Shown here one piece after another: positions 1-64,000 of a DNA stretch of 64,000 nt (within the stretch, counting starts at the first letter, position 1; each line of letters opens with the position of its first letter). The translations under genes were made by a program, and so were the position numbers. The notes beneath the pieces were generated by a model. That model was not told the DNA's origin and did no database searches. It was given only the letters and a program-made list of their open reading frames with translations. The stretch spans positions 349-64,348 of the forward strand of contig JAJYLD010000005.1 in assembly GCA_021788015.1 (NCBI GenBank), in the 5' to 3' direction. Origin of the DNA: a bacterium. GTDB lineage: Bacteria; Patescibacteriota; Patescibacteriia; Patescibacteriales; JAKAJF01.

Positions 1-14
1 GCGACGTTGTTTAT

Positions 15-1169
15 TTGTTTCAAGGCCATCCCGGAACAGGAAAAACGACTTTGGCCAAACTGATGATAAGAAAGTTGATTCAGGAAAAAAAAGTCGATCC
101 CAAAAATATTTTTTATTATTCTTGCGCCAACATCGATTCTTATGAGGGCGTAAATGAGTTGATAAAAATTTTTATCAATTGGCGCAAACCGCTACGAAAA
201 AATCGCCTTTATATTCTCATCGATGAAATTTCTTTAATTAAAAACTGGCATCATGGCGTCGGGTGCCTTAAGCGCGCCGGAAAATTAAAAAACGCGACTT
301 TATTTTTGTTCGGCTCGATTTCGGAGAAAAGTATAAAGGCGGATTATTTTTTAAAAACTCTGGACTTTCCCGATTTTATCGATTTGATCAATCCGAAGCT
401 TTTGAAAGACGGCGTTAAAATAAGCAGACTCGATTATTATCTTGACATTTACTTTTTAACCGGAGGTTTTTTTGAAAACATAAACAATTACAAAGAAGAT
501 GGCCATATCGGCAGAAAAAATTACGAAGAATTTTTATGCCGGATTAATTCGGCCGTAACCAAATCGGGGCGTAACGCCATCTTGCTTCGGCAGATTTTGG
601 AGCAGGTTATTTTAAATTTGGGCGAGCCGGTCGGCTATCAAACGATCGCCAAAAAAACAAAAGCGAAATCGCATCTCACCATCGCTGAATATCTCGGATT
701 TTTGGAATCCATGTTTTACATCAAAACCATTTACCAAGAAGACAAAAATAAAGCGACCCAAAAAGCGAAAAAAATTTATTTTCCCGATCCGTTTCTTTTC
801 TGGCTTTTCTATTCTTACATCTACGGCGCCGTCGACCCTTGGCAATTCGGTCTGGAAAAATTGCGTGAACAAAGCATTTTTTCCGCCTTGATTAATAACA
901 TAATTTTTAGTCATCTCGACAAGAACGGTTTCGAAGTTTCTTACTGGCGTGACAGTTTGAAAAACTCGGAAATCGATTTCATCGCCAAAAAAAATAAAAA
1001 AATAACGCCTATTTTGGTGCGTTATCAAGGAATCGCAGAAAAGGATTTTAAAATTTTCGAGCAGGCGGGACTTAAAAACGGAATCATTATCAGTAAAAAC
1101 GAATCAAGCGAGCAAGGAAAAATTAAAGTTATTCCGTTGTTAAAATTTTTAATTTCCGGTTCCTCTTAA
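15..1169 (+). CDS. AAA+ ATPase with DUF4143-like C-terminal region; 5' end probably outside the window
   Basis: ORF is open to the window edge. P-loop GHPGTGKTT at residues 4-12. Length and layout resemble the common ATPase+DUF4143 family (recalled). Confidence 0.6.
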   Translation: MFQGHPGTGKTTLAKLMIRKLIQEKKVDPKNIFYYSCANIDSYEGVNELIKIFINWRKPLRKNRLYILIDEISLIKNWHHGVGCLKRAGKLKNATLFLFGSISEKSIKADYFLKTLDFPDFIDLINPKLLKDGVKISRLDYYLDIYFLTGGFFENINNYKEDGHIGRKNYEEFLCRINSAVTKSGRNAILLRQILEQVILNLGEPVGYQTIAKKTKAKSHLTIAEYLGFLESMFYIKTIYQEDKNKATQKAKKIYFPDPFLFWLFYSYIYGAVDPWQFGLEKLREQSIFSALINNIIFSHLDKNGFEVSYWRDSLKNSEIDFIAKKNKKITPILVRYQGIAEKDFKIFEQAGLKNGIIISKNESSEQGKIKVIPLLKFLISGSS

Positions 1170-1603
1170 AAAAATTTTTTGATTCCCATTAATTCATTGG
1201 ACTTCTTTAATTTTTTTAAACTTTCTTCTATATATTTAAGGATTTTTTTCTCCGTTTTGATATTTTTAAATTTAATCCATTTAAACTCGGTATGATCATT
1301 ATGATTCAGTTTGATTTTACCGCCGGAATAAATCCCTAGAAAAATCATCCGGACGAAACGCGTCTTCTTTTTTAAATCAAGATCGCAGGTAAAATTTATT
1401 AAGTGAAGCGATTGAAGTTTTAGGCCCGTTTCTTCAAAAATTTCTCGTAAAGCGGCTTTCTCCTGATTCTCGTTTTCTTTTGCCGCGCCGCCGGGGACAT
1501 CCCAAAAGCCGGGATAGATTTTTTCCGTATCCGCCCTTTTTATAATCAAAAATTCTCGATTCCGGTCGAATATAATTGTATGCGCTATCAGTTTTGTTTT
1601 CAT
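1166..1603 (-). CDS. NUDIX hydrolase
   Basis: Nudix box GAAKENENQEKAALREIFEETGL fits GX5EX7REUXEEXGU. The 4-nt overlap with the next gene suggests an operon. Confidence 0.85.
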   Translation of the reverse strand: MKTKLIAHTIIFDRNREFLIIKRADTEKIYPGFWDVPGGAAKENENQEKAALREIFEETGLKLQSLHLINFTCDLDLKKKTRFVRMIFLGIYSGGKIKLNHNDHTEFKWIKFKNIKTEKKILKYIEESLKKLKKSNELMGIKKFF

Positions 1604-2361
1604 TAATATTTTTTTAAAATCTCGGAAAGATTTTTAAACCGTTTTGTCGCTTTTATTTCTTCTTCAAAAAATTTTTTCTTTTTCCAAAAAACGCGGTATG
1701 CTTTGGCCTCTTTTTTCGCGGCGACGATTCTAAATTTTTCATCAACGACCTCAAGGGCGGCGGAATTGTCCAAGGCGATCGCGACGCTCGTCGCTTTTTT
1801 CATCATTTCTTTGAGCGATTTTTTTCTGCCTTTTTCCGTATGATAATGGGGGCAGTTTAAAGCGTCGATGAAACCGAGACCGCCGACTTTGATCAATTTG
1901 AATTCGGTTTTTTTATTTGCGAACTTGCGCGAATCGCTATTGCCATATTTGAACCAGCAGATCGAACCCGCGCTCAGGCCCGATAAAACGATTCCTTTTT
2001 TTAAAGCCGTTTTTAAAATTTTGTCGACACCGGTTTTTCGCCAGGCGTTCATCATTTTTAAAGTGTTTCCGCCACCGACGTAAATTATGTCCGCTCCGAA
2101 AATTTTCTTTTTTATTTCCGCTTGCACGGGTTTTTCGCGAATAAGATAAAGGACATCGATCTCGCAGCCGAGCCGTTTTCCAAAATGTTTTTTAACGGTT
2201 TCGACATAACCTTCGGAATCGGAGCTGGCCGTCGGAATAAAAAGCAGCTTGGGATTTTTCTTCCCGCTCAACTTGATGATTTCTTTATCGATTTTTGTTG
2301 TTTCGACAGGAAAGCCCGGTCGGCCGATTTCACCTCCGCCGATAGCGATGATTTTAGGCAT
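1603..2361 (-). CDS. Peptidase S51 / dipeptidase E-like (cyanophycinase family)
   Basis: N-terminal IIAIGGGEIG, GGGNT and LSGLSAGS (nucleophile Ser context) are typical of S51 peptidases. Confidence 0.65.
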   Translation of the reverse strand: MPKIIAIGGGEIGRPGFPVETTKIDKEIIKLSGKKNPKLLFIPTASSDSEGYVETVKKHFGKRLGCEIDVLYLIREKPVQAEIKKKIFGADIIYVGGGNTLKMMNAWRKTGVDKILKTALKKGIVLSGLSAGSICWFKYGNSDSRKFANKKTEFKLIKVGGLGFIDALNCPHYHTEKGRKKSLKEMMKKATSVAIALDNSAALEVVDEKFRIVAAKKEAKAYRVFWKKKKFFEEEIKATKRFKNLSEILKKY

Positions 2362-2584
2362 GGTTTAAGTTTAACATTTTTCAAGGGAAAGCTCTAGAAA
2401 TTTGGCGAAAACCAAGTAACTTGAGAGAAATATTAAGGAAATTATGCGAATATTGACAAAACTCCTAAAATTAGCTATTATAAAAGTGTTATTTAGAATA
2501 ACACTTTTTTGTTCTAATAACATTTTTGAACATTGAAAAACACTCCGCCTCGGCGGGGTAAAAATATAAATACGGAGGAAATCG

Positions 2585-2881
2585 ATGGAAAAAAAGTTTG
2601 GTTTTATAAGTTTTCTTGGATTGTCATGCAACCGATTGCCCTCCTTTTCTGGATTTTGGGGAAGAGGGTCTGTGGTCGGAATATTCGGTGAAGGCGGAAT
2701 TCATCGCGAGGGCCAGGTCATACCGGTTTTCGCTGTCCTGGCCAAGCGTTACAACGTTCCCGTACTGCCGGTAAAAATTGAGCCGGGCAGAATTATTTTC
2801 GGCAAGCCGGTCTTTATTAAAAAGGTTGGGGATTGGGAAGTGCAGGCAAAGAATGTAATGAATATAATATACGATTTATAA
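2585..2881 (+). pseudogene. C-terminal fragment of a lysophospholipid (PlsC-like) acyltransferase; truncated gene or remnant
   Basis: IFGEGGIHREGQV...VPVLPVKIE resembles the FPEGTR...P(I/V)VPV part of LPLAT enzymes. The N-terminal HX4D half is absent. Confidence 0.35.
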
Positions 2882-2897
2882 AGGGGGAATCGGAATA

Positions 2898-4004
2898 ATG
2901 AAAAGAAAGTTTGTTTTTTTAATTCATCCCCGGACCATCGATGATTTTTATCGCAGGCTCGGGAATATGCTTGGGTTAAGAGAAGCTGCGGGGATGAAAT
3001 TCTTACCGTATTTATTTCCAAAGCCCGTGGCAAAATGGGTCTTAAAGCGCTTAAGGGGTAGGGCGGGTTTTACCATCTGCTCCCATTTTCGGGCGGGTGA
3101 AGAAGTTGAAGGCTATATTATCGCAATTCTTTTAACCGGAGATCAGATGATTAATCTCCCCCACGCTTTCGTGAGAGATAGGATAATTGATGCGATCATC
3201 TATGCCCGAGATGTACTTGGGGTCGAGAGAGTGGGGTTGGGCGCCTATACTGCGCCTATGACTTTAGGCGGGTATGAAGTTTTCAGGGATAAACGATTTC
3301 ATTTTAACAAATCGAAAAAATCTTGCCGCATAACACACGGAGATTCCCTGACTTCGGTCGCCGCCGTAGAGGCTCTTAAAAAGGGCCTTACTTTAAAGGG
3401 TCGAATCTTTGGGGACAGCATTGTCGGGATTGTCGGAGCCTACGGCGTGGTGGGCAGGGCCGCTGCCATTCTTACTTCTGAGCTGGGTCCGAAGAAACTT
3501 ATTCTTACCGGGCCTAATGTCAGAAAGCTTCAGGAAGTAAGAAATGAAATCGCCAAGACTTTTCAAGGCGAGATACTCACTTCCCAGGATAATTCCACTG
3601 TTTCCGAAGCGGACGCTTTAATCCTGGCCACTTCCGCTCCCACTGACATCATTTCAGCTTCGATGCTCAAAGAGAACGCGGTGGTAGTGGACATGTCTCA
3701 GCCCGTGAATATGAGCAAGAGTGTTTGCGAGCAAAGACTAGATGTACTTCGGATAGACGGCGGATTTATGCACGTCCCCGGGGTTAATCTTGGTTTCGAA
3801 ATGGGTCCTCCGGCAGAAACAACCTTCGCCTGCCTGACCGAGACTATGGTATCTACTATAGTAGGCGATCAGGACAACCATATCGGCCAGGTGGATGTCA
3901 ATTTCGCAAAAAGAATTTTTACCGAGGGGCAGGAAAGGGGATTTGTTTTAGCCCCTTTAACCAACTTCTCGGAGTCCATTGAGAAAGGAGGGAAAAAATT
4001 ATAG
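2898..4004 (+). CDS. Acyl-ACP reductase (AAR)-like / shikimate-DH-like NAD(P)-binding oxidoreductase
   Basis: FLIHP N-terminus, GxxGxxG-like IVGAYGVVGRA and FACLTETMV (compare FACFAEAML of cyanobacterial AAR). Similarity judged from memory. GGGG SD-like run upstream. Confidence 0.5.
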   Translation: MKRKFVFLIHPRTIDDFYRRLGNMLGLREAAGMKFLPYLFPKPVAKWVLKRLRGRAGFTICSHFRAGEEVEGYIIAILLTGDQMINLPHAFVRDRIIDAIIYARDVLGVERVGLGAYTAPMTLGGYEVFRDKRFHFNKSKKSCRITHGDSLTSVAAVEALKKGLTLKGRIFGDSIVGIVGAYGVVGRAAAILTSELGPKKLILTGPNVRKLQEVRNEIAKTFQGEILTSQDNSTVSEADALILATSAPTDIISASMLKENAVVVDMSQPVNMSKSVCEQRLDVLRIDGGFMHVPGVNLGFEMGPPAETTFACLTETMVSTIVGDQDNHIGQVDVNFAKRIFTEGQERGFVLAPLTNFSESIEKGGKKL

Positions 4005-4063
4005 GGGAGATTTTTATCTCCCCTCTTTTTTTATGGTATAATAAAACTGAAAAAGATAAATTT

Positions 4064-6217
4064 ATGTATATAGTCATTCTTCCTTTATTAAGCGGAATTT
4101 TGGTTTTATATTTGGGCTTTTTTATTTTTTTAAAAAATAAAAGATCAAAACTTAATTTGATTTTTTTATTTTTTTCTTTTGCAACGTTTATTTGGTTTTT
4201 CGGCACCTTCATGATGTTTTTAAGCAAGGACAGTGAGAGGGCTTTATTTTGGGACAAATTTGTTTATATCGGCGTAATTTTTATACCCGTGCTGGTTTAC
4301 GATTTTGGAATGATTTTTATAAATCAGGAGCCCAAAAAGAGAAAAATAATATTTTACGGATATTTTTTTTCAACATTTTTTTTGATTTTGGATTTGTTCT
4401 CCCCATTTTTTATAAACGGTACTTTTAAATATGAATGGGGGTTTCATTCCAGGGCACAACTTTTTCATCACTTTTTTTTATTTTATTTCATTCTTTATCT
4501 GTTTTTGCTTTTTTACGAGCTTTACGTGGCATATAAAAGCAGCATCGGTTTAATAAAGGAACAACTTAAATATCTTTTTGTTGCTCTTCTGTTTTTAACA
4601 ACAGGTTCAATAGCTTTTTTGCCGGCTTACGGGATGGATGTTTATCCTTTCGCGTACATTTCCGGAGTTATTTTTACGGTCATCATGACCTACGCCATCG
4701 TCCGCCACCAGCTTATGGACATAAAATTGGTCATGCGGCGCTCTTCGGTTTATTTGTTCTCTCTCGTTTCCATCATTCTTCCCGCTTACGGCCTTGAAGT
4801 GGCCCTGGGCATCCTCGGTTTTAACAATTCAATTTTGATCGACTCTTCTATTTTAATCGGCAGCATCGCTCTTTTTCCGGTCATGAAAGATTATTATTAC
4901 CGGCTCGCGAATAAATATTTTTTCTCGTCTCTTTACGACACGAAAAAGATCATCTCCGATTTAAGCAATGAGTTGCGCCAAACTCTTTTCGCCTCAAAAA
5001 TTTACGATTTCATTTCCAGCGTTTTAATGAACGCTTTTCACGTCAAAGCGCTGGCGATTTTAACTTATGACAAAAAAAGCGGAAATTACAATCTTAAACA
5101 TGCAATCGGCTTTGACTTCGGCAAAGAAAAATTTATCGTCGAAAACAAGGATATCCAGGAAAAATATTTCAGCGAAAACAAAACCATTATTGTCGAAGAA
5201 TTGAAAATGGAAGCGCGCGAAGAATATAAAGATTTTATAAACAAACTTTTGCATTTAAAAATCGAAGTGTTGACCCCGCTTAATTTAAAAAACGAAACTG
5301 TTGGTGTTATCGTTCTCGGACCGAAAGAATCGGGAGACATGTTCAATGAAGAAGATTTTGAAGTGCTGAGAATCGTCGGAGCCCAAGCCGCCATGGCCCT
5401 GGAAAACGCCTTGCTTTACGAAAAAACGAGAAGATTCAACGTTAAATTGAGAAAGGAAGTGGAAATGGCGACGGCGGACTTAAGAGAGGCGAACGAAAGG
5501 CTGAAAAAGCTGGACGAAGCAAAGAGCGATTTTATTTCCATAGCTTCGCACCAATTGCGCACCCCCTTGACGGCGATCAAGGGTTATATTTCCATGATGC
5601 TCGAGGGTGATTTCGGACCCTTGACCGAAAAAGAAAAACAGGTCTTGGAATTGGTTTTTCGTTCGGCGGAAAGGCTTATCAATTTAGTTGAAGATTTGCT
5701 GAATTTATCCCGCATCGAATCGGGAAGAATGCAATTTGTTTTTTCCGAAATCGATCTTAAAAATATGGTAACGGCGGCGGTAAATCGCATGAAGAACGCG
5801 ACCGAGGCGAAGGGATTGGAATTGGATTTCGAATCTCCTTCCGATTTGCCGAAAGTAAAAATGGACGAAGAGAAAATAAAACAAATTATTTTAAATTTTA
5901 TAGACAACGCAATCAAACACACGGATAGGGGCAAAATTTCAGTCGGCTTGAAAAAGAATGTCGACGGAATCGAATTTTCCGTAGCCGACACGGGAGCGGG
6001 GATAGACCGGAAAGCGTTGCCCGATTTATTCAAAAGGTTCACTCGCAGACCGGGAATTCTTGTCGCCGAAGGGATGGGCCTCAGCCTATATTTGGCCAAA
6101 GAAATTCTAAAGGCTCACCGCGGCCGCGTCTGGGCGGAAAGCGAGGGCGAGGGCAAGGGTAGCGTCTTTCATTTTTTATTGCCTATAGATTTGGAATCAA
6201 ATAAAAAATCTGGATAG
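4064..6217 (+). CDS. Sensor histidine kinase (multi-TM N-terminus, GAF-like, HisKA, HATPase_c)
   Basis: H-box SIASHQLRTPLTAIKGY, N-box NFIDNAIKHT, G-boxes DTGAGI and GMGLSL. About 7 hydrophobic N-terminal segments. Confidence 0.9.
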   Translation: MYIVILPLLSGILVLYLGFFIFLKNKRSKLNLIFLFFSFATFIWFFGTFMMFLSKDSERALFWDKFVYIGVIFIPVLVYDFGMIFINQEPKKRKIIFYGYFFSTFFLILDLFSPFFINGTFKYEWGFHSRAQLFHHFFLFYFILYLFLLFYELYVAYKSSIGLIKEQLKYLFVALLFLTTGSIAFLPAYGMDVYPFAYISGVIFTVIMTYAIVRHQLMDIKLVMRRSSVYLFSLVSIILPAYGLEVALGILGFNNSILIDSSILIGSIALFPVMKDYYYRLANKYFFSSLYDTKKIISDLSNELRQTLFASKIYDFISSVLMNAFHVKALAILTYDKKSGNYNLKHAIGFDFGKEKFIVENKDIQEKYFSENKTIIVEELKMEAREEYKDFINKLLHLKIEVLTPLNLKNETVGVIVLGPKESGDMFNEEDFEVLRIVGAQAAMALENALLYEKTRRFNVKLRKEVEMATADLREANERLKKLDEAKSDFISIASHQLRTPLTAIKGYISMMLEGDFGPLTEKEKQVLELVFRSAERLINLVEDLLNLSRIESGRMQFVFSEIDLKNMVTAAVNRMKNATEAKGLELDFESPSDLPKVKMDEEKIKQIILNFIDNAIKHTDRGKISVGLKKNVDGIEFSVADTGAGIDRKALPDLFKRFTRRPGILVAEGMGLSLYLAKEILKAHRGRVWAESEGEGKGSVFHFLLPIDLESNKKSG

Positions 6218-6307
6218 AAGAGGCAATCTCAAAAATCAAAATTCATATTACACGCAATGTTTATAATTTAATGATTTTTATTGTTCGGTTTATGTTTATC
6301 TAAATTT

Positions 6308-8494
6308 ATGACTTTTTTCGCATTTTCAGCTTTAGTTAACGCTTTGATCAGCTTTTTTCTGGGCTCTTTAGTTTACGCGAGAGGCAAAAATTTCCTGAAT
6401 AAAAGTTTTAGCCAGCTTAACTTTGTTATAGCTTTTTGGAGTTTTGGCTATGTTCTTTGGCAGCTTAGCACTTCACAATATCTCGCTTTGGCTTTATTAA
6501 AGGCCATGATGATTTTTGGTCTCTTGGTCGCGCCCTTTGATTATCTTTTTACCATTTATTTTCTTGGAATCGAGAAAAAGCAAAAAATTTCGATTTATTT
6601 TACATATATCGCTTCCGCGCTGTTTGCTCTAATCGATATTTTCAGTAACGGAATCGTAAACGGAGTGGATAAAAAAATGGAATTTAAATTTTGGCCGAAT
6701 GCCGGCCCGTTGCTTTCAGTCTATTTGGTAATTTTCGCTTTTTGGCTTTTGAATTCTCTGTATTTTTTAATCAGAGAATACAAAAGGACGAAAAGCGGAA
6801 TCAAAAAAGAGCAGCTGAGATATATTTTAATCGGCAGTCTTTTGGGATACGCCGGAGGATCAACCAATTTTTTCCTTTGGTATAATATTCAAATTCCCCC
6901 ATATGGGAATATTTTTATTTCCCTTCTAATCATGATGATGTTTTACGCCGTTTTTACCCATCACATCATTGACATAAAAGTGGCTGCGCGTCGGTATTCG
7001 GTTTATCTTTTTTCTTTGCTCACGATCATTCTGCCGGCCTTGATCGTTAAAATATTTTTAAGCTCTCATTTTCAGAATTCGACTGTTTTAAATATCACCA
7101 TACTCATACTCGGCGTTTCTTTTTTTCCCGCGGTCAAAGATTTCTTCTATAAATTATCCAACAAGTATTTCTTTTCTTCTCTTTACAACCCGAAACAGGT
7201 TATCGCCGAACTTGGAGAAAATTTGAACATGTTTTTGGAAGCCGATAAAATTTATTATTTTATTTCCGACTTGATAATGAATTCTTTTCATTCCAAAGCA
7301 ATCGCTGTTTTGCTTTATGATAACGACAAAGAAACTTATTTTCATATAAAGTATAACAACGGTTTCGATCCGGATAATTTAATAAAAATAAACATTGAAA
7401 AAAATATTAAAAATGAATTTTTAGAAAATAAGATTATTTATTTTGAAGAATTGAGACATAACCATTACGCGGAATTTAAAGAATTTATTCGAAGCGTGAC
7501 TGATCTGGAAATGGCGGCTTTCGTGCCCATAAATTTAAAGAACAAAAGATTGGGCCTGATCGTGCTCGGGCCGAAAGAATCCGGAGATATTTATAACGAA
7601 GACGACGCCGACGTTTTGAAAATTATGAGCTCTCAAACCTCGATAGCTCTTGAAAATGCGTTTCTGTACGAAGAAACGGAAATGTTTAACGTCAAATTAA
7701 AAAAAGAGATAGATATGGCGGTGGCCGATTTAAAGAAAGCCAACGCGAAATTAAAAGAACTTGATGAAGCGAAGAGTGAATTCATTTCCATCGCCTCACA
7801 TCAATTGCGCACGCCTTTGACGGCGATAAAGGGCTATGTTTCAATGATGCTCGAAGGCGATTTTGGCAGGCTGGAACAGAAAAAAGAGGAATCTTTAAAG
7901 AAAGTGTTCGATTCGAATCAGAGATTAATCGGATTGATTGAAGATCTTTTGGACGTCTCTCGCATTGAGTCGGGGAAAATGGAATACAATTTTAAAGAAG
8001 CGCGACTTAACGGCATGGTTTTAAGCGTCATAGACGAGCTTGCAAATTATGCAAAAAATAAAAATTTGAATTTAGAATTTGAAAAACCGAACGAAGGATT
8101 GCCGGAAATAAGAATGGACGAAGAAAAAATCAGGCTGGTGATTATGAATCTGATTGATAATGCCATTAAGTATACGCAAAAAGGATTCGTGCGAGTCAGT
8201 TTAAAAGTAAATAACCCACCCTCCCTTACTAAAGGGGGCACAGTTGAGTTTTGCGTCAGTGATTCAGGGATGGGAGTAAGACCGGAAGATTTACCTAATC
8301 TTTTTCAAAAGTTTACCCGCGGCACCGGTACGTCTCTCGTTCATACCGAAGGCACGGGGCTCGGGCTTTATGTCGCTCGTCAAATGATCGAGGCTCATCA
8401 CGGTCATATTTGGGCGGAAAGCGACGGGGAAGGGAAGGGATCAAGGTTTTGTTTCAGTTTACCAATTAAATATACGGTAAAAGTGCAAAAATAA
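6308..8494 (+). CDS. Sensor histidine kinase, tandem paralog of 4064-6217
   Basis: Same architecture and near-identical H-box SIASHQLRTPLTAIKGY. ATG 6308 preferred over the TTG at 6281. Confidence 0.9.
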   Translation: MTFFAFSALVNALISFFLGSLVYARGKNFLNKSFSQLNFVIAFWSFGYVLWQLSTSQYLALALLKAMMIFGLLVAPFDYLFTIYFLGIEKKQKISIYFTYIASALFALIDIFSNGIVNGVDKKMEFKFWPNAGPLLSVYLVIFAFWLLNSLYFLIREYKRTKSGIKKEQLRYILIGSLLGYAGGSTNFFLWYNIQIPPYGNIFISLLIMMMFYAVFTHHIIDIKVAARRYSVYLFSLLTIILPALIVKIFLSSHFQNSTVLNITILILGVSFFPAVKDFFYKLSNKYFFSSLYNPKQVIAELGENLNMFLEADKIYYFISDLIMNSFHSKAIAVLLYDNDKETYFHIKYNNGFDPDNLIKINIEKNIKNEFLENKIIYFEELRHNHYAEFKEFIRSVTDLEMAAFVPINLKNKRLGLIVLGPKESGDIYNEDDADVLKIMSSQTSIALENAFLYEETEMFNVKLKKEIDMAVADLKKANAKLKELDEAKSEFISIASHQLRTPLTAIKGYVSMMLEGDFGRLEQKKEESLKKVFDSNQRLIGLIEDLLDVSRIESGKMEYNFKEARLNGMVLSVIDELANYAKNKNLNLEFEKPNEGLPEIRMDEEKIRLVIMNLIDNAIKYTQKGFVRVSLKVNNPPSLTKGGTVEFCVSDSGMGVRPEDLPNLFQKFTRGTGTSLVHTEGTGLGLYVARQMIEAHHGHIWAESDGEGKGSRFCFSLPIKYTVKVQK
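8213..8240 (+). repeat. GC-rich palindromic unit (family D) in frame in the kinase HATPase domain
   Basis: aacccaccctcccttactaaagggggcac encodes NPPSLTKGG. This segment is absent from the aligned position of the paralog at 4064-6217 (LKKNVDGIEF versus LKVNNPPSLTKGGTVEF). Confidence 0.6.
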
Positions 8495-8562
8495 ATGTTT
8501 AAATTTTCGATTTTTAAATAAACATAATTTTATAATTTTCAATAAAAAGTTTGGAAATTACA

Positions 8563-9042
8563 TCATTGAAAATTGTTTAAAAATTTAAAATTAGAAATTA
8601 AAAATTATAACTTGTAATTGCATTTGACCAATTTTCAAAGACGCATTATAATAATTTAGTAATACATTTATTTTAAAATTTATGATTAAAGTGGACAAAG
8701 ATTTATGCATCGGCTGCGGAACATGCGCGGCTTTGTGCCCGGATACTTTTCAAATCGGAGCCGACGGGAAATCCGAAGCTGTAAATCAAAACAATATGGA
8801 TTGCGCGAAGAAAGCGGCGGAAAGTTGCCCGGTACAGGCGATAAGCGCGGAGTAAAAAATAACGTGTTGAATAAAAACGGCCCGAAAGGGTTGTTTTTTA
8901 ATGGAGGAGATGGTAAAATAAAATTTCCAAATGAAATTTCTAGTTTTAAATTTTTAATTTTTAAACAATTTTCAATGAATCAATTTTTAAAATTTAAAAT
9001 TAAGATATTATTTAAAAATTATAAAATTAGAAATTAAAAATT
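8563..9042. repeat. Repeat bracket around the ferredoxin gene: 23-bp perfect inverted repeat plus 20-bp direct repeat
   Basis: IR is TCATTGAAAATTGTTTAAAAATT at 8563-8585, with its exact reverse complement at 8956-8978. DR is AAAATTAGAAATTAAAAATT at 8587-8606 and 9023-9042. Confidence 0.8.
8682..8855 (+). CDS. Small [4Fe-4S]/[3Fe-4S] ferredoxin (57 aa; below the ORF-track cutoff)
   Basis: MIKVDKDLCIGCGTCAALCP...CPVQAI carries the CxxCxxCxxxCP motif plus a distal CP. Confidence 0.8.
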   Translation: MIKVDKDLCIGCGTCAALCPDTFQIGADGKSEAVNQNNMDCAKKAAESCPVQAISAE

Positions 9043-9050
9043 TTTATATT

Positions 9051-10565
9051 ATGACTCTTGATGATTTAAAAAAATTAAACATCCCCGTTACTTCCGGTTC
9101 CTACCAATTCTATGATCAGGATGGAAAACTGTTATATGTCGGCAAGGCGGCCAATTTGAAAAACCGCGTTTTTTCATATTGGTCTAAAGGCGCGACGCAT
9201 ACGCCGGCGAAGTATTCCATGCTTAAAAAAATAGAAAAGATAAAATGGATCGAGACGGAAAGTGAAATCGAAGCCTTGCTTCTCGAATCCAATTTGATCA
9301 AAAAACATCAGCCGCCTTATAACGTCGCCATGCGCGATGATAAAAGATATTTGTACATAAAAATTTCTACCGAAGACGAGATTCCCGGGATTTTTGTGAC
9401 GCGAAAAATAGACAAGAGCGGAAAATATTTCGGGCCGTTCGTAAGCGCTTTGGCCGTTCGGGAAACACTTAAAGCCATCCGTAAACTTTGGCCGTATTGC
9501 AACATGCGCAAGACGCAAAAAAAGGCTTGCCTTTATTACCAAATAAATCTTTGTCTCGGAGTTTGCAAGGGGTTGATTTCGAAAAAAGAATACATGGACA
9601 GAGTGATTAAGCCGATAATTTTATTTCTTGAAGGGAAGAAAAGAAAAATAATAAAAAATTATGAAGCGAGAATCAAAAATTTAGAATCAAGAATTGGGAA
9701 TCAGGAATTATGGCTTGAGAAAAATAAAAAAGATAATTCAAAATTTCCGCCCAAGACGGATCAGTCCCAAGCTGACATGATTTATGATTCTAAAAAATTG
9801 GAAAATATGCAATCGGAATTGACGCGTTTAAAATTTCAACTTTCAAATATTCATCGCGTGCTTGAACACGCCAAAATTTTGGGTCTCGGCGAAAAATACG
9901 TAAATGATACGGTGGAATTGGCAAAACTTCTGGGTTTAAAGAGGGTGCCGGAAAGAATTGAGGGTTACGACATTGCCAATATTTTCGGTCGAGAAGCGGT
10001 TGGCTCAATGGTGGTTTTTCGGAATGGTGAACCGGACAAAAATGAATATCGAAAATTCAAAATCAAAATGGGCCAAGGAAAGGCGAATGATGTCGGCATG
10101 CTGAAAGAAATTTTGGAAAGAAGATTTAAACATACCTCATCCCCAACCCTTCTCCGCCCCTCCCCAACCCCTCTCCTAATTAGGAGAGGGATAAAGGGTG
10201 AGGCAGAGGAGAGGTGGCCCCTTCCCGATTTGATTATTATTGATGGCGGCAAAGGGCAATTGAATGCCGCTCTTTCCGTTTTTAAAAAAACAAAATTGGA
10301 TATTCCGGTGCTCGCCGTTTCCAAAGGTTCAGCCCGTGAAATCCCTTGGCTCAGGCCAAGGGAAGCGAAGCCTATTTCACGGGCCAGGGGACTAAGGTCG
10401 GCGATCGCTCCGGACAAATTATTTTTTCCAGGCGAGAAAAAACCGCTCGAATTGCCGCTCGCTTCGCCGGCTCTGCATCTTGTCAAAAGAGTGCGCGACG
10501 AGGCGCATCGCTTCGCTATCACTTATCATCGGAAGTTAAGAAGTAAAAATAGATTGTTGAATTAA
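9051..10565 (+). CDS. uvrC: Excinuclease ABC subunit C
   Basis: GIY-YIG N-terminus (YQFYD...LLYVGKAANLKNRV), DGGKGQLN, and a C-terminal RDEAHRFAITYHR motif. Confidence 0.9.
   Translation: MTLDDLKKLNIPVTSGSYQFYDQDGKLLYVGKAANLKNRVFSYWSKGATHTPAKYSMLKKIEKIKWIETESEIEALLLESNLIKKHQPPYNVAMRDDKRYLYIKISTEDEIPGIFVTRKIDKSGKYFGPFVSALAVRETLKAIRKLWPYCNMRKTQKKACLYYQINLCLGVCKGLISKKEYMDRVIKPIILFLEGKKRKIIKNYEARIKNLESRIGNQELWLEKNKKDNSKFPPKTDQSQADMIYDSKKLENMQSELTRLKFQLSNIHRVLEHAKILGLGEKYVNDTVELAKLLGLKRVPERIEGYDIANIFGREAVGSMVVFRNGEPDKNEYRKFKIKMGQGKANDVGMLKEILERRFKHTSSPTLLRPSPTPLLIRRGIKGEAEERWPLPDLIIIDGGKGQLNAALSVFKKTKLDIPVLAVSKGSAREIPWLRPREAKPISRARGLRSAIAPDKLFFPGEKKPLELPLASPALHLVKRVRDEAHRFAITYHRKLRSKNRLLN
10135..10217 (+). 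repeat. GC-rich palindromic unit (family C) in frame in uvrC
   Basis: cctcatccccaaccc...cccctctcctaattaggagaggg...gaggtgg encodes SSPTLLRPSPTPLLIRRGIKGEAEERW, just before the conserved PDLIIIDGGKGQ. Confidence 0.65.
10332..10384 (+). repeat. Second nested palindrome in frame in uvrC
   Basis: GCCCGTGAAAT CCCTTGGC tcag GCCAAGGG ...ATTTCACGGGC. It encodes AREIPWLRPREAKPISRA between VSKG and LFFPGE. Confidence 0.55.
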
Positions 10566-10623
10566 TCCCCGAGTCAAGGTATGATAAAAATAGGAAAATA
10601 AATATAACTTTTGGAGGTTTGCC

Positions 10624-10848
10624 GTGGCCATTAGTTTAAACAGAAGGATAGGTACGCTGAAGGGTTTTTGGGAAAAGGAAAAAGGAAAAGAAGGGAAAGG
10701 ATTTTTAAAAACGGTTTTGTCCATTCCGTGGGAAGTCGCGGACAGTCTTTCTGAAGATGAGTTACGGCTTGTGAAAATTATTTTTTTTCTCCCGCTTTTT
10801 TTGGTAACTTTGTTCTTTCATTTTATAGCCCCGCTTATTAATTTTTAG
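10624..10848 (+). CDS. Small protein with C-terminal TM segment (hypothetical)
   Basis: GGAGG SD then a GTG start. Hydrophobic tail IIFFLPLFLVTLFFHF. A stem-loop with T-run (CCCGC...GCGGGTTTTT) overlaps the stop. Confidence 0.3.
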   Translation: MAISLNRRIGTLKGFWEKEKGKEGKGFLKTVLSIPWEVADSLSEDELRLVKIIFFLPLFLVTLFFHFIAPLINF

Positions 10849-10866
10849 GCGGGTTTTTAATTGCTC

Positions 10867-10904
10867 TTGACATTTATTTTTTTTGTGATATTGTATTAAT
10901 ACAA
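10867..10904 (+). promoter_or_regulatory. Promoter-like TTGACA-16-TATTGT overlapping a 14-bp perfect palindrome TTGTATTAATACAA (candidate operator)
   Basis: -35 at 10867-72, -10 at 10889-94, palindrome at 10891-10904. It lies 20 nt upstream of the TrpR/YerC-like gene. Confidence 0.45.
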
Positions 10905-10924
10905 TAATACAGAAATCAAAATCT

Positions 10925-11230
10925 ATGAATAATAATAAACTGGAAAGTTTATACAAAGCCTTTTTATCCTTAAAATCGGTTTCGGAACTTAGGGCCTTTT
11001 CTCGCGATCTTTGCACGCTCGAAGAACTTAAGGAAATGGCGGAGCGATGGGAAATCGCGAGATTGCTGAACAAAGGCATGACTTATCGCGAAGTCGCGAA
11101 AAAGTTAAATGTTTCGACGACTACGGTGGCCCGGGTCGCTTTTTGGCTGAATAACGGCGAGGGGGGATACAAAATCGCTTTGCGAAAATCAGCCCGCCAT
11201 CACACATCTTCTTTTGAGAAGAGGTTGTGA
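10925..11230 (+). CDS. TrpR-related YerC/YecD-family DNA-binding protein
   Basis: LCTLEELKEMAERWEIARLL..GMTYREVAKKLNVSTTTVARV...NNGEGGY matches the B. subtilis YerC pattern as recalled. Confidence 0.75.
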   Translation: MNNNKLESLYKAFLSLKSVSELRAFSRDLCTLEELKEMAERWEIARLLNKGMTYREVAKKLNVSTTTVARVAFWLNNGEGGYKIALRKSARHHTSSFEKRL

Positions 11231-11325
11231 CGGTATTTGTGTTAAAAATATTTTTACGACTCCTTCTCGAAAAAGAAGGGGTTTTGTTTTACGAAACCAT
11301 TGTTCCTTGTAAAGGAGAAAAAGAC

Positions 11326-11739
11326 ATGAAAAAAGAAAAAAGATTGCTCGAAGAGGGGACGGAGTTGCGGATCGATCTTGGCAAGATAAAAAATATTCAA
11401 CACGAGGTCGTTCCGGCCGCGGTCCAGGATTGGCGAAGCAAAGAAGTGCTCATGATCGGATACATGAACGAGGCGGCGCTTAGAAAAAACTTGTCTGAAA
11501 AAATTCTGACTTTCTTTTCGACTTCGAGAAACAAGCCTTGGACAAAGGGGGCGACTTCCGGCAGCATGTTTCATGTTCACGAAATAAGAACAAACTGCGA
11601 ACAGAATTCTCTCCTTATAATAGCGGAAGCGACTGTTCCGGAAAAAGGAATTTGCCACACGAAAGCAAAAGGTCAATTCCGCCGGACCTGTTTTTATAGG
11701 AGGATTGATTTTAAAACGGGGAAGCTGGAAAAAATTTAA
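11326..11739 (+). CDS. hisI: Phosphoribosyl-AMP cyclohydrolase
   Basis: AAVQD...VLMIGYMNEAAL, SRNKPWTKGATSG, CEQNSLLI and CHT..RTCFYR motifs. AAAGGAG SD before ATG 11326. Confidence 0.75.
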   Translation: MKKEKRLLEEGTELRIDLGKIKNIQHEVVPAAVQDWRSKEVLMIGYMNEAALRKNLSEKILTFFSTSRNKPWTKGATSGSMFHVHEIRTNCEQNSLLIIAEATVPEKGICHTKAKGQFRRTCFYRRIDFKTGKLEKI

Positions 11740-11744
11740 GTATA

Positions 11745-11775
11745 AAGCCGAACGAATGACATTCGGCTTATTTTT
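11745..11775 (+). terminator. Intrinsic terminator after hisI
   Basis: AAGCCGAA cgaatgaca TTCGGCTT followed by a T-run. Confidence 0.75.
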
Positions 11776-11777
11776 AT

Positions 11778-11811
11778 ACCTCACCTCAGCCCTCTCCTAG
11801 ACAGGAGAGGG
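11778..11811. repeat. Family C palindromic unit, intergenic copy
   Basis: acctcacctcagCCCTCTCCTagacAGGAGAGGG. Confidence 0.7.
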
Positions 11812-11822
11812 TTTATTCTTAT

Positions 11823-11851
11823 TTGACATAAATTTCCAATTTTGGTTAAAT
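11823..11851 (+). promoter_or_regulatory. Promoter-like TTGACA-17-TTAAAT upstream of leuCD
   Basis: -35 at 11823-28, -10 at 11846-51. Confidence 0.45.
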
Positions 11852-11979
11852 AAAAAAATTCGGACTTTAAAAGGTCTGAAATTTTGGCCTTTGAAAATAT
11901 AAAATTCATCAGAAAAGAAAAAGGAGGAAAAACGAGAGCAGATTTTTTGAGAGTAAAAAATTTGGAAAAGGAGATGAAG

Positions 11980-14058
11980 ATGGCAGGAAAAACAGCTTTT
12001 CAGAAGATTATCGACGCGCATTGTGTAAAGGTTCTTCCGGCGGACGGAAGAATGGTTCTCAAGCCCGACCGGGTTTGGGGGCATGAGATTACCCCTCCGA
12101 TCGGCATCCTCGACGCGAAAGAGAAAGGGATCGATGTTGTCTTTAATCCAAACAAGATAAAGATGATGATCGATCATGTTAATCCCCCGAAAGATACGGA
12201 TTCAGCCGTACAAAGGAAGATTTGTTATGACTGGTCCGGAGAACATGGAACAGAATTTCTCGATACGGGACGAGGAGGGGTTTGCCACGTTGTTATACCG
12301 GAAAACGGATGGATACTGCCCGGCGAGATCGGTATCATGCCTGACAGCCATACTTGCACGCATGGCGCGTTTTGCGCTTTCACGGCAGGTATAGGTACGA
12401 CAGAGTTCGAAAATGCGTATATCACCGGACTCTGGGTCTGCCCGCCTCAAAAAGTCATTCGCGTCAACTTTACAGGCAAGTTGCCTGCGAACGTTTTCGC
12501 GAAAGATCTTATCCTGGCGCTGATCTCATATATCGGGGTCAGGGGCGCGACCAATGCCGTACTTGAATTTGGCGGCCCGGTTATTGAAGCCATGAGCATG
12601 GAAGCAAGGATGACGATGACTAACATGGCCGTCGAGGCAGGGGCAACCTCAGGGATGATGATGGTCGACAAGAAGACCGTTGCATATCTCAGAGAGGTTT
12701 TAAAAAACTTCTATAATGAGGATGCCCGCGATGACCAGATACTCGCCGACCTCGAAAGATGGAACAGCGACCCGGACGCCGAGTACGGCCAGGTGATTAA
12801 TATAAACGCGACCAACATGGTCCCGATGATCACTTATGGGCACTCTCCTGCCGAGGTTATCAGTACAAAAGGTTTCAACCCCGTCTATAAAACTTACGAA
12901 GGATCGATATTGGTCGGCACGGAGAAGGAGATTATAGAAACAAATATTTTTTCCCTGGAAGAGAAGAAGGTGGATCAGGTGTATATCGGCTCTTGCACGA
13001 ACGGCAGGATCGAAGACTTACGGATCGCGGCCGGCATTTTCGCCGAGACCAAAGGCAGAGTGGCGGATAGCCTCCGCTGCATTGTCGTTCCGGGCAGCCA
13101 GCGCGTTTACAACCAGGCGCTCGATGAAGGGCTTCTAAAAATTTTCGCGGAAGCGGATTGCTTTGTGGCCGGGCCTACCTGCGGCGCTTGTTTAGGCATG
13201 TCCTGCGGAGTGCTCGCTCCCGGAGAAGTCTGCGTTTCGACCACGAACCGTAACTTTCCCGGACGTATGGGCAAGGGCGGAATGGTTCATTTAGCTTCGC
13301 CGGCAACCGCTACTCTAACCGCAATCAAGGGCGCAGTCGTCGAACCGGATCTGGAGCTTTGCGCTTCCGTTCTTAAAAAATACGTGCATCCGTTTCCGTC
13401 GGCAGCGGCGCATCCGACCGGCTGGACCGATCACGAAGTTCCGGTTATCGACTATGCCAAGCTTGCGGCTAAAGTAGCGGAGATGGCGTCGTCATCGATG
13501 GATTTTTCCGGAGAGGTATTTTGTCTTCCGGTAGATAATGTTGACACCGACCAAATCATTCCGGCTCGGTGGTTAAACAAAGTCGAAAAAAAATTTTTCG
13601 GCGAGCATTTACTTGAGGACGCGCCGATTTCTCCGGAGGACAGGCCCAAACTTCAGCGGGTGCGGATACTGGTGGGCGGCGAAAATTTCGGTTGCGGATC
13701 TTCGCGGGAAATGGCGCCTATGGCCTTCGAAGCGGCCGAGATCAGATGCATAATCGCGCCGAGCTTTGCCCGCATCTTCGAGAACAACATGTTCGCGAGG
13801 GGATTGCTCTGTATTACGCTACCGAAAGCTGATACCGATGAGTTGATGAGAAAAAGACCTGATAGTTTGGGAGTTGATCTCAATGGAGATGGAAATAAAG
13901 GATATGTATGTTGGGCAGAAAACGCAGCAGGAATCTGCGTGTCTCAGGTATATGAATTCAACATTTCCGATTACCAGAAAGAGCTCATCCGCAAAGGCGG
14001 CAGTACGGGCGTAATGCTCGAGCTCGCGGCCGAGCTGCAGAAGGAAGGCAAACTGTAA
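11980..14058 (+). CDS. leuCD: Fused 3-isopropylmalate/citramalate dehydratase large+small subunit (aconitase family LeuC-LeuD fusion)
   Basis: N-terminal part has DSHTCTHGA and GSCTNGRIEDL. C-terminal part has DNVDTDQIIPA and GENFGCGSSRE (LeuD swivel). AAGGAG sits 6 nt before ATG 11980; ATG 11974 is also possible. Confidence 0.8.
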   Translation: MAGKTAFQKIIDAHCVKVLPADGRMVLKPDRVWGHEITPPIGILDAKEKGIDVVFNPNKIKMMIDHVNPPKDTDSAVQRKICYDWSGEHGTEFLDTGRGGVCHVVIPENGWILPGEIGIMPDSHTCTHGAFCAFTAGIGTTEFENAYITGLWVCPPQKVIRVNFTGKLPANVFAKDLILALISYIGVRGATNAVLEFGGPVIEAMSMEARMTMTNMAVEAGATSGMMMVDKKTVAYLREVLKNFYNEDARDDQILADLERWNSDPDAEYGQVININATNMVPMITYGHSPAEVISTKGFNPVYKTYEGSILVGTEKEIIETNIFSLEEKKVDQVYIGSCTNGRIEDLRIAAGIFAETKGRVADSLRCIVVPGSQRVYNQALDEGLLKIFAEADCFVAGPTCGACLGMSCGVLAPGEVCVSTTNRNFPGRMGKGGMVHLASPATATLTAIKGAVVEPDLELCASVLKKYVHPFPSAAAHPTGWTDHEVPVIDYAKLAAKVAEMASSSMDFSGEVFCLPVDNVDTDQIIPARWLNKVEKKFFGEHLLEDAPISPEDRPKLQRVRILVGGENFGCGSSREMAPMAFEAAEIRCIIAPSFARIFENNMFARGLLCITLPKADTDELMRKRPDSLGVDLNGDGNKGYVCWAENAAGICVSQVYEFNISDYQKELIRKGGSTGVMLELAAELQKEGKL

Positions 14059-14114
14059 AAATCACAAAAGGCCGTTTCGAGAGAGGCGGTCCAAAAAAAC
14101 ATGGAGGGCAGAGA

Positions 14115-15197
14115 ATGAACATTGCCGTGATCGAAGGAGACGGGACAGGACCGGAAGTCATAGCGGAAGCAAAAAAAGTAATGGAAGCTGCTTGTGAATC
14201 CAGTTCGGAAGGCAGGCTGGAATTTTTCCATTACGATCTGGGTGGAGCGAGGTATCTTAAAACCGGCGAGCTTTTGCCGGAAAGTGTTTTGCAGGAACTG
14301 AAAGAGTATGACGCCATTCTTCTCGGCGCAATCGGGCATCCGGACGTAAAGCCGGGTATTCTCGAAAAAGGTATACTGCTCGCAATCCGGTTTGGATTGG
14401 ACCAGTACATAAACCTGCGGCCGGTCAAGTTATACCCCGGCGTATATTGCCCGCTTAAAGACAAGGGGCCGGACGACATTGATTTCATAATCATCCGCGA
14501 GAACACGGGTGGCATCTATACGGGCCATGGCGGCGTAACGCATAAAGGTGAACCCGATGAAGTCGCCACTCAGGAAATGATTTATACGCGTCCCATGGTG
14601 GACCGCTGTCTTGAGTTTGCCTTCAGCCTGAAAGAGGACCGTAATAAAGAGAACCCCGCATGTTCTCAGAAACCCCTGCATCTCGTGCACAAGACAAATG
14701 TCCTGACCAACTGTGGTGACCTCTGGAATAGGGCGTTTGAAACCATGGGGGCAGACCTTTACCCTTCGGTCTGGCGCGTCTACGCCCATGTGGACGCGAC
14801 CACGATGTGGATGATAAAAAACCCGGAATGGTTCGACGTGATCGTGACCGAGAATCTTTTTGGAGACATCATTACCGATCTCGGCGCTATGATCCAGGGC
14901 GGCATGGGAATCGCCGCCGGTGGAAATATTAACCCGGGAGGCATTTCGATGTTCGAACCGATCGGGGGATCGGCGCCTAAGTATGCTGGCCAGAACATTA
15001 TTAATCCTTTGGCCGCCATTTGTGCTGGCGCGATGCTGCTCAGATATTCCGGCGCGGAGGTTGATACCGAAGCGGCCGATCGCATCGAGGCCGCAGTGAA
15101 AAAAGCGCTCGGCGAAGGCTATATAAGAAGCCTTGCCGCCGGGCAGATGGGAATGTCGACTTCCGAGGTTGGCGATCTCGTTTCCAAGTTCGTTTAA
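14115..15197 (+). CDS. leuB: 3-isopropylmalate dehydrogenase family (LeuB-like beta-decarboxylating dehydrogenase)
   Basis: IAVIEGDGTGPEV, NLRPVK, IIRENTGGIYTG, NLFGDIITDLGA and GSAP motifs. Confidence 0.8.
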   Translation: MNIAVIEGDGTGPEVIAEAKKVMEAACESSSEGRLEFFHYDLGGARYLKTGELLPESVLQELKEYDAILLGAIGHPDVKPGILEKGILLAIRFGLDQYINLRPVKLYPGVYCPLKDKGPDDIDFIIIRENTGGIYTGHGGVTHKGEPDEVATQEMIYTRPMVDRCLEFAFSLKEDRNKENPACSQKPLHLVHKTNVLTNCGDLWNRAFETMGADLYPSVWRVYAHVDATTMWMIKNPEWFDVIVTENLFGDIITDLGAMIQGGMGIAAGGNINPGGISMFEPIGGSAPKYAGQNIINPLAAICAGAMLLRYSGAEVDTEAADRIEAAVKKALGEGYIRSLAAGQMGMSTSEVGDLVSKFV

Positions 15198-15206
15198 AGA
15201 ACAACA

Positions 15207-15240
15207 AAGCCGAACGGTTTATCCGTCCGGCTTATTTTTT
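15207..15240 (+). terminator. Intrinsic terminator after leuB
   Basis: AAGCCGAACGG tttat CCGTCCGGCTT plus T-run. It begins AAAGCCGAACG, as does the hisI terminator. Confidence 0.75.
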
Positions 15241-15303
15241 TATCCAAAATTACTAGCGCGTACTTCAAAACATCATAAAAAGTACATAAGACGAAGATAA
15301 ATA

Positions 15304-15452
15304 AACGCTTCGCTAGGAGTTACTTTCTTGTAACCAAGAAAGTAACCAAAGAAGTTTCGGGGGCTCCAATTCGCTATCACATTGATTTATCTTTAAACTC
15401 TCTTGCTCTGACGCTCAATTTCGCCCCCAAACCCCATTGGTGTTTTGAATAC
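15304..15452. repeat. Family B repeat, copy 1 (about 150 nt)
   Basis: The first ~80 nt (aacgcttcgctaggagttactttcttgtaaccaagaaagtaacc...gggggctccaattcgc) are identical to 34465-34544. The remainder is similar but diverged. Confidence 0.8.
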
Positions 15453-15514
15453 GAAATATTTTTTTACGATCTATACCTGTCTGCTGGCAGTAGGCTGGAT
15501 TAGAGAGGAAATTT

Positions 15515-17386
15515 TTAAACGATGCTTTCATGTAGTTTCGCTTTGATTGTTTTCGGAGTGATGTTATGTTCTTTATTATAATCTTCCTGAATTTTTCGGC
15601 GTCGTTTCGTTTCATTGATAGCATAGCGCATGGCCGGCGTTATCATGTCCGCGTACATGATTACGTGTCCCTCGACATGGCGGGCGGCGCGACCCATTGT
15701 CTGAATAAGTGAAGTTTCATTACGTAAAAATCCGGACATGTCCGCGTCCAAAATGGCAACGAGTGAAACCTCCGGCAAATCGAGCCCTTCGCGCAGAAGA
15801 TTGACGCCGATCAAAACGTCGTATTTGCCTTCGCGCAGATCGCGGAGAATGTCGACGCGCAATAATGTTTCCACTTCGCTATGGAGATATTGCACTTTAA
15901 TATTCTGCTCGTTCAAAAAATCGGAAATTTCTTCGGCCATTCTTTTGGTCAAGGTCGTGACTAACACTCTTTGCTTTTTCGCGACGCGCAAATTTATTTC
16001 TTTAATCAAGTCCCGGATCTGATTCTGCGATGGCCTGATTTCGATTTCCGGATCGAGAAGTCCGGTCGGGCGAATGAGCTGCTCGACTACTTGCTTTGAA
16101 TTTCTAATTTCGTAATCCGACGGCGTGGCACTTACGTAAACAATCTGGTTTATTTTATCATTAAACTCTTCGAAATTGAGCGGGCGGTTGTCTTTTGCCG
16201 AGGGTAGGCGGAAACCGAAATCAACCAAAGTTTGTTTGCGCGATTGGTCGCCCGCGTACATGCCGCGAACTTGCGGAACGGTGACGTGCGATTCGTCGAT
16301 AAAGGTGATAAAATCTCCGGGCCCGCCTCGCGTCGACGAGCCTCTGCGAGTCGAGGCGGGAAAAAAATCAAGCAAGGTCGCGGGCGGAGAGCCGGCCGGC
16401 CGGCCAGAGAGATGGCGGGAATAGTTTTCAATGCCGTTGCAATACCCGACCTCTTCAATCATTTCCAAATCGTAATTCGTTTTTCTTTCAAGTCTTTCCG
16501 CTTCGACGATTTTATTTTGTTTTCTTAATTCATTCAGTCTGTCGCGCAATTCCTCTCGAATGGTTTTAAAAGCTTTTTTCATTCTCGCTTCCGGAGTCAT
16601 GTAGTGCTTTGCCGGGAGAATGGTAATGTCTTTGAGTTTATGAGCATGACCTTCTACGCCCCCCTTAATAAATGGGGGTAGGGGGGATTTATTCGAGGCG
16701 CCCGGATTAATCGAGTTAATATAAATTTTTTCAATATAATCTCCAAACATATTTATCCTGACAATGGCTTCGCCCGTCGCGAGATGAATATCGATATTTT
16801 CGCCGCGCACCATGAATGTGCCGCGCCTGAATTCGATTTCGTCGCGCGTATATTGGATTTTGACCAATTCTTTCAATAAGTCGTTACGTTTTATTTTTTG
16901 GCCGACTTGGTAATGTTTGCCCATGGCTTCGTAATCTTCCTTTTCGCCCAAGCCGTAGATACAGGAAACGCTGGCCACGATTAAAACGTCTTTGCGGTTG
17001 ATCAACGACTGGGTGGCGGCGTGACGGAGGCGATCGATTTCTTCATTGATAGTCGCTTCCTTTTCGATGTAAGTATCGGTCTGCGGAACGTAGGCTTCCG
17101 GCTGGTAATAATCATAGTAAGAGACAAAATAATGGACCGCGTTTTCCGGAAAGAATTGCCGGAACTCGCCGTAGAGCTGGGCGGCGAGAGTTTTGTTATG
17201 TGAAATCACCAATGTCGGTTTTTGGATTTTCTCGATTGTCTTGGCCATGGTGAAAGTTTTCCCCGAACCGGTTACGCCGAGAAGAGTTTGATCGCGATAG
17301 CCTTTTTTAATTCCTTCCACCAGTTTTTTGATGGCACCAGGTTGATCCCCTGTTGGCTTAAATTTTGAATGGAGTTTGAAATTCAT
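15515..17386 (-). CDS. uvrB: Excinuclease ABC subunit B
   Basis: [10 protein letters not shown] Walker [14 protein letters not shown], helicase motifs and C-terminal tail. Confidence 0.95.
16657..16700 (-). repeat. Family D palindromic unit in frame in uvrB
   Basis: + strand reads cgccccccttaataaatgggggtaggggggatttattcgagg. On the coding strand it encodes [17 protein letters not shown], in a loop that is about 15 aa shorter in E. coli UvrB (recalled). Confidence 0.6.
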
Positions 17387-17481
17387 GATTTTATTGAGGC
17401 TGACTTGCCCCGTAGCGGAGCAAAGCGACTGCTACTGGGGTCTCCCGTGGGTTTAAATTTTGAGTGAAGTTTGAACGGCAT
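17383..17481 (-). other. 32-codon upstream ORF duplicating the first 14 codons of uvrB; its TGA overlaps the uvrB ATG
   Basis: [14 protein letters not shown]... versus uvr[15 protein letters not shown]. Seven synonymous third-position differences. The stop is part of ATGA at 17383-17386. Confidence 0.35.
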
Positions 17482-17532
17482 ATTTGAAATAGTTTAACAC
17501 AAATTTAAAAATAAAAAAAGTGACCATTTTGA

Positions 17533-17913
17533 TCACTTAGGATTTTCCAATTCCTTTAATGCTCTAATTAAACTCGGTATGCTTCTGAATTCTCTGTAAT
17601 TATCGGTCGGAGGCTTGTAACCATCCGGCCAAACACAAAACCATATCGGAGTATTATGCCGCTTGCCAAAGAATTTGTAGCCGAATTGTGCCAAACGGGG
17701 ATCGCAGACTATTACTGCCGGTTTGCCGTGTTCAGATTCATATGGATCATCAAATTTTTCCGAGTAGAAAACCTCGAAAAGATTTAAGACTAATACGGCA
17801 TGCCCGGCCTTTTCGAGTTCGTTTTCGAACCATTTATCTTGAGCGGTATCCACTTTTACCAGCAAGGGATCTTTTTGAAGAGCCCCTCCGTCTACTATTA
17901 AAAGAACGTTCAT
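17533..17913 (-). CDS. Hypothetical protein (126 aa)
   Basis: Clean ORF. GAGGAGG SD-like sequence upstream of ATG 17913. No family recognised. Confidence 0.55.
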   Translation of the reverse strand: MNVLLIVDGGALQKDPLLVKVDTAQDKWFENELEKAGHAVLVLNLFEVFYSEKFDDPYESEHGKPAVIVCDPRLAQFGYKFFGKRHNTPIWFCVWPDGYKPPTDNYREFRSIPSLIRALKELENPK

Positions 17914-18031
17914 TGATTCCTCCTCGGATAATTAGATTGTTTACATATTTACATACATTTAAAATAAGTTCAATATTGACTATTTCCTAAAATATGCTAA
18001 TTATATGGTAAATACATTTGAGGAGGGGCGA

Positions 18032-18535
18032 ATGAAAAAGACCTTAATCGGTTTCGGCATAGCTTTTTGCATAGTTATCGCGGCCAGCCTGTTTCTGGTC
18101 TGGCGGGGAGGAAAAGAGATTCGGGAACAGATAAAAATCGCGGATGCCCGGAAGCAAGTCTGGGTTAACGCGGCCGGACATGTGGCCGAAGAAATCGGTT
18201 CGCCCGAAGCGGACGAAGCATTTGAATTGATAAAAAGCGCGGTGGCTTGCGTGTATGTAAATGACAAGACATACTGCAAGAATAACGACAACAAATCCTT
18301 AGGCATTGTTTTTTTAAAGACCACCAAAAAATTGCGGTCGGGGAAGGCGATCGGGATCGATTTTAAAGAGAACATAATCCTTATTCCCCCCGGAAAATAC
18401 TCGGAAACGAGAAAGGGAGTGCTTCTTCTTAAAGCGGCGCAGAGCTTGCTTTCCGGACCCCGAGGTCAATCTTTACGTAATTATCCAAAGCAGAGCGAAT
18501 GCCCTGCTTTTTCCTTTTTTGTTGACATTTTCTAA
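18032..18535 (+). CDS. Hypothetical membrane-anchored protein
   Basis: GAGGAGGGG SD before ATG 18032. N-terminal TM/signal MKKTLIGFGIAFCIVIAASLF. Confidence 0.55.
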   Translation: MKKTLIGFGIAFCIVIAASLFLVWRGGKEIREQIKIADARKQVWVNAAGHVAEEIGSPEADEAFELIKSAVACVYVNDKTYCKNNDNKSLGIVFLKTTKKLRSGKAIGIDFKENIILIPPGKYSETRKGVLLLKAAQSLLSGPRGQSLRNYPKQSECPAFSFFVDIF

Positions 18536-18579
18536 AAAACAACAAATAATCTTTGCAAGCTCTTTTATGGGAGGAATCC

Positions 18580-18831
18580 ATGAATAAAAAAGACCTTCTT
18601 CTTGCGATTTTTTTCCAATCCGGCGGAGGACTTTGCGCGAATGGTTTTTATATATTGGCGGATCCTCAAAATATCCACGAAGTCGAACAGGCCGAACTGG
18701 CCATGAAGATTCTTTGGGAAAAGTTTCCCGAGGATATGAAGCAATTGTATAAAAATTTTCTTGAGTGTAAAGTGGATATTAAGGGACAAAAAATAAAAAC
18801 TTTCAAAATTTTCGGCAGGCGGTCAATATAA
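18580..18831 (+). CDS. Hypothetical protein (83 aa)
   Basis: GGGAGGA SD before ATG 18580. No family recognised. Confidence 0.45.
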   Translation: MNKKDLLLAIFFQSGGGLCANGFYILADPQNIHEVEQAELAMKILWEKFPEDMKQLYKNFLECKVDIKGQKIKTFKIFGRRSI

Positions 18832-18843
18832 CCGCTTTTTCTT

Positions 18844-18872
18844 TTGACAAAAAGAGCATTTTAGTGTAAATT
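18844..18872 (+). promoter_or_regulatory. Promoter-like TTGACA-17-TAAATT upstream of ileS
   Basis: -35 at 18844-49, -10 at 18867-72. Confidence 0.45.
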
Positions 18873-18895
18873 TAAAAGGAAATTATCTAAATTTT

Positions 18896-21800
18896 ATGAC
18901 CGAAAATAAAGAAAAAAATGCAAACCCGACCGGTCCTTTTCCGGCTATGGAAGAGGAAGTTTTAAATTTTTGGGAAAAGGGAAAAATTTTTGAAAAATCC
19001 GTTCTAAAAAACGCGCCGCGGGGCGATTATGTTTTTTACGACGGCCCGCCGTTCGCGACCGGCACCCCGCACTACGGCCATATTGTCGCAAGCACGATGA
19101 AAGACGCCGTGCCCCGCTACTGGACGATGCGCGGTTACCGCGTGGAAAGAAAATGGGGGTGGGATTGCCATGGTCTCCCGATTGAAAATATCGCCGAAAA
19201 AGAATTGGGCATAACCCGAAAAAAAGAAATCGAGGAAAAACTCGGAGTGGAAAAATTCAATGAAATCTGCCGTTCGAAAGTTTTGGGCTATGTTGAAGAT
19301 TGGAAAAAAATAATTAAGCGTTTGGGTAGATGGGCGGACATGGAAAACCCTTATAAAACCATGGACATTTCTTTTATGGAATCGGTTTGGTGGGTTTTTA
19401 AAGAACTTTGGGATAAGGGTTTGATTTATGAAGGCTATCGCTCAATGCATATCTGTCCCAGATGCGAAACGACGTTATCGCAGCAAGAAGTCGCCGAGGG
19501 TTATAAAATAATTAAGGACATTTCCGCGATCGCGAAGTTTAAATTGGAAGGAGAGCGTAAAACAATTTACATTCTCGCCTGGACAACAACGCCTTGGACA
19601 TTAATCGCCAACGTCGCTTTGGCAATCGGCGAGGATATTGATTATGTCGAAATCGAACACGAAAAGGGCAATTTAATTCTGGCGAAGGCGAAAATTAACG
19701 ATGTCATCGATGGCGAATACAAAATTTTACGAGAATTCAAAGGCAAAGAATTAATTGGTAGAAAATATAAACCATTATTTCCTTATTATACAAAACAGAG
19801 AGACTCAGTTCCTTTGAAAGGAGCCGAGTTTCCGAATCTTGAAAACGGATGGAAAATTTATCCTGCCGATTTTGTAACTACGGAAGAAGGAACGGGAGTC
19901 GTTCATATTGCTCCGGCTTTCGGCGAAGACGATATGAACTTGGGCAAAAAATTCAACTTGCCTTTTGTTCAGCATGTCGGCATGGACGGACGGATTAAAG
20001 AAGAAGCGAAAGGATTCGCCGGCATGGACGTGAAACATATTGAAAACCATCAAAAAACGGATATTGAAATCATAAAATATTTAGCGCATCATCAATCATT
20101 GTTTGCCAAGGGCAAATATGAGCATAGTTATCCGCATTGCTGGCGTTGCGAAACCCCGCTTTTGAATTATGCGACTTCATCATGGTTTGTGAACGTGACG
20201 AAAATCAAGAAGCGAGCAATTGAGCTCGCGGAAAAAATAAATTGGTCGCCGACACATATCAAAGAAGGTCGTTTCGGTAATTGGCTCAAGGGCGCGCGCG
20301 ATTGGTCAATTTCAAGACAGAGATTTTGGGCAAGCGTGATACCAATTTGGAAGTGCGATCATTGCGGCGAAATGAAAGTTTTCGGGTCAGTAGCCGAATT
20401 GGAAAAAATAAGCGGAGAAAAAATTTCGGATTTGCATAAGCATGTCGTCGACAAAATAACTTTCAAGTGTGAAAAATGCGACGGCGAGATGAAGCGCGTT
20501 CCCGACGTTTTGGATACCTGGTTCGATTCCGGTTCGATGCCTTATGCGCAAATGCATTATCCTTTTGAGAACAAGAAAAGATTCGAGGAAAATTTTCCGG
20601 CCGAATTTATCGCCGAAGGTGTCGATCAAACGCGCGCTTGGTTTTATTATCTTCATGTTGTTTCGACAAGCGTCATGGACGCCGATGCTTATAAAAATGT
20701 CATCGTGAACGGCATTGTTTTGGCTGAAGACGGAAAAAAAATGTCAAAACGACTGCAAAATTATCCCGATCCCGCTTTAATGTTCGATAAATACGGAGCC
20801 GACTCCATGCGTTTTTATCTTTTGTCATCGCCGGTTATGTTTGCGGAAAATTTGAATTTTTCCGAAGAAGGTGTGAAAGAAATTTTGCGTAAGGACATTA
20901 TGATTCTTTGGAATGTCTATAAATTCTACGAAATGTTTGCCCTCATCCCCGACCAGGCCTCACCCCAACCCTCTCCTAGCCAGGAGAGGGAGAGTTTGGA
21001 GGCCGTTCCGGAAAATATTTTGGACAAATGGATTTTGGCGCGACTCGCCGAGCTCGAACGCGAAACGACGGCGAGCATGAACAATTACGATTTGCCTCGT
21101 GCAACCCGGCCGATTGAAAATTTTATCGATGATTTATCGACTTGGTATTTAAGAAGATCAAGGGAAAGATTTAAAACTGTAGAGACGCAAAATTCCGTGT
21201 CTCTACCGGCCGATAAACAAGCCGCACTCGCCACCTTAAAGTATGTTTTAACCGATCTCGCGCGAGCTATGGCGCCGTTCACACCTTTTATCGCCGAAAC
21301 TTTATGGCAGAAAGTCACGGGAAATAATTTTCAAGATGAAAACAAGAGTGTGCATCTCGAAAACTGGCCGGAAGCGGAAATCGAGGAGAACGAAGAAGAA
21401 AAAGAAATTTTGGAAAAAATGCGCCTGACTAGAAAAATCGTGGAATTGAGTTTGGCGAAACGCGACGAAGCCGGAATAAAAGTTCGACAACCGCTTCAAA
21501 AATTAAAAATTAAAAATTTAAAATTAAGAATTGAAGAGGAATATTTGAATTTAATCGAAGATGAAGTTAATGTGAAAGAAGTTGATTTTATAAAAGGCGA
21601 TAATGATATTCCTGTGGTTGAGATTGATACGAACATCACCGATGAATTGAAAGTTGAAGGCGTGAAGCGCGACCTGGTCCGTTTCATCAACGCTTTGCGC
21701 AAGGATGCGGGCATGACTATCCGGGATCGCGTCGAAGTTTTTTGGCAATCGGAAAGCGAGCTCGTGAAAAAAGTATTCGCCCAATTCGGAGAAGAAATTA

Positions 21801-21904
21801 TGCGAGACACCCTGAGCGATAAAATCGGCAAAGGCGAGGGCGGAGATTTTAAGAAAGAAGCGAAGATTGAAGGCGAGGCGGTGAAGTTGGGAATAAAGAA
21901 GTAA
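18896..21904 (+). CDS. ileS: Isoleucyl-tRNA synthetase (type 2-like)
   Basis: HYGH (HIGH) and KMSKRL (KMSKS) motifs, CP1 editing region, zinc-knuckle cysteines. Confidence 0.95.
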   Translation: MTENKEKNANPTGPFPAMEEEVLNFWEKGKIFEKSVLKNAPRGDYVFYDGPPFATGTPHYGHIVASTMKDAVPRYWTMRGYRVERKWGWDCHGLPIENIAEKELGITRKKEIEEKLGVEKFNEICRSKVLGYVEDWKKIIKRLGRWADMENPYKTMDISFMESVWWVFKELWDKGLIYEGYRSMHICPRCETTLSQQEVAEGYKIIKDISAIAKFKLEGERKTIYILAWTTTPWTLIANVALAIGEDIDYVEIEHEKGNLILAKAKINDVIDGEYKILREFKGKELIGRKYKPLFPYYTKQRDSVPLKGAEFPNLENGWKIYPADFVTTEEGTGVVHIAPAFGEDDMNLGKKFNLPFVQHVGMDGRIKEEAKGFAGMDVKHIENHQKTDIEIIKYLAHHQSLFAKGKYEHSYPHCWRCETPLLNYATSSWFVNVTKIKKRAIELAEKINWSPTHIKEGRFGNWLKGARDWSISRQRFWASVIPIWKCDHCGEMKVFGSVAELEKISGEKISDLHKHVVDKITFKCEKCDGEMKRVPDVLDTWFDSGSMPYAQMHYPFENKKRFEENFPAEFIAEGVDQTRAWFYYLHVVSTSVMDADAYKNVIVNGIVLAEDGKKMSKRLQNYPDPALMFDKYGADSMRFYLLSSPVMFAENLNFSEEGVKEILRKDIMILWNVYKFYEMFALIPDQASPQPSPSQERESLEAVPENILDKWILARLAELERETTASMNNYDLPRATRPIENFIDDLSTWYLRRSRERFKTVETQNSVSLPADKQAALATLKYVLTDLARAMAPFTPFIAETLWQKVTGNNFQDENKSVHLENWPEAEIEENEEEKEILEKMRLTRKIVELSLAKRDEAGIKVRQPLQKLKIKNLKLRIEEEYLNLIEDEVNVKEVDFIKGDNDIPVVEIDTNITDELKVEGVKRDLVRFINALRKDAGMTIRDRVEVFWQSESELVKKVFAQFGEEIMRDTLSDKIGKGEGGDFKKEAKIEGEAVKLGIKK
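20956..21005 (+). repeat. Family C palindromic unit in frame in ileS
   Basis: aGGCCTCaccccaaCCCTCTCCTagccAGGAGAGGGagagtttgGAGGCC encodes QASPQPSPSQERESLEA. It is preceded by cctcatccccgacc, as in the uvrC copy. Confidence 0.65.
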
Positions 21905-21940
21905 AACAGGAAACCAAGAAATAAAAATAAAAATTCAAAT

Positions 21941-22828
21941 ATGTTTGGAAAATTTGCAATTTTGTTCGCTTTTTTGGCCATGTTCTCTTGGGGCGTCGGT
22001 GACTTTTTAATTCAAAGGACGGTAAAAAAAATCGGCGAGTTTGAAACTTTGATTTGGATCAATCTGATTGGCGGTCTCGGGCTTCTGCCTTTTGTAATCG
22101 GGGATTTTTCGAAATTGCACTGGGGAAATGTTTGGCCTCTTATTTTACTCGGGGTCATTGATTTTTTTTACGGCATCACCCTTTTGAAAGCTTATGACAG
22201 GGGGAAATTGTCAGTGGTGGAAATTATTATGACCGTCGAACTCCCATTTACCGTTTTGTTGGGCATGTCTTTTTTTAAAGAAAAATTGACTTTGCCGCAG
22301 ACCCTTTTGATTTTATTGATTTTGTCGGGAATAATTTTTATTTCGAAAAGTCCGGCGACCTTGATGGACAAACTTGTAAAATTTTTTACGGGCAGAGCGC
22401 ATCGCCTGGAAAAAGGCGTTATTTTGGCGGTAATAGCGGCTTTTATAAGCGGTTTTTACAATTTTATGGTCGCTTTCAATGCAAGGGATATCTCGGCGGT
22501 AATGGCGATTTGGTTTCCGTGGACGATGAGTTTTTTATGCCTTTTCGTTTATGTTCTTTTCAAAAAAGGTTTTAAGACGTTTATAAATAAAAGTAAAAAA
22601 GAAAAAGGAATGATTTTGATAACAGGTTTAATTGATACTTTGGCCTGGATAAGTTTTTCCATAGCTTTGTCAAAAAATGAACTTTCGATTACTACGGCCA
22701 TAACCGAAAGTTATCCGGCGATCGCCATGTTTTTGGGGATAAAATATAATCGGGAAAAAATATCCGGTTCGCAATACTTTGGCGCGGTCGCGGCCTTGAT
22801 GGGAAGCGTAATCATCGGAATAATTTAG
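21941..22828 (+). CDS. EamA/DMT-family transporter
   Basis: About 10 TM segments in two EamA-like halves. Confidence 0.7.
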   Translation: MFGKFAILFAFLAMFSWGVGDFLIQRTVKKIGEFETLIWINLIGGLGLLPFVIGDFSKLHWGNVWPLILLGVIDFFYGITLLKAYDRGKLSVVEIIMTVELPFTVLLGMSFFKEKLTLPQTLLILLILSGIIFISKSPATLMDKLVKFFTGRAHRLEKGVILAVIAAFISGFYNFMVAFNARDISAVMAIWFPWTMSFLCLFVYVLFKKGFKTFINKSKKEKGMILITGLIDTLAWISFSIALSKNELSITTAITESYPAIAMFLGIKYNREKISGSQYFGAVAALMGSVIIGII

Positions 22829-22837
22829 ATTTCGGAT

Positions 22838-23434
22838 ATGAAAATAAATTCATTATACAAACTTTTAATTTCTTCTTACATTTTTTCGACTTTTTCCGAA
22901 GGAATCATTATGCCGATTTACGCGATCTTTGTGCAGAAAATCGGCGGGAATATTTTAGACGCCTCGGGAGCGATGGCGATCTTTTTCATAACCGAAGGCG
23001 TTTTTACGATTATCATTCATCGACCGAAATGGAGCAATTCGCATCGCGCGACTTTGCTTATCGGCGGCTGGGTAATTTGGCTATTGGGCATAATCGCTTA
23101 TCTTTTTATTTCGAACATGACCATGCTTTTCGTAACCCAGATTTTGACCGCTCTCGGAAACGCAATCGCCGATCCGGTTTTTTATCGGGAATTGTCCGAT
23201 CACACGGACAGGAAGAGCGAGGAATTCGAATGGGGGCTTTTTGACGGATCAAAAGTGATTTTGGACGGAATCGCCGCTCTACTCGGCGGCGTCATAGCGA
23301 GTTTGTACGGTTTTCGCCCTTTGATTTTTACCATGATCGGCGCGGCCACGATTTCGCTTTTGATAATTTTGTATTACATAAGGAAATTGAGAAAAATGGG
23401 TTTGGGAGAGAAAATGATTAATGCGTTTAATTGA
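22838..23434 (+). CDS. Integral membrane protein (about 6 TM, MFS-half-like)
   Basis: Hydrophobicity pattern only. Confidence 0.5.
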   Translation: MKINSLYKLLISSYIFSTFSEGIIMPIYAIFVQKIGGNILDASGAMAIFFITEGVFTIIIHRPKWSNSHRATLLIGGWVIWLLGIIAYLFISNMTMLFVTQILTALGNAIADPVFYRELSDHTDRKSEEFEWGLFDGSKVILDGIAALLGGVIASLYGFRPLIFTMIGAATISLLIILYYIRKLRKMGLGEKMINAFN

Positions 23435-23436
23435 TT

Positions 23437-23868
23437 ATGAAATTCAGATTGATAAAACAGAACGAAATTGGTTTGGCCGTAAATATTATCCAGGAAAACT
23501 ATTCGAAGAAATACAGGAAAGCGGCGTTTAAAGAAATGGAAGCGATGTTTAAAAATTATACGGCTCGGCCGAAATATATCGTCGCCGAAGAGAAAGGGGA
23601 AATAATCGGACTCGGCGGTTATATTCAGTCATGGATGGATTACAATATTTATCAAATTTTCTGGATAAATATAAAACCGGGATTTCAAAACAAAGGAATC
23701 GGCACAAAACTGATAGAAAGAATAATTCGGATATTAAAAAATAAAAAAGCCTCCATGATTTTATTGACCACTTCAAAACCGAGATTCTATTCGAAAAAAT
23801 TCAATTTTAAAACTTTGGCAAAGTTTAAAAATAAAAAATACGATTTGATGTGTTTAAAATTAAATTAA
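23437..23868 (+). CDS. GNAT-family N-acetyltransferase
   Basis: The acetyl-CoA motif is FQNKGIGTKLIERI. Confidence 0.75.
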   Translation: MKFRLIKQNEIGLAVNIIQENYSKKYRKAAFKEMEAMFKNYTARPKYIVAEEKGEIIGLGGYIQSWMDYNIYQIFWINIKPGFQNKGIGTKLIERIIRILKNKKASMILLTTSKPRFYSKKFNFKTLAKFKNKKYDLMCLKLN

Positions 23869-23869
23869 T

Positions 23870-24220
23870 ATGTCCATCCGAGACATCCGCGCGAATGATT
23901 TGCGCGAGTTGATAAAAAATAATAATGACAAAATTGAAATCATCGATGTGCGCGAGCCGGACGAATACGATATCATTCGCATCAAGGGATCGAAATTGAT
24001 TCCGATGAATAAGCTGCAAAATCGGCTACACGAAATCGATTGGTCGAAAGATGTCGTTTTCATCTGCCGCTCCGGATCGCGAAGCAAACTTATGGCTTAT
24101 AGGATCGGCGCGCAAGGAAAAGAAATAAAAAATTTAAGATACGGAATCTACGAATGTTATTCGGACGGAAAAGGCGAGAACCTGGAAGTGGACAAAAGCA
24201 TGATCGGGAGGTATTTTTAA
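23870..24220 (+). CDS. Rhodanese-domain sulfurtransferase
   Basis: Active-site loop CRSGSRS. IIDVREPDEY. Confidence 0.8.
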   Translation: MSIRDIRANDLRELIKNNNDKIEIIDVREPDEYDIIRIKGSKLIPMNKLQNRLHEIDWSKDVVFICRSGSRSKLMAYRIGAQGKEIKNLRYGIYECYSDGKGENLEVDKSMIGRYF

Positions 24221-24225
24221 GATTT

Positions 24226-24501
24226 ATGAAAATTACAAAAAAAGTGCAGGAAAAATATTTTAAAGCCATTCTTGAAGGCGAGAAAACATACGAAGTCCGT
24301 TTGGCGGATTTTGAATGCAAGCCGGGCGATGTTCTTGTTTTGCTTGAACAAAAAGACGGAACCCGGGAATTGACGGGAAGGAAAATGGAATGCGAAATTT
24401 CCATGGTTTTCAATACGAAAGATATGGAAAAATTTCACAGCAAAAATGAAATCGAAAAGTATGGATTATTGGTTATGGCCATAAAAAAGAAAGAAATATG
24501 A
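24226..24501 (+). CDS. ASCH/DUF3850-like PUA-fold protein
   Basis: KYFKAILEGEKTYEVRLADF...GD.L.L is typical of ASCH/DUF3850. The stop TGA lies in the ATGA at 24498-24501. Confidence 0.6.
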   Translation: MKITKKVQEKYFKAILEGEKTYEVRLADFECKPGDVLVLLEQKDGTRELTGRKMECEISMVFNTKDMEKFHSKNEIEKYGLLVMAIKKKEI

Positions 24502-24623
24502 ATCCCGTTAGAAGCCGCAATCGCTTTCGGCGGAGAATAAATAAAACGGAGTTTAAAAAATTGTAATTTACGCGGATGTGCAATCAAATATTCTTGATCG
24601 CGATCTGCTTCTAACGGGATGAA
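24498..24623 (+). repeat. Family A start-codon hairpin element, copy 1
   Basis: ATGAA+TCCCGTTAGAAGCCGCAATCGC ... GATCGCGATCTGCTTCTAACGGGATGAA. Perfect 14-bp IR at 24502-15/24607-20. The terminal AT is part of ATG 24619. Confidence 0.9.
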
Positions 24624-25155
24624 ACATATTTACATACCCGGTTTTCTCGATACGGCGAAATACAGAAAAATGATCCCGGGTTTAGAAATCTGGCTTGAAG
24701 ATATCGATCCAAAAGAAAAGATTGAAACCGAATATGTAGTCGGGCATAGCATGGGAGCCGATTTCGCCTTGATCAATTGGGACAAAAACAGAAATACAAA
24801 ATTGATTCTTTCCAATCCGATTTTGTTAAAAAGAAATTTTTTTGCATGGGTGGCGAGATGGGCGAAATATTTATTTACGGCGGAAGAAAAGTTTCCGATC
24901 GGCAGATGGCCGACTTTACTTCATCCTGTTCTTGCGATAAAAAGACTTTTTCAATTGATGAATCAAGATTTTGACAAAATTCTTTCCGAAGTTCCCAGAG
25001 GACATATAATTATCGTGAGAGGCAAAGAAGACAAATATTTATGCTGCGAAGAAACGGCCGAATTTATAAAAAATAAAGGCGTAAATTTGATTGAAGTAGA
25101 TGGAGCGAGCCATGATTGGGAAGACGTAAAAAATGAAGTTTTAAAGATTTTATGA
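24619..25155 (+). CDS. Alpha/beta hydrolase (serine hydrolase)
   Basis: GHSMG nucleophile elbow. C-terminal D...H (ASHDWE). Confidence 0.65.
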   Translation: MKHIYIPGFLDTAKYRKMIPGLEIWLEDIDPKEKIETEYVVGHSMGADFALINWDKNRNTKLILSNPILLKRNFFAWVARWAKYLFTAEEKFPIGRWPTLLHPVLAIKRLFQLMNQDFDKILSEVPRGHIIIVRGKEDKYLCCEETAEFIKNKGVNLIEVDGASHDWEDVKNEVLKIL

Positions 25156-25214
25156 ATCATATAGCCATACCGATAAAAATTTTAGATGAATCCGGATGGC
25201 TTGGCGATTGAATT

Positions 25215-25285
25215 GTTGGAGAATTAATTTAACAATTCCCCCATCCCTTTAATTCTCCAATCCCCTTAATAAAGGGGTGTATAAT
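25215..25285 (+). promoter_or_regulatory. Palindromic units (family D-like) followed by TGTATAAT, 5 nt before ATG 25291 (possible leaderless start)
   Basis: TTGGAGAATTAA...TTAATTCTCCAA (25215-26/25249-60) and CCCCTTaataAAGGGG. TATAAT at 25280-85. No SD. Confidence 0.4.
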
Positions 25286-25290
25286 AATGT

Positions 25291-26406
25291 ATGGCGAAGG
25301 CTTTAGTATTAATTTCAGGCGGGCTCGATTCGATGCTTGCGGCGCGAATTTTAATGGAACAAGGCGTCGAAGTTGTAGGCGTGAGTTTTAGAAGTTATTT
25401 TTTCGACACGGTCCGCGCGCGCAAAGCGGCGGAAGAGCTCGGGATAAAATTAATCGAAGTTGATTTTTCGGAAGAACATTTGCGGATGGTGAAAAATCCG
25501 GCACACGGATATGGAAAGAACATGAATCCCTGCATCGATTGCCACGGGATGATGTTAAAGAGGGCAGGGGAGTTTTTAAGAAACCCCCTTAATCCCCCTT
25601 TCGAAGGGGGACAAATTTGCCCTCCTTCAAAAGGAGAGTTGGGGGAGGTTTTCGATTTCATTGCGACCGGGGAAGTGCTCGGGCAAAGACCGATGTCGCA
25701 AAACAAAGAGGCTTTGAAAACGGTAGAAAAAATTTCCGAATTGGAAGGAAAATTGCTGCGTCCGCTTTCGGCAAAATTGCTCGCGGAAACGGAAGCGGAA
25801 AAGGACGGAAAAGTAACCCGAGGCGGGCTTTCGGCGATTAAAGGAAGAAAGCGCGACGAACAGATGGCACTCGCAGGAAAATTTGGCATTAAAGAATATC
25901 CAAGCCCGGCCGGCGGCTGTCTCTTGACCGATTCGGAATTCAGCCAGAGACTGATCAGGCTTTTCGATAACTGGTCGGAATGCGATGGTAATGACATCGA
26001 ACTGTTAAAGAATGGAAGAGTGTTTTGGCTCCGGACGCAGGCCAATGCGGAACAACCACCCCTATCCCCCCTTCACAAGGGGTGCAGCGATAAGGTTATG
26101 ATTGTAATGGGAAGAAATGAAAAAGAGTGCGAAAATTTAGAAAAACTGGCGCAAAAAAATGACATATTATTGGAACTGAAAGAAGAAACGGGACCGCTAA
26201 CTTTGATAAGAAGCAAGAATCAAGAATTAAGAATCATGAAAGAAATGGAATTGGAAATACCGAAAAATTTAAAATTGAGCGAGTTGAAATTGGGAGAAGA
26301 AAAATCGGAAGAAGAAATTTTAGAAATCGCCGAATTGTTGACCGGATATTACGCGTCGAAAGCGAGAGGGAAAAAAATGACAATAGAGTTAAGAATAGCG
26401 AATTAA
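25291..26406 (+). CDS. PP-loop ATP pyrophosphatase (MnmA/ThiI-like tRNA thiolation family)
   Basis: SGGLDS PP-loop, NPCIDCH, ATGEVLGQRPMSQ. Confidence 0.65.
   Translation: MAKALVLISGGLDSMLAARILMEQGVEVVGVSFRSYFFDTVRARKAAEELGIKLIEVDFSEEHLRMVKNPAHGYGKNMNPCIDCHGMMLKRAGEFLRNPLNPPFEGGQICPPSKGELGEVFDFIATGEVLGQRPMSQNKEALKTVEKISELEGKLLRPLSAKLLAETEAEKDGKVTRGGLSAIKGRKRDEQMALAGKFGIKEYPSPAGGCLLTDSEFSQRLIRLFDNWSECDGNDIELLKNGRVFWLRTQANAEQPPLSPLHKGCSDKVMIVMGRNEKECENLEKLAQKNDILLELKEETGPLTLIRSKNQELRIMKEMELEIPKNLKLSELKLGEEKSEEEILEIAELLTGYYASKARGKKMTIELRIAN
25581..25650 (+). repeat. Family D compound palindrome in frame in the PP-loop gene
   Basis: aaaCCCCCttaatCCCCCtttcgaaGGGGGacaaatttgCCCTCCttcaaaaGGAGAGttGGGGGagg encodes NPLNPPFEGGQICPPSKGELGEV. 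Confidence 0.65.
26056..26084 (+). repeat. Family D unit in frame in the PP-loop gene (second copy)
   Basis: ccacccctatCCCCCCTTcacAAGGGGtg encodes PPLSPLHKG. Confidence 0.55.
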
Positions 26407-26506
26407 GAAAATCAGATTTAAAGTCGCGGTTTTTAGCCCCTTGAAAATTATTTTGATTTTTTTTAATATTTAAATATACCGGCGCTCGAAAAAAGGAGGG
26501 AATACC

Positions 26507-26758
26507 ATGAAAGTTTTTTATTTCGTTGCCGTTTTGGTTTCAATCCAGTTCGGCGGATTCTTTCTGGTCGGCCTTTTCAATTTTGCGAGACTCGCAAAAG
26601 CCGAACGAAAAAACTGGCTCTCATTCCATTGTGATCGTTCGCAATGGTATTGGCGCATAGTTTTTCCCGTGACGGTCTGCGTTTACGGTTTCTTGTCGCT
26701 CTTATTTCGGTGCAATCCGGATAAAGAGTGCGAGCGGCCATCCGAGGATCAGACATGA
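26507..26758 (+). CDS. Small membrane protein (83 aa, hypothetical)
   Basis: AAAAGGAGGG SD 6 nt before the ATG. Two hydrophobic segments. Confidence 0.5.
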   Translation: MKVFYFVAVLVSIQFGGFFLVGLFNFARLAKAERKNWLSFHCDRSQWYWRIVFPVTVCVYGFLSLLFRCNPDKECERPSEDQT

Positions 26759-26808
26759 TCCTTTTTATTTTAAACCAAACAAGCATTTTGTTTCGTATTA
26801 TTAGGAAG

Positions 26809-26838
26809 TTGACTTTAAGGTGGAAAATCTTGTATACT
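26809..26838 (+). promoter_or_regulatory. Promoter-like TTGACT-18-TATACT upstream of lemA
   Basis: -35 at 26809-14, -10 at 26833-38. About 75-nt leader with two small hairpins. Confidence 0.45.
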
Positions 26839-26917
26839 TTATTAAAGCTTAGGGTGTTTGAGTAAAACTTAACCTAAAATAAAAACGGGAATTAACTCCC
26901 GATAAAATTAAAATAAT

Positions 26918-27472
26918 ATGGTAACAATCATCATCTTGGTCATAATTGCCGTTATAATCATCTGGCTTATCGCCATGTATAATGGCTTGGTCACATTAAA
27001 AAATCGAACCGACGAAGCCTGGTCGGATATCGACGTGCAACTGAAAAGAAGGCACGATCTGATTCCGAATTTGGTTGAAACCGTCAAGGGTTACGCGGCG
27101 CACGAAAAAGAAACATTCGAAAAGGTGGTTCAGGCTCGCAATGCGGCCATGAATGTTAATGGCAGCGCCGCGGACAGGGCGCAAGCGGAAAATGCCTTGT
27201 CTTCCGCTTTAAAATCGGTTTTCGCTTTGGCGGAAAATTATCCCGACCTGAAAGCGAGTCAAAACTTTTTGGAATTGCAAAGAGAATTGACCGACACCGA
27301 GGACAAGATTCAGGCGGCGCGCAGATTTTATAACGGCAATGTCCGCGATTTGAACATTAAAATCGAATCTTTCCCGACAAATATCATGGCCGATTCGCTC
27401 GGGTTTAAAAAGAGAGACTTTTTCGAACTGGCCGCGCCGGAAGAAAGAGAGAATGTCAAAGTCAGTTTTTAG
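26918..27472 (+). CDS. lemA: LemA family protein
   Basis: N-terminal TM, then YNGLV.L...W.DIDVQLKRRHDLIPNLV...RFYN. Confidence 0.9.
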   Translation: MVTIIILVIIAVIIIWLIAMYNGLVTLKNRTDEAWSDIDVQLKRRHDLIPNLVETVKGYAAHEKETFEKVVQARNAAMNVNGSAADRAQAENALSSALKSVFALAENYPDLKASQNFLELQRELTDTEDKIQAARRFYNGNVRDLNIKIESFPTNIMADSLGFKKRDFFELAAPEERENVKVSF

Positions 27473-27503
27473 ATTTATTAGGTTTTAGGCTGGAAATAAT
27501 CAT

Positions 27504-28427
27504 ATGGCATCACTATACACGAATATCGATTCAAATAAACGAAAAACCTGGGTTTTGATGTCCGGATTTTTCATCGCGATAATTTTAATCGGTTATGTCT
27601 TCAGTATAGCCCTGAACAACTCCGGCATTCTTTATTTCGCCGTTATTTTCAGTATCGTTTCTTCTTTTATCAGTTATTGGTATTCGGATAAAATAGTTTT
27701 GGCCATGAGCTCGGCGCAACCGGTCGATCCCGACTCCAATCGCGAGCTTTATCGTCTCGTCGAGAATTTGTGCATTACCGCCGGCTTGCCGGTTCCGAAA
27801 ATTTACGTTATTGACGATTCGTCTCCGAACGCGTTCGCGACCGGTCGCGATCCGAAGCACGCCGCCATCGCTCTTACCTCCGGCATTCTCGCCAAACTGA
27901 ATAAAACCGAACTGGAAGGCGTAATCGCCCACGAGCTTTCCCATGTCGGCAATCGCGATATTTTAATTTCCACTTTGGTGACGGTCATGGTCGGAGTGGT
28001 TGTGCTCCTCGCCGATTGGTTCTGGCGTTGGTCGTTTTTCGGAGGCTTCGGAAACAGAGACGACAAAGATGTCGATTCGCGCATAGCCGCCATTTTAACG
28101 ATTCTCGCCGTTATCCTCGCGATTCTTGCTCCGCTTTTCGCCTATCTGATGCAATTCGCCATTTCAAGAAAACGGGAATTCTTGGCCGACGCTGACGGGG
28201 CTTTACTTACCCGTTATCCCGAAGGCTTGATCGGCGCGCTTGAAAAAATATCTTCGGATCAAAAACCTTTGGAAACCGCCAATCGCGCCACCGCCCATCT
28301 TTATATCGCCTCTCCTTTCAAAGACGATACCGGCGAACCCAAAAAAATCAGTTTTTGGAGAAAATTGTTTTTGACCCATCCGCCGATCGAAGAAAGAATC
28401 GCCGCTCTAAGAGGAATGAAAATATAA
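27504..28427 (+). CDS. htpX: M48 zinc protease HtpX
   Basis: HELSHV zinc motif, 4 TM segments, EFLADADGA. Confidence 0.9.
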   Translation: MASLYTNIDSNKRKTWVLMSGFFIAIILIGYVFSIALNNSGILYFAVIFSIVSSFISYWYSDKIVLAMSSAQPVDPDSNRELYRLVENLCITAGLPVPKIYVIDDSSPNAFATGRDPKHAAIALTSGILAKLNKTELEGVIAHELSHVGNRDILISTLVTVMVGVVVLLADWFWRWSFFGGFGNRDDKDVDSRIAAILTILAVILAILAPLFAYLMQFAISRKREFLADADGALLTRYPEGLIGALEKISSDQKPLETANRATAHLYIASPFKDDTGEPKKISFWRKLFLTHPPIEERIAALRGMKI

Positions 28428-28445
28428 AAATTATAAAAAATAAAA

Positions 28446-29006
28446 ATGGAAAAACAAAATTACAAAAAAAATTTGATTCGCGATTCGGGCTTGGTTTTCA
28501 TAAGCATACTCGTTGCGATTATTATCGCCCAAACCGGAATTTTAAAAAATTTTTTATTTTCCATCAAGGATTATAAAGTCATAGGCAGTTTTGTCGCCGG
28601 CGCTTTTTGGGTTTCCGCTTTTACGGTCGCCCCGGCCGCCGTTGTTCTTCTTGAAATCGCCAAAACGAATTCGATTTATCTCGTCGCTTTTTTCGGCAGT
28701 CTCGGCGCTCTGTTCGGCGACTTGTTTATTTTTCATATCATTAAGGACGATCTTTCCATGGATTTGAAATACGTCATCAAAAATTCGCGGTTCAGAAAAC
28801 TGGCGATGCTTTTTAAAATAAAAGTAATCAAGTGGATTTTGTCCGGACTCGGCGCGCTGGTTATCGCTTCGCCTTTGCCGGACGATATCGGTTTGACTTT
28901 GATGGGCGTATCGCGAATAAGCATGTATTTGTTCGTTCCTCTTTCTTTCGGCTTAAATTTTTTGGGCATTTTGGCGACGAATTTTGTGGTTGGAAAATTA
29001 ATCTAG
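28446..29006 (+). CDS. Integral membrane protein (hypothetical)
   Basis: 5-6 hydrophobic segments. No family recognised. Confidence 0.5.
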   Translation: MEKQNYKKNLIRDSGLVFISILVAIIIAQTGILKNFLFSIKDYKVIGSFVAGAFWVSAFTVAPAAVVLLEIAKTNSIYLVAFFGSLGALFGDLFIFHIIKDDLSMDLKYVIKNSRFRKLAMLFKIKVIKWILSGLGALVIASPLPDDIGLTLMGVSRISMYLFVPLSFGLNFLGILATNFVVGKLI

Positions 29007-29081
29007 GGTGTAGCGTATAGCGTTTAGGGTTTAGTTTTATTATCTATACCCTATACGCTATGCCCTAAACCCTCAAAACAT

Positions 29082-30035
29082 ATGACAACAAAACAAATTT
29101 ACGAGTTGGCCGTGAAAATGGGCGTAAGGGCCGATTTGCGCGGTCCGGAAAAAGTTAAAAAATATTTGGAACGATCAAAAAGGAAATACGAAAAACTCGA
29201 TTCGGAATCTAAAAAAGAATTCGATAAAGAAAAAATGACGAATCCGTACAGCGATACGAGAATTCTTGTCGATTTTAACAAAAAACAAATCAAGAAAGTT
29301 TTGACCGGAATAGACATGGAAGGCGCCGAAGTTTTGCTCGGCGACAAGCTCGGAGCAGACTTGATCATTTCTCATCACCCGGAAGGAAAGGCCTTGGCCG
29401 ATCTGCACAGTGTCATGGATCTGCAGGCGGAAGTGCTGGCCGATTACGGCGTGCCGATCAATATCGCCGAATCGGTTTTACGACCGCGCATTTCCGAAGT
29501 GTCACGCGGCATTTCCCCGGTTAATCACAACCGCGCGATCGATATCGCCAAAGTTTTAAAAATAGATTTCATGTGCACGCATACCATCGCGGACAATCTC
29601 GGCGCCCGCTTCCTTTATGACATGATTAAAAAGAAAAAAAAGGAACTGGAAACGGTCGGCGACGTTTTAAACATGTTAAAATCCATTCCCGAATTCAAAG
29701 AAGCGGTAAGGTATAACGCCGGTCCGACTTTGTTTGTCGGCAGTCCGGATAATAGCGCAGGCAAAATCGTTGTTACCGAATTTACCGGCGGCACGAGCGG
29801 CTCAAAAGAAATCTATGAAAAAATGGCGAATGCCGGCATCGGCACGATTATCGGCATGCATATGGGAGAGGAACACAGGAAAGAAGCGGAGAAATATCAT
29901 ATTAATGTCGTTATCGCCGGGCACATGGCTTCCGATTCTTTGGGTATGAATTTGTTTTTGGATGAACTCGAAAAACAAAAAATCGAAGTCATTCCGGTTT
30001 CGGGATTAATCAGAGTGAAAAGATTTAAAAACTGA
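29082..30035 (+). CDS. NIF3-like dinuclear-metal-centre protein
   Basis: LIISHHP... and GMHMGEEH...AGHMASD are NIF3-type metal ligand motifs. Confidence 0.65.
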   Translation: MTTKQIYELAVKMGVRADLRGPEKVKKYLERSKRKYEKLDSESKKEFDKEKMTNPYSDTRILVDFNKKQIKKVLTGIDMEGAEVLLGDKLGADLIISHHPEGKALADLHSVMDLQAEVLADYGVPINIAESVLRPRISEVSRGISPVNHNRAIDIAKVLKIDFMCTHTIADNLGARFLYDMIKKKKKELETVGDVLNMLKSIPEFKEAVRYNAGPTLFVGSPDNSAGKIVVTEFTGGTSGSKEIYEKMANAGIGTIIGMHMGEEHRKEAEKYHINVVIAGHMASDSLGMNLFLDELEKQKIEVIPVSGLIRVKRFKN

Positions 30036-30089
30036 GGTATTTTGTTGAGATTTTTGGGATAATTGGGTCCCAATAATCACAATTATCCC

Positions 30090-30782
30090 ATGAACAATAC
30101 TTATATTATTTCTCTCGGCGGCTCTTTGGTTGCGCCTAAAGAAGGAAAAGGAAGAATCGATTGGAAATTTTTGAAAAATTTCAGAAATTTGATTTTGAAA
30201 CAGGTTAAAAGAGGAAAAAAGTTTTTTATCATTGTCGGCGGCGGCATGACAACGAGAAATTATATCGAAGCCGTTAAAAAAGTGGTGAAAATCTCCAACG
30301 AAGATTTGGATTGGCTGGGCATCCATTCTACGCGCTTGAACGCCCATCTTTTGCGAACCGTGCTTCGCGATGTCGCTCATCCGGAAATTATCAAAAATCC
30401 GACTTTTCGATTGATCAGCGACAAAAAGGTGATAGTCGCCGGCGGATGGAAACCGGGATTTTCGACCGATTACGGCGCTACCATGATTGCGCAGGAATAC
30501 GGGGTGAAAAAAGTGATCAATCTTTCCGATTTCGATCATGTTTGCGACAAAGATCCGCGGAAATACAAAGACGCGAAAAAATTCGACGAAATAAGCTGGA
30601 AAGATTTTCGAAAGTTGGTGGGATCGAAATGGATTCCCGGCATGAGCGCGCCCTTCGATCCGATCGCTTCGCAGAAAGGGGAACGGCTCGGCCTTGAAGT
30701 CGTAATCATGAACGGAAAGAATTTAAAAAATTTGGAGCGGTATCTCGAGACGGGGAAAATTAAGGGAACAAAAATTGTCTGA
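30090..30782 (+). CDS. pyrH: UMP kinase (archaeal-type)
   Basis: IISLGGSLV and IIVGGG in an amino-acid-kinase fold. Confidence 0.75.
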   Translation: MNNTYIISLGGSLVAPKEGKGRIDWKFLKNFRNLILKQVKRGKKFFIIVGGGMTTRNYIEAVKKVVKISNEDLDWLGIHSTRLNAHLLRTVLRDVAHPEIIKNPTFRLISDKKVIVAGGWKPGFSTDYGATMIAQEYGVKKVINLSDFDHVCDKDPRKYKDAKKFDEISWKDFRKLVGSKWIPGMSAPFDPIASQKGERLGLEVVIMNGKNLKNLERYLETGKIKGTKIV

Positions 30783-30888
30783 ACCACTGATTAATACTGA
30801 AAAAAGACTGATTACACTATAAACTTTTTAGAAATTCGAATCACAATTACGAAATTTAGTGAATAAAAAAATAACCGATGGTTTTTAA

Positions 30889-31092
30889 TCATCGGTTTTT
30901 TTTGTTTTTTTCTCGGGCATCTTTTGCCCATAAGTATCCCACCAGTCCCGCTAAGAACAGTCCAATGACCGCAAGGGGATATATCAGCCAAAGAACGTAA
31001 TTTTCGATTTGCGGATAATGGCGGAGGGCTATTTTCGCGATCAGCCCAATAATTATACATGCCAAAAGAACTTCAACTTCGATGTTTTTCAT
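30889..31092 (-). CDS. Small two-TM membrane protein
   Basis: 67 aa, two hydrophobic helices, basic tail. GGAGGATGAAACGG upstream (SD-like). Confidence 0.45.
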   Translation of the reverse strand: MKNIEVEVLLACIIIGLIAKIALRHYPQIENYVLWLIYPLAVIGLFLAGLVGYLWAKDAREKNKKNR

Positions 31093-31144
31093 TCCGTTTC
31101 ATCCTCCATAGATGATATTGTAATGAATTAAAATAAAAAGTCAA

Positions 31145-31227
31145 AACGCTTCGCTAGGAGTTGCTTTCTTCCGTTGCGTCAGAATCTCCTGGAAGGGATT
31201 CTGACGGAGGCCCGCGACGTGAATGTC
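31145..31227. repeat. Family B repeat, partial or variant copy
   Basis: Shares aacgcttcgctaggagtt(g)ctttctt, then carries a different hairpin: CGTCAGAATCtcctggaagGGATTCTGACG. Confidence 0.6.
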
Positions 31228-31324
31228 AAAAATTAATTAACCATTTTATAATCTTTTTATAAATTTTTTATTTCCTTCCGAGCTTCTCTGCTTATACTGA
31301 AATTATAAAAATTAAAATGAATTC

Positions 31325-33805
31325 ATGAAAAAAAATCTGAAAATACTTTTTTTGTTTGTTTCTCTTTTTATTTTAAATCACAGCGCGCGCGCAAGTTCGA
31401 CTTCGGTGGTGATCAATGAAATCGCCTGGATGGGAACGGAAGCGAGCGCGAGTGACGAATGGATGGAACTTTATAATAATAGTGCGGAGGAAGTTGATTT
31501 GACCGGATGGACACTGGCCAGTTCCGATGGGAATATAAAAATTACTTTGGCCGGCAAGGTGAGCGCGAACGGATATTTTTTACTTGAGCGGACGGACGAT
31601 AACGCGGTAAGCGATATTGCGGCCGACCAAATCTATACCGGCAGCCTTTCCAATTCGGGAACAAAACTGGAATTGGATGACGCTTCCGGAAACGTCATCG
31701 ATTTCGTCGATTGCGCAAGCGGCTGGTTCGCCGGCGATAACGAAACAAAAGCGAGCATGGAAAGAAAAGATTCGGCGCAAGCGGGGGATAAAGACAATTG
31801 GATTACGAATGACGGAATTACGATAAACGGAAAAGACGCGAAAGGAAATAATTTAAAAGCGACGCCAAAAAATAAAAACAGTGCGGGGGCTTTAAATGAA
31901 AATCAAGACGCATCGTCAACTGCAACCGGCACTTCGGAAAATATGGCCACAACCACGACTGCGGACACCAGCGGTTCCGCTTCTTCCGATGTGAGCACCG
32001 GTTCCGACAGTTATGATTACAGCAATGACATAAAAATTTGGGAACTTTTTCCCAACCCGAAAGGCAATGATCGCGATGGCGAATTTATCGAATTGTTTAA
32101 CAAGGGAAAACGCGAAGTCGATTTGACGGGCTGGGCGCTGGAAAACGAAAGAGGACAAAGATACGAGTTGGACAATAAAACCATAAAATCGGAAAAGTAT
32201 TTGGTAATTACGAGAAAGGAAAGTAATATGGCTCTAAATAATCATGAAGATGAAATTAAACTTTTTCAGCCTTTGCACAAAAAAGCATCCCAAGTCGTAA
32301 GTTATAAAGATGCCGACGAAGACGTAAGTTATGCGTTTGACACAAAGAAAAATGTCTGGACCTGGACGAAAAAACCGACGCCGGGCGCGGAGAATATAAT
32401 TAATCATCCGCCCGAAATAAGTATCGACACGCCCGCGGAAATTACGGCGAAAGAAGACGTAATTTTCGATGCCTCGGATACGATTGACCCGGATAACGAT
32501 CCGGTAACTTATGTTTGGGATTTTGGCGATGGTGTGAAAAGCGATTTGGAAACACCGGATCATATATATTTGAAACCGGGGATTTATAAACTGAAATTGA
32601 CCGCATCGGACGGCAAAGATGAGGGCGGAACAGAAATAGACATAAAAGTTGCGTCCGCACCCGAACCGGAATTAATCGACGAGAAGATCGAAACCGGAGA
32701 TATTGTTCTAAACGAAATTTTTCCCAATCCGGCGGGCAGCGACGAAAACAAAGAATGGATCGAAATTCTTAATCGCGGCGATTCCGAAATAAATTTGGGA
32801 AATTGGAAAATTGAAAACGGAGAAAAAAGAAAATATAATTATGTTTTTGAAAATTTAATTTTGAAACCCGGAGAATTTTATGTCTTAAACAGGGAAGCAA
32901 GCGGCCTGACTTTAAAAAATTCCGGCGATAACGTAAATCTGTATAATCCCTTGGGCGGTTTGAACGATCATGTCGGATATGCAGCCGCACCCGAAGCAGA
33001 ATCTTATGCAAGAAATAAAGATGGAACATGGACATGGACAAAAATTTTAACTCCGGGCAAAGAAAACGTTATTCAGGAAGCGGTGATAAAAACAAAAACA
33101 AGAACAGTCTCAACGAAAAAGAAAAAAACAAGCGAAAACCTGCAAATAGTGGAAGGAATCGTCGAAGTAAAACCCGGCATTTTCGGTTCGCAATATTTTT
33201 ATGTTGCCGGCGAAAGCGGAGGGACGCAGGTTTATAATTATAAAAAAGATTTTCCGAATCTGGCCGTCGGCGATTTAGTCTCGGTCGCGGGCGAAGAAAC
33301 GACCTACAATAAAGAACCGAGAATTAAAACGGCGAACGCGGCTGCGATAAAAGTTTTGGCGCATAATCAAAAAATCGAACCGCGGGTTTTAAGTTGCGAC
33401 GAATTGAATGAAGATTATTTGGGAAAAATGGTCACAGTCGCCGGAGAAATAACGGGTAAGAGCGGTTCCGAAGTTTATGTCGATGACGGCAAGAACGAGG
33501 CCTTGGTTTATATTAAAAAAGGCACGGGAATAAAAACGCAAATTTTTGAAAACGGGAAAAACGTTTCCGTAACCGGCATAGTCGCGAACGCGCAAAACGG
33601 CGTTCAGGTTTTGCCGCGTTCGATGGACGATATTAAATTCGCGGCCGGTAACGGCGAAGTTTTGGGAACCGCCATAGGGGGCAACGAATGGGCGCTGGCG
33701 CAGAGAGACAAGCAAAACGAGTTTATGAAATACATGCTTATTTTATCCGGCGGTGTAATTTTGATTTTGGGAGGGTGGATGGTGAAGTTAGGAAGTAGGA
33801 AGTAG
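31325..33805 (+). CDS. Secreted, C-terminally anchored protein with three lamin-tail (LTD) domains, a PKD domain and an OB-fold-like region
   Basis: Signal peptide. VVINEIAWMG / IWELFPNP / LNEIFPNP starts are typical of LTD. PKD-like YVWDFGDG. C-terminal TM LILSGGVILILGGWMV. Confidence 0.7.
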   Translation: MKKNLKILFLFVSLFILNHSARASSTSVVINEIAWMGTEASASDEWMELYNNSAEEVDLTGWTLASSDGNIKITLAGKVSANGYFLLERTDDNAVSDIAADQIYTGSLSNSGTKLELDDASGNVIDFVDCASGWFAGDNETKASMERKDSAQAGDKDNWITNDGITINGKDAKGNNLKATPKNKNSAGALNENQDASSTATGTSENMATTTTADTSGSASSDVSTGSDSYDYSNDIKIWELFPNPKGNDRDGEFIELFNKGKREVDLTGWALENERGQRYELDNKTIKSEKYLVITRKESNMALNNHEDEIKLFQPLHKKASQVVSYKDADEDVSYAFDTKKNVWTWTKKPTPGAENIINHPPEISIDTPAEITAKEDVIFDASDTIDPDNDPVTYVWDFGDGVKSDLETPDHIYLKPGIYKLKLTASDGKDEGGTEIDIKVASAPEPELIDEKIETGDIVLNEIFPNPAGSDENKEWIEILNRGDSEINLGNWKIENGEKRKYNYVFENLILKPGEFYVLNREASGLTLKNSGDNVNLYNPLGGLNDHVGYAAAPEAESYARNKDGTWTWTKILTPGKENVIQEAVIKTKTRTVSTKKKKTSENLQIVEGIVEVKPGIFGSQYFYVAGESGGTQVYNYKKDFPNLAVGDLVSVAGEETTYNKEPRIKTANAAAIKVLAHNQKIEPRVLSCDELNEDYLGKMVTVAGEITGKSGSEVYVDDGKNEALVYIKKGTGIKTQIFENGKNVSVTGIVANAQNGVQVLPRSMDDIKFAAGNGEVLGTAIGGNEWALAQRDKQNEFMKYMLILSGGVILILGGWMVKLGSRK

Positions 33806-33816
33806 GAGTTATTGCC

Positions 33817-33847
33817 GGCTCCATAGTCTCTTTAGAGCTATGGAGCC
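33817..33847 (+). repeat. REP-like hairpin upstream of the transposase
   Basis: GGCTCCATAG tctctttagag CTATGGAGCC. Confidence 0.8.
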
Positions 33848-33874
33848 ATAGTGCAAGATGTTTAATTAAAACAA

Positions 33875-34419
33875 ATGCCGACATTAAGAATAAACAAAGA
33901 AAATGAAAATTTGATTCATTTTTTAACTATAACGGTTATTGAATGGATCGATATATTTACCAAGCCGGAGTATTGCAAAATAATTACAGACAGTCTGAAA
34001 TTTTGCCGAGAAAATAAAGGGTTAATTTTATATGGATATGTAATTATGCCAAATCATATTCATCTGTTAGTTGGAGCAAGGGGAAGTTTTAATTTATCGC
34101 AAATTATCAGCGATTTTAAAAAACACACAACCAGAGAAATTTTGAAAACATTAAAAAAGATAACAGAAGGTATATTCTGAATCTAATTAAAAATAGCTTC
34201 GTCAGAAAAGAAAATTACAATGACCAAATTTGGCAGAGAGAAAATTATCCGGAAGTCATAACTAGTGAAAAGTTCTTCTTTGAAAAATTAAATTATATTC
34301 ATAATAATCCCGTTAAAAAAGAATTTGTAGAAAAACCGGAAGATTGGCTTTATTCATCAGCAAGAAATACAATTTTACACGGTAACAGCGTAATTGAAAT
34401 TGACGATTGGAGTGGATAA
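33875..34419 (+). mobile_element. RayT / IS200-like HUH (Y1) transposase in two frames joined at A_AAA_AAG (34153-34159)
   Basis: Frame 1 (33875-34180) has the HUH motif MPNHIHLLV. The -1 frame from 34159 reads DNRRYIL...IWQRENYPEVI...LNYIHNNPVKKEFV..PEDWLYSS up to TAA 34417-19. Confidence 0.75.
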
Positions 34420-34430
34420 GTCTGCATTTA

Positions 34431-34460
34431 GGCTCCACAGCCCTTCGGGACTATGGAGCC
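34431..34460 (+). repeat. REP-like hairpin downstream of the transposase
   Basis: GGCTCCACAG cccttcggga CTATGGAGCC. Same orientation as 33817-33847. Confidence 0.8.
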
Positions 34461-34464
34461 AGCC

Positions 34465-34611
34465 AACGCTTCGCTAGGAGTTACTTTCTTGTAACCAAGA
34501 AAGTAACCAAAGAAGTTTCGGGGGCTCCAATTCGCTATAACATTGATTAGAATTTTCGTCTCTCACCCTGGCGCTCAATTCCGCCCCCGAACCCTATTAG
34601 TGTTCTGAATA
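34465..34611. repeat. Family B repeat, copy 2
   Basis: The first ~80 nt are identical to 15304-15383. It directly abuts the right REP hairpin. Confidence 0.8.
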
Positions 34612-34749
34612 ATTTTAACAATTTAAAATTTCGCAATTTAACCAAATTTAAAAGGGAGTCAAAATGATTTCCCTTTTTTAAGTAGGAGAAGGGAGGAACA
34701 CGAAGTCCCTCCCCTTTGGAGTCATCCCCTTCCTTTCCGACTTTCTTTG

Positions 34750-35229
34750 TTAGACGCTGGCCCTGGCTGCTTTTGTGTCGGTTGTGAGCGCCATAATCGT
34801 CCCGGCACGCGCTACCGCATTGACCGTTCCGCCGGTGCCCAGGAGAGCCGTATATGCCGCGCCGTTGGTGCCGGCATTCGGGGTGGTCATCATAATAGCG
34901 AACATGGAGGTCCCACTAGGGGCGTACGCCATTGCCCTTGGTCCCGCCTTCAGAGAGGTAGAGGGAGCTACCGATATCGCCGCGTTTTCGGCCGCGTATA
35001 TGTCGTCGATCATCGGGGCCGTCGCGCCGCTGTTTTCCACTATCATTTCGCTTAAACTGGCCGTCATGCCGGGGCATGCGGGCATGTTGGCTTGATGTAC
35101 CAAGTTGAACACCGTGTTCGCCGGGGCCGCTGCCAAAGTCGGACCGGGTGGCGCGGTCGCGAACACGAAGGAGGCGAGACCGAGCACAAGAAGAACGGAC
35201 AGAATAGGAATTGCTACCCTTTTCATCAT
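34750..35229 (-). CDS. Secreted Ala/Gly/Thr/Met-rich protein in a strongly GC-rich patch (hypothetical)
   Basis: GGAGGG SD 5 nt before ATG 35229. Signal peptide MMKRVAIPILSVLLVLGLASFVFA. Composition is unlike the neighbouring genes. Confidence 0.6.
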   Translation of the reverse strand: MMKRVAIPILSVLLVLGLASFVFATAPPGPTLAAAPANTVFNLVHQANMPACPGMTASLSEMIVENSGATAPMIDDIYAAENAAISVAPSTSLKAGPRAMAYAPSGTSMFAIMMTTPNAGTNGAAYTALLGTGGTVNAVARAGTIMALTTDTKAARASV

Positions 35230-35294
35230 TTTGCCCTCCATTGAGTTATTTGCCGAACGTCTACCCTAACCGGCTGACCTTGCCCTTGGCGCAT
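35226..35294 (-). other. 22-codon upstream ORF coupled by ATGA to the GC-rich secreted-protein gene
   Basis: GAAAGGAGG SD, ATG 35294, MRQGQGQPVRVDVRQITQWRAK. The TGA overlaps the ATG at 35229. Confidence 0.35.
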
Positions 35295-35704
35295 ACCTCC
35301 TTTCTTTTCCGGTGTTGGATTATCTCAGTAATCCTCGACCGGTTTAACGAGCGCGGGAATTCCGCGCTTCTGGTTTATAAAGAACGTCTCAATGTCAATA
35401 ATTAAAATAATAAGGTAAATAAAAGATAGCGTCAAGAAATTTTATCCACAGTTAGAAAAAATAATATTGACTAAACTTTATGAATGTAAGATGATAAAAG
35501 AAAACTGGAAAGGCACGATCTTTAAAATACGTTTTTGTCGCGATTACGGGAGGTGGGAATGAGCCCAAAAGGGATTAAGGAAGCGGCCGAATTTTTCCCT
35601 TTGCTTTTTTTCATGATTTTTTTATTAAAGTTTCTTTTTAAAAAATGGCGGGCAAAGCCGCGGTACGGTTATCTCGCGGCGTTCAAAGACGCGCCTTGGG
35701 AGGC

Positions 35705-35842
35705 ATGGAACCTATGAGCATAATGGCGGAAGTCGCGGACGCAATAAACGCTATCGGGTATGAATATTTAATACCGGTTTTAGCGGTATTGCTTTTGGCC
35801 GTAATTTTCATTCAATGGCCAAGAACAAAAAAACGGCCTTAA
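35705..35842 (+). CDS. Small membrane protein (about 45 aa, hypothetical)
   Basis: GGGAGG SD. TM segment LIPVLAVLLLAVIFI. A clean terminator follows. ATG 35714 is also possible. Confidence 0.4.
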   Translation: MEPMSIMAEVADAINAIGYEYLIPVLAVLLLAVIFIQWPRTKKRP

Positions 35843-35876
35843 CCTGCTTTATACCTTCAAAGCAGGTCTTTTTTTT
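35842..35876 (+). terminator. Intrinsic terminator
   Basis: ACCTGCTTT ataccttc AAAGCAGGT plus T8. Confidence 0.8.
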
Positions 35877-35982
35877 GGGTTTGAGACATGGTATAATTTT
35901 AATTAGGAAGCAGGACATAGGATTGTAGGATGTAGTAATTTAAAATAAAAATTTTTAACCACAAACCTACATCCTAAATTAT

Positions 35983-38493
35983 ATGGCCAAACGAAAAAGA
36001 ATAAGAAGAGGCGACGGTAATCCTTTGGATTATATTTCTTTGCCTCGTATCGAGCTCGACCCTCAAATAAAAAGAGGTATTTTTATCGTTTTCATTTTAA
36101 CCGTCGGCGTCATTTCTCTTTTGAGTCTTTTTGACTCGGCCGGAGCGGTCGGCGTTTATCTTGCCAAAGGCTTGGCGTTTGTTTTCGGTTTGGGAAAATG
36201 GATTTTTCCGTTACTTCTTTTAAGTTTGGGCTATTCGCTTTACAAAGAAAAAAAACCGCGGAGCGCCGCTTACTTGGGAGTGTTCTTCTTTATTATTTCT
36301 TTTCAGGCCCTTTTGCATCTTTCTCTCGCTTTTAACATGGGCTATCCTTCCGATTCGCCGATTATGGGCGCGGAAATCGCCAACAACTGGAATCTAAGCG
36401 CGAGCTCCGGTTCGGGCGGGGGTTATCTCGGTTTTTATTTGGCTTCGACTTTCATAAATATTTTGGGCATTTGGGCGAGCTTTGCGGTAACGATCGCTTT
36501 ATTTTTAGTTTCCTTGATGCTCATGTTCAACACCACTCTTTCAAGATTAATCGGCCGAGAGAGTTGGTTTGCGAAAATAATTTATTTTATCAATTACATT
36601 TTTGCGAAAATTTTCCATAGCGAGAACGAAGAAGGCGATTACCAAGACGAACAAGGGCCCGAAGAAGCGCCGGAAGAAACCGAAGAGGGGGAAGAAGAGG
36701 AGGACGCAGGCGAAGGAATTGAATTCAGTTTGAAAAAAATAAAATCCGAACCGAGCAAACTTGCCAAAGAAATTAACAAGAAACAAAAAGCTGAAGAAGA
36801 AAAAAATTGGAAGCCGAGCAATGTCAAAATAGACATTCCTTTAGATTTACTTTCGGAGAAAGGCGGAAAGCCGACAAGCGGCGATATAAAAGCCAACATT
36901 GAAATCATAAAAAGAACTTTGGAAAATTTCGGCATACCGGTGGAAATGAGCGAGGTAAACGTAGGCCCCACCGTTACGCAATACACTTTCAAGCCGGCGG
37001 ACGGGGTAAAATTGTCTCGCATTACCACTTTAAACAACGATTTGGCTTTATCTTTGGCGGCGCATCCGATCAGAATCGAAGCTCCGATTCCGGGTAAATC
37101 ATTGGTCGGCATCGAAGTGCCGAACCAAACAAAGGCGATTGTAGGTTTGAAAGAAATTCTTTCCGACAAAGCTTTCTCGACCCGCAAAAGTAATCTTATG
37201 ATCGGGCTTGGGAAAGACGTGGGCGGTAAAGTTTGGCTTGACGACTTGGGGAAAATGCCGCATCTTCTCGTCGCCGGCGCGACCAATTCGGGGAAATCGG
37301 TTTGCCTTAATTCGATAATCGTCGGTTTGCTTTATCAGAACAATCCCGATGATTTGAAATTTATTTTGGTCGATCCGAAACGAGTCGAACTCCCGGTCTA
37401 TAACGGCATACCGCATCTTTTGACCCCGGTCATAACCGACGTGCCGAAAACCGTGAACGCTTTGAAATGGTGTTTGAACGAAATGGACCGTCGTTTCGAA
37501 CTTTTGGCCAAAGCGGGAAAGAGAAATATTCAGAGTTACAATCAAACTTTGAGAAAAGGCGAGCAAAAAATGCCGTATTTGATTTTCATAATCGATGAAT
37601 TGGCCGATTTGATGGTTGCGGCCGCCCGCGATGTCGAGCCGGGAATAATACGCCTCGCCCAGATGGCGCGCGCGGTCGGAATCCATTTGATTTTGGCGAC
37701 GCAAAGACCGAGCGTTGACGTTATCACCGGTCTTATCAAGGCGAATATGCCGGCGCGCATCGCCTTTTCCGTCGCTTCCGGAATCGACTCGCGCACAATC
37801 CTCGATTCACTCGGCGCGGAGAAGCTCTTGGGTCGGGGCGATATGCTTTTTTCGACGGCGGAATTACAAAAACCGAAAAGAATCCAGGGAGCCTTGATTG
37901 ATGACAATGAAATAAGACGCATAGTCAATTACATCAAAGAAAAATCCGAAGGCCCGAATTATGTCGAGGGCGTGACGGAAAGACAGAAAGTGAGCGGAAT
38001 CGGAGGAGTCGGCCTTGATGGAAATTTCGGCGACGAAGACGATTTGCTCGAGGAAGCGAAAGAAACGATCATCAATTCCGGCAAAGCCTCCGCTTCTTAT
38101 TTGCAGCGTCGATTAAGCATCGGTTACGCTCGCGCGGCGCGGCTGCTTGATCTGCTTGAAGAAGCCGGAGTTATCGGTCCGTCTAACGGCTCCAAGCCTC
38201 GTGATATTTTAATCACGAAAGAACAATATGAAAACATGATTTTCGGCGGAGGCATGAGCGGCGTCGCTTTGCACAACCGCGAAGAATCGACCCCTCCCGA
38301 TGAATATTTGGGCGGTTCCAAAGATGACGAAGGCGAAGAGGAGGATGAGGAAGAAATTAAGGAAACGGGAGAAGAACTCGGCGAAGAAGATGAAAAATTA
38401 AAAGAACTGGAAAGCGACGACATGCCGGTACATTCGGAAATAAAAAATGAAGACGATTTTGATGAAGACGACGGAAAATTTTTTTCAAGATAG
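35983..38493 (+). CDS. ftsK: DNA translocase FtsK
   Basis: N-terminal TMs, an acidic linker, GATNSGKS Walker A, a C-terminal gamma wHTH (ASYLQRRLSIGYARAARL) and an acidic tail. Confidence 0.95.
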   Translation: MAKRKRIRRGDGNPLDYISLPRIELDPQIKRGIFIVFILTVGVISLLSLFDSAGAVGVYLAKGLAFVFGLGKWIFPLLLLSLGYSLYKEKKPRSAAYLGVFFFIISFQALLHLSLAFNMGYPSDSPIMGAEIANNWNLSASSGSGGGYLGFYLASTFINILGIWASFAVTIALFLVSLMLMFNTTLSRLIGRESWFAKIIYFINYIFAKIFHSENEEGDYQDEQGPEEAPEETEEGEEEEDAGEGIEFSLKKIKSEPSKLAKEINKKQKAEEEKNWKPSNVKIDIPLDLLSEKGGKPTSGDIKANIEIIKRTLENFGIPVEMSEVNVGPTVTQYTFKPADGVKLSRITTLNNDLALSLAAHPIRIEAPIPGKSLVGIEVPNQTKAIVGLKEILSDKAFSTRKSNLMIGLGKDVGGKVWLDDLGKMPHLLVAGATNSGKSVCLNSIIVGLLYQNNPDDLKFILVDPKRVELPVYNGIPHLLTPVITDVPKTVNALKWCLNEMDRRFELLAKAGKRNIQSYNQTLRKGEQKMPYLIFIIDELADLMVAAARDVEPGIIRLAQMARAVGIHLILATQRPSVDVITGLIKANMPARIAFSVASGIDSRTILDSLGAEKLLGRGDMLFSTAELQKPKRIQGALIDDNEIRRIVNYIKEKSEGPNYVEGVTERQKVSGIGGVGLDGNFGDEDDLLEEAKETIINSGKASASYLQRRLSIGYARAARLLDLLEEAGVIGPSNGSKPRDILITKEQYENMIFGGGMSGVALHNREESTPPDEYLGGSKDDEGEEEDEEEIKETGEELGEEDEKLKELESDDMPVHSEIKNEDDFDEDDGKFFSR

Positions 38494-39198
38494 ATTTATA
38501 AATTAAAAAGACCCCATGCATATTTGAGTAGCTTTGTATTTTTTAAACTGTTTGGTTTTTTATCTTTTCTGAAAAATCTTTTTACCAATTATAAAAATTT
38601 CTCCGGTATCGATTTCGTCTCAAGACGCTTCGTTCGGGTCTCTCCGCGGAGGGTCGTTTTTTTAGACATCTGCCTGTCGGCAGGCGGGAAGAACCAAAAA
38701 GTCGCTCGCTTGAGAAAATTAAGGAATTTTTCGTTTTCGCTCGGGACGATTTCAAACTAGCTACACACAAACAGTGAAATCTTTTTTCTTCGCTTTCGGT
38801 AAAAAATTCCACTAAATTTTCTATGCTCGCATGGCTTGCATTTCTGGAAATTTTGCGTTAAAATAATAATAAATAAAGAGGCGAGAATTAGCGAAAAAAA
38901 ATAACTAATTTAAGCCTAAATAAGCCAGAACCCATCTCAAAAATAATCTCTAGCTCTTTTTCAGTCTTTTTCGGTTGCAAAATCCAAAAATCTCGTCGAA
39001 ATAGCTTAAATTATTACTCCTCAATTTTTGTATTTTTCCCTCGAAAAATCCTTGAAAAAGACTAAAAGCTATTTTCGAGACAGGTTTTAATAAAAATTGC
39101 TGATTATATGCATTTTTTATTTATTTTAGCGGGCAGTCCGGTCGACGAATAAAAAACCCATTAATCTACAAACAATAAAAAATATAACTTTAATTTTT

Positions 39199-39324
39199 AT
39201 GTATCCCGTTAGAAGCCGCGATCGCTTCGACAGGAAAAACATAAACAAGCAAAAAATCTAATTAATTATATTACACAGATCGAAATCAATATTCTTGATC
39301 GCGATCTGATTCTAATGGGATGTA
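39199..39324 (+). repeat. Family A start-codon hairpin element, copy 2
   Basis: ATGTA+TCCCGTTAGAAGCCGCGATCGC ... GATCGCGATCTGATTCTAATGGGATGTA. The terminal ATG is the start of 39320. Confidence 0.9.
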
Positions 39325-39964
39325 CATAACATGGTTGGGACAATCCTGCCTTAAACTTTCCGATAAAACCGGCTCCGATGCCGTAACTTTAATCACCGAT
39401 CCGTTTGACAAACAAATCGGCCTTCCGGTTCCGCATGTCGAAGCCGATATCGTAACCATAAGCCATGGTCATTTTGACCATAACAACAAAGACGCCGTGC
39501 GAGGCAACCCTTTTGTAATAGATGCGGCGGGCGAATACGACGTGAAGGGAGTGCAAATCGTTGGGATAGATTCCTATCACGATGACAAAGAAGGGAAAGA
39601 GCGGGGCAAAAATGTAATTTATCGCATAACCATGGACGATCTTTCCGTCGTTCATTTGGGCGATCTGGGTCACACGCTCGATGATAAGCAGCTTGAAAAA
39701 ATAAACGGCACGGATATTTTATTTATTCCTGTCGGCGGCGTGTATACCATCGACGCAAGAAGGGCGGTCGAAGTGATAGCGCAAATCGAACCGAGAATCG
39801 TCATGCCCATGCACTATAAAATCAAAGATTTGAAAGTAGAGCTCGATGGAGTCGATAAATTTATAAAAGAAATCGGGTTGACGCCGAAATATGAAGATAA
39901 ATTTAAAATTTCGAAAAAAGATTTGCCGCAGGAAGAGATGGAACTGGTGATACTAAACCTGTAA
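39320..39964 (+). CDS. Metallo-beta-lactamase-fold hydrolase (UPF0173-like)
   Basis: ITWLGQSC...SHGHFDHN...HLGDLGH. Confidence 0.75.
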   Translation: MYITWLGQSCLKLSDKTGSDAVTLITDPFDKQIGLPVPHVEADIVTISHGHFDHNNKDAVRGNPFVIDAAGEYDVKGVQIVGIDSYHDDKEGKERGKNVIYRITMDDLSVVHLGDLGHTLDDKQLEKINGTDILFIPVGGVYTIDARRAVEVIAQIEPRIVMPMHYKIKDLKVELDGVDKFIKEIGLTPKYEDKFKISKKDLPQEEMELVILNL

Positions 39965-39999
39965 TTTGTTAAAGTATAAATTATAAATATAAAAACCTT

Positions 40000-40106
40000 A
40001 TTAATCCCGTTAGATATCCTGATTATTCAAATGTAAATCGGTATGCCTGATGGGATCGTAAAAAAATTTTTATGTCAACAAAACAACAAATATCTAACGG
40101 GATGAA
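40000..40106 (+). repeat. Family A element, divergent short copy 3
   Basis: Perfect 14-bp IR ATCCCGTTAGATAT (40004-17) / ATATCTAACGGGAT (40090-103). The terminal ATG at 40102 starts a signal peptide. Confidence 0.8.
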
Positions 40107-41010
40107 AACAACAAAGATTTTTTTAAGCTTGATTTTTTGCCTTAGTCTGGCCGTGCCGGCGGGGTACATAAAAGCCGACGATTCGGCCGCTCAGACGGCG
40201 TCTTCGACCGCTTCAACCACGACCGAGATAACGATCGGAACCGACGCGTCGAGCACTTCCGTTACCGTCAACCAACAAGAAGAGAGTGAAGGAGTCGAAA
40301 GCGAATCAAAAAATGACAACGAAGAGGCCGAAACCGATACCGGGACCAGCACGGAAATAAGCACGAGCACAGAAGAAGGCGTAAACGAAGAAGCGAGTTC
40401 GACCGAAGATTTAAATTTGTCGGATTACGGAAATGTGGCGAAATTTTTAATTAACGGTCACGCGAATTTAATTTTGATCCAGATAAAGCAAAAAATAAAC
40501 GAAAAGAAAGAAAAAGAAGCGGAAGACAAATTCGCGAAAATTTTACAAACTAACGGAACGGCAAGCTCAACCTTGAAAGATGTCATTACGCAATTCATCA
40601 CTTACGGTTTTAACAATGACACGGAAAAATTGGGCGAAGGCGAAAGAGCGGCCGTAGTCAGTTCTTTCAAGGCGGCGTTCAACAGATTGCCGGAAACGCA
40701 AAACGATTTGACCGATCTCATTAAAATCGCCAACGGAAGATTCCCGTCCGAACACAGCGCGAGCTCCGAAAAAAGAGCGGAAGAAATTTTTACGGAAATT
40801 TATCGCCGCGCGCCCGACATGAGCAATCAGCATGACAAGGCGGCCATAGAAATCATGGCTTACGGATTAAGACAAACGGCCGGGCACAGGAATTTGGATA
40901 GCGAAAAAGCGGGTATAAATATATTCAAGAACATATTCAAACATTTACCGACATCAACGGAAGACTGGAATGCGATGCAAGCCATCACTTACTCCGGAGC
41001 GCAAAGATGA
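40102..41010 (+). CDS. Secreted protein: Ser/Thr/Glu-rich N-terminal region plus a conserved-looking C-terminal domain (hypothetical)
   Basis: MKTTKIFLSLIFCLSLAVPAG signal peptide starts at ATG 40102. The upstream ATG 40072 lies inside the repeat. Confidence 0.6.
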   Translation: MKTTKIFLSLIFCLSLAVPAGYIKADDSAAQTASSTASTTTEITIGTDASSTSVTVNQQEESEGVESESKNDNEEAETDTGTSTEISTSTEEGVNEEASSTEDLNLSDYGNVAKFLINGHANLILIQIKQKINEKKEKEAEDKFAKILQTNGTASSTLKDVITQFITYGFNNDTEKLGEGERAAVVSSFKAAFNRLPETQNDLTDLIKIANGRFPSEHSASSEKRAEEIFTEIYRRAPDMSNQHDKAAIEIMAYGLRQTAGHRNLDSEKAGINIFKNIFKHLPTSTEDWNAMQAITYSGAQR

Positions 41011-41070
41011 TTTTGTTTTTTCTTCGATTGCCCCTTTAAAAAAGGGGCAATCTGTAGAAAAAATAATAAT

Positions 41071-41475
41071 ATGAAAACAAAAAAAGAAAAACCGAAAAGA
41101 AACACGAAGGCCGAACGAAAACAGAAAACGAGCGCTTACGCCAAGATGGAAACGGAAAAAGAATTGCGTAGCAAAAAGATGATTATGTGGAGCGGCGTCA
41201 GTTTTTTTATGGTTTTCATCGCGATCGTTTGGATCGTGAACATGAAAAACATTTTTAAGAATAATTCATTGCTGTTTGCGGCAAAGCAAGAAAATGGTGT
41301 AAGTGCCGATGATTTTTCAAAAAATTTGACCAAGTCGTTTTCCGAATTGAGAGCGGGGCTGAACCAGCTGAAAAATTTACAAAACGAAAATCAGACAGCC
41401 TCGACCCAAACTCAGAATGCGACAGACGAAAAAATACAGGAATTAAAAAACAAACTGGAACAAAGTGCAAAATAA
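41071..41475 (+). CDS. Membrane-anchored coiled-coil protein (hypothetical)
   Basis: Basic N-terminus, one TM (WSGVSFFMVFIAIVWIV), Q/N-rich tail. Confidence 0.5.
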   Translation: MKTKKEKPKRNTKAERKQKTSAYAKMETEKELRSKKMIMWSGVSFFMVFIAIVWIVNMKNIFKNNSLLFAAKQENGVSADDFSKNLTKSFSELRAGLNQLKNLQNENQTASTQTQNATDEKIQELKNKLEQSAK

Positions 41476-41621
41476 TACAAAAATTAATTAAAAATGCAAA
41501 ATTACAATGCAAAATGTAAAACGCAAATGAATTTGAAAAACACATTAAACGATGCAGAGTAATTTGAATTTTTATTTGTCATTTTTAATTTTGATTTTTA
41601 CACTTTAATTTTTTTTATAAC

Positions 41622-44279
41622 ATGAAGAAGAATAATAAAAAAATGAAACCGCAGGCTAAAAAAGAACCGAAAAGGAATATCGTTAAGAAGGAGTCGTCAA
41701 AGAAAAAAATCGCCAAAGAAGAAACAGGAAAAGAAATTGAGACAATTAAAAAACAAGAACTCCAGGAAGAAATGATTCAGAATGAAGAGGGAATGATGGC
41801 GAAGAGTCAGCTTGTTAACGGGAAAACCGATACTCCTTTCGGCATGGTTTTGTCGCAGCCGATTATCGACGAGATGCGCAAATCATATTTGGATTACGCG
41901 ATGAGCGTAATAGTCGCGCGCGCTCTTCCCGACGTTCGCGACGGACTCAAGCCCGTTCACAGAAGAATACTTTACGCCATGTGGGATATCGGATTGAAGC
42001 CGACCGCCAAATTCAGAAAATCGGCGACCGTTGTCGGCGAAGTGTTGGGCAAATATCATCCGCACGGCGATACGGCGGTTTATGATTCCATGGTGCGCAT
42101 GGCGCAAGATTTTTCTATGCGTTACCCGTTGGTCAACGGCCAGGGAAACTTCGGTTCTATGGACGGCGACAACGCCGCCGCCATGCGTTACACGGAGGCG
42201 AAACTCGCCGCGATCGCCGAGGAAATGCTTTTTGACATTGACAAAAATACGGTCGATTTTATCCCGAATTTCGACGGTTCGCAAAAAGAACCGCGCGTGC
42301 TTCCGGCAAAACTGCCCAATCTTCTTTTGAACGGAACCATGGGTATCGCGGTTGGCATGGCGACGAATATTCCACCGCATAATTTGGGCGAACTGTCGGA
42401 AGCGATTATGCATTTAATCGATAATCCCGACGCAACAATCGAGGATTTGATGCGATTTGTCAAAGGTCCGGATTTTCCGACCGGCGGAATTATTTATAAC
42501 AATAAAGACATTCTTCAGGCTTACGCCACCGGCAAGGGCGGCATTGTTATGCGCGGACGAGCGGAAACGGTTGAAACGAAAAGCGGCAATATGCAGATTA
42601 TAGTTACGGAAATTCCGTTCCAGGTAAACAAAGCGGCTTTGGTCGAAAAAATCGCCGATCTTGTGAAGAACAAAAAGCTGGACGGAATCAAAGATCTCCG
42701 CGACGAATCGGATAAAGAAGGTGTGCGCATCGTCATCGAATTGAAAAAAGACGCCTATCCGAAAAAGATTTTAAACGGTTTGTACAAGCAGACGCAGCTT
42801 CAAGAAACTTTTCATGTCAACACGCTCGCTTTAATCGACGGCATCCAGCCGAAAGTTTTGACTTTAAAAATGGTTCTAGAAGAATTTATCAAACATCGCG
42901 AAGAAGTGGTCAGGCGCAGGACGCAATTCGATTTGGACAAAGCGAAGGACAGGGCTCATATTTTGGAAGGTTTGATGATCGCGTTGAATAATATCGACGC
43001 GGTCATAAAAACAATCAAGGCTTCGAAAGACAGAGATATGGCCAAAGAAAATTTGATGAAGAAGTTCAAATTGTCAGAACGTCAAGCCGTGGCAATTTTG
43101 GAAATGCGTCTTCAAAATCTCGCCAACCTCGAAAGATTAAAAATCGAAAACGAACTTAAGGAGAAACGGTCCTTGATCAAAGAATTGGAATCGATTTTAA
43201 AATCGTCGGCCAAGATTAAGGACATAATCAAAAATGAAACTAAGGCTTTGGCGGAAAAATTTTCGAGCCCGAGAAAAACGCAAATTATGGTCCATGGCAT
43301 AAAAGATTTTTCCATGGAAGATCTCGTGCCGAACGAAGAAGCCATGGTTCTGATGACTCGCGACGGCTATATCAAACGCATCGCTCCGGACACTTTTAAA
43401 GTGCAAAGTCGCGGCGGGAAAGGCGTTATCGGCTTGACCACAAAAGAAGAAGATACGGTCGAGTTCATGTTTACGACCGTAACTCACAGCGATATTTTGT
43501 TTTTTACAACCCGCGGTCGGGTCTTTCAACTCAAAGCCTACGAGATTCCGCAAGCGACCAGAACCGCAAAGGGTCAGGCGATTGTAAACTTTTTGCAACT
43601 GCCGCAAAACGAAAAAGTAACTTCGGTTTTGCCTTTGGACAAAATCAACAATAATAAATACCTTTTCTTCGCGACCGAAAAAGGTTTGGTGAAAAAAGTG
43701 GAAATCGGCGCTTTCGCGAATGTCCGCCGTTCCGGTTTGATCGCGATTAAAATAAAAGAAGACGATAAATTAATCTGGGCGAAACCGACTTCGGGAGAGG
43801 ATCATATCCTTCTGGTAACCGCCGGCGGCCAGGCGATCCGTTTTAAAGAAAAAGACGTTCGCGATATGGGGAGAAACGCGGCCGGAGTCAGGGGCATGCG
43901 TTTAAAAAAGGACGATGTTATCGTCGGCATGGGCGTGATTAAAACCGACAAAGAAAAATTAAAAAAATACCAAGTCCTTTGTGTTATGGAACAGGGTTTC
44001 GGCAAACGCACGACTTTGGGTTTGTATAAGGTTCAGGGCCGTGGCGGGTCCGGAGTGAAAACCGCGAAAGTGACCGCGAAAACCGGAAAAATAATCAACG
44101 CCTTCGTGGTCAATTCCGAAAGCATGACCGAAAAAGATTTGATCATTATTTCCGAAAAAGGCCAAGTCATAAGATTACCGTTCAAGTCCGTCAACGAGCT
44201 GGGGCGCGATACCCAGGGCGTGCGCTTGATGCGCTTTAAGGAAACGGGCGATAAAGTCGCCGGAGTGACTTGGGCATAA
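41622..44279 (+). CDS. gyrA: DNA gyrase subunit A with a roughly 60-aa Lys-rich N-terminal extension
   Basis: [32 protein letters not shown] (catalytic Tyr), C-terminal beta-pinwheel repeats. Confidence 0.95.
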
Positions 44280-44349
44280 AAATTTAAAAAATAAAAAATA
44301 AAATATAAAAAATAACCCCGCGTTTTACAGGGTTGTTTGGAGAAGTTGT

Positions 44350-44547
44350 TTACAGCTTGCCTTCCAGGCGTAAGCGAGAAAGAGTTTCTTTATAAGGTTC
44401 ATCGGGACGCGATGTCAGTTCTTCTTGGACAAATTCCAGGTCTGTCGAACTGGCGTTACCAAGGACTTCTCTTCGCCAATCTCCATCGCATCCATCCAAA
44501 CTGCTATTGCAAGTCAAAGCGTCAAAGATTTCTTTTCTTGATGACAT
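44350..44547 (-). CDS. Small acidic Cys-containing protein (65 aa, hypothetical)
   Basis: AGGAGGAGATATATG SD and start. Shares a hairpin with the gyrA 3' end. Confidence 0.5.
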   Translation of the reverse strand: MSSRKEIFDALTCNSSLDGCDGDWRREVLGNASSTDLEFVQEELTSRPDEPYKETLSRLRLEGKL

Positions 44548-44721
44548 ATATCTCCTCCTGTTTTTATTTTGTTTGTTTCAGGCCATATTAGCATTATTAA
44601 TAATGCGTGTCAATTCGGTGAAATGTTGAAATGATTTGCTTTAAATATTTTTTTCGGATAAAATAGATATAAATAATTTATAAAATAAAATATGCCAATT
44701 GAACAAAAAAAGTCCGTCGGG

Positions 44722-45711
44722 ATGAAAAAAATCGTATTTTTGGGCCTGGCTTCGGTTTTTCTTGTAACCGGCTGCAGTTTAAAATCAAACGCGAATGCCG
44801 TCAAAACAATTACTCCCGATGAAGCGAAAATAAAAGCGGAAAATTATATCAACGCCAACTTGATGACCGGCGGAAACAAGGTCGCGATCAAAGACATTGC
44901 GGAAGAAGAGGGACTATATAAAATTGATGTAGTTTTGCCGAATGGTCAATCAATAACTTCTTACTTAACCGAAGATGGAACAAAATTTTTCCCGCAAGCT
45001 TTGGATACGAATCAAAACCTGAATACGCAAAATAATAATGCCCAGAGCGACAATGCCGCGCCGCAACAGCAGTCGATCCCGAAAACTGATAGGCCTAATG
45101 TGGAATTATTCGTCATGGCCTATTGTCCTTACGGCACCCAAATGGAAAAGGGAATTTTGCCGGTCGTCGATGCTTTAAAAAACAAAATCAATTTTGAAAT
45201 TAAATTCTGCGATTATTCCATGCACGGAGAAGGAGAAATTAACGAAGAATTAAGACAGGTTTGTATAAAAAAAGACGCCCCGGACAAATACGAGACTTAT
45301 TTGAAATGTTTTTTGAAGGCGGGAGCGGACCAATCCGATCAGTGCTTAAAGACGGCCGGGATCGATAAAAATAAAATCGATTCATGCTCGGCTCAGGTCG
45401 ACAAACAATATCAGGTCAAAGCGAAATTCGCGGACAAGAGCCGATGGCCGAACGGGAGCTTCCCTCCTTTTGACGTTTATAAAGCCGATAATGAAAAGTA
45501 CGGAGTGCAAGGTTCGCCCACTTTGGTCATCAATGGCGTCCAGGCGAATACCAATCGCGATTCGGAAAGCTTGTTAAAAACGATTTGTTCGGCCTTTACA
45601 AAAGAACCGGCCGAATGTAAAACAACTTTACCAAGCGTCACCCCCTCTACGGGTTTCGGAGACGGCAATGCGACCGATTCGGGGTCGGGGGCCAATTGCG
45701 CGACCAATTAA
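44722..45711 (+). CDS. Lipoprotein with thioredoxin-fold-like domain
   Basis: Lipobox LVTGC after MKKIVFLGLASVF. CPYG motif in FVMAYCPYGTQ. ATG 44692 is also possible. Confidence 0.55.
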   Translation: MKKIVFLGLASVFLVTGCSLKSNANAVKTITPDEAKIKAENYINANLMTGGNKVAIKDIAEEEGLYKIDVVLPNGQSITSYLTEDGTKFFPQALDTNQNLNTQNNNAQSDNAAPQQQSIPKTDRPNVELFVMAYCPYGTQMEKGILPVVDALKNKINFEIKFCDYSMHGEGEINEELRQVCIKKDAPDKYETYLKCFLKAGADQSDQCLKTAGIDKNKIDSCSAQVDKQYQVKAKFADKSRWPNGSFPPFDVYKADNEKYGVQGSPTLVINGVQANTNRDSESLLKTICSAFTKEPAECKTTLPSVTPSTGFGDGNATDSGSGANCATN

Positions 45712-45713
45712 AC

Positions 45714-45955
45714 ACGAATCCCGTTAGGAGCAGCGATCGTTTTTTACGGGAGCGGACAAAAACATAGAATAAAAAACCATAATTTACGCAAATGCGCAAT
45801 TTAAGATTTTGATCGCGATCCCGATACCGCAAATCCTATCGGATTCGGCCACGGGACAAGTTCTGCCGCGCAAAACTTATTATTAACCACGTCTCGCCCC
45901 CGTAGTCACCGAATTTACGAGGTGCACTACAGGGGTCTGCTTTTAACGGAATGAA
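45714..45955 (+). repeat. Family A element, long copy 4, with an extra ~117-nt structured module (45821-45937)
   Basis: The 5' arm is aatcccgttaggagcagcgatcg. The module is ATCCCGATACC...CCCCGTAGTCACCgaatttacgaGGTGcACTACaGGGGTC. The 3' arm TGCTTTTAACGGAATGAA ends in ATG 45951. Confidence 0.85.
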
Positions 45956-46325
45956 TAAAAAATATAAAGTCCTTGTTGTCGAAGATGACGATCTCATCAG
46001 TTCGATGTACAAAATCAAATTTGAAAACGAAGGGTTCGAAGTAACCGTTGCCGGAAACGGCGCCGAGGGATTGGATAACGCCAAAAAGGGAGACTTTGAT
46101 TTAATTCTTCTGGATGTAATTTTGCCGCAATTGGACGGATTTTCGATTTTGTCGGAAATAAAAAAGGACAAAAAAGCGAAAGACATACCCGTAATCATGC
46201 TGACCAATCTCGGAACGGACGAAGATATTCAGAAGGGGAAAAATTTGGGAGCGATTGACTATATAATCAAATCGAGCTTTACGCCTTCGCAAGTGAGCGA
46301 GAAAATTAAGACTTACTTAAAGTAA
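45951..46325 (+). CDS. Receiver-only response regulator (CheY-like)
   Basis: VEDD, the phospho-acceptor D in LILLDVILP, and T/K motifs (MLTNLG, IIKS). Confidence 0.9.
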   Translation: MNKKYKVLVVEDDDLISSMYKIKFENEGFEVTVAGNGAEGLDNAKKGDFDLILLDVILPQLDGFSILSEIKKDKKAKDIPVIMLTNLGTDEDIQKGKNLGAIDYIIKSSFTPSQVSEKIKTYLK

Positions 46326-46437
46326 ATTAAAATACAAATATACTAATGGATGCGAATAATACGAATGAATACTAATTTTTGTTATTCGTGTTTATTTGTA
46401 TAATTAGTATGCATTCGTATATTAGTATCTTATTGTT

Positions 46438-47046
46438 ATGAAACAACATCAAAGCAAAGAAAGAACTTTGGTAATCATAAAACCGGACGGAATTCAGAGA
46501 TCTCTGATCGGAGAAATCATAAAACGCTACGAAAGAGTCGGCCTTAAATTGGTCGCCGCGAAAATGCTGGTTCCCACGCCCGAGCATATCGAGAAGCATT
46601 ATACTTTGGATCCGGAGTGGCGCAGAATCACCGGCGAGAAAACCATAAAAGGATATAAAGATAAGGGCTTGACTCCGCCCTCGGAAGATCCGTACGAAAT
46701 TACCGCAAAAATTTTGGAAAACGGAAAAAAATTCATGACCGCCGGTCCGGTTATCGCCATGGTTTGGCAAGGAGCGCACGCGGTTAAGATAGTAAGAAAA
46801 ATTACGGGGAGCACTGAACCGCTGACTTCGGACATGGGTACGATCAGAGGCGATTTTGTTTTAGATTCATACGAGATGAGCGATCAGGACGATCGCTTTG
46901 TCAGAAACCTCGTTCACGCTTCCGGGTCGGTAAACGAAGCGGAAATGGAAATAAAGCACTGGTTTAAAGACGAGGAAATTATCAATTACAATTTGGTTCA
47001 GGAAAAAATTCTTTACGATGTGAATTTGGATGGGATATTGGAATGA
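46438..47046 (+). CDS. ndk: Nucleoside diphosphate kinase (long form)
   Basis: ERTLVIIKPDG and NLVHASGS (active-site His). Confidence 0.85.
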   Translation: MKQHQSKERTLVIIKPDGIQRSLIGEIIKRYERVGLKLVAAKMLVPTPEHIEKHYTLDPEWRRITGEKTIKGYKDKGLTPPSEDPYEITAKILENGKKFMTAGPVIAMVWQGAHAVKIVRKITGSTEPLTSDMGTIRGDFVLDSYEMSDQDDRFVRNLVHASGSVNEAEMEIKHWFKDEEIINYNLVQEKILYDVNLDGILE

Positions 47047-47070
47047 TTTTAAAAGATTTAAAATTTATTT

Positions 47071-47102
47071 GTAGACACATGATTAATCATGTGTCTACTT
47101 TT
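47071..47102 (+). terminator. Terminator hairpin after ndk
   Basis: GTAGACACATGATTAATCATGTGTCTAC plus TTTT. The core ACATGATTAATCATGT recurs at 63710-63735. Confidence 0.75.
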
Positions 47103-47209
47103 ATGTGGAAAACTCTAAAATGGTTTTAAACCGCTCAAAAATTTAATCTTATTTTAAAGAAAAAAAATCATGTTGACTTTTGCCGGGATTTTAGCTAAAT
47201 TAAAAAAGT

Positions 47210-47329
47210 ATGATAAAAGCCGTAATGACAACTGAAAAAATGATTAAGAATATTATTGCTCTCTTCGTAGGCATTTTTGTCATTGCCCATGAAGTTTTGG
47301 CGGCCAGGAATCATATGATAACGGAATAA
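47210..47329 (+). CDS. 39-aa single-TM peptide (hypothetical, near-leaderless)
   Basis: TTGACT(47173)-17-TAAATT(47196), then ATG 8 nt later. IIALFVGIFVIA TM. Terminator GGCCGCCgaaaaatcaGCGGTCtttt follows. Confidence 0.4.
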   Translation: MIKAVMTTEKMIKNIIALFVGIFVIAHEVLAARNHMITE

Positions 47330-47450
47330 AAATAATTTACATAGATTCGAAAGGCCGCCGAAAAATCAGCGGTCTTTTAAATTGATCTTTACAATTTTTA
47401 TTCAGGCAAGGGCGGATTTATCGATATAAATTCTAAGAATTGGAGGATGT

Positions 47451-47615
47451 ATGGCCGAAAAGAGCGGAGACTCGAACGAAGTAGTTGACCCGGTTGATAT
47501 CGGGACAATGGAATTTTCAGAATTTGCCGGAGAAGAAGTGCTGAGAAATCTGGCAAAAAGTGCGGTCCGAGACCAAAAAAAAGATAGATACAAGGAGGGA
47601 ATCGGTGAGTATTGA
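47451..47615 (+). CDS. 54-aa acidic protein (hypothetical), first gene of a 3-gene cluster
   Basis: GGAGGA SD 4 nt before the ATG. Overlaps the next gene start by 11 nt. Confidence 0.5.
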   Translation: MAEKSGDSNEVVDPVDIGTMEFSEFAGEEVLRNLAKSAVRDQKKDRYKEGIGEY

Positions 47616-48210
47616 AACAATGGGCGACGGGACTAAAGCGGCTAGGCTTTCGGATTGGTCTGTAGCGGATGAAAAGCGGGAGCGTCGCCAAAAGCAGTGC
47701 GAAATCTTGCTGAACAGCATCAAGGAATTTGCTGTCCATTTAAAGGTTTTAAACAGTAACGGCGGTGACAAAAATTTAGCCTTGTATCGCGGAGCCGATC
47801 TGGTCTCGCGCATCATACCGATTCAGGTAATCGAGCTTAGAAGGTTCATGGATGACAATGTTGTAAATATGGTTGTGAAAACGATGTACAAGGAGCTGGC
47901 TCGCTCACTCGAAACCGCCTCCGTTTCTCTGTTTACGGAAACGGCTCAATTACTAATGGGCGAACCGGCAAGAAAAAAAGTTACCCTCGATCCGGGCAAA
48001 ATTTTCAGGAGCATTCGGCACGTCCGGAGTGCTCTAAAAACGGGGCATATCATCGCTGTCCGGAAACAGGAAAAAGGGTTCATTATAATAATGGGCCCCG
48101 TACACGAAGGCAAAAAAGACGAATTAATAAACGAATTGATAAAAAACCCAGAAACAAAAGAGTTCGTCTTGGTGCATAACGGAAAAAAACGAAAGCCGGC
48201 CGAGGTTTAG
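47605..48210 (+). CDS. Hypothetical protein (about 201 aa)
   Basis: AAGGAGGG SD 5 nt before GTG 47605. The C-terminal ~60 aa resemble the downstream 84-aa protein. Confidence 0.55.
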   Translation: MSIETMGDGTKAARLSDWSVADEKRERRQKQCEILLNSIKEFAVHLKVLNSNGGDKNLALYRGADLVSRIIPIQVIELRRFMDDNVVNMVVKTMYKELARSLETASVSLFTETAQLLMGEPARKKVTLDPGKIFRSIRHVRSALKTGHIIAVRKQEKGFIIIMGPVHEGKKDELINELIKNPETKEFVLVHNGKKRKPAEV

Positions 48211-48219
48211 GGGGAGTAA

Positions 48220-48474
48220 ATGCTACCGATAGGAAAGCCGATCGATCTGGACAATATCATGGGGATGCTTAGAAAGGGCCGAGCTGTTGTGGTTGCCAAA
48301 GTCTTCGAGAACGACTCTTCATGGTTCGAAGTTTGTTCCAAAGAGGTTACCACCCTTAAGGGCATAACTCAAGCTTTGGCTTCAGCCGGAAAGAAATATT
48401 CCGAGACCCAGATTTTCGTAATCGGGAACTACGGAAAAACAGAGAAGCGTAAGCCTGAAACGGAAAAGATTTAA
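48220..48474 (+). CDS. Hypothetical protein (84 aa), related to the C-terminus of 47605-48210
   Basis: GGGGGAG SD. Pattern L.KG..V.V.K......F.........L...L.......E..IFV..N.GK..KRKP is shared with the upstream protein. Confidence 0.5.
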   Translation: MLPIGKPIDLDNIMGMLRKGRAVVVAKVFENDSSWFEVCSKEVTTLKGITQALASAGKKYSETQIFVIGNYGKTEKRKPETEKI

Positions 48475-48521
48475 TCTTTTCCTCTTTTTTCAAATCACAA
48501 AATTATATATATAAATAAGAT

Positions 48522-48648
48522 ATGAATCCCGTTAGAAGCCGCGATCGCTTTTAGGGGGAGTCAAAAAACAAAAATAAAAAAATAAATAATTTTAAAATAT
48601 CATGCAGATCAAAAATTTTTGATCGCGATCTGCTTCTAACGGGATGAA
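48522..48648 (+). repeat. Family A start-codon hairpin element, copy 5
   Basis: ATGAA+TCCCGTTAGAAGCCGCGATCGC ... GATCGCGATCTGCTTCTAACGGGATGAA. The terminal ATG 48644 opens the Ile-rich leader ORF. Confidence 0.9.
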
Positions 48649-48721
48649 TTTATTTCAAAGCGCGAAAATTATTTCGATTATTGAGATCATCATTATTGAT
48701 GACCATTTTTGCGCGCTTTGA
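48644..48721 (+). promoter_or_regulatory. Ile-rich leader peptide ORF (25 codons, 8 Ile)
   Basis: MNLFQSAKIISIIEIIIIDDHFCAL. The stop lies inside the candidate antiterminator strand 48714-48726. Confidence 0.7.
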
Positions 48722-48747
48722 AGACGAAAACATAAAAATAAAAGGAG

Positions 48748-48775
48748 CCGTCTTCGAAGCGAGAAGACGGTTTTT
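48748..48775 (+). terminator. Attenuator terminator upstream of cimA
   Basis: CCGTCTTC gaagcga GAAGACGG plus TTTTT. The 5' arm can alternatively pair 13 bp with 48714-48726. Confidence 0.75.
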
Positions 48776-48824
48776 GTATGGATCTTTCAAAACAAAATCG
48801 TTAGAAGATAAAGGAGAACATGAG

Positions 48825-50396
48825 ATGACCGAAATTTATGACACGACTCTTAGGGACGGGGCGCAGACTGAAAATATTTCTTTTTCAGTCCGGGATAAAC
48901 TGAAAATCGCTTGGCGTCTTAAGGAATTCGGCATTCCTTTTGTCGAAGGCGGTTGGCCGAGCGCGAATCCGAAAGACACGGAATTTTTCCAAAAAGCGGT
49001 CGCAACGGATTTAAAAGATGTTTTAGTCGCGTTTGGGAGCACTTTTCATCCGAAGTCGAGAAACGCCGGCGACGACAAGGGGTTGAAAGCTTTGATTCTG
49101 AGTGGAGCGAAGGCGGTTGCAATTTTCGGAAAGACATGGGATTTTCACGTCAGCGACGCTTTGAGAATACCGCTTGAGGAAAATCTTAGAATCATTTTCG
49201 AGTCGGTGAAGTTTTTAAAAAGCCGGCTTGAAAAAGTTTTCTTCGACGCCGAGCATTTCTTCGATGGCTATAAAGCGAATCCGGGATATGCGCTGGAATG
49301 TCTCAAGGCCGCGGAACGGGCGGGAGCGGACACGATCATTCTTTGCGATACCAACGGCGGCGCCCTTCCGGCTGAAGTCGAATCCGTTTTTCGAGACATA
49401 AAGAGAGTCGGCGTTTCGGTCGCTTTGGGCATTCACGCCCATAACGACTGCGAGTTGGCGGTTGCCAATTCTTTGGCCGCGGTAAAAGCCGGCGCCATCC
49501 AGGTGCAAGGCACCATCAACGGTCTCGGAGAAAGGTGCGGTAACGCGAATCTCGTTTCGATAATCCCCACGCTTGAACTCAAACTCGGTGAAAAATGCCT
49601 GCCGCCCGAGAAATTGAACGAACTTCGCGAAACCTCCCTTTTTATAAGTGAAGTTGCCAATGTCGCGCATTCAAAAAGGCAAGCTTATGTCGGTGACAGC
49701 GCCTTTGCGCATAAGGCGGGAATGCATGTAAGCGCGGTGAATCGCAACCCCGAAACTTACGAGCATATTAATCCCGCTTCGGTCGGCAACAAGCGCAGAA
49801 TACTCGTCTCGGATTTATCCGGTAGAAGCAATATCTTGCGCAAGGCCGGAGAAATCGGGATGAAATTGGAGGAAAAATCTCCGCGCGTGCAAGCGATTCT
49901 CGATGAAATCAAGTCGCTGGAAAACCAGGGTTACGCGTTTGAGGCGGCGGACGCTTCTTTCGAGCTTTTGGTCAAAAAAGCGTTTGGCTTTTATCAACCT
50001 TTCTTCGAACTCGTCAGCTCCAGGATCGTTAATTCAAAGAACGGCGGACTTTCCCGGAATGAAGCGACAGTAATGCTTCGAGTCGGGGAGCGCGAGGAGC
50101 ATACCGCCGGAAAAGGAGACGGCCCTATCAATGCCGTTGACGAGGCGTTAAGAAAAGCTCTCGAACGTTATTACCCGATTCTCAAAAAGGTCAGACTCGT
50201 AGACTATAAAGTCACCGTGCTTTCCGAAATTGAAGGCACGTCGGCAAAGGTTCGAGTTTTGATAGAATCGGAAAGCGACGGAGAAAGATGGACCACAATC
50301 GGCGTTTCCACCGATGTCATCGAAGCGTCCCGCCAGGCCTTGATCGACGGAATAGAATATTTTCTTCTTAAAAAAGATGTGAAAGCCCTAATTTAA
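48825..50396 (+). CDS. cimA: Citramalate synthase-like (LeuA/CimA family with C-terminal regulatory domain)
   Basis: IYDTTLRDGAQTENISFSVRDKL.IA..L.EFG..FVEGGWPSANPKD.EFF matches the CimA-type N-terminus as recalled. AAGGAG 8 nt before ATG 48825. Confidence 0.65.
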   Translation: MTEIYDTTLRDGAQTENISFSVRDKLKIAWRLKEFGIPFVEGGWPSANPKDTEFFQKAVATDLKDVLVAFGSTFHPKSRNAGDDKGLKALILSGAKAVAIFGKTWDFHVSDALRIPLEENLRIIFESVKFLKSRLEKVFFDAEHFFDGYKANPGYALECLKAAERAGADTIILCDTNGGALPAEVESVFRDIKRVGVSVALGIHAHNDCELAVANSLAAVKAGAIQVQGTINGLGERCGNANLVSIIPTLELKLGEKCLPPEKLNELRETSLFISEVANVAHSKRQAYVGDSAFAHKAGMHVSAVNRNPETYEHINPASVGNKRRILVSDLSGRSNILRKAGEIGMKLEEKSPRVQAILDEIKSLENQGYAFEAADASFELLVKKAFGFYQPFFELVSSRIVNSKNGGLSRNEATVMLRVGEREEHTAGKGDGPINAVDEALRKALERYYPILKKVRLVDYKVTVLSEIEGTSAKVRVLIESESDGERWTTIGVSTDVIEASRQALIDGIEYFLLKKDVKALI

Positions 50397-50418
50397 TTAG
50401 GGCTTGTTTTTTTTCGCA
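50383..50418 (+). terminator. Terminator after cimA
   Basis: AAGCCCTAATT ta ATTAGGGCTT plus T-run. The stop codon lies inside the stem. Confidence 0.75.
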
Positions 50419-50440
50419 AGTATGATACAATGTGGTCATT

Positions 50441-50521
50441 ATGAGACAAGCCGCACAAAATTTACTACTCGCTTTGTTGCTTTTATCGCCTCGTCGGGTG
50501 GCTTGTTTTCATGCGTTTTAA
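50441..50521 (+). promoter_or_regulatory. Leu-rich leader peptide ORF (26 codons, 7 Leu)
   Basis: MRQAAQNLLLALLLLSPRRVACFHAF, using TTA CTA CTC .. TTG TTG CTT TTA. Confidence 0.65.
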
Positions 50522-50548
50522 GAAAATAGATAAAAATAAAACAGCAAG

Positions 50549-50570
50549 ACCGCCCCAAAAGGCGGTTTTT
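50549..50570 (+). terminator. Attenuator terminator upstream of leuA
   Basis: ACCGCC ccaaaa GGCGGT plus TTTT, 48 nt before ATG 50618. Confidence 0.65.
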
Positions 50571-50617
50571 AAATTGTATAGACCTTTTGAAATTTGAAAA
50601 TTGACAAGGAGGGCGCG

Positions 50618-52225
50618 ATGAATAATTTGATTTTGAACGACGTATCTTTGCGGGAGTCCGGTCAGGTCGAGGGAGGAATGATGAATCCCTCGGATCAAAT
50701 TCGGTATGTTCAGTATCTGCTCGAAGGAGGAATAAATCGAATAGAGATCGGTTTTCCGGGAAGTTCGGAAGAGCAGAAAAGGCAGTGCCAAAGAATAGCG
50801 GAACATGTTCACAAATGGGATGGTACAAAACCGAATCTTTCCGGATTGGCCAGGGCGCACAAAAATGACATCCTGGCGGTCAAAGAAGCGGGCTGCGATA
50901 TGTGCCATATTTACATTCCGGCAAGCGACGAGTTGATGTTGGCCCAATTTCACGCGGAGAAATACGGAACCACAAAAGACGAGAAGCGGAAGCGCATCAC
51001 CGAGACTGCAAAAGAGGCGATCGTTTTTGCCAAATCTCTCGGATTCGCCCATATCGAATATTCTCCGGAAGACGCGGCAAGGGCCGGCAAAGAATTTTTA
51101 AGCTTTCTAGTCCAAGAAGTCGTTGAAGTGGGAGCGGATATCGTAAACATTCCGGACACCACGGGGCTGCGTATCGGCTCGGAATTCGGCGACCTCATCG
51201 CCTATCTCTTCGCCAATGTGGCCGACATAAACAGATCCACGATTTCGGTCCATTGCCATAATGATAGCGATCACTCGACCCATAACGCTCTTCAAGCCGT
51301 TCTGGCGGGAGCAAGACAAGTCGAAGGAGCCTTTTACGGACTGGGAGAACGCAGTGGAATGACAAAATTCGAAGCCCTGCTGATGAACATAAACACAAGA
51401 AGAGATATTTTTAAAAACGTTGAAACAGATTTCGACAAAAGTGTTTGCGTTAAGATCGTCAATTTCGTGGGGCAAGTCTTGGGCATGCCGGTTCCCAGAC
51501 ATTGGGTTGTGGCGGGATCCCAGAATGGCATTGTCAGTTCTGGAACGCATCAGGCGATCGAAGCGCGGGCGGAAGAGCAGGGAAAGGAAAGTCCGTATTA
51601 CAGCTGGAACCCCGGTGAGTACGGGCACAAAGGGGTCGAAGTGGTCGTAACTCAATCTTCGGGTAAGGCCGGTTTGAAAAAAAGACTCGAAAAACTTGGC
51701 TATAATGTTTCCGATATTCAACTCGCAAAAATAAGCGAGCGAGTAAAACAAATTTCGGAAGCAAAATCCGGCACGGCTCTCAAAGATGTCGAGCTTACCG
51801 CCATCGTCCAAGAAGCGATAACGGAAATTCCTTTCCCCATTATGATTAAAAGATGCCAAACCACGGGTGGAAAAGGAACGATCCCGAGCGCGACGGTTGT
51901 TCTCGAAGCGGACAGTCGAATATTTACCGATATCGCCACCGGAGACGGACCTTTCGACGCCGTTATGAAGGCGGTGAAAAGCGCGATCGGAAAAGCGTAT
52001 CCGGAAGTTAAAGAAGCGCAAATTTCTCTTGTCCATTGGCACGCCTCTGCGTTAACTCCGGGCACTAATGCGGTAGCCGACGCTTACGCCCAGATCAAGG
52101 TTGTAAACGGAGGAGATCGAATTTTCTCCGGGAAAGGCGCCGATCCCGACACTATTCAGGCTTCGGCGCAAGCCTTCGCCAATTGTTTCAGTTGGTATCT
52201 GGCCTCCATCAATCAAGCGGATTAA
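50618..52225 (+). CDS. leuA: 2-isopropylmalate synthase-like (LeuA family)
   Basis: DVSLRESGQ (DRE-TIM), HCHNDSDH, C-terminal LeuA dimer/regulatory-like domain. AAGGAGGG SD. Confidence 0.6.
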   Translation: MNNLILNDVSLRESGQVEGGMMNPSDQIRYVQYLLEGGINRIEIGFPGSSEEQKRQCQRIAEHVHKWDGTKPNLSGLARAHKNDILAVKEAGCDMCHIYIPASDELMLAQFHAEKYGTTKDEKRKRITETAKEAIVFAKSLGFAHIEYSPEDAARAGKEFLSFLVQEVVEVGADIVNIPDTTGLRIGSEFGDLIAYLFANVADINRSTISVHCHNDSDHSTHNALQAVLAGARQVEGAFYGLGERSGMTKFEALLMNINTRRDIFKNVETDFDKSVCVKIVNFVGQVLGMPVPRHWVVAGSQNGIVSSGTHQAIEARAEEQGKESPYYSWNPGEYGHKGVEVVVTQSSGKAGLKKRLEKLGYNVSDIQLAKISERVKQISEAKSGTALKDVELTAIVQEAITEIPFPIMIKRCQTTGGKGTIPSATVVLEADSRIFTDIATGDGPFDAVMKAVKSAIGKAYPEVKEAQISLVHWHASALTPGTNAVADAYAQIKVVNGGDRIFSGKGADPDTIQASAQAFANCFSWYLASINQAD

Positions 52226-52240
52226 AAAATCCGCTTTTTC
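52217..52240 (+). terminator. Terminator after leuA
   Basis: GCGGATT aaaaa AATCCGC plus TTTTT. Confidence 0.75.
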
Positions 52241-52483
52241 TTTTTCATTTCAAAAACTTGCAATTTTGCATGCATATGCTATAATTATCCACATATGATA
52301 AGTAAAACAACGCAAAAAATTCATTTCTGGTTTAGATTTAGCTACTTCTTTAGCTCTGATCGGAGATCGGTTTTTTGTGGTGTTTTATATAGGTAGTAAA
52401 ACTCACAAGGGAAAACGAAACTGGCTCCGATCAAAAATCGGAGCCAGTTTTTAAATGTGATCATTTGAAAAAGGAGGGCAGTA

Positions 52484-52639
52484 ATGGACGAGGAGGTGCA
52501 AAATGACGACATTTTATCGGACAAAACAAAAAAAGGAGCGTATTTTTTCGTAAAAACAGCAGGGCTTGATATAAGGCCGGGAGATATGGGAAAAATCGAA
52601 GAAGGAGATAACGACGATGTCGAAAAAACAGGCAATTGA
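52484..52639 (+). CDS. 51-aa acidic protein (hypothetical; below the ORF-track cutoff)
   Basis: AAAAGGAGGG SD 5 nt before the ATG. Overlaps the next gene. Confidence 0.45.
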   Translation: MDEEVQNDDILSDKTKKGAYFFVKTAGLDIRPGDMGKIEEGDNDDVEKTGN

Positions 52640-52793
52640 TTCCAGGCCAAAAGAAGAAAGATTAATAGAAGAGTATACTGAGGCTATCGGGACTGACGCC
52701 AGCAAGGCGCAAGCTGCAAAAGAAGCTCTGAAAAAAGCGGGATTGGGCGACCTAGCGACTTTAATTGAAAATAAGGTTGCCGGCCAAGTTTAA
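52617..52793 (+). CDS. 58-aa protein (hypothetical; below the ORF-track cutoff)
   Basis: GAAGGAG SD. Followed by terminator GCCGTTAcaaatagTAACGGC plus T-run (52794-52821). Confidence 0.45.
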   Translation: MSKKQAIDSRPKEERLIEEYTEAIGTDASKAQAAKEALKKAGLGDLATLIENKVAGQV

Positions 52794-52828
52794 GCCGTTA
52801 CAAATAGTAACGGCTCTTTTTATCGCAG

Positions 52829-52880
52829 AACCTCACCCCAACTCCTCTCCTAGTTCAAGAGAGGGGCCTGACTTGAACAG
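52829..52880. repeat. Family C palindromic unit, intergenic variant
   Basis: aacctcaccccaactCCTCTCctagttcaaGAGAGGggcctgacttgaac. Confidence 0.6.
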
Positions 52881-52911
52881 TTTTTTAATATTTGTTAGAA
52901 TGTAAGCAGAT

Positions 52912-53115
52912 ATGAATCCCGTTAGAAGCCGCGATCGCTTCAACGGGAGTAAAAATTAAAATATAATATTCGCAGAGTGATCCCGATACCACCAATCCTA
53001 TCGGATTTGGCTATGGGACAAGTCCATTGCAAGTAATTTATTATTAATTACGCCTCGCCCCGTAGTCACCGAGTTTACGAGGTGCACTACCGGGGTCTGC
53101 TTCTAACGGGATGAA
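52912..53115 (+). repeat. Family A element, long copy 6, with the structured module (52982-53097)
   Basis: ATGAA+TCCCGTTAGAAGCCGCGATCGC; the module is homologous to 45821-45937; the 3' arm is TGCTTCTAACGGGATGAA. The terminal ATG 53111 opens a 26-codon ORF. Confidence 0.9.
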
Positions 53116-53191
53116 AAGATACTGTGCACAAATGAATAATAACAATAATAACTGGCTCAAGACCGGTTTCTTTTCATGTGTTAAAAAGTAA
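53111..53191 (+). promoter_or_regulatory. Candidate leader peptide with six consecutive Asn codons
   Basis: MKRYCAQMNNNNNNWLKTGFFSCVKK. GACCGGTT (53161-68) inside the ORF is the exact complement of the terminator 5' arm AACCGGTC (53214-21). Confidence 0.4.
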
Positions 53192-53213
53192 GTTAAAAAA
53201 TCACATAAAAAAG

Positions 53214-53242
53214 AACCGGTCGGGCAAAAGGCCGGTTTTTTT
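53214..53242 (+). terminator. Terminator-like hairpin between the Asn-run ORF and the 57-aa gene
   Basis: AACCGGTC gggcaaaa GGCCGGTT plus T7. Confidence 0.6.
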
Positions 53243-53302
53243 GTTTGATCTTTTGGAAAAAAGTTGGGAAATTTTATAAACCGTTTTTTAAAGGAGGGCG
53301 TC

Positions 53303-53476
53303 ATGACGGTAAGAACAGTTAAAGTCAGGGACGAGTTAACCGGACAGAAGGTAGTGGCCAGTATTGAAGAAGTGGGCGGAAGGAGACTTTTGGTTCTGCC
53401 CGGACTTAGGAAAGTGGAACAGCCATTTCCTCCGAAAGAGGAGCCAGCTAAACCGGAAGACGAGCCAAGCAACTAG
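53303..53476 (+). CDS. 57-aa protein (hypothetical)
   Basis: AAAGGAGGG SD 4 nt before the ATG. Terminator GGCAAGCaaaaacaGCTTGCC plus T-run at 53476-53506. Confidence 0.5.
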   Translation: MTVRTVKVRDELTGQKVVASIEEVGGRRLLVLPGLRKVEQPFPPKEEPAKPEDEPSN

Positions 53477-53517
53477 GCAAGCAAAAACAGCTTGCCTTTT
53501 TTATTTGCGGAGCACGA

Positions 53518-53546
53518 TTGCAATTTATGAAATAAAAATGTAAGAT
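53518..53546 (+). promoter_or_regulatory. Promoter-like TTGCAA-17-TAAGAT upstream of the tRNA locus
   Basis: -35 at 53518-23, -10 at 53541-46, about 35 nt before 53582. Confidence 0.4.
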
Positions 53547-53581
53547 ATGTCTAGATATTTTAATTTAAAATCGAATAATTT

Positions 53582-53762
53582 CGGAGTATAGTATAAGTGG
53601 CAGTACGCGCCCGCTTGCTCCGTTACTCAATTACCGGGGTGTAGTATAACGGTAGTACGCGAGCATGGGGTGCTTGTAGCCGGGGTTCAATTCCCCGCAC
53701 CCCGAAAGATGAGTAACGGGGTGAAGGCGGGGGTAGTTCCGGTTCGATTCCGGATACTCCGA
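53582..53762 (+). ncRNA. tRNA-shaped outer gene whose anticodon arm is replaced by a long helix carrying an embedded tRNA-Pro
   Basis: Acceptor CGGAGTA/TACTCCG plus A73. D arm GTAT-AAGTGGCA-GTAC. T arm TCCGG-TTCGATT-CCGGA. Helix CCGTTACTCA (53620-29)/TGAGTAACGG (53710-19) is extendable to about 15 bp and stacks on CCCGC/GCGGG. No 7-nt anticodon loop. Confidence 0.5.
53635..53705 (+). tRNA. tRNA-Pro (anticodon GGG), CCA not encoded
   Basis: Manual cloverleaf: CGGGGTG TA GTAT AACGGTA GTAC G CGAGC AT-GGG-GT GCTTG TAGC CGGGG TTCAATT CCCCG CACCCCG A. C1:G72, A73 and G37 fit Pro identity. Confidence 0.85.
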
Positions 53763-54129
53763 CAATTAGTATATGGTATTTTTATGTTTTAGAAAGTTTA
53801 AAAGGTAAAAATTTTTATAAAGGCTATTCTGATAATTTAAAAAGACATTTTTTCGATGTCCTTGAAAGAAAGGATAAAATGCTCTTCCCGGCGCGTACAT
53901 GCGTTATCTGGTCGCGAAAATGGATATAAAAACTTTCCTCGCCTTAAATGACAACCCCAGTTTAATTTTAGATAAAAATCTATTGATTGCTTTTCTGAAA
54001 TGGGAAAGTTTAAGAAATGGACTGAATCGCTGGCAAGGGGGGATAAAAATAGACTTCGGATAATTCAGGGGTTTTTATTTCGTTAAAAAGTGCTAAAATA
54101 AAAATAGGTTTTAAAACAAGGAGGGAAAT

Positions 54130-54366
54130 ATGGCTTGCGAAAATACAAATTGTCAGTACACTTCAATTTGTTCTCTAAGTCCGCAATGCCCAAAAGAAAC
54201 AACGGAAGATTTCAGAAAAAAAACGTCGACGGAAGTGGCGAATCAAGCGGGTTTGCCGGCCTATGCGCGTATTTCTTTATCAAGCCTTCTTGAGCGAGGA
54301 GACGTTTTGGAACAGTACATCAGGAAAAACGGCGGACCCGATTGCTATAAGTCGCCATACCATTAG
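54130..54366 (+). CDS. 78-aa Cys-rich protein (hypothetical)
   Basis: AAGGAGGG SD 4 nt before the ATG. Five Cys, four of them in the first 20 residues. Confidence 0.5.
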   Translation: MACENTNCQYTSICSLSPQCPKETTEDFRKKTSTEVANQAGLPAYARISLSSLLERGDVLEQYIRKNGGPDCYKSPYH

Positions 54367-54440
54367 AGCCGATAAAAGGCTCTTTTATTTTGGAATAAAA
54401 AAGAGACGCATTTTTTAGCGTCTCTTTTCGGATATTCGAT

Positions 54441-55277
54441 TTATTGCAGGAAATAACAGCTTACGAGCAAAGTTCCGTTCGGATTTCTTTCGACGCCCAC
54501 TCCGGCTTCGGCGAAAGAGGAAGAAAGAATAGCTTCTCTATGCGGAGCGCTGTTCATCCAGGCGGTGACAACGCCGTCCGCGGAAGTGAAGCCCGTAGCT
54601 ATGTTCTCGCCGATGCGCGAATAGGTAATTCCCAACTCGGTGGCGAAGTCATAGAAATTTTTTCCGGGACGATTGTGCGCGAAATAATGCAAAGCGAGCA
54701 TATCCAAGTCATGGTTTTCCCCGGCCTTTGCCAAAAGCGGATTGTATTTTAAGTCGGGCAAACCATTGGCTTCCCTTTGTTTATTCATTAAATTAAAAAT
54801 TTCCATTCCGATTGTTTGCGTATCGGTCCCGAGTTGAACAGTCGCCGTTGTCGTCGCGCCGGTCGTCGTGGTATCGGTCGGCGTCGATGTCGGTACGGGA
54901 GTCGACGCGGATGTTTGAGCTGACGGAGAAGCGGGAACCGGCGTTTGGATCAAGGGATTTAACGGGCCGGTCGGAGCGGGAGGAATTGTCGAGGTCGGCG
55001 TCTCCCGCGGGGTCGAAGTCGGAAACAAAAGATTTTTGTGAATTATTTTCGGAAACGAGAACGCGAGATCGCGATTTATGTATGTTTCTATTTTTTCCAT
55101 TATCCGCAGGGCGTCATTTGCGACCACCCCCGAATTTAAAAACGGTTTTGCCGAATTGTTTGTTTGCGCGCTATTGCCAAAAAACGAATTTGTTCCGCAG
55201 GCGAAAGCGGGTTTAAAAAAGAACAGAGAAAAAAGAGCCAAAGTTAAACCAAGAAAAAATTTTTTGTCTTTTCTCAT
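54441..55277 (-). CDS. Secreted CAP/SCP/PR-1 domain protein (YkwD-like) with Pro/Thr-rich linker
   Basis: Signal peptide. C-terminal CAP motifs: N..R...GL..L......L...A..H...M.......H and GENIA...W..S..HR..IL. Confidence 0.8.
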   Translation of the reverse strand: MRKDKKFFLGLTLALFSLFFFKPAFACGTNSFFGNSAQTNNSAKPFLNSGVVANDALRIMEKIETYINRDLAFSFPKIIHKNLLFPTSTPRETPTSTIPPAPTGPLNPLIQTPVPASPSAQTSASTPVPTSTPTDTTTTGATTTATVQLGTDTQTIGMEIFNLMNKQREANGLPDLKYNPLLAKAGENHDLDMLALHYFAHNRPGKNFYDFATELGITYSRIGENIATGFTSADGVVTAWMNSAPHREAILSSSFAEAGVGVERNPNGTLLVSCYFLQ

Positions 55278-55560
55278 AACTTTTCGATTTTAATTGTTAA
55301 ATTTTCCTCCGGTGCGGTTATTATATACAAACAAAAAAAAGCTGTCCATAAAAAATCGAATTTTTTCCAAGGTAAAAGGAAATAATTTCTTATTAATCTT
55401 TTTATTTTTAAAAAACCTTCTTGATTTATGAGTTTAAAAAATTTTTTAATCGAAAATTAGGCTTAACGCTTGGGGAAAAGTGATTTTTTGCGCCATTTTT
55501 ACGCATGGCGATTAAAAAATTCGCGAAGCGGACTAGTGTTTGTTGTGCTATAATTAAGCA

Positions 55561-56115
55561 ATGCGAAAGATAAAAATAAAAGATCGGGAAATTGAATATA
55601 AAATAAGGCGCAGTCGGCGAGCGAAAAATTTGAGAATCGCGGTTTACTCGGACGCAAGAGTGGTTGTAAGTTTGCCTTGGCGGATGAGCGAAAGTTTTGC
55701 GGAAAAATTTATTCGAGAAAAATCGTCTTGGATTTTGGATAAAATTTTCCATTTTAAAAAATTTGGCAAAACTTCTCTTTTGCGCACCGGCAGCCGTGAT
55801 GATTTTTTAAAAAATAAAAAAGCGGCCTCGGAGCTCGCTGAAGAAAGAGTCAAATTTTATAATCGCGTTTATGGTTTCAAATACGAAAAAATCGCGGTAA
55901 AAAATCAGACGACAAGATGGGGAAGCTGCTCAAAAAAGGGAAATTTGAATTTTAATTACAGGATTTTATTTTTGCCGAAGCCGCTCGCCGATTACCTTGT
56001 CGTTCATGAACTCTGCCATCTTAAGGAATTTAACCATTCGAAAAGATTCTGGGATTTGGTCGGGAAAACGATTCCGGAGTATAATAAGATCAGGAAAGAA
56101 TTAAAAGTTTTGTAA
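55561..56115 (+). CDS. YgjP/DUF45 (M48-like, SprT-like) metal-dependent hydrolase
   Basis: RWGSCS and HELCHLKEFNHSKRFW. Confidence 0.8.
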   Translation: MRKIKIKDREIEYKIRRSRRAKNLRIAVYSDARVVVSLPWRMSESFAEKFIREKSSWILDKIFHFKKFGKTSLLRTGSRDDFLKNKKAASELAEERVKFYNRVYGFKYEKIAVKNQTTRWGSCSKKGNLNFNYRILFLPKPLADYLVVHELCHLKEFNHSKRFWDLVGKTIPEYNKIRKELKVL

Positions 56116-56121
56116 GATTAT

Positions 56122-56679
56122 ATGGAAAAACGAGCATATATAATTCACGGCTGGGGCGGAAATCCGGAAAGCAATTGGTTTCCTTGGTTAAAAAAAGAAT
56201 TGGAAGCCAAGAACATTAAAACTGCCATTTTAGCTATGCCCGATTCCGATTTGCCAAAAATGAACGCATGGCTGTCGCGCATGCAAAAAGAAATTTTTAA
56301 TCCGGATGAAAATGTTTATCTCGTCGGGCACAGTCTCGGAGGCATCGCGATTTTGCGCTATCTTGAAGCCTTGCCCGAGGGTAAACAAATCGGCGGAGCA
56401 GTTTTGGCGGCGGGATTTTCCGAATCGATAGGGACAAAAGAAATTGACAATTTTTTCGACAAGCCGGTTGATTATGGAAAAATTAAAAAATCGGCGAAGA
56501 AAATTACGGCCATAAATTCTGATAACGATCCTTTTGTTCCGATCAAGCAAGGAGAAATTTTAAGAGACAGGCTTAATGCGAAACTGGTAATTTTAAAAAA
56601 CGCTTATCATATGAACTGGCGGAATAACTTTTTTAAAATGCCGGAAGTGCTGGATGAATTATTGGAGTTGATGAAATAA
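56122..56679 (+). CDS. YdeN/RBBP9-like serine hydrolase
   Basis: IIHGWGGNPESNWFPWL, GHSLGG, D...H (AYHMN). Confidence 0.75.
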   Translation: MEKRAYIIHGWGGNPESNWFPWLKKELEAKNIKTAILAMPDSDLPKMNAWLSRMQKEIFNPDENVYLVGHSLGGIAILRYLEALPEGKQIGGAVLAAGFSESIGTKEIDNFFDKPVDYGKIKKSAKKITAINSDNDPFVPIKQGEILRDRLNAKLVILKNAYHMNWRNNFFKMPEVLDELLELMK

Positions 56680-56728
56680 TTTGCTAATTTTTTCTGGATT
56701 TCCGCTTTCGCGGGGATGACATTTATTC

Positions 56729-57004
56729 ATGAAAAAACATCTTGAAATAAATTTTTACGGAAAGCTGAAGGGATTGGGAATTATGCAGTTCGCTTTTGAT
56801 AATGCGAGAAAATTAAATCTGTCCGGCTACGTGAAAAGGTTGCCGACGGGAACGATTCATGTTGAAATTGAAGGTGAAGAAGAAAATCTAAATGCGTTTT
56901 TAAAACTATGCCGAGAGCGCGAAGAGTGGAGAAATGAAAATGATTTTTTCTGGAGCGATAAGGTGGTCGGGATGGACAGATTTTTTATAAGGAAGTTTGG
57001 ATAG
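56729..57004 (+). CDS. Acylphosphatase-like protein
   Basis: Y G K L K G L G I...YVKRLPTGTIHVEIEGEEENLNAFL fits the acylphosphatase fold pattern. Confidence 0.6.
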   Translation: MKKHLEINFYGKLKGLGIMQFAFDNARKLNLSGYVKRLPTGTIHVEIEGEEENLNAFLKLCREREEWRNENDFFWSDKVVGMDRFFIRKFG

Positions 57005-57184
57005 AGATGCTCCGCAGGGCCCTGCGCGGGCGGCACCCTCTTTTTCTAAGAAAAAGAGGGATAAAAAGTCGCTCCCACTGAAAAATTGCTAAATTTTTCC
57101 GGCATGCCTAACAAAATTTCAAACTCACCCGCCCCCGGTGTACCGGGAGCGGGTTCAAACAGTGAAATTTTGTAACGGCATCTC
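57004..57184. ncRNA. Candidate structured RNA (multi-hairpin, GC-rich in an AT-rich spacer); class unknown
   Basis: Closing stem GAGATGC (57004-10)/GCATCTC (57178-84). Hairpins: CGCAGGGCCCTGCG; CCCTCTTTTTctaaGAAAAAGAGGG; GAAAAATTgctaAATTTTTC; ACAAAATTTCA...ACCCGCcCCCGGtgtaCCGGGaGCGGGT...TGAAATTTTGT. Confidence 0.4.
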
Positions 57185-57334
57185 GAAAAAATTTTTAACG
57201 CAATTTTCCAAAGGTCGCAGATTAATTATTTTTTAATCGGATTTAGGTGAATTTTTTAAAAAAGAATTGTGTCGTGGTTACTCTTTTTATTCTGCTATTC
57301 ATGTTACGCGTTGAGCGATATGCGTTATGTGTAT

Positions 57335-57363
57335 TTGAATTAATTCTCTATTTGTGCTATACT
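57335..57363 (+). promoter_or_regulatory. Promoter-like TTGAAT-17-TATACT
   Basis: -35 at 57335-40, -10 at 57358-63. ATG 57384 follows after about 20 nt with no SD. Confidence 0.5.
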
Positions 57364-57383
57364 TTTTGACTAGCGTAAATCAT

Positions 57384-57596
57384 ATGCCGCGAAGAAAGAA
57401 AAATATTCCACTTCCGAAAAAAGAAATTATCCATTCCTTCGATCCTTTGGATGAAATCGAAAGCGGCGAGCCGGAACTTCCGGAAAGGATGCATGAACTT
57501 GCGGAAAAACCTTCTTCTTGGCCGAAAAAAATTAGGGGGAGACCCAAGGAATCGTATCATCCCATGCGCGGCGGCAAAAGAAAACTTCATAGATGA
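57384..57596 (+). CDS. 70-aa basic protein (hypothetical)
   Basis: MPRRKKNIPLPKK... The stop lies in the ATGA at 57593-96. Confidence 0.45.
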   Translation: MPRRKKNIPLPKKEIIHSFDPLDEIESGEPELPERMHELAEKPSSWPKKIRGRPKESYHPMRGGKRKLHR

Positions 57597-57621
57597 CCCC
57601 ATGCCTCTTAACGGGGTATGA
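57593..57621 (+). repeat. Mini hairpin between duplicated ATGA (stop of 57384 gene / start of exonuclease gene)
   Basis: ATGA CCCC atgcctcttaac GGGG T ATGA. The 3' part cttaacggggtATGAA resembles the family A 3' arm cttctaacgggATGAA. Confidence 0.5.
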
Positions 57622-58127
57622 AAAAATTCAAACCATTTTCAAAGAACATAATTTTTTTTGATACGGAATTTTCCCTTCTTGATCCTTGCGACGGAGAAAT
57701 GCTGTCGATCGGCATGATAAAGCTAAAGGGAGACGAGCTCTACCTTGAACTCGAATATAAAGGAGCGGTAAGCGAATTCGCGAAGAAAAATGTTTTACCA
57801 AATTTAAACGGGAACAAAATAACGCACGATGAAGCGCGTTTTGAAATTCTAAAATTCGTGGGGAAACGGGAACCGCGGCTAATTTCTTATATTACCACCT
57901 TCGATCTCGCTTTGATGCGCAGATTGTTCAGCCGTGACGCTTGGCCGTTTTATTGGATTCCGGTTGATTTCAGTTCGGTGATGTTCGGCATGGGAATAAA
58001 TCCGGATGATTTCGACAGTCGCGAATTTTTGGACAGTTTGGGAATCAATTTGAGCGATTACCGGCGCCATCACGCCATGGACGACGCGAAACTTCTCCGA
58101 GACGTTTATTTAAAATTAAGCGAGTGA
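57618..58127 (+). CDS. DEDDh 3'-5' exonuclease (DnaQ-like)
   Basis: IFFDTEFS (Exo I) and HHAMDDAKLL (Exo III, H-x4-D). Confidence 0.7.
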   Translation: MKKFKPFSKNIIFFDTEFSLLDPCDGEMLSIGMIKLKGDELYLELEYKGAVSEFAKKNVLPNLNGNKITHDEARFEILKFVGKREPRLISYITTFDLALMRRLFSRDAWPFYWIPVDFSSVMFGMGINPDDFDSREFLDSLGINLSDYRRHHAMDDAKLLRDVYLKLSE

Positions 58128-58128
58128 T

Positions 58129-58401
58129 ATGATAATGCATCTTGATGTAAAAATTTACGGCAAAGTGCAGGGCGTGGGTTTCAGGTACGCCGCTTGGCAA
58201 AAAGCGGAAGAACTCGGAATTAACGGTGTTGCCAGAAATACTGATGACGGCGCGGTTTATATCGAAGCGGAAGGAGAAAAAAGCGATTTAAAAAAATTTT
58301 TGGATTGGTGCTATCACGGTCCGGACACGGCGGAAGTAAAAAAGGTGGGAGCGGACTTTAGTCGCGAACTCGCCAATTATAATGAATTCGGTTTGATTTG
58401 A
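58129..58401 (+). CDS. Acylphosphatase
   Basis: KIYGKVQGVGFRY...GV.G.ARN..DG.V.IEAEGE...L..F is the canonical acylphosphatase signature. Second paralog in the window. Confidence 0.8.
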   Translation: MIMHLDVKIYGKVQGVGFRYAAWQKAEELGINGVARNTDDGAVYIEAEGEKSDLKKFLDWCYHGPDTAEVKKVGADFSRELANYNEFGLI

Positions 58402-58472
58402 CATTTTGCTCGCGAATTGATAATCTTAAAAAAATTCTTCTTTTCAAAATAAAACTCTAAGGAGATCGGAAC

Positions 58473-58976
58473 ATGAGAAAGAACGAAGACGTTTTAGTCG
58501 ATTATTCGAAAATGGAAGTCCTTCCGAATTATAGGTGTCGCAAATGCGGCGCGACCGGCGTTAAACTTTGGCGCAAACCTCTTACTTCCTCTTCTCCGGA
58601 TCAGGATCTTTTTTGCGTAAAATGCGCCACACAAACACAGGGGCTTAATATGGGCAGTATAAAAGTCGACAGGGCAATCGCAAGCGCTTTGGGGCGCTAC
58701 GATATTATCGGCTTTTATGTTCCCGCGATACCGGGTGAGAATGGCGATTTCCAGAGTTGCATTTATGCCACGGAAGCCGGTATCATGTGGTGGCGGAACT
58801 TGTCGACTTTTCCGACGAAAGCCTTTAGCGCCCCCAAAGCCGCCAGACCGATTACGAAGACAACCTTCACGCCTCTTAAGAGAGGATGGTTTCAGTGCAA
58901 TCAAACCAAAAAAAGGATAAAAAGAGCTCAGATTAAAAGCTACGCCAGGCGGCGCGCAAACGGAGAAAATATTTAA
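58473..58976 (+). CDS. Hypothetical protein with N-terminal zinc-ribbon-like CxxC...CxxC
   Basis: AAGGAG SD. CRKCG...CVKCA. Confidence 0.5.
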   Translation: MRKNEDVLVDYSKMEVLPNYRCRKCGATGVKLWRKPLTSSSPDQDLFCVKCATQTQGLNMGSIKVDRAIASALGRYDIIGFYVPAIPGENGDFQSCIYATEAGIMWWRNLSTFPTKAFSAPKAARPITKTTFTPLKRGWFQCNQTKKRIKRAQIKSYARRRANGENI

Positions 58977-59073
58977 TAAAGACCATCTGCCAAGAAGGTC
59001 TTTTTATTTATAAAAGTAAAGACGCGCCATAACGCGTCTCCGCAAAATGTAGAGCTTTAAAAATAGCAACAAA

Positions 59074-59574
59074 TTACAACGTTTCTATTTCCGGACTGGT
59101 GTAGAGGCCGATCAATTCCGCTTTTTCGATAATATGTCTTTCCATCGCTTCTTCGAGCGCGTCTCGGTCCGCGTCTTCGGACAGGGTCAAAGTCGAATCG
59201 AGCGCATAGAGTTTGAAAATGTATCTATGCGTTCCGGTCGGAGGGCATGGCCCTTCGTAGCCGTTACTCCCGGAACTGTTTAAGCCTTCCACGGCTCCCG
59301 GCGGAATTTCGTTTTCGTTCAGTTCGGCAATCTCGGGCGTAATGTTCCAGATTGTCCAATGCACCCATGCCCCGCCCTGCGCGTCCGGATCTTCCATGAT
59401 CAAAGCGAGACTTTCCGCGTCGTCGGGCACATTGACAAAAGAAAGGGGCGGATTGACGTCTTCGCCGTCGCAGGAATATTTTGCCGGGATGATTTCGCGA
59501 TTTTTAAATTGTGAGCTGATAATGTCCATATATTTTTGAGCCTCTATTGTAGCAAATTTTTGTTTGTCGGTCAA
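59074..59574 (-). CDS. PEBP (YbhB/YbcL) family protein
   Basis: DPDAQGGAWVHW and GTHRYIFKLYALD. Confidence 0.85.
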   Translation of the reverse strand: MTDKQKFATIEAQKYMDIISSQFKNREIIPAKYSCDGEDVNPPLSFVNVPDDAESLALIMEDPDAQGGAWVHWTIWNITPEIAELNENEIPPGAVEGLNSSGSNGYEGPCPPTGTHRYIFKLYALDSTLTLSEDADRDALEEAMERHIIEKAELIGLYTSPEIETL

Positions 59575-59613
59575 TTGAAAAAAAGGATAAAATATGTTAA
59601 AATGGAATAAAAT

Positions 59614-59835
59614 TTAGTCCCAGGACTTCTTAATGGAACCTCGCCATCGGTTTTTTAAATTTTTTTCCATTATGTTTTTAAGTCCGGTGGGTTCGTTCCG
59701 AAGGTTTGTTTCGATAATTTCCGGATGCGCGGTCTTGACATGATTCATCATTCTTCCGAGAATTTCGTCTTCCGTGCCGCCGCCGGCCCGGAACGCGCAT
59801 TTAACAGGGTTTATGTCATCGCAACATAAATACAT
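59614..59835 (-). CDS. DUF1059 small protein
   Basis: C..I....C.F......E.E.L..M..HV...H pattern. Confidence 0.65.
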   Translation of the reverse strand: MYLCCDDINPVKCAFRAGGGTEDEILGRMMNHVKTAHPEIIETNLRNEPTGLKNIMEKNLKNRWRGSIKKSWD

Positions 59836-59914
59836 ATGTATAAGAAGAAAAAAACAGCTCTAAAAAAACATCGCAAAAAACGGGGTAAAAAAATTACTTC
59901 CGCAAGATATTAAA

Positions 59915-60100
59915 TTATTGTTGACTGATTTTTTTGCGCCATTTGTCTTTCATTTCATTCACATCCGTTCCCTGGACGATATCTTTGTGCGTAGCTTGAA
60001 CGTGTTGCGCCATTTTATTCAACACTTCTTCTTCGTTGTTGCCCGTCGCTTCGTAACCGCAATTGGCTTCCGGGTATATGTCCTTACATTTTAACGTCAT
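59915..60100 (-). CDS. DUF1059 small protein (paralog)
   Basis: MTLKCKDIYPEANCGYEATGNNEEEVLNKMAQHVQATH. Same pattern as 59614-59835. Confidence 0.65.
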   Translation of the reverse strand: MTLKCKDIYPEANCGYEATGNNEEEVLNKMAQHVQATHKDIVQGTDVNEMKDKWRKKISQQ

Positions 60101-60125
60101 AAGTTTAATTTAATTTTAATAATAA

Positions 60126-60221
60126 ATTAATTTACCATTGGGAGCATTCTTCCTTGCGATTCTTTTTTTGTCCCTGAGTTTGTTTCTTCGGTTTATTTTT
60201 GCTTCCTTTTCTTCTTGCCAT
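60126..60221 (-). CDS. 31-aa highly basic peptide (hypothetical)
   Basis: AAAGGAGGTGAGAAAAATG. MARRKGSKNKPKKQNSGTKKESQGRMLPMVN. Confidence 0.3.
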
Positions 60222-60350
60222 TTTTCTCACCTCCTTTCTTTATGGAGGGGTAGTATAGCACATTTCGAGTATTATGTAAATGGTAAACGTAAAAAAAGGA
60301 AAAAATTTCTAATTTCTAAATTTTTGTATTAGACATTTTATTTTCTGTTT

Positions 60351-60773
60351 ATGGCGAATAAACTCGATTTATTAAAACCGAGAGTAAAAAGATTGACCTT
60401 AAAACTGCTTGAAGAATGTAAATCAAACGGAATCGGCATCATTATAACGCAAACCTTAAGGACGACAGAGGAGCAGAATCGGCTATACGCTTCGGGTCGA
60501 ACGCGGCCGGGAAAAATCGTCACCAACGCCCGCGGCGGTTATTCTTTTCATAATTTTGGCGTGGCGTTCGATTTTTGTCCGGTCGTTCGCGGCGAGGCCG
60601 TTTGGAACGACTTGAAACTTTTTGAGAAAGTGGGTAAGATGGGAAAATCTTTGGGACTTGAATGGGGAGGGGATTGGAAGAGTTTCCCCGACCGGCCCCA
60701 TTTTCAATTCACGGCCGGATATTCGCTCGAAGATTTTCGAAAAAATAAAATCGATCAAAATAAATTTATATAG
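60351..60773 (+). CDS. M15-family peptidoglycan peptidase (CwlK/VanY-like, endolysin-like)
   Basis: RT.EEQ..LY..GRT.PG..VTNA..G.S.HNFG.A.D and EWGGDW..F.D.PHFQ. Confidence 0.8.
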   Translation: MANKLDLLKPRVKRLTLKLLEECKSNGIGIIITQTLRTTEEQNRLYASGRTRPGKIVTNARGGYSFHNFGVAFDFCPVVRGEAVWNDLKLFEKVGKMGKSLGLEWGGDWKSFPDRPHFQFTAGYSLEDFRKNKIDQNKFI

Positions 60774-60783
60774 AGGGAGCAAA

Positions 60784-61209
60784 TTGCGAGAGAATGGTTT
60801 TGATCTTTTAAAAGGGTTGAGCTTTAAAGGAGTAAGGGGAATCATGATAATTGGAACAGGCATGTCTAATCAACCGATAAGCATTTTGTGCGAGGATGGA
60901 AGAATGTCGATTCCTCTTGTTGTGCCAGCACCCAGGAGTGTGATCGGACCCGCGCCTCTTGTCCGTGTTCGTCTTAAAGAAATTCCCGAGCTCCTAACAT
61001 TGGATGAACATTTAGAATCGGAAAGGTTCAGACTGCGGATAACAGAGGAACATGAACGCGGATTAAGAGAAAAAATGAGAAAAGTTGTTAATGAAATATT
61101 ATCCTTCCAAAAATTATCCATGAAAGCCGAACGGAGGTCTTTTCGCCCGGAAAAGAGAAAAATAAAACCGATAAAGTGTTTCACCCGAAAGGTCAGCCGT
61201 AGATGCTGA
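60784..61209 (+). CDS. Hypothetical protein (about 141 aa from TTG 60784, or 121 aa from ATG 60844)
   Basis: GAGGGAG SD 4 nt before the TTG. Basic C-terminus. GC-richer by eye. Confidence 0.4.
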   Translation: MRENGFDLLKGLSFKGVRGIMIIGTGMSNQPISILCEDGRMSIPLVVPAPRSVIGPAPLVRVRLKEIPELLTLDEHLESERFRLRITEEHERGLREKMRKVVNEILSFQKLSMKAERRSFRPEKRKIKPIKCFTRKVSRRC

Positions 61210-61235
61210 CCCGTTTTTATGTTAAAATAAAAAAT

Positions 61236-62021
61236 ATGACCAGATTTTTAAAATTCGCTTTGGAAACATCGAAGCAGGCAGGTAACGTTTTATACAAATC
61301 ATTTCGTAAAGGCGATCCGGTCAAGCGCGGAACAAGCAAGGAAGTAAAAAGCGTTTACGACATCATCTCCGACGAAATCATAAAAAAGGCGATCGAAAAA
61401 AATTTTCCGACCCATTCTTATGTTACGGAAGAAACGGGCTGGGTAAAAAAAGATAAAAAATATTTATGGGTGATAGACCCGATGGACGGAACGAGTAATT
61501 TGGAAAACCATAATCCGTTTTTTTCCGTGAGCATCGCTTTGTGGGTCGACGGCAAACCGGCTTTGGGGGTAATTGAAGCGCCGGCTTTGGGCGAACGCTA
61601 TTACGCCATTTCCGGGAAGGGAGCTTATCGCATCGATCTGCTCCGTCATAAAAAAGTGAAAGCGAAAGTTTCCGAGAATAAAAACATAAGCAAATCGTTT
61701 TTCGTTTTTTGCGAGGGCGGAGAGAAGAAGAAAGAACGAACCAAGAAAATTTTTGACAGCATGTATCCGAAGATGAAAGAGTTTAGAAAGCTGGGTTCGG
61801 CCGCGCTCGAGCTGGCCTGGGTCGGAACGGGACGGGCGGAAGGATATGTTACGACCGGCATAAATTTTTGGGATATCGGCGCCGGGCTGATTTTTGTCAA
61901 AGAAGCGGGCGGAAAAATTTTGAAATTCAACGGCAAGCAGTACGATTTAAGCGAGTTCGAACCGCTCGGTAAATATGATTTGGCGGCGACGAATGGGAAA
62001 ATTAAGATGGGGAAACTATAG
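61236..62021 (+). CDS. suhB: Inositol monophosphatase family protein
   Basis: EETG, WVIDPMDGTSN, WDIGAG. Confidence 0.85.
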   Translation: MTRFLKFALETSKQAGNVLYKSFRKGDPVKRGTSKEVKSVYDIISDEIIKKAIEKNFPTHSYVTEETGWVKKDKKYLWVIDPMDGTSNLENHNPFFSVSIALWVDGKPALGVIEAPALGERYYAISGKGAYRIDLLRHKKVKAKVSENKNISKSFFVFCEGGEKKKERTKKIFDSMYPKMKEFRKLGSAALELAWVGTGRAEGYVTTGINFWDIGAGLIFVKEAGGKILKFNGKQYDLSEFEPLGKYDLAATNGKIKMGKL

Positions 62022-62602
62022 AATAGAAAAAGGTCAGCAAGATTGCTGGCCTTGTTTTTTTCCGTGCGGGTTTTTTTCTTTAGCGTTTCTTCGACCGAAT
62101 AAAATTTTATAAAGAACACTTCATCCCGAGATATGCAGACACCCTCAATGTCTTTGAGCGGTTCGGGATTTTTTAAAATGGCCTGTTTGTCAATCTCTTC
62201 TTTTGGCCTGATATATCGAAGCAAATGTTTTTCTTTCAACTCCTCGATGATTTTCTTCTCGGATTTTTTTAATTCCACTCTGTAAGGATTGAATCCCCAG
62301 CCGAATTCGCCGTTCATCAGATTGATTATTTTTTTTCCTTTTGTAAGCTCTTTGCGATTCAGAGTGGCGTATTTGAAAAGGGCGGCGAAAATTCCTTCGA
62401 CGTCGCGGTCCATGCGGTTTACGTCTTTGAGCATGTTCTTTTTTAAATCTTCGATTATATCCGCAACCGCTTTGTTAAAACTGGCGAGAAGTTCCGATTG
62501 TTCAAGCATTATTTGTTGCAATTGGGTCATTAAAGCATCTGCCTCGTTTATGTCTTCGGGAACGGAAAATTTAGTTTTTTTCAAAGACCTATTTTTTGGC
62601 AT
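61646..62602 (-). CDS. Mu Gam-like host-nuclease inhibitor. Only the first ~180 codons (62602 to about 62060) look genuine. The ORF then runs antisense into suhB with no stop.
   Basis: LTKGKK..NL..G...W...P..V.......II..L......RYIR.KEEIDKQAIL..P aligns by eye with Mu Gam (recalled). A bidirectional hairpin at 62033-62052 lies inside the ORF. Confidence 0.55.
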   Translation of the reverse strand: MPKNRSLKKTKFSVPEDINEADALMTQLQQIMLEQSELLASFNKAVADIIEDLKKNMLKDVNRMDRDVEGIFAALFKYATLNRKELTKGKKIINLMNGEFGWGFNPYRVELKKSEKKIIEELKEKHLLRYIRPKEEIDKQAILKNPEPLKDIEGVCISRDEVFFIKFYSVEETLKKKTRTEKNKASNLADLFLFYSFPILIFPFVAAKSYLPSGSNSLKSYCLPLNFKIFPPASLTKISPAPISQKFMPVVTYPSARPVPTQASSSAAEPSFLNSFIFGYMLSKIFLVRSFFFSPPSQKTKNDLLMFLFSETFAFTFL

Positions 62603-62732
62603 TGTCTCTGCCCTCCTTTTTTGATTTTTGGTGCGTATATTATGCGCCTTTTTTGTACAAAAATCAAGATTACGGTTTACAATTTTGCTTATTTTTGCTA
62701 TAATTCATGGCCTAAATAACATTTGTTAATTT

Positions 62733-63704
62733 ATGAAACTGCTTTTTGTCGGAGACGTTATGCTCGGGAGATTAGTGAACGAAGTTTTAAAAACGGAACC
62801 GCCGGAATATATTTTCGGAGACACTCTGCCGATTTTTAAAGATGCGGATTGGCGCGCCTGCAATTTAGAATGCGTTCTATCCGATAAAGGCGAGCCTTTT
62901 TCTCAAAAAGCTTTTCATTTTCGTTCGGACGCGAAAAATGTAAAATCGCTTGCAACGGCGGAAATTAATTTTATTTCTCTCGCGAACAATCATTCTTTAG
63001 ATTTTGGACACGAAGCCATGCTCGACATGATAAAAATTTTAAATAAAGTCCGTATCGATCATGCCGGAGCCGGAAGAAATTACCGCGAAGCTTTGAAGCC
63101 GGCGATTATGGAGCTGCCCAATAGAGAGAAAATCGGCGTTATCGCTTTTACCGACAATGAACCGGATTGGGAAGCGAAAGAATTTCAACCCGGAATTAGC
63201 TATCTGCCGGTTGATTTGGAAGACGAGCGCGCGGAAGAAATGTTCGATACGATTCGGGAAACAAAAAAGAAAGTTGACATTTTAGTCGTTTCGGCGCATT
63301 GGGGTCCGAATTGGGGAGATCGTCCGCCCGGTCATCATCTCCCTTTCGGACGGGGGTTGATCGAGGCCGGGGCCGATATTGTTTTCGGTCATTCTTCGCA
63401 CGTGTTTCGCGGCGTAGAAGTGTATAAAGGCAGGCCCATAATTTACGGAGCGGGAGATTTTATCGATGATTACGCGGTCGATCCGATCGCCCGCAACGAC
63501 CAGTCGTTTATTTATGTCGTCGAAATGGAAAAAAATATTATTAAGGATATGTTTTTGTACCCGGTTCTTATTCGCGATTTCCAGGCGCGCCTAGCCCGCG
63601 GCGAAGAAGCGAGAGAAACGGTTTTAAAAATGAAAACGCTTTGTTTGGAGTTCGGGGTTGTGATAAAATGGAATTTAAGAGAAAACAGATTGGAAATACA
63701 TTAA
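62733..63704 (+). CDS. CapA/PgsA-like metallophosphatase (PGA_cap family)
   Basis: LLFVGDVMLGR, NLE.V, LANNHSLDFG, SAHWGPNW. Confidence 0.8.
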   Translation: MKLLFVGDVMLGRLVNEVLKTEPPEYIFGDTLPIFKDADWRACNLECVLSDKGEPFSQKAFHFRSDAKNVKSLATAEINFISLANNHSLDFGHEAMLDMIKILNKVRIDHAGAGRNYREALKPAIMELPNREKIGVIAFTDNEPDWEAKEFQPGISYLPVDLEDERAEEMFDTIRETKKKVDILVVSAHWGPNWGDRPPGHHLPFGRGLIEAGADIVFGHSSHVFRGVEVYKGRPIIYGAGDFIDDYAVDPIARNDQSFIYVVEMEKNIIKDMFLYPVLIRDFQARLARGEEARETVLKMKTLCLEFGVVIKWNLRENRLEIH

Positions 63705-63744
63705 ATTCATAGGAACATGATTAATCATGTTCCTACTAAAAAAT

Positions 63745-64000
63745 ATGGAATTCAAAAAAGTTTTAGAAAAAAGACAAACAATCCGAAGATTCAAAAATAA
63801 AAATATTCCCGAAGAAACTATTCGAGAAATACTCGAGCTTGCCAATTTAGCGCCCTCGGCCGGCAATTTGCAAGCGTTCAAAATAATCATCATCAAAAAC
63901 GATGAAATTAAAAAAAGGATTCCCGAGTTTACGTTTTCCTCACAGGATTTTATCGCGGAAGCGCCGGTTGTTTTTATAATTTTTGCCGATCTCGGAGTAT
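63745..64000 (+). CDS. Nitroreductase family protein (3' end outside the window)
   Basis: KRQTIRRF......IPEE.I.EILELANLAPSAGNLQ. ORF is open to the window end. Confidence 0.7.
   Translation, partial: MEFKKVLEKRQTIRRFKNKNIPEETIREILELANLAPSAGNLQAFKIIIIKNDEIKKRIPEFTFSSQDFIAEAPVVFIIFADLGV

Follow-up and report, generated by a model that had tools for sequence, protein, structure and literature searches.

A bacterial DNA stretch of 64,000 nt (GCA_021788015.1 JAJYLD010000005.1:349-64348; the whole stretch is called the window below) contains a family of short repeats located at start codons, and two long copies of this repeat carry an additional hairpin-forming block, here termed the module or cassette. 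We consider it somewhat more probable than all other readings together that this module is a cassette carried optionally within a MITE-like element of CPR bacteria and composed of two REP-like hairpins which repeat the terminal recognition motif of the element and are carried passively into mRNA leaders. According to this proposal, the host element would insert at ATGAA, comprising a start codon and two further bases, and would duplicate this site, so that the downstream gene keeps an ATG at the edge of the element. The hairpins may be extra copies of the structure or sequence recognized by the mobilizing enzyme of the family, which is itself hypothetical, and could derive from the subterminal sequence of an autonomous parent or from a nested hairpin element; selection on them would be sequence-specific. 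As the cassette always lies 13-15 nt ahead of an ATG on the sense strand, transcripts initiated upstream would have two stable hairpins in their leader. Any effect of the cassette on expression would count as a by-product until shown otherwise.

The module of the first long copy covers positions 45821-45937 on the plus strand (117 nt), between GATC (45817-45820) and TGCTT (from 45938), and that of the second covers 52983-53097 on the plus strand (115 nt). Reading of 45600-46100 and 52800-53300 bore out what an earlier note on this DNA had claimed, with the extra block present in both long copies; the coordinates given there were correct for copy 1, while the start of copy 2 had been placed one base early at 52982 and becomes 52983 by the same rule. 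These two are the only module copies in the window. They are 84.7% identical in a global alignment and were aligned by blastn in two pieces (E = 2e-18 and 7e-9), and the size of all copies found ranges from 115 to 118 nt. The module splits the gene-proximal repeat of the host element into an inner, GATC-rich part and the last 15 nt.

Three parts can be distinguished in the module. In copy 1, the 5′ hairpin (45819-45856, plus strand) is built from three tiers, namely UCCCG/CGGGA, CCG/CGG, and AAUCC/GGAUU, and its form conserved among copies is UCCCG / CCR / AAUCC-loop-GGAUU / YGG / CGGGA. The linker (45857-45895, plus strand) is AU-rich and variable with a semi-conserved TTAYTATTAAC stretch, and its 3′ end ACCACG is able to pair with CGUAGU of the 3′ hairpin in an alternative helix. 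The 3′ hairpin (45896-45936, plus strand) has the nearly invariant stem CCCCGUAGUCACC / GGUGYACUACNGGGG with two bulges and an apex CGAG-n4-YGAG with tandem G.A pairs, in which the tetraloop is free to vary (UUUA, CGUG, CACG, UCUA, and CUUG). In copy 2, the two hairpins are located at 52981-53018 and 53057-53096. The 13-bp bulged hairpin described earlier was found in both copies (45898-45935 and 53058-53095). Also, the differences between the two copies are indeed located in loops or the linker or else preserve pairing: CCG/CGG to CCA/UGG is a true compensatory change, and changes of G-C to G-U and of G.A to G-C occur as well. The motif CCCG(n)TA is present in each of the four hairpin arms and likewise in the host terminus TCCCGTTAG, and the stem bases YCCCG-n-TA / TA-n-CGGGR repeat the host terminal motif TCCCGTTAG / CTAACGGGA; the suggestion that the module echoes the termini of its own element thus held.

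In its short form, the host element has a length of ~120 nt with terminal inverted repeats of ~23 nt. Its arms are ATCCCGTTAGAAGCCGCGATCGC on the 5′ side and TTGATCGCGATCTGCTTCTAACGGGAT on the 3′ side. The terminal repeats are complementary, with ATCCCGTTAGAAGC(C)GCGATCGC pairing with GATCGCGATCTGCTTCTAACGGGAT, and folds of the full element close a long stem. For the terminal 10-mer ATCCCGTTAG, 13 matches with at most one mismatch were detected in the window, compared to 3.3 expected, and no shuffled sequence reached 13. The element is small, multi-copy, and non-coding, with six copies of 100-235 nt per 64 kb and no consistently open frame.

Long copy 1 (45718-45952, plus strand) extends from the 5′ to the 3′ terminal repeat, and its final AT begins the start codon of a response regulator. 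It consists of the 5′ terminal inverted repeat (45718-45739; ATCCCGTTAGGAGCAGCGATCG, family consensus ATCCCGTTAGAAGCCGCGATCGC), a spacer (45740-45808) which is AT-rich and unconserved among long copies, the inner part of the 3′ repeat (45809-45820; TTGATCGCGATC) directly followed by the left boundary of the cassette, and, after the module, the terminal 15 nt of the 3′ inverted repeat (45938-45952; TGCTTTTAACGGAAT), all on the plus strand. The downstream single-domain response regulator (45951-46325, plus strand) has its ATG within the ATGAA at the element end. Long copy 2 (52916-53112, plus strand) carries module copy 2, and a small ORF of 26 amino acids (MKRYCAQMNNNNNNWLKTGFFSCVKK; 53111-53191, plus strand) starts in its terminal ATGAA and is followed by a terminator-like hairpin at 53209-53242. 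Four short copies are also present on the plus strand. The module-free copy at 24502-24620 has the stop codon of the upstream ORF in its 5′ ATGAA and the start codon of the downstream ORF in its 3′ ATGAA, that at 39203-39321 is flanked on both sides by ATGTA instead of ATGAA, that at 40004-40103 is a variant with different internal sequence, and the 3′ ATGAA of the copy at 48526-48645 starts a small Ile-rich ORF of 25 amino acids ahead of a leuA-like gene.

Several observations point to mobility of the host element. It is flanked by direct repeats containing the start codon (ATGAA|TCCCGTTAG...CTAACGGG|ATGAA); 8 of 12 copies have an ATG-containing pentamer of the ATGAA type on their 5′ side, and all have ATGAA or a close variant on their 3′ side. 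The layout of the copy at 24502, with the upstream TGA in the 5′ repeat and the downstream ATG in the 3′ repeat, is expected from insertion into an ATGA overlap of stop and start codon. In Candidatus Sungiibacteriota (loci L008 and L009), tandem arrays of the element are joined by CTAACGGG-ATGAA-TCCCGTTAG, with neighbors sharing one ATGAA. Further copies are present in other CPR genomes, and other subfamilies have only the outer ~11 nt in common (ATCCCGTTAGAGAAT in L008 and ATCCCGTTACA in L020). Orthologous response-regulator loci lack the element, among them L017 with its syntenic gyrA-x-RR-NDK order, and have plain AT-rich intergenic regions of 56-100 nt; the orthologs compared share 65-73% amino-acid identity, and at this distance the exact empty site is not alignable. 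No transposase or recombinase domain was detected by Pfam in about 50 ORFs of the window, nor in the called genes of the loci from other genomes. On the basis of these sequence features, the host is a MITE-like, start-codon-associated mobile repeat with a hypothetical mobilizing enzyme. Its targeting of start codons is a more unusual feature than the module itself. The earlier note had named a known IS or MITE as an origin that would overturn its proposal, and the module is essentially of this kind, being internal to a MITE-like element, for which we found no published description.

The nearest protein relatives of the window belong to Patescibacteria/CPR. Homologs of the module were sought by exact-pattern scans followed by a protein-space search for translated modules. 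The pattern scans detected the module in contigs of a JGI groundwater metagenome (L001-L006), in a Candidatus Paceibacterota MAG (L007), and in three copies in a Candidatus Sungiibacteriota MAG (L008 and L009). The protein-space search gave four spurious proteins representing translated modules (P0121-P0124), variants of loci already found (L019-L021), and a Candidatus Berkelbacteria contig (L022) starting inside a module. A covariance model built on nine copies (R1) recovered the known copies in 166 kb of scanned sequence and one weak match, a hairpin upstream of uvrB. With a profile of the translated module, no further copies were found among 1.84 billion representative proteins. Viral contigs gave a single chance match within a coding region and no junction match, and BLAST against plasmids and phages gave only chance-level matches. 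The site and orientation of the module are constant in all ~10 copies, from the window and five other sources. None of the copies found contains a complete module outside a host element, and only the 3′ hairpin occurs solo. The block is thus a conserved, discrete, hairpin-forming module with homologs in other CPR lineages, as had been proposed.

Comparison of copies shows that the cassette is discrete and that its gain, loss, or exchange has been independent of the remainder of the element. This rests on three comparisons. At L009, the spacers of a short copy (4517-4625) and of the long copy next to it (4633-4866) are 85% identical, and the two copies differ by the module, whose junctions are exact (GATC|CCGCTACC...GGGGTC|TGCTTC). 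The modules of L003 and L004 are 99.1% identical, including the fast-changing linker, whereas their spacers are 66.7% identical compared to 62.8% for shuffled sequence. Finally, short copies from the same genome are more similar to the spacer of the window copy at 45718 (68-71% identity versus ~58% for shuffled sequence) than any long copy is. Genome-specific module variants occur as well, for example in the first base of the internal loop and in the bulged base, for which the two window copies have C and the others T. In addition, the long copy of L008 lies next to copies of another subfamily, and its 3′ repeat is chimeric in part.

These mosaics could have arisen by site-specific insertion, by gene conversion between copies, or by precise hairpin-stimulated deletion; as no complete cassette was found outside the host element, independent transposition of the cassette does not follow from them. 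The repeat at the cassette junctions is at most 2 nt (TC ambiguity, GATC|CCG...GGGGTC|TGC), with no target-site duplication, and in direct reading 9 of 12 positions agree between the two module ends of L003 and L004 (GATCCCGGTACC versus GACCCCGGTAGT), compared to 7 of 12 for window copy 1. Because of this short junction repeat and of ends matching at only 7-9 of 11-12 positions, the cassette does not look like a standard cut-and-paste MITE, as judged from its sequence. Two other origins of the spacers were rejected: they are not native locus DNA between two half-elements, since they are common to several loci and copied in tandem arrays, and they are not products of DGR-type hypermutation, since their differences are not confined to adenines.

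The most serious alternative to a passively carried cassette is that the mobile element spreads a cis-acting leader RNA, in which the two hairpins, and a possible alternative helix, would influence mRNA stability or the initiation of translation at the start codon 13-15 nt downstream. We regard it as possible but substantially less probable than the cassette reading. It would fit the constant position of the module on the sense strand immediately 5′ of an ATG and the stable folds on the plus strand, with z = -4.2 for the whole module of copy 1, z = -2.9 for that of copy 2, and z = -4.65 for the 3′ hairpin by itself; the apex also provides the stable (CGAG)2 context of tandem G.A pairs. In folds of the transcript of a whole element, the terminal repeats form the long stem and the module a side branch. 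Covariation was tested on a manually curated structure with eight distinct module copies and 500 shuffles. In these eight copies, 95.5% of the proposed pair cells are kept, compared to 23-45% when the partners are slid, and double changes occur in two pairs, both in the 5′ hairpin (U-A to C-G and A-U to G-C), a number equaled by 110 of the 500 shuffles. Covariation is therefore not significant, the sequences being too similar to decide. The alternative helix ACUACGG/CCGUAGU is 82% paired compared to 20-51% in controls, and RNAalifold predicts an extra closing helix AUCGCG/CGGGAU adjoining the AUG; the significance of both helices is unproven.

The distribution of conservation argues against a leader RNA selected for pairing. 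Identity is 92% in the 3′ stem, 86% in the 5′ stem, 66-69% at unpaired positions, and 59% in the linker, which is near saturation; even so, the 13-bp 3′ stem has no compensatory change and is the same in the Parcubacteria and Berkelbacteria copies. As this stem is almost invariant while its loop varies and the linker has diverged to 59%, the pattern points to recognition of the stem sequence itself rather than to an RNA for which only pairing would matter. Several one-sided changes lead to G-U pairs on the plus strand, but A.C mismatches occur too (3-5 cells) and the strand asymmetry is weak; with counts so small and mixed, the asymmetry was rejected as proof of an RNA role. The high retention of pairs, the compensatory pairs, and the G-U changes would fit an RNA or a single-strand role just as well. 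The genes downstream of the modules are moreover functionally unrelated, including the response regulator, the 26-amino-acid small ORF, a PrsW-type protease, and uncharacterized proteins, and a promoter scan found none that consistently places the module in a defined 5′ UTR. A point against the cassette reading, on the other hand, is the conservation of the GC-rich repeats and the cassette alongside freely varying spacers, which a purely selfish-copy model would not easily explain.

A further point against the leader RNA is the solo relative of the 3′ hairpin, located at 17408-17440 on the plus strand (with flanks 17405-17443) and reading CTTG-CCCCGTAGCG-GAGCAAAGCGA-CUGCTACTGGGG-TCT. It shares with the module 3′ hairpin the base stem CCCCGTAG...CTACnGGGG, the flanking bases, and the apex GAG-n-CGA, and is thus a real relative, as the earlier note had recognized. 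It is positioned 21 nt upstream of uvrB, a minus-strand gene, so that it is antisense to this gene and on the same absolute strand as the modules, and it folds better on the plus strand. This single case fits better with an element acting at the level of DNA or strand than with an RNA signal in the sense of the gene.

A bolder proposal is unlikely in our assessment: a single-strand, hairpin-guided mobility system of CPR bacteria, for which the hairpins would be recognition or cleavage structures, with the cassette homing into the terminal repeat of a second mobile element that targets start codons, or else a mobile RNA leader which keeps the genes hit expressed. Slightly less probable still is a portable outward promoter combined with a 5′-terminal stabilizing hairpin, which would restore expression of the gene hit. 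Its promoter would be formed by GGGACA and TAYTAT, which lie in the 5′ hairpin and linker at a spacing of 18-20 nt, with transcription starting just before the 3′ hairpin. It is true that GGGACAAG and TTAYTATTAAC are kept in nearly all copies, that scans gave GGGACA-18-TATTAT for two copies and, for two more, TTGGCT-17-TATACT, and that native intergenic regions of CPR relatives, at the ortholog loci described above, use TTGATA-17-TATAAT promoters without a Shine-Dalgarno sequence. However, the matches reach at most 9 of 12 positions, the spacing is 19-20 nt in several copies, and four of the eight long copies scanned lack such a match. A consistent sigma-70 promoter was also looked for in the spacers and not found.

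A self-cleaving ribozyme or a ligand-binding riboswitch, as envisaged in the earlier note, is very improbable. The compact fold and the position before start codons would agree with it, but neither a multi-helix junction nor a pseudoknot is conserved, and the genes that follow the module are unrelated. The Rfam scan suggested there was carried out: at the gathering threshold only a tRNA was found, and at E ≤ 10, for two loci, only chance snoRNA matches outside the module, so that no family matches the module even at this threshold. Together with the non-significant covariation and the 3′ stem without compensatory change, this leaves the structured regulatory RNA or ribozyme of the earlier note unsupported. 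The individual pairings put forward for such a role fared no better. The fold CCGATA-n10-TATCGG is not the conserved 5′ hairpin, which is the three-tier one; 83% of its cells are paired, but double changes are lacking and pairing is lost at two of its positions in three to four of the eight copies (U-A in four), those of Sungiibacteriota included. ATTCGG/CCGAAT likewise has no double changes, and its outer A-U pair fails in five of eight. For the alternative fold in which an internal ACGGGAG or AACGGGAG would take the place of the 3′ arm and free the start codon, the motifs do exist in the window copies, and related motifs occur in the short/long pair of L009 and in some short window copies. 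As an expression platform, however, this pairing is missing from most homologs, being absent from the long copies L003, L004, L008, L009b, and L019, and it is never used by the MFE fold.

That the module encodes a peptide can hardly be maintained: frames are open on both strands, the plus frame running through the module in some copies, and gene callers made 53-61-amino-acid proteins of it (P0121-P0124), but in most copies stops or frameshifting indels disrupt the frames, which effectively refutes this reading, variable positions have no synonymous bias, the stems do not vary at any of the three codon positions, and 1.84 billion representative proteins give only the module's own translations P0122 and P0123 besides five matches to short stretches of long multi-stretch proteins. 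In line with the earlier note, the minus-strand ORFs 45836-46207 and 53044-53472 share LFIPL(K/E)ADPxSAPRKxGDYG solely as a translation of the module.

Among known systems, the Correia elements of Neisseria occur in ~107- and ~155-bp forms differing by a 50-bp internal segment (PMC2229807), and this pair is the closest published analogue of the short and long elements described here. Like the host element, Correia/NEMIS repeats are small and non-coding with terminal inverted repeats of ~24-26 bp and a short target duplication, adjoin genes and are co-transcribed with them, and have long and short forms differing by one internal segment (PMC2229807). In contrast, the extra segment found here has ~117 nt, contains two hairpins echoing the termini, and splits the terminal repeat; the target is ATGAA at start codons instead of TA, and no sequence similarity was found.

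The longer variants of ERIC carry insertions at fixed internal sites. ERIC/IRU repeats of enterobacteria also resemble the host element as imperfect palindromes of ~127 bp transcribed with flanking genes (PMC2229807), and the orientation-dependent effects on mRNA reported for ERIC at the RNA level (PMC2229807) are a precedent in favor of a leader RNA. They differ in belonging to unrelated organisms, in lacking sequence similarity, and in not being tied to start codons. REP/BIME/REPIN sequences (RAYT, Y1/HUH) share with the cassette the GC-rich, imperfect, bulged hairpins of 35-45 nt with conserved stem and free loop, and also a solo intergenic copy in the other orientation, here the uvrB hairpin. 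Unlike in that system, only three such hairpins occur in 64 kb, the module hairpins are direct and not inverted, and no RAYT gene was seen here.

PATEs derived from IS200/IS605 resemble the module in having no proper terminal inverted repeats or target duplication, a constant left flank (GATC), and related hairpins near both ends of one strand, which in the module are direct and share the base CCCG(n)TA...TA(n)CGGG. In IS608, which uses guide tetranucleotides, the distance from cleavage site to hairpin is ~19 nt at the left and ~10 nt at the right end, whereas the module junctions lie 0-2 nt from the hairpin feet; furthermore, no TnpA or TnpB was found nearby, and the complete cassette was never found outside the host element. 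An ISDra2-like insertion 3′ of TTGAT was rejected, as the junctions do not fit. An integron attC site was rejected as well, using the consensus with R″ (RYYYAAC) on the 5′ side and R′ (GTTRRRY) on the 3′ side of the folded site: GTTAGAA...TTCTAAC of the element has the reverse box order, and each box deviates by one base.

An optional segment in a bacterial MITE is of a known kind. For such repeats, or for small non-coding mobile repeats generally, we found no description in CPR/Patescibacteria in the literature. The repeat family lands exactly on start codons and rebuilds them, in a setting of bacteria with very small genomes and short intergenic regions, and its hairpin cassette is common to several CPR lineages (groundwater lineages, Paceibacterota, Sungiibacteriota, and Berkelbacteria). 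Should the cassette reflect only the transposition machinery, it could serve as a marker with which to identify the enzyme and to follow horizontal exchange between CPR lineages. Should it act in RNA, any gene hit would have its expression altered by a portable leader. If the hairpin-guided mobility system or the mobile RNA leader proved true, it would represent a two-level mobile system rewiring translation start regions in minimal genomes.

The module also leaves traces in sequence databases. It breaks assemblies, as contigs L011 and L022 begin within it, and it yields spurious database proteins, namely P0121-P0124 and the N-terminus of P0130.

The host element, a MITE-like inverted repeat of ~120 nt, was examined with its flanks at window positions 24497-24625, 39198-39326 and 48521-48650 (short copies) and 45713-45955 and 52911-53115 (long copies), and in two loci from a Candidatus Sungiibacteriota MAG, L008 (2786-3236) and L009 (4512-5103). 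The direct repeat ATGAA is found on both flanks, being replaced by ATGTA on both sides of the copy at 39203, and in every case the 3′ flanking repeat supplies the start codon. In tandem arrays, neighboring elements have one ATGAA in common. Judged from these sequences, the host element looks like a mobile repeat which targets and rebuilds start codons. Copies of other subfamilies, located in L008 (2791-3004) and in the further element-bearing locus L020 (516-622), have nothing in common with it beyond their outermost ~11 nt (ATCCCGTTAGAGAAT... and ATCCCGTTACA...) and their ATGAA flanks; CCCGTAGTC occurs in the interior of the L020 copy. Since part of the 3′ repeat of the long copy in L008 is of the type of the adjacent subfamily, recombination between the adjoining copies is suggested.

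The module, the optional 115-117-nt cassette of the long copies, was also present in population variants of one locus, L020 (10036-10165) and L021 (1388-1635). The former carries a 13-nt tandem duplication (GGATTTGGCTAC + 1) within the 5′ hairpin, the latter an A·C mismatch in the 3′ stem. The downstream genes of L021 and L020 differ, although element and upstream flank are identical, which points to the repeat as the site of a rearrangement or mis-assembly. The module is also a site of assembly breaks: two contigs, L011 (1-111) and the Candidatus Berkelbacteria contig L022 (1-95), start inside it. Gene callers also derived spurious proteins from the module, namely P0121-P0124 and the N-terminal ~35 residues of P0130.

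Small ORFs directly follow two of the window copies. In the terminal ATGAA of the short copy at 48526 starts an Ile-rich ORF of 25 amino acids (MNLFQSAKIISIIEIIIIDDHFCAL; 48644-48721) with a leuA/cimA-like gene (48681/48699-50396) just 3′ of it, an arrangement resembling an attenuation leader peptide. The second long copy is closely preceded by a promoter-like site (TTGAAC-17-TAGAAT, with TG; 52873-52901) and followed at 53111-53242 by a Cys- and Asn-rich ORF of 26 amino acids (MKRYCAQMNNNNNNWLKTGFFSCVKK) and, after that, a terminator-like 13-bp hairpin; it therefore seems to have inserted into a tiny stand-alone transcription unit.

At 34307-34316, an isolated ATCCCGTTAA is similar to the 5′ arm of the host element, but the corresponding 3′ arm is missing from its vicinity; the sequence may have arisen by decay of an element to one half, or match by chance. 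A distinct 84-nt repeat (15304-15387 and 34465-34548; 99% identical), which matched no Rfam family at the gathering threshold, includes a perfect 12-bp hairpin (GTTACTTTCTTG/CAAGAAAGTAAC), and lower similarity extends downstream of the repeat. Finally, a 300-nt direct repeat (5282-5581 and 7532-7831; 71% identical) is due to two adjacent paralogous histidine kinases with 7TM-GAF-HisKA-HATPase architecture (4064-8494).

Follow-up and report, generated by a model that had tools for sequence, protein, structure and literature searches.

A probable isoleucine-specific leader-peptide attenuator preceding the citramalate synthase gene of a Patescibacteria bacterium

In the attenuators of Escherichia coli and Salmonella (trp, leu, thr, ilvGMEDA, ilvBN, his and pheA), a short leader open reading frame (ORF) rich in cognate codons is followed by an intrinsic terminator located before the first structural gene. 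Their transcripts alternate between 1:2, 2:3 and 3:4 pairings of four segments, and the leader stop codon lies in or near segment 2. Outside the Proteobacteria, a leucine-rich attenuator peptide reportedly serves branched-chain amino acid (BCAA) synthesis at the ilv-leu locus of Staphylococcus aureus, where it and CodY are said to act jointly on a large operon. The CPR bacteria, or Patescibacteria, are usually pictured as metabolically minimal scavengers, and to our knowledge hardly anything has been learned of how they regulate their genes. A three-hairpin model (anti-antiterminator, antiterminator and terminator) has been described for the ilvBNC attenuator of Corynebacterium glutamicum, whose BCAA leader peptide IlvL, MTIIRLVVVTARRLP, needs no ribosome-binding site for its translation; the +1 of the transcript is one nucleotide from the leader start codon (PMC11857589).

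The DNA analysed here, hereafter called the window, is a stretch of 64,000 nucleotides from a Patescibacteria contig. An earlier note on this DNA had proposed an isoleucine (Ile) leader-peptide attenuator in front of a citramalate synthase-like gene (cimA). From the analysis below it is highly probable that a ribosome-mediated, Ile-specific transcription attenuator controls the citramalate synthase gene in this genome (Table 1). The Ile leader is like the E. coli and Salmonella attenuators in having a cognate-codon ORF, four segments, a stop codon in segment 2 and a terminator. It differs from them in that its regulatory codons are purely Ile and not multivalent Ile/Val/Leu, in lacking a Shine-Dalgarno (SD) sequence, in preceding a single cimA gene and not an ilv or thr operon, and in belonging to a Patescibacteria host. 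Compared with C. glutamicum ilvBNC, it is found in another phylum, would control cimA instead of ilvBNC, is Ile-only, and has a 122-nt palindromic element lying between the putative promoter and its start.

Table 1. Positions of the features at the leader and cimA locus, numbered within the window, and the basis of each assignment.
Feature	Positions	Strand	Basis
Putative promoter: TTTTCA (48487-92), 17-nt spacer, TATAAA (48510-15)	48487..48515	+	Read from sequence; inferred
Copy of widespread palindromic element	48522..48643	+	Hairpin fold, metagenome copies
Leader ORF MNLFQSAKIISIIEIIIIDDHFCAL, TGA stop	48644..48721	+	Read from sequence; Shine-Dalgarno absent
Segment 1, 5' strand of anti-antiterminator, UUCAAAGCGCGAAAA	48654..48668	+	Pairs with 48707-22 in MFE and centroid folds
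Regulatory Ile cluster, codons 9-18, II-S-II-E-IIII (ATT x5, ATC x3)	48668..48697	+	Read from sequence
Segment 2, shared strand holding the stop codon; partner is segment 1 or segment 3	48707..48726	+	Folding
Segment 3, terminator 5' arm and loop bases, also 3' strand of the 13-bp antiterminator	48748..48761	+	Folding, shuffles
Segment 4, GAAGACGG and U5 tract, intrinsic terminator	48763..48775	+	Folding
cimA Shine-Dalgarno AAGGAG, 8 nt before ATG 48825	48811..48816	+	Read from sequence
Citramalate synthase gene, 523 aa, C-terminal LeuA_dimer regulatory domain	48825..50396	+	TIGR00977, Pfam
cimA own terminator, closing the promoter-leader-cimA module	50383..50414	+	Sequence analysis
Leu leader unit: ORF MRQAAQNLLLALLLLSPRRVACFHAF 50441-50521 (alternative GTG start 50432), antiterminator 50496-507/50543-55, terminator 50550-70	50441..50570	+	Sequence, conservation

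Alternative helices of the leader and the gene downstream

All the coordinates in the earlier note held on checking, among them those of the leader ORF, with 8 Ile among 25 codons and a run of four. Chance expectation was assessed with dinucleotide-preserving shuffles (5000 for the Ile ORF and the antiterminator, 1000 for the leader-only fold), and an ORF with at least eight Ile codons appeared in 7 of the 5000. The TGA stop codon (48719-21) falls inside CGCTTTGAAGACG (48714-26), where it had been placed before. This same strand pairs with CGTCTTCGAAGCG (48749-61) over 13 bp, including one G-U, to give the 2:3 antiterminator with an energy of -19.4 kcal/mol, which was attained by three of the 5000 shuffles. 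The terminator is formed by the arms CCGTCTTC (48748-55) and GAAGACGG (48763-70) followed by T5 (48771-75). Its stem of 8 bp (5 G-C) with a 7-nt loop has an energy of -12 to -13 kcal/mol, or -18.1 kcal/mol when extended by pairing of the A/U tract, and its U-tract is short (U5). Both the 13-bp helix and the terminator had been read from the sequence in the earlier note, and folding bore them out.

A further helix, missing from that earlier description, pairs segment 1 with segment 2 in both the MFE and centroid folds: UUCAAAGCGCG(AAAA) at 48654-68 with (UUUU.)CGCGCUUUGAA at 48707-22. The leader-only fold that contains it has an energy of -23.4 kcal/mol against a shuffle mean of -13.9, and 1 of 1000 shuffles matched it. 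The 1:2 helix completes a trp-style 1:2 / 2:3 / 3:4 design. The comparison of free energies that had been suggested for the competing folds extends here to three helices, at -23.4 (1:2), -19.4 (2:3) and -12 to -18 kcal/mol (3:4). The last Ile codon ends at 48697, 10 nt ahead of segment 2. When a ribosome, its footprint taken at the accepted value of about 13 nt beyond the A-site on the 3' side, was modelled on this codon, the RNA adopted the antiterminator fold with seven of the eight terminator-arm bases paired.

Terminator/antiterminator alternation alone is common to several mechanisms, and the same helices could belong to an attenuator governed by a trans factor (a T-box with its tRNA, a riboswitch ligand or an RNA-binding protein), with the mini-ORF incidental. 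A search of the whole window at the Rfam gathering threshold assigned neither the leader nor the repeat to a known RNA, and a looser one (E <= 10) over 48400-48850 gave no T-box or riboswitch match. The best leader match was Thr_leader (RF00506), below threshold at 13.2 bits against a 55-bit cutoff (E = 8.5), with no others, which sets the Ile leader outside the Rfam families of the E. coli and Salmonella attenuators. Control by a trans factor, for which Rfam thus offers no family above noise, would also fail to explain why the ORF is enriched in Ile, why its stop codon falls within segment 2 and why the leader amino acid matches the enzyme across the clade, as described below, and we regard it as very improbable.

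The AAGGAG and the ATG reported downstream of the terminator are present, and the product of the gene that they open is, by its family match, a TIGR00977-type citramalate synthase, as the earlier description had suggested. It scored 714.7 bits against the NCBIfam model (cutoff 450) over residues 3-519 of 523, and contains the Pfam domains PF00682, PF22617 and PF08502. In the public annotation the gene is called at 565 aa and extends across the attenuator, which hides the device and gives CimA a wrong N-terminus. No leuCD, leuB or ilv genes were found within the window. Exact and homology look-ups for the cimA locus returned only contig DAHWTJ010000004.1 (GCA_027328865.1) and one Logan contig, L082, which carries an identical copy of the leader and gene; a third member of the cluster, L083, is unrelated DNA. 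All other cimA homologues are at most 62% identical and come from other phyla, and none was found in the host's Patescibacteria relatives. Upstream of cimA in 80 distant loci (Nitrospirota and Geobacter, 53-61% identical) there was no Ile-rich mini-ORF. The pairing of an Ile leader with cimA occurs in one genome only, its sole other copy (L082) being identical.

The palindromic element at the leader start codon

The leader start codon adjoins a copy of a widespread palindromic element, and the ATG is, as had been recognized, the last triplet of the repeat copy (48521-48648). The element is about 120 nt long and repeats 4-6 nt, in most cases 5, from the start of the ORF that it precedes. Here the duplicated ATGAA (48522-26) and a T are followed by the left arm CCCGTTAGAAGC (48528-39) and another stem; beyond an AT-rich interior comes the right arm GCTTCTAACGGG (48632-43). 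The putative promoter ends 6 nt ahead of the duplicated ATG at 48522; it is a moderate consensus match only and fails a stricter consensus scan. The arms of the element are almost invariant and the interior is divergent. At position 20 of the stem, 35 G-U and 10 A-C mismatches were counted, a weak hint on RNA versus DNA nature. A literature search on the arm sequence found nothing, and an Rfam search at E <= 10 over 45650-46000 found no known RNA for the repeat. The tRNA-like flanks around tRNA-Pro were not resolved by ARAGORN (introns) or by Rfam. Interpretation of the element as an integron attC site was rejected because the GTT...AAC polarity, read from the sequence, is reversed. A promoter inside the repeat that would fire at the terminal ATG was likewise rejected, there being no acceptable -10 box at the right distance.

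The hairpin formed by the element has an energy of -38.5 kcal/mol (z -5.2), and the leader AUG lies at its foot without an SD sequence. A stable hairpin abutting the start codon would hinder initiation in model bacteria. The device might on this ground be a disabled relic, formerly a leaderless Ile leader of the kind seen in its clade relatives, whose translation was blocked when the element inserted at its start codon. By default the RNA would then take up the 1:2 and 3:4 helices, and the terminator would be constitutive or depend on whatever controls the element. The element does sit exactly between the predicted promoter or transcription start and the SD-less leader AUG, and the Leu and Val leaders of relatives begin 6 nt past a -10 box with no such insert. 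Against a relic, however, the attenuator parts are all intact and far from random in the shuffles, and three real genes of the window also start at this element edge. More than 120 copies in metagenomes end exactly at gene start codons, and on more than 100 metagenome contigs the housekeeping genes starting at the edge include those for ribosomal proteins (rpL22, rpS13), EF-G, aminoacyl-tRNA synthetases and SSB, among others. Since this edge precedes essential genes in many genomes, initiation right after the element presumably works. We consider a relic unlikely, and an active attenuator remains the preferred reading.

It is conceivable, although we hold it at well under even chance, that the element is not a passive MITE and acts as a module within the RNA, where it would be looped out, bypassed or cut at the 3' foot, with translation starting at its edge. 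It would then add an extra layer of control to the attenuator.

A second unit of element, mini-ORF and terminator occurs at 53111-53242, not followed by any biosynthetic gene of obvious relation to it. Such a unit would suit a locus that was primarily a small gene, specifying either a hydrophobic micropeptide or an sRNA with its end at 48775, with control of cimA secondary; in Sinorhizobium, sRNAs and peptides derived from attenuators have also been reported to function in trans. The hydrophobic stretch of the MNLFQSAKIISIIEIIIIDDHFCAL peptide, however, is just 10 residues long and is interrupted by charge, its sequence is conserved nowhere else, and attenuation fully accounts for the design of the RNA. 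There is accordingly very little probability that a small gene is the primary function here, and the leader is treated below as an attenuator.

Leader peptides in related genomes

A Leu-rich mini-ORF and terminator precede the clade-specific LeuA-like gene at eight of eight loci. One of these is in the window, where the Leu unit at 50441-50570 lies ahead of the LeuA-like gene at 50618-52225; the others are L204, L205, L206, L208, L210, L211 and L212. The Leu codons vary synonymously among these leaders, and RNAalifold gave an antiterminator, GGGUGGC/GCCACCC, in which two of seven pairs are compensatory. A Val/Ile leader was found before a ThrC-like gene (L206 and L208), and an aromatic leader before a DAHP synthase gene (L204; the window and L211 hold copies). 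In these Leu, Val/Ile and aromatic leaders, as in the Ile leader, the 3' end of the ORF supplies an antiterminator strand. They also have in common an A-rich spacer, 24-39 nt long, and a short GC stem with U4-U8 behind it. In all clade leaders the regulatory codons fall within codons 8-24 and the distance from stop to terminator is 24-39 nt; the Ile leader lies within this range, with codons 9-18 and 26 nt, and its Ile cluster occupies the position of the regulatory codons in the 14 other leaders. When a modelled ribosome occupied the last regulatory codon, the terminator 5' arm was at least partly paired upstream in 15 of 15 units, although in L211 this involved just one base of the arm.

The Val leader of the clade follows a 1:2 / 2:3 / 3:4 logic like that of the Ile leader, with its segment 1 at codons 4-6. 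Homology between the Ile and Val leaders was considered and rejected, as no convincing alignment was found, and the Ile leader has no detectable sequence homology to any of the clade leaders. In the Val and Leu leaders of L206, L208, L211 and L212 the -10 box and the ATG are 6 nt apart, as are the putative promoter and the duplicated ATG at the Ile locus. This is a likeness to C. glutamicum ilvBNC, and these leaders look leaderless. The Leu leaders before the LeuA-like gene are analogous to the S. aureus ilv-leu peptide, whereas every clade unit serves one gene and has an amino-acid specificity of its own.

A loose scan for a mini-ORF with an amino-acid run followed by a terminator gave 57 matches in 0.93 Mb, and further Ile or Asn leaders in the roughly 0.9 Mb of CPR loci were background candidates only. 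The candidates in L102 and L148 were assigned to this background because they are antisense within coding genes. A background of this size, with several matches antisense inside genes, would suit a reading in which the Ile unit is a chance ORF in an AT-rich, ATT/ATC-repetitive spacer beside an ordinary terminator or stabilising hairpin and has no regulatory role, and AT-rich spacers do commonly hold ATT-rich, low-complexity DNA. Three independent features of the unit are each rare in composition-preserving shuffles, however, and its geometry agrees with that of the other leaders. The terminator also sits between a promoter-like site and a gene with its own SD. The upstream gene (48220-48474) already has a terminator, at 48462-90, so the hairpin at 48748-75 is not simply the terminator of that gene. 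A chance origin is accordingly given very low probability, and the Ile unit is retained as an attenuator.

Judged from these sequence comparisons, attenuation looks clade-wide and not restricted to the cimA locus. The clade may possess a regulon-like set of SD-less, probably leaderless attenuators, each matched to its own enzyme. The proposed pairs are Leu with the LeuA-like gene, Val/Ile with the ThrC-like gene, Phe/Tyr/Trp with DAHP synthase and Ile with the acquired cimA, and possibly an Asn pair.

Proposed mechanism and its meaning for Patescibacteria

The attenuator assignment is based on the ORF, three alternative helices and their energies, the geometry, the identity of the enzyme and the conserved devices of the clade. 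The promoter is inferred, as are leader translation, ribosome stalling and early termination in living cells. Transcription would start upstream of 48644, probably near 48522 from the TATAAA box, and a ribosome would translate the 25-codon leader. With Ile-tRNA plentiful, the ribosome would reach the UGA at 48719-21 and cover segment 2 (48707-26); segments 3 and 4 would then pair, and the hairpin and U5 would halt RNA polymerase at about 48775. With Ile-tRNA scarce, a ribosome stalled on 48668-97 would mask or separate segment 1 and free segment 2, which would form the 13-bp 2:3 helix, block the terminator and allow cimA to be transcribed. If the leader were untranslated, the 1:2 helix would form and termination would follow. 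The stall-and-stop logic put forward in the earlier note is supported: the four-segment design, the placement of the Ile codons and stop codon and the identity of the enzyme all fit a ribosome-mediated Ile attenuator. Its remark that such attenuation was not known in CPR genomes is in keeping with our literature search, which found nothing on leader-peptide attenuation in Patescibacteria or on cimA leaders. As far as the searched literature shows, the Ile unit would be the first leader-peptide attenuator in the phylum.

A working leader-peptide attenuator would imply tight coupling of transcription and translation in Patescibacteria, and direct sensing of tRNA charging. The start-codon-abutting element could in addition raise the question of how translation is initiated in these bacteria. 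If the assignments are correct, cimA, which has no close relative in the host lineage, bears a host-style leader, and this would represent either regulatory domestication of the gene or an attenuator formed de novo. The Leu, Val/Ile and aromatic leaders would likewise mean repeated use of the mechanism across the clade. Insofar as the Ile unit matches the leader-peptide switches of its relatives, these reduced bacteria probably tune amino-acid synthesis through tRNA charging.

The Ile leader and its alternative RNA folds

An earlier note had described an Ile-rich leader ORF ahead of the citramalate synthase gene cimA, a leader stop codon lying within one strand of an antiterminator, a terminator sharing its 5' arm with that antiterminator, and cimA start signals further downstream. 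The ORF was recovered when the region was read and its ORFs were listed, the stop codon was located within the proposed strand, and the antiterminator, terminator and start signals likewise held (see table). Folding added a helix absent from that note, in which UUCAAAGCGCG(AAAA), segment 1 of the leader RNA, pairs with segment 2. Segment 2 therefore has segment 1 or 3 as its partner, and segment 3 has segment 2 or 4, so that the complete four-segment logic of trp-type attenuators is also present in the Ile leader. No Shine-Dalgarno (SD) sequence was found for the leader, and by sequence it belonged to no curated RNA family.

The best explanation, held with considerable confidence, is classical Ile-specific attenuation of cimA. 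Directly established are the ORF, the energies and rarity of its helices, their geometry, the family to which the enzyme belongs, and the conserved, covarying equivalents in the clade. The mechanism would further involve a promoter upstream of the leader, translation of the leader by a ribosome, ribosome stalling, and termination in vivo.

Chance was assessed with dinucleotide-preserving shuffles. The antiterminator energy was attained in 3 of 5000 shuffles with the terminator arm held constant, an ORF with at least eight Ile in 7 of 5000 with the ATG held constant, and the leader-only fold energy in 1 of 1000. A deliberately permissive, genome-style scan for mini-ORFs that contain an amino-acid run and stand ahead of a terminator gave 57 matches in 0.93 Mb, some of them antisense within genes; the ORF-plus-terminator criterion is thus weak by itself, and the weight rests on the combination of features. 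A chance arrangement is considered highly improbable. A separate terminator (48462-90) serves the gene upstream of the leader (48220-48474), and no minus-strand gene requiring the hairpin at 48748-75 was found. That the locus is instead a micropeptide or sRNA gene is given very little probability.

Coordinates of leaders, elements and other features (L-numbers are fetched database loci; the positions given for leaders there, and for the Asn mini-ORF, cover the antiterminator and terminator too)
Feature	Position	Detail
Ile leader ORF	window 48644-48721	MNLFQSAKIISIIEIIIIDDHFCAL
Eight Ile codons	window 48668-48697
Leader stop TGA	window 48719-21	within CGCTTTGAAGACG (48714-26)
1:2 helix (anti-antiterminator)	window 48654-68 with 48707-22	leader-only fold containing it, -23.4 kcal/mol
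2:3 helix (antiterminator)	window 48714-26 with 48749-61	13 bp, one G-U; -19.4 kcal/mol
3:4 helix (terminator)	window 48748-55 with 48763-70	then T5; bare stem -12 to -13 kcal/mol, -18.1 kcal/mol with A/U-tract pairing
cimA start signals	window 48811-16; 48825	AAGGAG; ATG
Leu leader	window 50441-50521	MRQAAQNLLLALLLLSPRRVACFHAF; unit to 50570; alternative GTG start 50432
Leu leader	L204:1683-1812	MKTAKQKNLSLNLLLLLPKRVAVFHA
Leu leader	L205:2043-2197	MNLAQTKNLTLNLSLLLLALLLLLPFGVAKLSLL
Leu leader	L206:4837-4957	MLIKLTVKLFNLLLLLPLRRVAVFS
Leu leader	L208:4674-4808	...FLNLLLLLPLRRVAVFT
Leu leader	L210:3281-3415	MKTVVFKQLLLSLLLLLFPARTADFLIIN
Leu leader	L211:3827-3948	MKKVYVKNLLLGLLLLFTSGLVFV
Leu leader	L212:3791-3914	MKHYTAQNLLALLLLVEEGFCVG
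Val/Ile leader	L206:9783-9902; L208:10724-10844	M(T/I)(E/K)KLPK(I/N)LDIVVVVSLIIPT
Aromatic leader	L204:3634-3784; L211:5733-5873	MI.K..QK..F.FWFFFF...VFCGVL
Aromatic leader	window 52295-52396	terminator 52421-52
Element, clear copies	window 24497-24623, 39198-39324, 45713-45955, 48521-48648, 52911-53115	arms CCCGTTAGAAGC...GCTTCTAACGGG
Element, divergent copy	window, ends 40101
Element-started gene	window 24619	alpha/beta hydrolase
Element-started gene	window 39320	metallo-hydrolase
Element-started gene	window 45951	response regulator
Asn mini-ORF	window 53111-53242	MKRYCAQMNNNNNNWLKTGFFSCVKK
tRNA-Pro(GGG)	window 53635-53705	with flanks, 53583-53761
84-nt direct repeat	window 15304-15387; 34465-34548	99% identity

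The cimA gene and its homologues

The 523-aa product of 48825-50396 matched the NCBIfam citramalate synthase model TIGR00977 from residue 3 with 714.7 bits (cutoff 450). The public CimA protein model P0001 (window 48699-50396; 565 aa) is 42 aa longer, starting within the Ile leader and crossing the terminator, and so masks the attenuator; given the TIGR00977 alignment and the position of the SD, this N-terminal extension is an annotation artefact. Since cimA has its own terminator (50383-50414), the stretch from about 48487 to 50414 is a self-contained module comprising a putative promoter, the leader, the attenuator and cimA itself. The window lacks leuCD, leuB and ilv genes.

The sequence of the window was traced to contig DAHWTJ010000004.1 of assembly GCA_027328865.1. 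A search of 5.8 billion proteins returned a single near-identical CimA, on the Logan contig L082, where the leader region is identical; all remaining homologues had at most 62% identity. Those named in the protein search were Nitrospirota or Thermodesulfovibrionales, to which genome loci added Geobacter relatives. At 78 of 80 genome loci with distant cimA genes (two with less than 250 nt of upstream sequence were left out), up to 450 nt upstream were scanned, and none of the 78 contained an Ile-rich mini-ORF. The module (taken as window 48491-50414 in this comparison) was also absent from all syntenic relatives compared (L204-L212). Because host relatives lack cimA and the cimA-bearing genomes come from other phyla, conservation among cimA orthologues is not the refutation test that the earlier note had intended. 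The module either was acquired or represents the only copy of the gene to have survived in the host lineage; its GC content (49.6%, versus 49.4% for the native LeuA-like gene) is near-equal, and composition therefore gives no sign of foreign origin.

Equivalent leaders in the host clade

The gene next to cimA (50618-52225) encodes a LeuA-like protein from a clade of about 50 proteins sharing 46-61% identity, beyond which the next-best matches drop to 35% or less. Most sources are nameless, and the named ones are nearly all Patescibacteria or Parcubacteria. Seven distinct relatives were fetched (L204, L205, L206/L207, L208/L209, L210, L211 and L212). Three of the seven share the synteny of the window (response regulator, NDK, small genes, LeuA-like gene), and none contained cimA. 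Downstream genes in L206 and L208 encode a LeuCD fusion, LeuB, and a ThrC-like PLP enzyme with a LeuA_dimer domain.

At all eight loci (the seven relatives and the window), the LeuA-like gene is preceded by a Leu-rich mini-ORF and then a terminator. In the alignment the Leu codons differ synonymously among genomes, as expected from selection on translation. The RNAalifold consensus was the antiterminator, not the terminator, pairing GGGUGGC inside the ORF with GCCACCC in the terminator 5' arm; two of these seven pairs show compensatory double changes.

Ahead of the ThrC-like gene, a threonine-synthase-like PLP enzyme fused to the LeuA_dimer regulatory domain, L206 and L208 carry a Val/Ile-rich leader with a clear 1:2, 2:3 and 3:4 layout, segment 1 being codons 4-6; no sequence homology was detectable between the Ile leader and these Val leaders. 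In L204 a conserved aromatic (Phe/Tyr/Trp-rich) leader with antiterminator and terminator stands ahead of the DAHP synthase gene (NCBIfam 410 bits; cutoff 335); it has homologues in L211 and the window. The latter two are followed only by small ORFs with no assigned function (52484-52639 and 52617-52793).

Fifteen units were modelled by placing a ribosome at the final regulatory codon and folding the RNA that exists before synthesis of the terminator 3' arm. In all 15 the terminator 5' arm was paired, at least partly, with the 3'-terminal part of the leader ORF (in L211 by one base only). Regulatory codons fell within codons 8-24 and stop-to-terminator distances between 24 and 39 nt; with codons 9-18 and 26 nt, the Ile leader is mid-range in the family geometry. 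An attenuator driven by a trans factor is rated as most unlikely.

The palindromic element and the translation start

The leader ATG ends one copy of a palindromic element about 120 nt long (long variants about 200-240 nt), which occurs in the window as five clear copies plus a divergent one. Three of these copies end in an ATG from which a real gene truly starts. An exact 17-mer search found the element on at least 120 metagenome contigs (L084-L203), in about 105 of which an ATG follows the left arm at a distance of 77-194 nt (mostly 105-135 nt). Among the matches listed, genes started at the element encode ribosomal proteins, EF-G, LepA, aaRS, RuvC, MurG, RecR, MreB and others, and four diverged SSB orthologues start at its edge. 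Over many metagenomes, the start codons of more than 100 diverse housekeeping genes stand exactly at its end. Among right ends from copies not picked via an ATG, 18 were followed by ATG and one by GTG; most of these open long genes (such as S19-like, S4, 604- and 681-aa ORFs), whereas short ORFs or a further element begin at a few. As it also occurs at operon-internal starts, the element tracks start codons, not transcription starts. For the Ile leader, what can safely be inferred is limited to the ability of these organisms to start translation at an AUG directly 3' of the element.

Flanking the element on its left, 4-6 nt repeat the opening bases of the gene itself (for example ATGGA/ATGGA, ATGCGA/ATGCGA and ATGCAA/ATGCAA), and a T follows this duplicate in 99 of 99 copies. 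A second stem, behind a 4-nt bulge, covaries (A-T in 38 and G-C in 37 at one position). TANNNT hexamers cluster 6-7 nt upstream of the left ATG (26 of 79 copies, versus about three at other offsets); a third of copies have a -10 box there. The element may be a MITE that is looped out, a site of processing, or something different. No match to the element was found in Rfam or the searched literature.

A second element-started mini-ORF in the window has six consecutive Asn (codons 9-14). Its terminator (53216-42, U7) is overlapped by an antiterminator-like helix (53161-80 / 53202-21), and its geometry is like that of the other leaders. The sole gene downstream is a 57-aa ORF (53303-53476) with a strong SD and no assigned function; no conserved counterpart was found. 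Separately, the flanks of tRNA-Pro(GGG) resemble two halves of another tRNA, with GGAGTAT...ATACTCC acceptor-like ends, a T-loop (GGTTCGATTCC), and a helix (CCGTTACTC/GAGTAACGG) around the tRNA; ARAGORN with introns and Rfam found the inner tRNA only. The two copies of the 84-nt direct repeat, 19 kb apart, are unrelated to the element.

At the Ile leader, ATGAA at 48522 duplicates the leader's first five bases, TATAAA (48510-15) lies 6 nt before it, and the two ATGAA copies flank a palindromic insert of 117 nt (48527-48643) made up of a T and the element. That the leader is a relic silenced by this insertion is judged improbable. Canonical TTGACA-17-TA..AT promoters precede the Val leaders of L206 and L208 and the Leu leaders of L211 and L212, each promoter ending exactly 6 nt short of the ATG, and the Val form is TTGACA-17-TAGAAT-6-ATG; with this spacing these leaders look leaderless, as is documented for the Corynebacterium glutamicum ilvBNC leader (PMC11857589).

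Enterobacterial and corynebacterial leaders have the function proposed for the Ile/cimA unit. Full-text search, with incomplete literature coverage, returned no paper on a cimA leader and none joining leader peptide, attenuation and Patescibacteria. Interest in Ile-specific attenuation of cimA is heightened by the clade-wide set of leaders, by the apparent leaderless translation, and by the presence of a host-style leader on a gene without a relative in the host lineage.

Follow-up and report, generated by a model that had tools for sequence, protein, structure and literature searches.

Genomic context of the LeuA-like gene

The window (the whole 64-kb stretch of Patescibacterium DNA analyzed here) contains a gene for a divergent LeuA-like synthase of 535 aa (50618–52225, forward strand), presumed to be a 2-isopropylmalate synthase (IPMS), which lies downstream of a citramalate synthase gene (cimA, 48825–50396; 715 bits against the TIGR00977 cut-off of 450). 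The cimA gene has a terminator of its own, located by terminator scan (50383–50414, forward strand), with a stem of AAGCCCTAATT/AATTAGGGCTT followed by T8, the T-tract of which overlaps the −35 region of the leader promoter described below. The LeuA-like gene is preceded by the Shine–Dalgarno (SD) sequence AAGGAGGG (50606–50613, forward strand), read directly from the sequence. An earlier note on this DNA, made from its letters alone, had proposed an SD and an ATG at 50618 for this gene, and both proposals hold.

The LeuA-like protein displays HMGL-like, HCS_D2, and LeuA_dimer domains, and its best relatives in the PDB are IPMS enzymes. It scores under every curated IPMS cut-off (at best 328.9 bits vs. 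532 for NF002086, and 296.5 bits vs. 598.7 for TIGR00973), so we infer its substrate. Its homologs form a separate clade of ~48 sequences at 46–61% identity, below which there is a sharp drop to 35% for ordinary LeuA, and the named members of the clade are nearly all Patescibacteria or Parcubacteria. The clade also carries LRESxQ where the family usually has LRDGxQ. Regarding the host, we noted that GyrA on the same contig is 76–84% identical to proteins of Candidatus Falkowbacteria, Patescibacteria, and Parcubacteria.

Further indications of function come from the gene neighborhoods of relatives. The LeuA-like gene, a fused leuCD (Aconitase/Aconitase_C), and leuB (Iso_dh) lie in a row in one related locus (L095). 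In another (L092), the neighbors of the LeuA-like gene are a fused leuCD, leuB, ilvE, and ilvD. A fused leuCD (11884–14058) and leuB (14115–15197) are also present in the window; no leader was found before this leuCD, whose upstream region shows just a promoter-like site and an ordinary 5′ UTR. Given the leuCD/leuB context in relatives and the fused leuCD and leuB in the window, the role of the LeuA-like gene as the leucine-branch synthase is well supported by context. The earlier note had seen support for the leuA assignment in the composition of the leader peptide, and this assignment likewise gains support, both from the leuCD and leuB neighbors in L095 and L092 and from the recurrence of a Leu leader in 18/19 orthologous loci.

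Putative leader promoter and translation start

Between cimA and the LeuA-like gene, a sequence scan revealed a putative leader promoter (50404–50431, forward strand), comprising a −35 hexamer (TTGTTT), a 16-nt spacer, and an extended −10 element (TG-a-TACAAT, 50423–50431), the box of which ends 9 nt before the ATG of a mini-ORF at 50441. The −35 hexamer of the window leader is weak (3/6 matches), and the promoter was missing from a generic promoter scan of the window. A strong promoter is present upstream of the leader ATG in 13 of the 18 other leader-bearing loci (see below), each with TTGACA or TTGACT, a 16–18 nt spacer, and a −10 box, mostly with an upstream TG; these promoters end 6–20 nt before the ATG, at 6 nt in three of the 13. 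Over most loci, the distance from the −10 box to the ATG is 5–20 nt.

No SD sequence was found upstream of the mini-ORF in the window leader, and SD-like sequences are absent from 17/19 leaders overall. Given the lack of an SD and the short −10-to-ATG distance, translation of the leader mini-ORF probably takes place on a transcript that is leaderless or nearly so. Leaderless leuA, ilvB, and trp leaders have been demonstrated in Actinobacteria by mapping of transcription start sites (PMC8079986, PMC5784534).

A Leu-rich leader ORF

The mini-ORF (50441–50521, forward strand) extends from the ATG at 50441 to a TAA at 50519–50521, a frame of 26 codons with the product MRQAAQNLLLALLLLSPRRVACFHAF. 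Within it lies the putative regulatory run (50462–50485, forward strand), TTA CTA CTC (50462–50470), a single GCT, and TTG TTG CTT TTA (50474–50485), giving 7 Leu in 8 consecutive codons by means of five different Leu codons. Our reading of the sequence thereby confirmed the ORF of 26 codons, seven of them Leu and of five kinds, which the earlier note had described at this position. Among all ATG ORFs of 10–60 codons in the six frames of the 64-kb window, it is the sole ORF with at least 6 Leu in 9 residues.

Such a run could, in principle, be a T-rich intergenic stretch that reads as Leu codons by chance beside an ordinary terminator. There are six Leu codons, the region is AT-rich, and in first-order Markov random windows ~0.3 ORFs are expected at 6 or more Leu in 9 residues. 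At the observed density of 7 of 9, the expectation is only 0.035 per random window against the one ORF seen, and Leu codons are thus strongly enriched relative to composition-matched sequence, in line with the earlier reading of this ORF as a Leu leader. The run also recurs at the equivalent position in 18/19 loci despite a mean RNA column identity of 46%. The chance reading is effectively refuted by this conservation, and we consider its probability next to negligible.

Other frames in the region were considered and set aside. An overlapping ORF from an ATG at 50422, in another frame, starts inside the −10 box and is without an enriched residue, and two antisense ORFs (50439–50828 and 50483–51052) have no Pfam match, and the gene on the strand facing them is well supported.

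The neighboring cimA gene is itself preceded by an Ile leader (48644–48721, MNLFQSAKIISIIEIIIIDDHFCAL), which shares the layout of the Leu leader and is the only comparable Ile-rich ORF in the window. The contrast drawn in the earlier note between an Ile leader before the cimA-like gene and a Leu leader before the LeuA-like gene is, therefore, real, with the former gene passing its citramalate synthase cut-off as given above.

Terminator and alternative RNA structures

Downstream of the leader stop codon lies an intrinsic terminator (50546–50570, forward strand). The hairpin ACCGCC-CCAAAA-GGCGGT followed by TTTTT is evident in the sequence, as had been claimed earlier for a hairpin and T-run after the leader ORF, and folding with RNAfold agrees, lengthening the stem to AAGACCGCC/GGCGGUUUU (50546–50569) around the CCAAAA loop, with the U-run at 50566–50570 and a folding energy of −11.3 to −13.1 kcal/mol. 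We rejected the notion that this hairpin is a mere cimA terminator because cimA has the separate terminator at 50383–50414, upstream of the leader promoter.

The leader can be described by four pairing regions. Region 1 (AUGAGACAAGCCGC, 50441–50454, forward strand) spans the start codon and, in the minimum free energy (MFE) fold, is paired with region 2. Region 2 (GGGUGGCUUGUUUUCAU, 50496–50512, forward strand; codons RVACFH) would supply the 5′ strand of the antiterminator and can alternatively pair with region 1. Region 3 (AAAACAGCAAGACCGCCC, 50538–50555, forward strand), identified by duplex energy, is the predicted 3′ strand of the antiterminator and overlaps the 5′ arm of the terminator, while region 4 (50561–50569) is the terminator 3′ arm.

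An element at the 3′ end of the ORF, GGGUGGCUUGUUUU (50496–50509), is complementary to the terminator 5′ arm and a few bases upstream of it. Two antiterminator pairings had been offered tentatively in this region, and we found both to be real, forming two halves of one interrupted helix between 50496–50509 and 50538–50555. The alternative-fold energy calculation proposed alongside them yields −17 to −19 kcal/mol for this antiterminator (duplex −19.2 kcal/mol), which is stronger than the terminator at −11 to −13 kcal/mol. The competing 1:2 helix (50441–50454 with 50498–50512) has a duplex energy of −20.1 kcal/mol (z = −3.1) and is contained in the MFE structure of the window leader (−34.7 kcal/mol), where it takes in the first five codons, including the AUG. 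According to these folds, region 1 would act as an anti-antiterminator in ribosome-free RNA.

The influence of a translating ribosome was simulated by placing a 30-nt footprint at successive codons and folding the remaining 3′ RNA. With the A-site on Leu 1–4, the simulation gave the antiterminator (−20 to −27 kcal/mol), which formed before the terminator 3′ arm was transcribed. The terminator was obtained when the A-site was at Leu 7 or the stop codon, and also when no ribosome was placed.

Conservation and covariation across orthologous loci

The comparison was based on 19 distinct orthologous loci from Patescibacteria MAGs (46–61% protein identity), which were gathered by a metagenome scan with a clade-specific block and by exact-protein look-ups. 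A contig profile scan using the clade alignment (A1) was swamped by a generic HCHND pattern and recovered no orthologs; its output, consisting only of canonical LeuA loci at ~32% identity (L001–L080), was used as the negative set for the covariance model described below.

A check for Leu-rich mini-ORFs before leuA-like orthologs, put forward in the earlier note, gave a clear outcome. Directly upstream of the LeuA-like gene, 18/19 loci carry an ATG mini-ORF with 6–10 Leu in a stretch of 7–12 codons, followed by a hairpin and a U-run (peptides include MKQVTLKNLLLGLLLLLLPQRVACFNVKI, MNRAIPQNLLLSLLLLKSPRVALFSRR, and MKTAKQKNLSLNLLLLLPKRVAVFHA). L096 is the only ortholog without a Leu leader and has an Ile/Thr-rich attenuator-like unit further upstream instead. 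When both strands of the orthologous loci (165 kb) were searched for Leu-rich short ORFs, 18 of the 22 found were at the leader position. All six Leu codons occur across the orthologous leaders, with TTA and CTA over-represented compared to the downstream genes, and this use of all six argues for selection on the translated codons and not on a nucleotide motif. Outside the Leu run the peptide varies freely, with a length of 23–45 aa, and the mean column identity of the leader RNA is 46%.

The geometry of the leader, by comparison with its sequence, is nearly constant. The median distance from the last Leu codon to region 2 is 9 nt, a median of 3 nt separates the end of region 2 from the leader stop codon, the stop codon precedes the terminator arm by a median of 27 nt, and the ATG precedes the U-run by a median of 134 nt. 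In each of the other leader-bearing loci (18/18), a hairpin with a U-run lies 21–37 nt downstream of the leader stop.

Support for the antiterminator was obtained in several ways. Matched pairs of region 2 and region 3 have a mean energy of −18.9 kcal/mol vs. −13.9 kcal/mol when loci are mismatched (permutation p < 5e-5), and per-locus z-scores mostly lie between −3 and −7, with the energies in L093 and L097 being no better than those of shuffles (z = −0.4 to −0.6). From a plain MAFFT alignment, RNAalifold predicted a 7-bp antiterminator core unaided, with double changes in 4/7 pairs; on the alignment, 94% of the cells in this core are paired, including 13 double-change cells, as opposed to 32–49% paired in slid-register controls. 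The covariation score is 0.425 vs. 0.27, and 0/500 shuffles reach the observed values. For the 1:2 helix, matched and mismatched loci differ similarly (−14.8 vs. −11.0 kcal/mol, permutation p < 5e-5), with the helix being individually unconvincing in about 4/19 loci. Terminators were judged locus by locus and no covariation count was made for them on the alignment, since MAFFT put the terminator 3′ arms out of register.

The co-changes are readily seen in individual loci, where region 2 and the terminator arm read GGAUGGCUU with AAGCCAUCC in L088, GUGGUUAGU with ACUAGCCAC in L083, and GGAAGG with CCUUUC in L087. These substitutions in region 2 alter the peptide (RRVA, LDGL, GRFT, and SVVSL) and keep the pairing. 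Because the residues change while the pairing stays, region 2 is constrained at the RNA level. The Leu run, which draws on all six Leu codons, is kept at the amino-acid level.

This division bears on whether the mini-ORF instead encodes a functional hydrophobic micropeptide (e.g., one located in the membrane), transcribed from its own promoter to its own terminator, and stands before the LeuA-like gene only incidentally or through synteny. The core LLLALLLL is of roughly transmembrane-like character, and the mini-ORF does have its own promoter and terminator. A peptide under selection for its function is difficult to reconcile with the free variation of sequence and length outside the Leu run, or with a conserved PRRVA stretch that is replaced by unrelated residues whenever the terminator arm differs, a sign of constraint on the RNA. 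The element at the 3′ end of the ORF is, moreover, complementary to the terminator arm in 16–17/19 loci. In sister units of the window, other genes are preceded by Ile, Asn, or Phe runs; these fit codon sensing, and the NNNNNN run among them is not hydrophobic. We, therefore, regard a micropeptide as extremely unlikely and an attenuator as the better reading of the conserved unit.

It may also be asked whether translation of the leader acts by means other than a terminator switch, such as Rho-dependent polarity, mRNA stability, or downstream translation, with the hairpin serving as a constitutive partial terminator. Against this stand the canonical GC-rich hairpin and U-run found in all 19 leader-bearing units and the competing element at the 3′ end of the ORF, which covaries with the hairpin. 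The SD of the gene lies at least 36 nt beyond the terminator, outside the alternative helices. A mechanism of this kind appears improbable, if the least so of the alternatives weighed here, and we favor a switch at the terminator itself.

Comparison with known regulatory leaders

No cis-regulatory family passed the Rfam gathering score in searches of the window and of 17 orthologous loci. The Leu_leader family (RF00512) had no match at the gathering score in the window and none at E ≤ 10 in 48200–50800, and the Lactococcus leu/phe leader (RF01743) likewise had none at the gathering score or at E ≤ 10. The best Rfam match was a sub-threshold one to Phe_leader (RF01859; 50456–50575, 25.6 bits vs. 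a gathering score of 55, E = 0.23). Its alignment spans the overall layout of leader hairpin and terminator; however, many of the consensus pairs are broken here, and the regulatory codons are Leu, not Phe.

The closest parallel in logic is the leuL leader of enterobacteria (RF00512), in which a short ORF with a Leu run is followed by a terminator and by mutually exclusive 1:2, 2:3, and 3:4 helices, and in which the first committed enzyme of leucine synthesis is controlled by the same opposition of stalling and arrival at the stop codon. The two share no sequence or covariance-model similarity. Enterobacterial leuL has four Leu codons, mostly CUA, whereas the Patescibacterium leader has seven of five kinds. 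It also differs in having no SD and being probably leaderless, with the start codon in region 1 and the Leu codons in the loop between regions 1 and 2, and in preceding a single divergent LeuA-like gene in a Patescibacterium host rather than leuABCD.

In Streptomyces, Corynebacterium, and Mycobacterium, a leaderless mini-ORF with 4–5 Leu precedes a monocistronic leuA (PMC8079986, PMC5784534, PMC1262725). This actinobacterial LEU element resembles the unit in the window as a leaderless Leu-run mini-ORF directly upstream of leuA, yet lacks a typical intrinsic terminator, with a pseudoknot or a base stem involving the leuA SD having been proposed instead, and mutagenesis of the Streptomyces leuA leader did not fit classical attenuation (PMC1262725). 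The Patescibacterium leader, in contrast, has a canonical terminator and a covarying antiterminator, and the SD of its gene is uninvolved.

Leu-rich peptides combined with a terminator and antiterminator before branched-chain amino acid genes are also seen in Gram-positive bacteria, namely in the ilv-leu attenuator of Staphylococcus aureus and the Lactococcus leu/phe leader (RF01743). Expression of the S. aureus ilv-leu operon is raised by Leu limitation and by leader mutations (PMC5794164). Unlike the leader described here, the S. aureus peptide has a ribosome-binding site and mixed Ile/Leu codons, its antiterminator sequesters the poly-U tail, and an operon of nine genes is controlled.

Lastly, we considered an RNA switch that works without translation, whose trigger would be a ligand, an RNA-binding protein, or, in the manner of a T-box, uncharged tRNA-Leu; the ORF would then be incidental. 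Terminator/antiterminator alternatives are common among riboswitches and T-boxes, and the Bacillus ilv-leu operon is under T-box control according to a citation within PMC5794164. The Bacillus T-box (RF00230) is comparable in that it senses tRNA-Leu charging through a terminator/antiterminator switch, but it does so by direct binding of tRNA and without a translated ORF. In our case, T-box RF00230 had no match in the window at any threshold used nor in 17 orthologous loci, and more generally no T-box or riboswitch match was seen in the window at E ≤ 10 or at the gathering score in those 17 loci. The leader of ~130 nt is too short for a T-box and is without a conserved core resembling a ligand pocket. 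What is conserved is instead specific to the frame, namely the ATG, the open frame, Leu codons of both the UUR and CUN types, and a fixed distance from stop codon to terminator. A switch that ignores translation is, thus, very unlikely, somewhat more so than action of the leader apart from the terminator.

Proposed mechanism

The unit upstream of the LeuA-like gene is, with high probability, a transcription attenuator of the ribosome-mediated, leader-peptide type, which would couple expression of the gene to the supply of charged tRNA-Leu. The assignment can be made with confidence because leader-peptide attenuation is textbook biology, and computational analysis finds in this leader a Leu-rich ORF, a terminator, a mutually exclusive antiterminator, and a region 1 that sequesters region 2, the hallmarks of the attenuator class, along with their conservation and covariation. 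To our knowledge, transcription–translation coupling has no demonstration in Patescibacteria, a point that counts against the attenuator model.

The start of transcription, translation of the mini-ORF, stalling, and Leu-dependent read-through are predicted from the sequence and the folding model as follows. Transcription would proceed from the extended −10 promoter, starting a few nucleotides upstream of the ATG at 50441, and a ribosome would initiate on the leaderless or nearly leaderless mini-ORF. If no ribosome is present, region 1 would pair with region 2 and region 3 with region 4, the latter pairing being the terminator, and transcription would stop at the U-run (50566–50570). When Leu is ample, the ribosome would reach the stop codon at 50519 and cover region 2, keeping it from region 3, such that the 3:4 hairpin forms and transcription terminates. 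When Leu-tRNA is scarce, the ribosome would stall early in the run of seven Leu codons (50462–50485), within the first four or five, blocking the 1:2 helix and leaving region 2 free to pair with region 3 once the latter is made. The 2:3 helix, at about −17 to −27 kcal/mol, would then outcompete the terminator, at −11 to −13 kcal/mol, and allow read-through into the LeuA-like gene. In this arrangement, region 1 would contain the start codon and the regulatory Leu codons would sit in the 1:2 loop, and because of the latter, a ribosome anywhere in the Leu run is expected to sterically block the 1:2 helix. The scheme, as modeled, is that of classic 1:2, 2:3, and 3:4 attenuation logic.

Related attenuator-like units

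A covariance model (R1) built from the 3′ halves of the 19 leaders recovered its seeds and, among 80 canonical-LeuA loci of other phyla, matched only L059, which is itself from a Patescibacteria MAG. The L059 match is a mini-ORF that contains Leu and immediately precedes leuA. In the window, R1 found an Asn leader (53111–53191, MKRYCAQMNNNNNNWLKTGFFSCVKK) with an antiterminator of −22 kcal/mol (z = −7.9). Ile/Val leaders (..LDIVVVVSLIIPT) are present in L092 and L095 before an IlvA-like gene (a fusion of PALP and LeuA_dimer). Including the Ile and Leu leaders and a Phe-rich one, four attenuator-like units (Ile, Leu, Phe-rich, and Asn) occur within 5 kb in the window.

The Phe/aromatic-rich leader (52295–52396) was spotted by eye, and folding gives it a leader-attenuator design as for the Leu unit. 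Both the Asn and Phe/aromatic leaders precede tiny uncharacterized ORFs, and a tblastn search of the small ORFs downstream of these two leaders against the orthologous loci returned nothing.

One tentative reading of these units, to which we give a little less than an even chance, is that the Leu leader is part of a modular family of leaderless leader-peptide attenuators that extends across Patescibacteria (CPR) and in which the codon runs are swapped. The shared scaffold would consist of a promoter, an SD-less ATG, a codon run, and a terminator, along with a region 2 that is complementary to the arm of that terminator. If true, this family would amount to a previously unseen amino-acid-starvation regulon, and would imply tight transcription–translation coupling and leaderless initiation in bacteria with reduced genomes.

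Implications for Patescibacteria

The general picture of Patescibacteria (CPR) is one of minimal biosynthetic capacity and little known gene regulation. In the literature searched, we found no paper linking leader peptides or attenuation to Patescibacteria. The mechanism of attenuation is classic; it is the lineage (CPR) and the RNA family that are new. Judged by sequence and covariance-model searches, the leader RNA family is uncatalogued, with Rfam 15 containing no matching family.

The attenuator would indicate that the divergent, CPR-restricted LeuA-like clade serves leucine synthesis, with its expression tuned to tRNA-Leu charging. Given an Ile leader before cimA and a Leu leader before the LeuA-like gene, the two committed steps feeding a shared LeuCD and LeuB would answer separately to their own end products. 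The lack of an SD and the short gap from −10 box to ATG suggest that these organisms, which cannot yet be cultured on their own, use leaderless initiation and couple transcription with translation. Finally, since the covariance model of the unit also picks up attenuators with other codon runs, it could help assign amino-acid-related roles to uncharacterized CPR genes.

Further Leader-Like Units in the Window

The Asn leader (window 53111-53242) encodes MKRYCAQMNNNNNNWLKTGFFSCVKK, which carries six AAT/AAC codons in a row, and ends in a terminator at 53209-53242. This leader was matched by the covariance model built from the 3′ halves of 19 Leu leaders (38 bits, E = 3e-7), and its antiterminator was both stable and well separated from shuffled sequence (-22.4 kcal/mol, z = -7.9). 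On its 3′ side lies a 57-aa ORF with an SD (53303-53476), for which no Pfam family was found, and beyond this ORF a tRNA-Pro(GGG) gene (53635-53705).

Between the LeuA-like gene and the Asn leader, we noted a Phe/aromatic-rich unit (52258-52451) built around the mini-ORF MISKTTQKIHFWFRFSYFFSSDRRSVFCGVLYR (52295-52396). A promoter (TTGCAA-16-TGcTATAAT) ends 9 nt before the start of this mini-ORF. Its region 2 (GAUCGGAG...) shows complementarity with a strong terminator (52417-52451, -24.5 kcal/mol), namely with the 5′ arm. Two tiny ORFs with an SD follow on the 3′ side (52484-52639 and 52617-52793), neither of which showed a Pfam family or a homologue among the related loci.

The citramalate synthase gene (cimA), directly upstream of the Leu leader, is preceded by an Ile leader (window 48644-48775) that comprises MNLFQSAKIISIIEIIIIDDHFCAL, with 10 Ile, and a terminator at 48743-48775. 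The public gene call for citramalate synthase starts at 48699 and runs in frame through this terminator, which makes it about 42 codons too long. The true start is probably ATG 48825, in front of which the SD AAAGGAG is located. The Ile-leader antiterminator, formed by UGAAGACGA with CCGUCUUCG, is short and scored no better than shuffles (z = -1.1).

A further stretch of the window (47210-47380), which lies ahead of unknown ORFs (47560-48474), contains the ORF MIKAVMTTEKMIKNIIALFVGIFVIAHEVLAARNHMITE and then a hairpin (GGCCGCC...GCGGTC) with a T-run. The covariance-model match to this stretch was weak (14 bits, E = 0.55), and we did not find it convincing as an attenuator.

A Repeated 5′ Cassette

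Both the Ile and the Asn leader are started by a repeated, genome-specific 5′ cassette, copies of which lie at window 24498-24624, 39199-39325, 45714-45955, 48518-48654, and 52908-53116. The cassette consists of a 5′ arm (ATGAATCCCGTTAGAAGCCGCGATCGC), an AT-rich loop, and a 3′ arm (TTGATCGCGATCTGCTTCTAACGGGATGAA), and matches to the arms far exceed expectation (8 observed vs. 0.05 expected). Two copies are of a long form (~240 nt); for the short form, the folding energy is -38 kcal/mol (z = -3.9). Every time, the next ORF begins at the ATG of the 3′ arm, without an SD. Besides the two leaders, the ORFs started in this way encode a hydrolase-like 178-aa protein, a metallo-beta-lactamase-fold protein, and a response regulator. 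The cassette had no Rfam match and was not found in the other loci compared. A processing stem is one possible role for it, a mobile promoter/5′-UTR cassette giving leaderless mRNAs another.

Leader-Like Units in Related Loci

Among the orthologous LeuA-like loci of Patescibacteria MAGs, two carry an Ile/Val-rich leader ahead of a PALP-LeuA_dimer gene, whose product joins a threonine dehydratase-like PALP protein to a regulatory domain of the LeuA_dimer type (L092, leader 13724-13852, gene 14006-15868; L095, leader 8783-8908, gene from 8945 onward). These leaders read M(I/T)(K/E)KLPK(N/I)LDIVVVVSLIIPT, followed by a terminator, and share the design of the Leu leader. In L097, the first Leu attenuator is followed in tandem, still ahead of the LeuA-like gene, by another leader-like ORF (MKHHFVQKLHKWLPLLLSVCFCVE) that has a terminator of its own (3832-3957), and L085 also has a second hairpin with a T-run before the LeuA-like gene.

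L096, the only ortholog that lacks a Leu leader, carries in its place an Ile/Thr-rich ORF (MQVKDIFITDVIITLLAEAQRGWIACVKIN) as part of an attenuator-like unit (3263-3410). A 93-aa ORF, the LeuA-like gene, and the gene for a free-standing 201-aa LeuA_dimer protein come next, an arrangement that may point to another specificity or another mode of regulation. Upstream of a canonical-type leuA, a leader (MRNLTLSSLDLLLQRRFLMV) with a terminator was observed in the Patescibacteria MAG locus L059 (JAMCUI010000009.1, 3842-3980), the sole covariance-model match among 80 canonical-LeuA loci (30 bits, E = 5e-4).

The LeuA-Like Clade and BCAA Genes

The LeuA-like protein (50618-52225) and its homologues (P0002-P0049) form a distinct clade, with 46-61% identity inside, dropping to 35% for ordinary LeuA, and nearly all members come from Patescibacteria MAGs. 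The protein scored under every NCBIfam IPMS cut-off. The clade displays LRES(A/G)Q and, at a second site, GERSGMTK, at positions where the canonical family motifs are LRDGxQ and GERAGNA-type; with LRES(A/G)Q in place of LRDGxQ, the usual Asp metal ligand appears to be swapped for Glu.

A fused LeuCD (Aconitase + Aconitase_C; start probably ATG 11980) and LeuB are encoded elsewhere in the window (11884-15197), with no leader peptide in front. The G+C content of this stretch is 0.49-0.52, compared to a window average of ~0.41, and that of cimA and the LeuA-like gene (0.46-0.48) is likewise above this average. Horizontal transfer may be the source of the BCAA genes.
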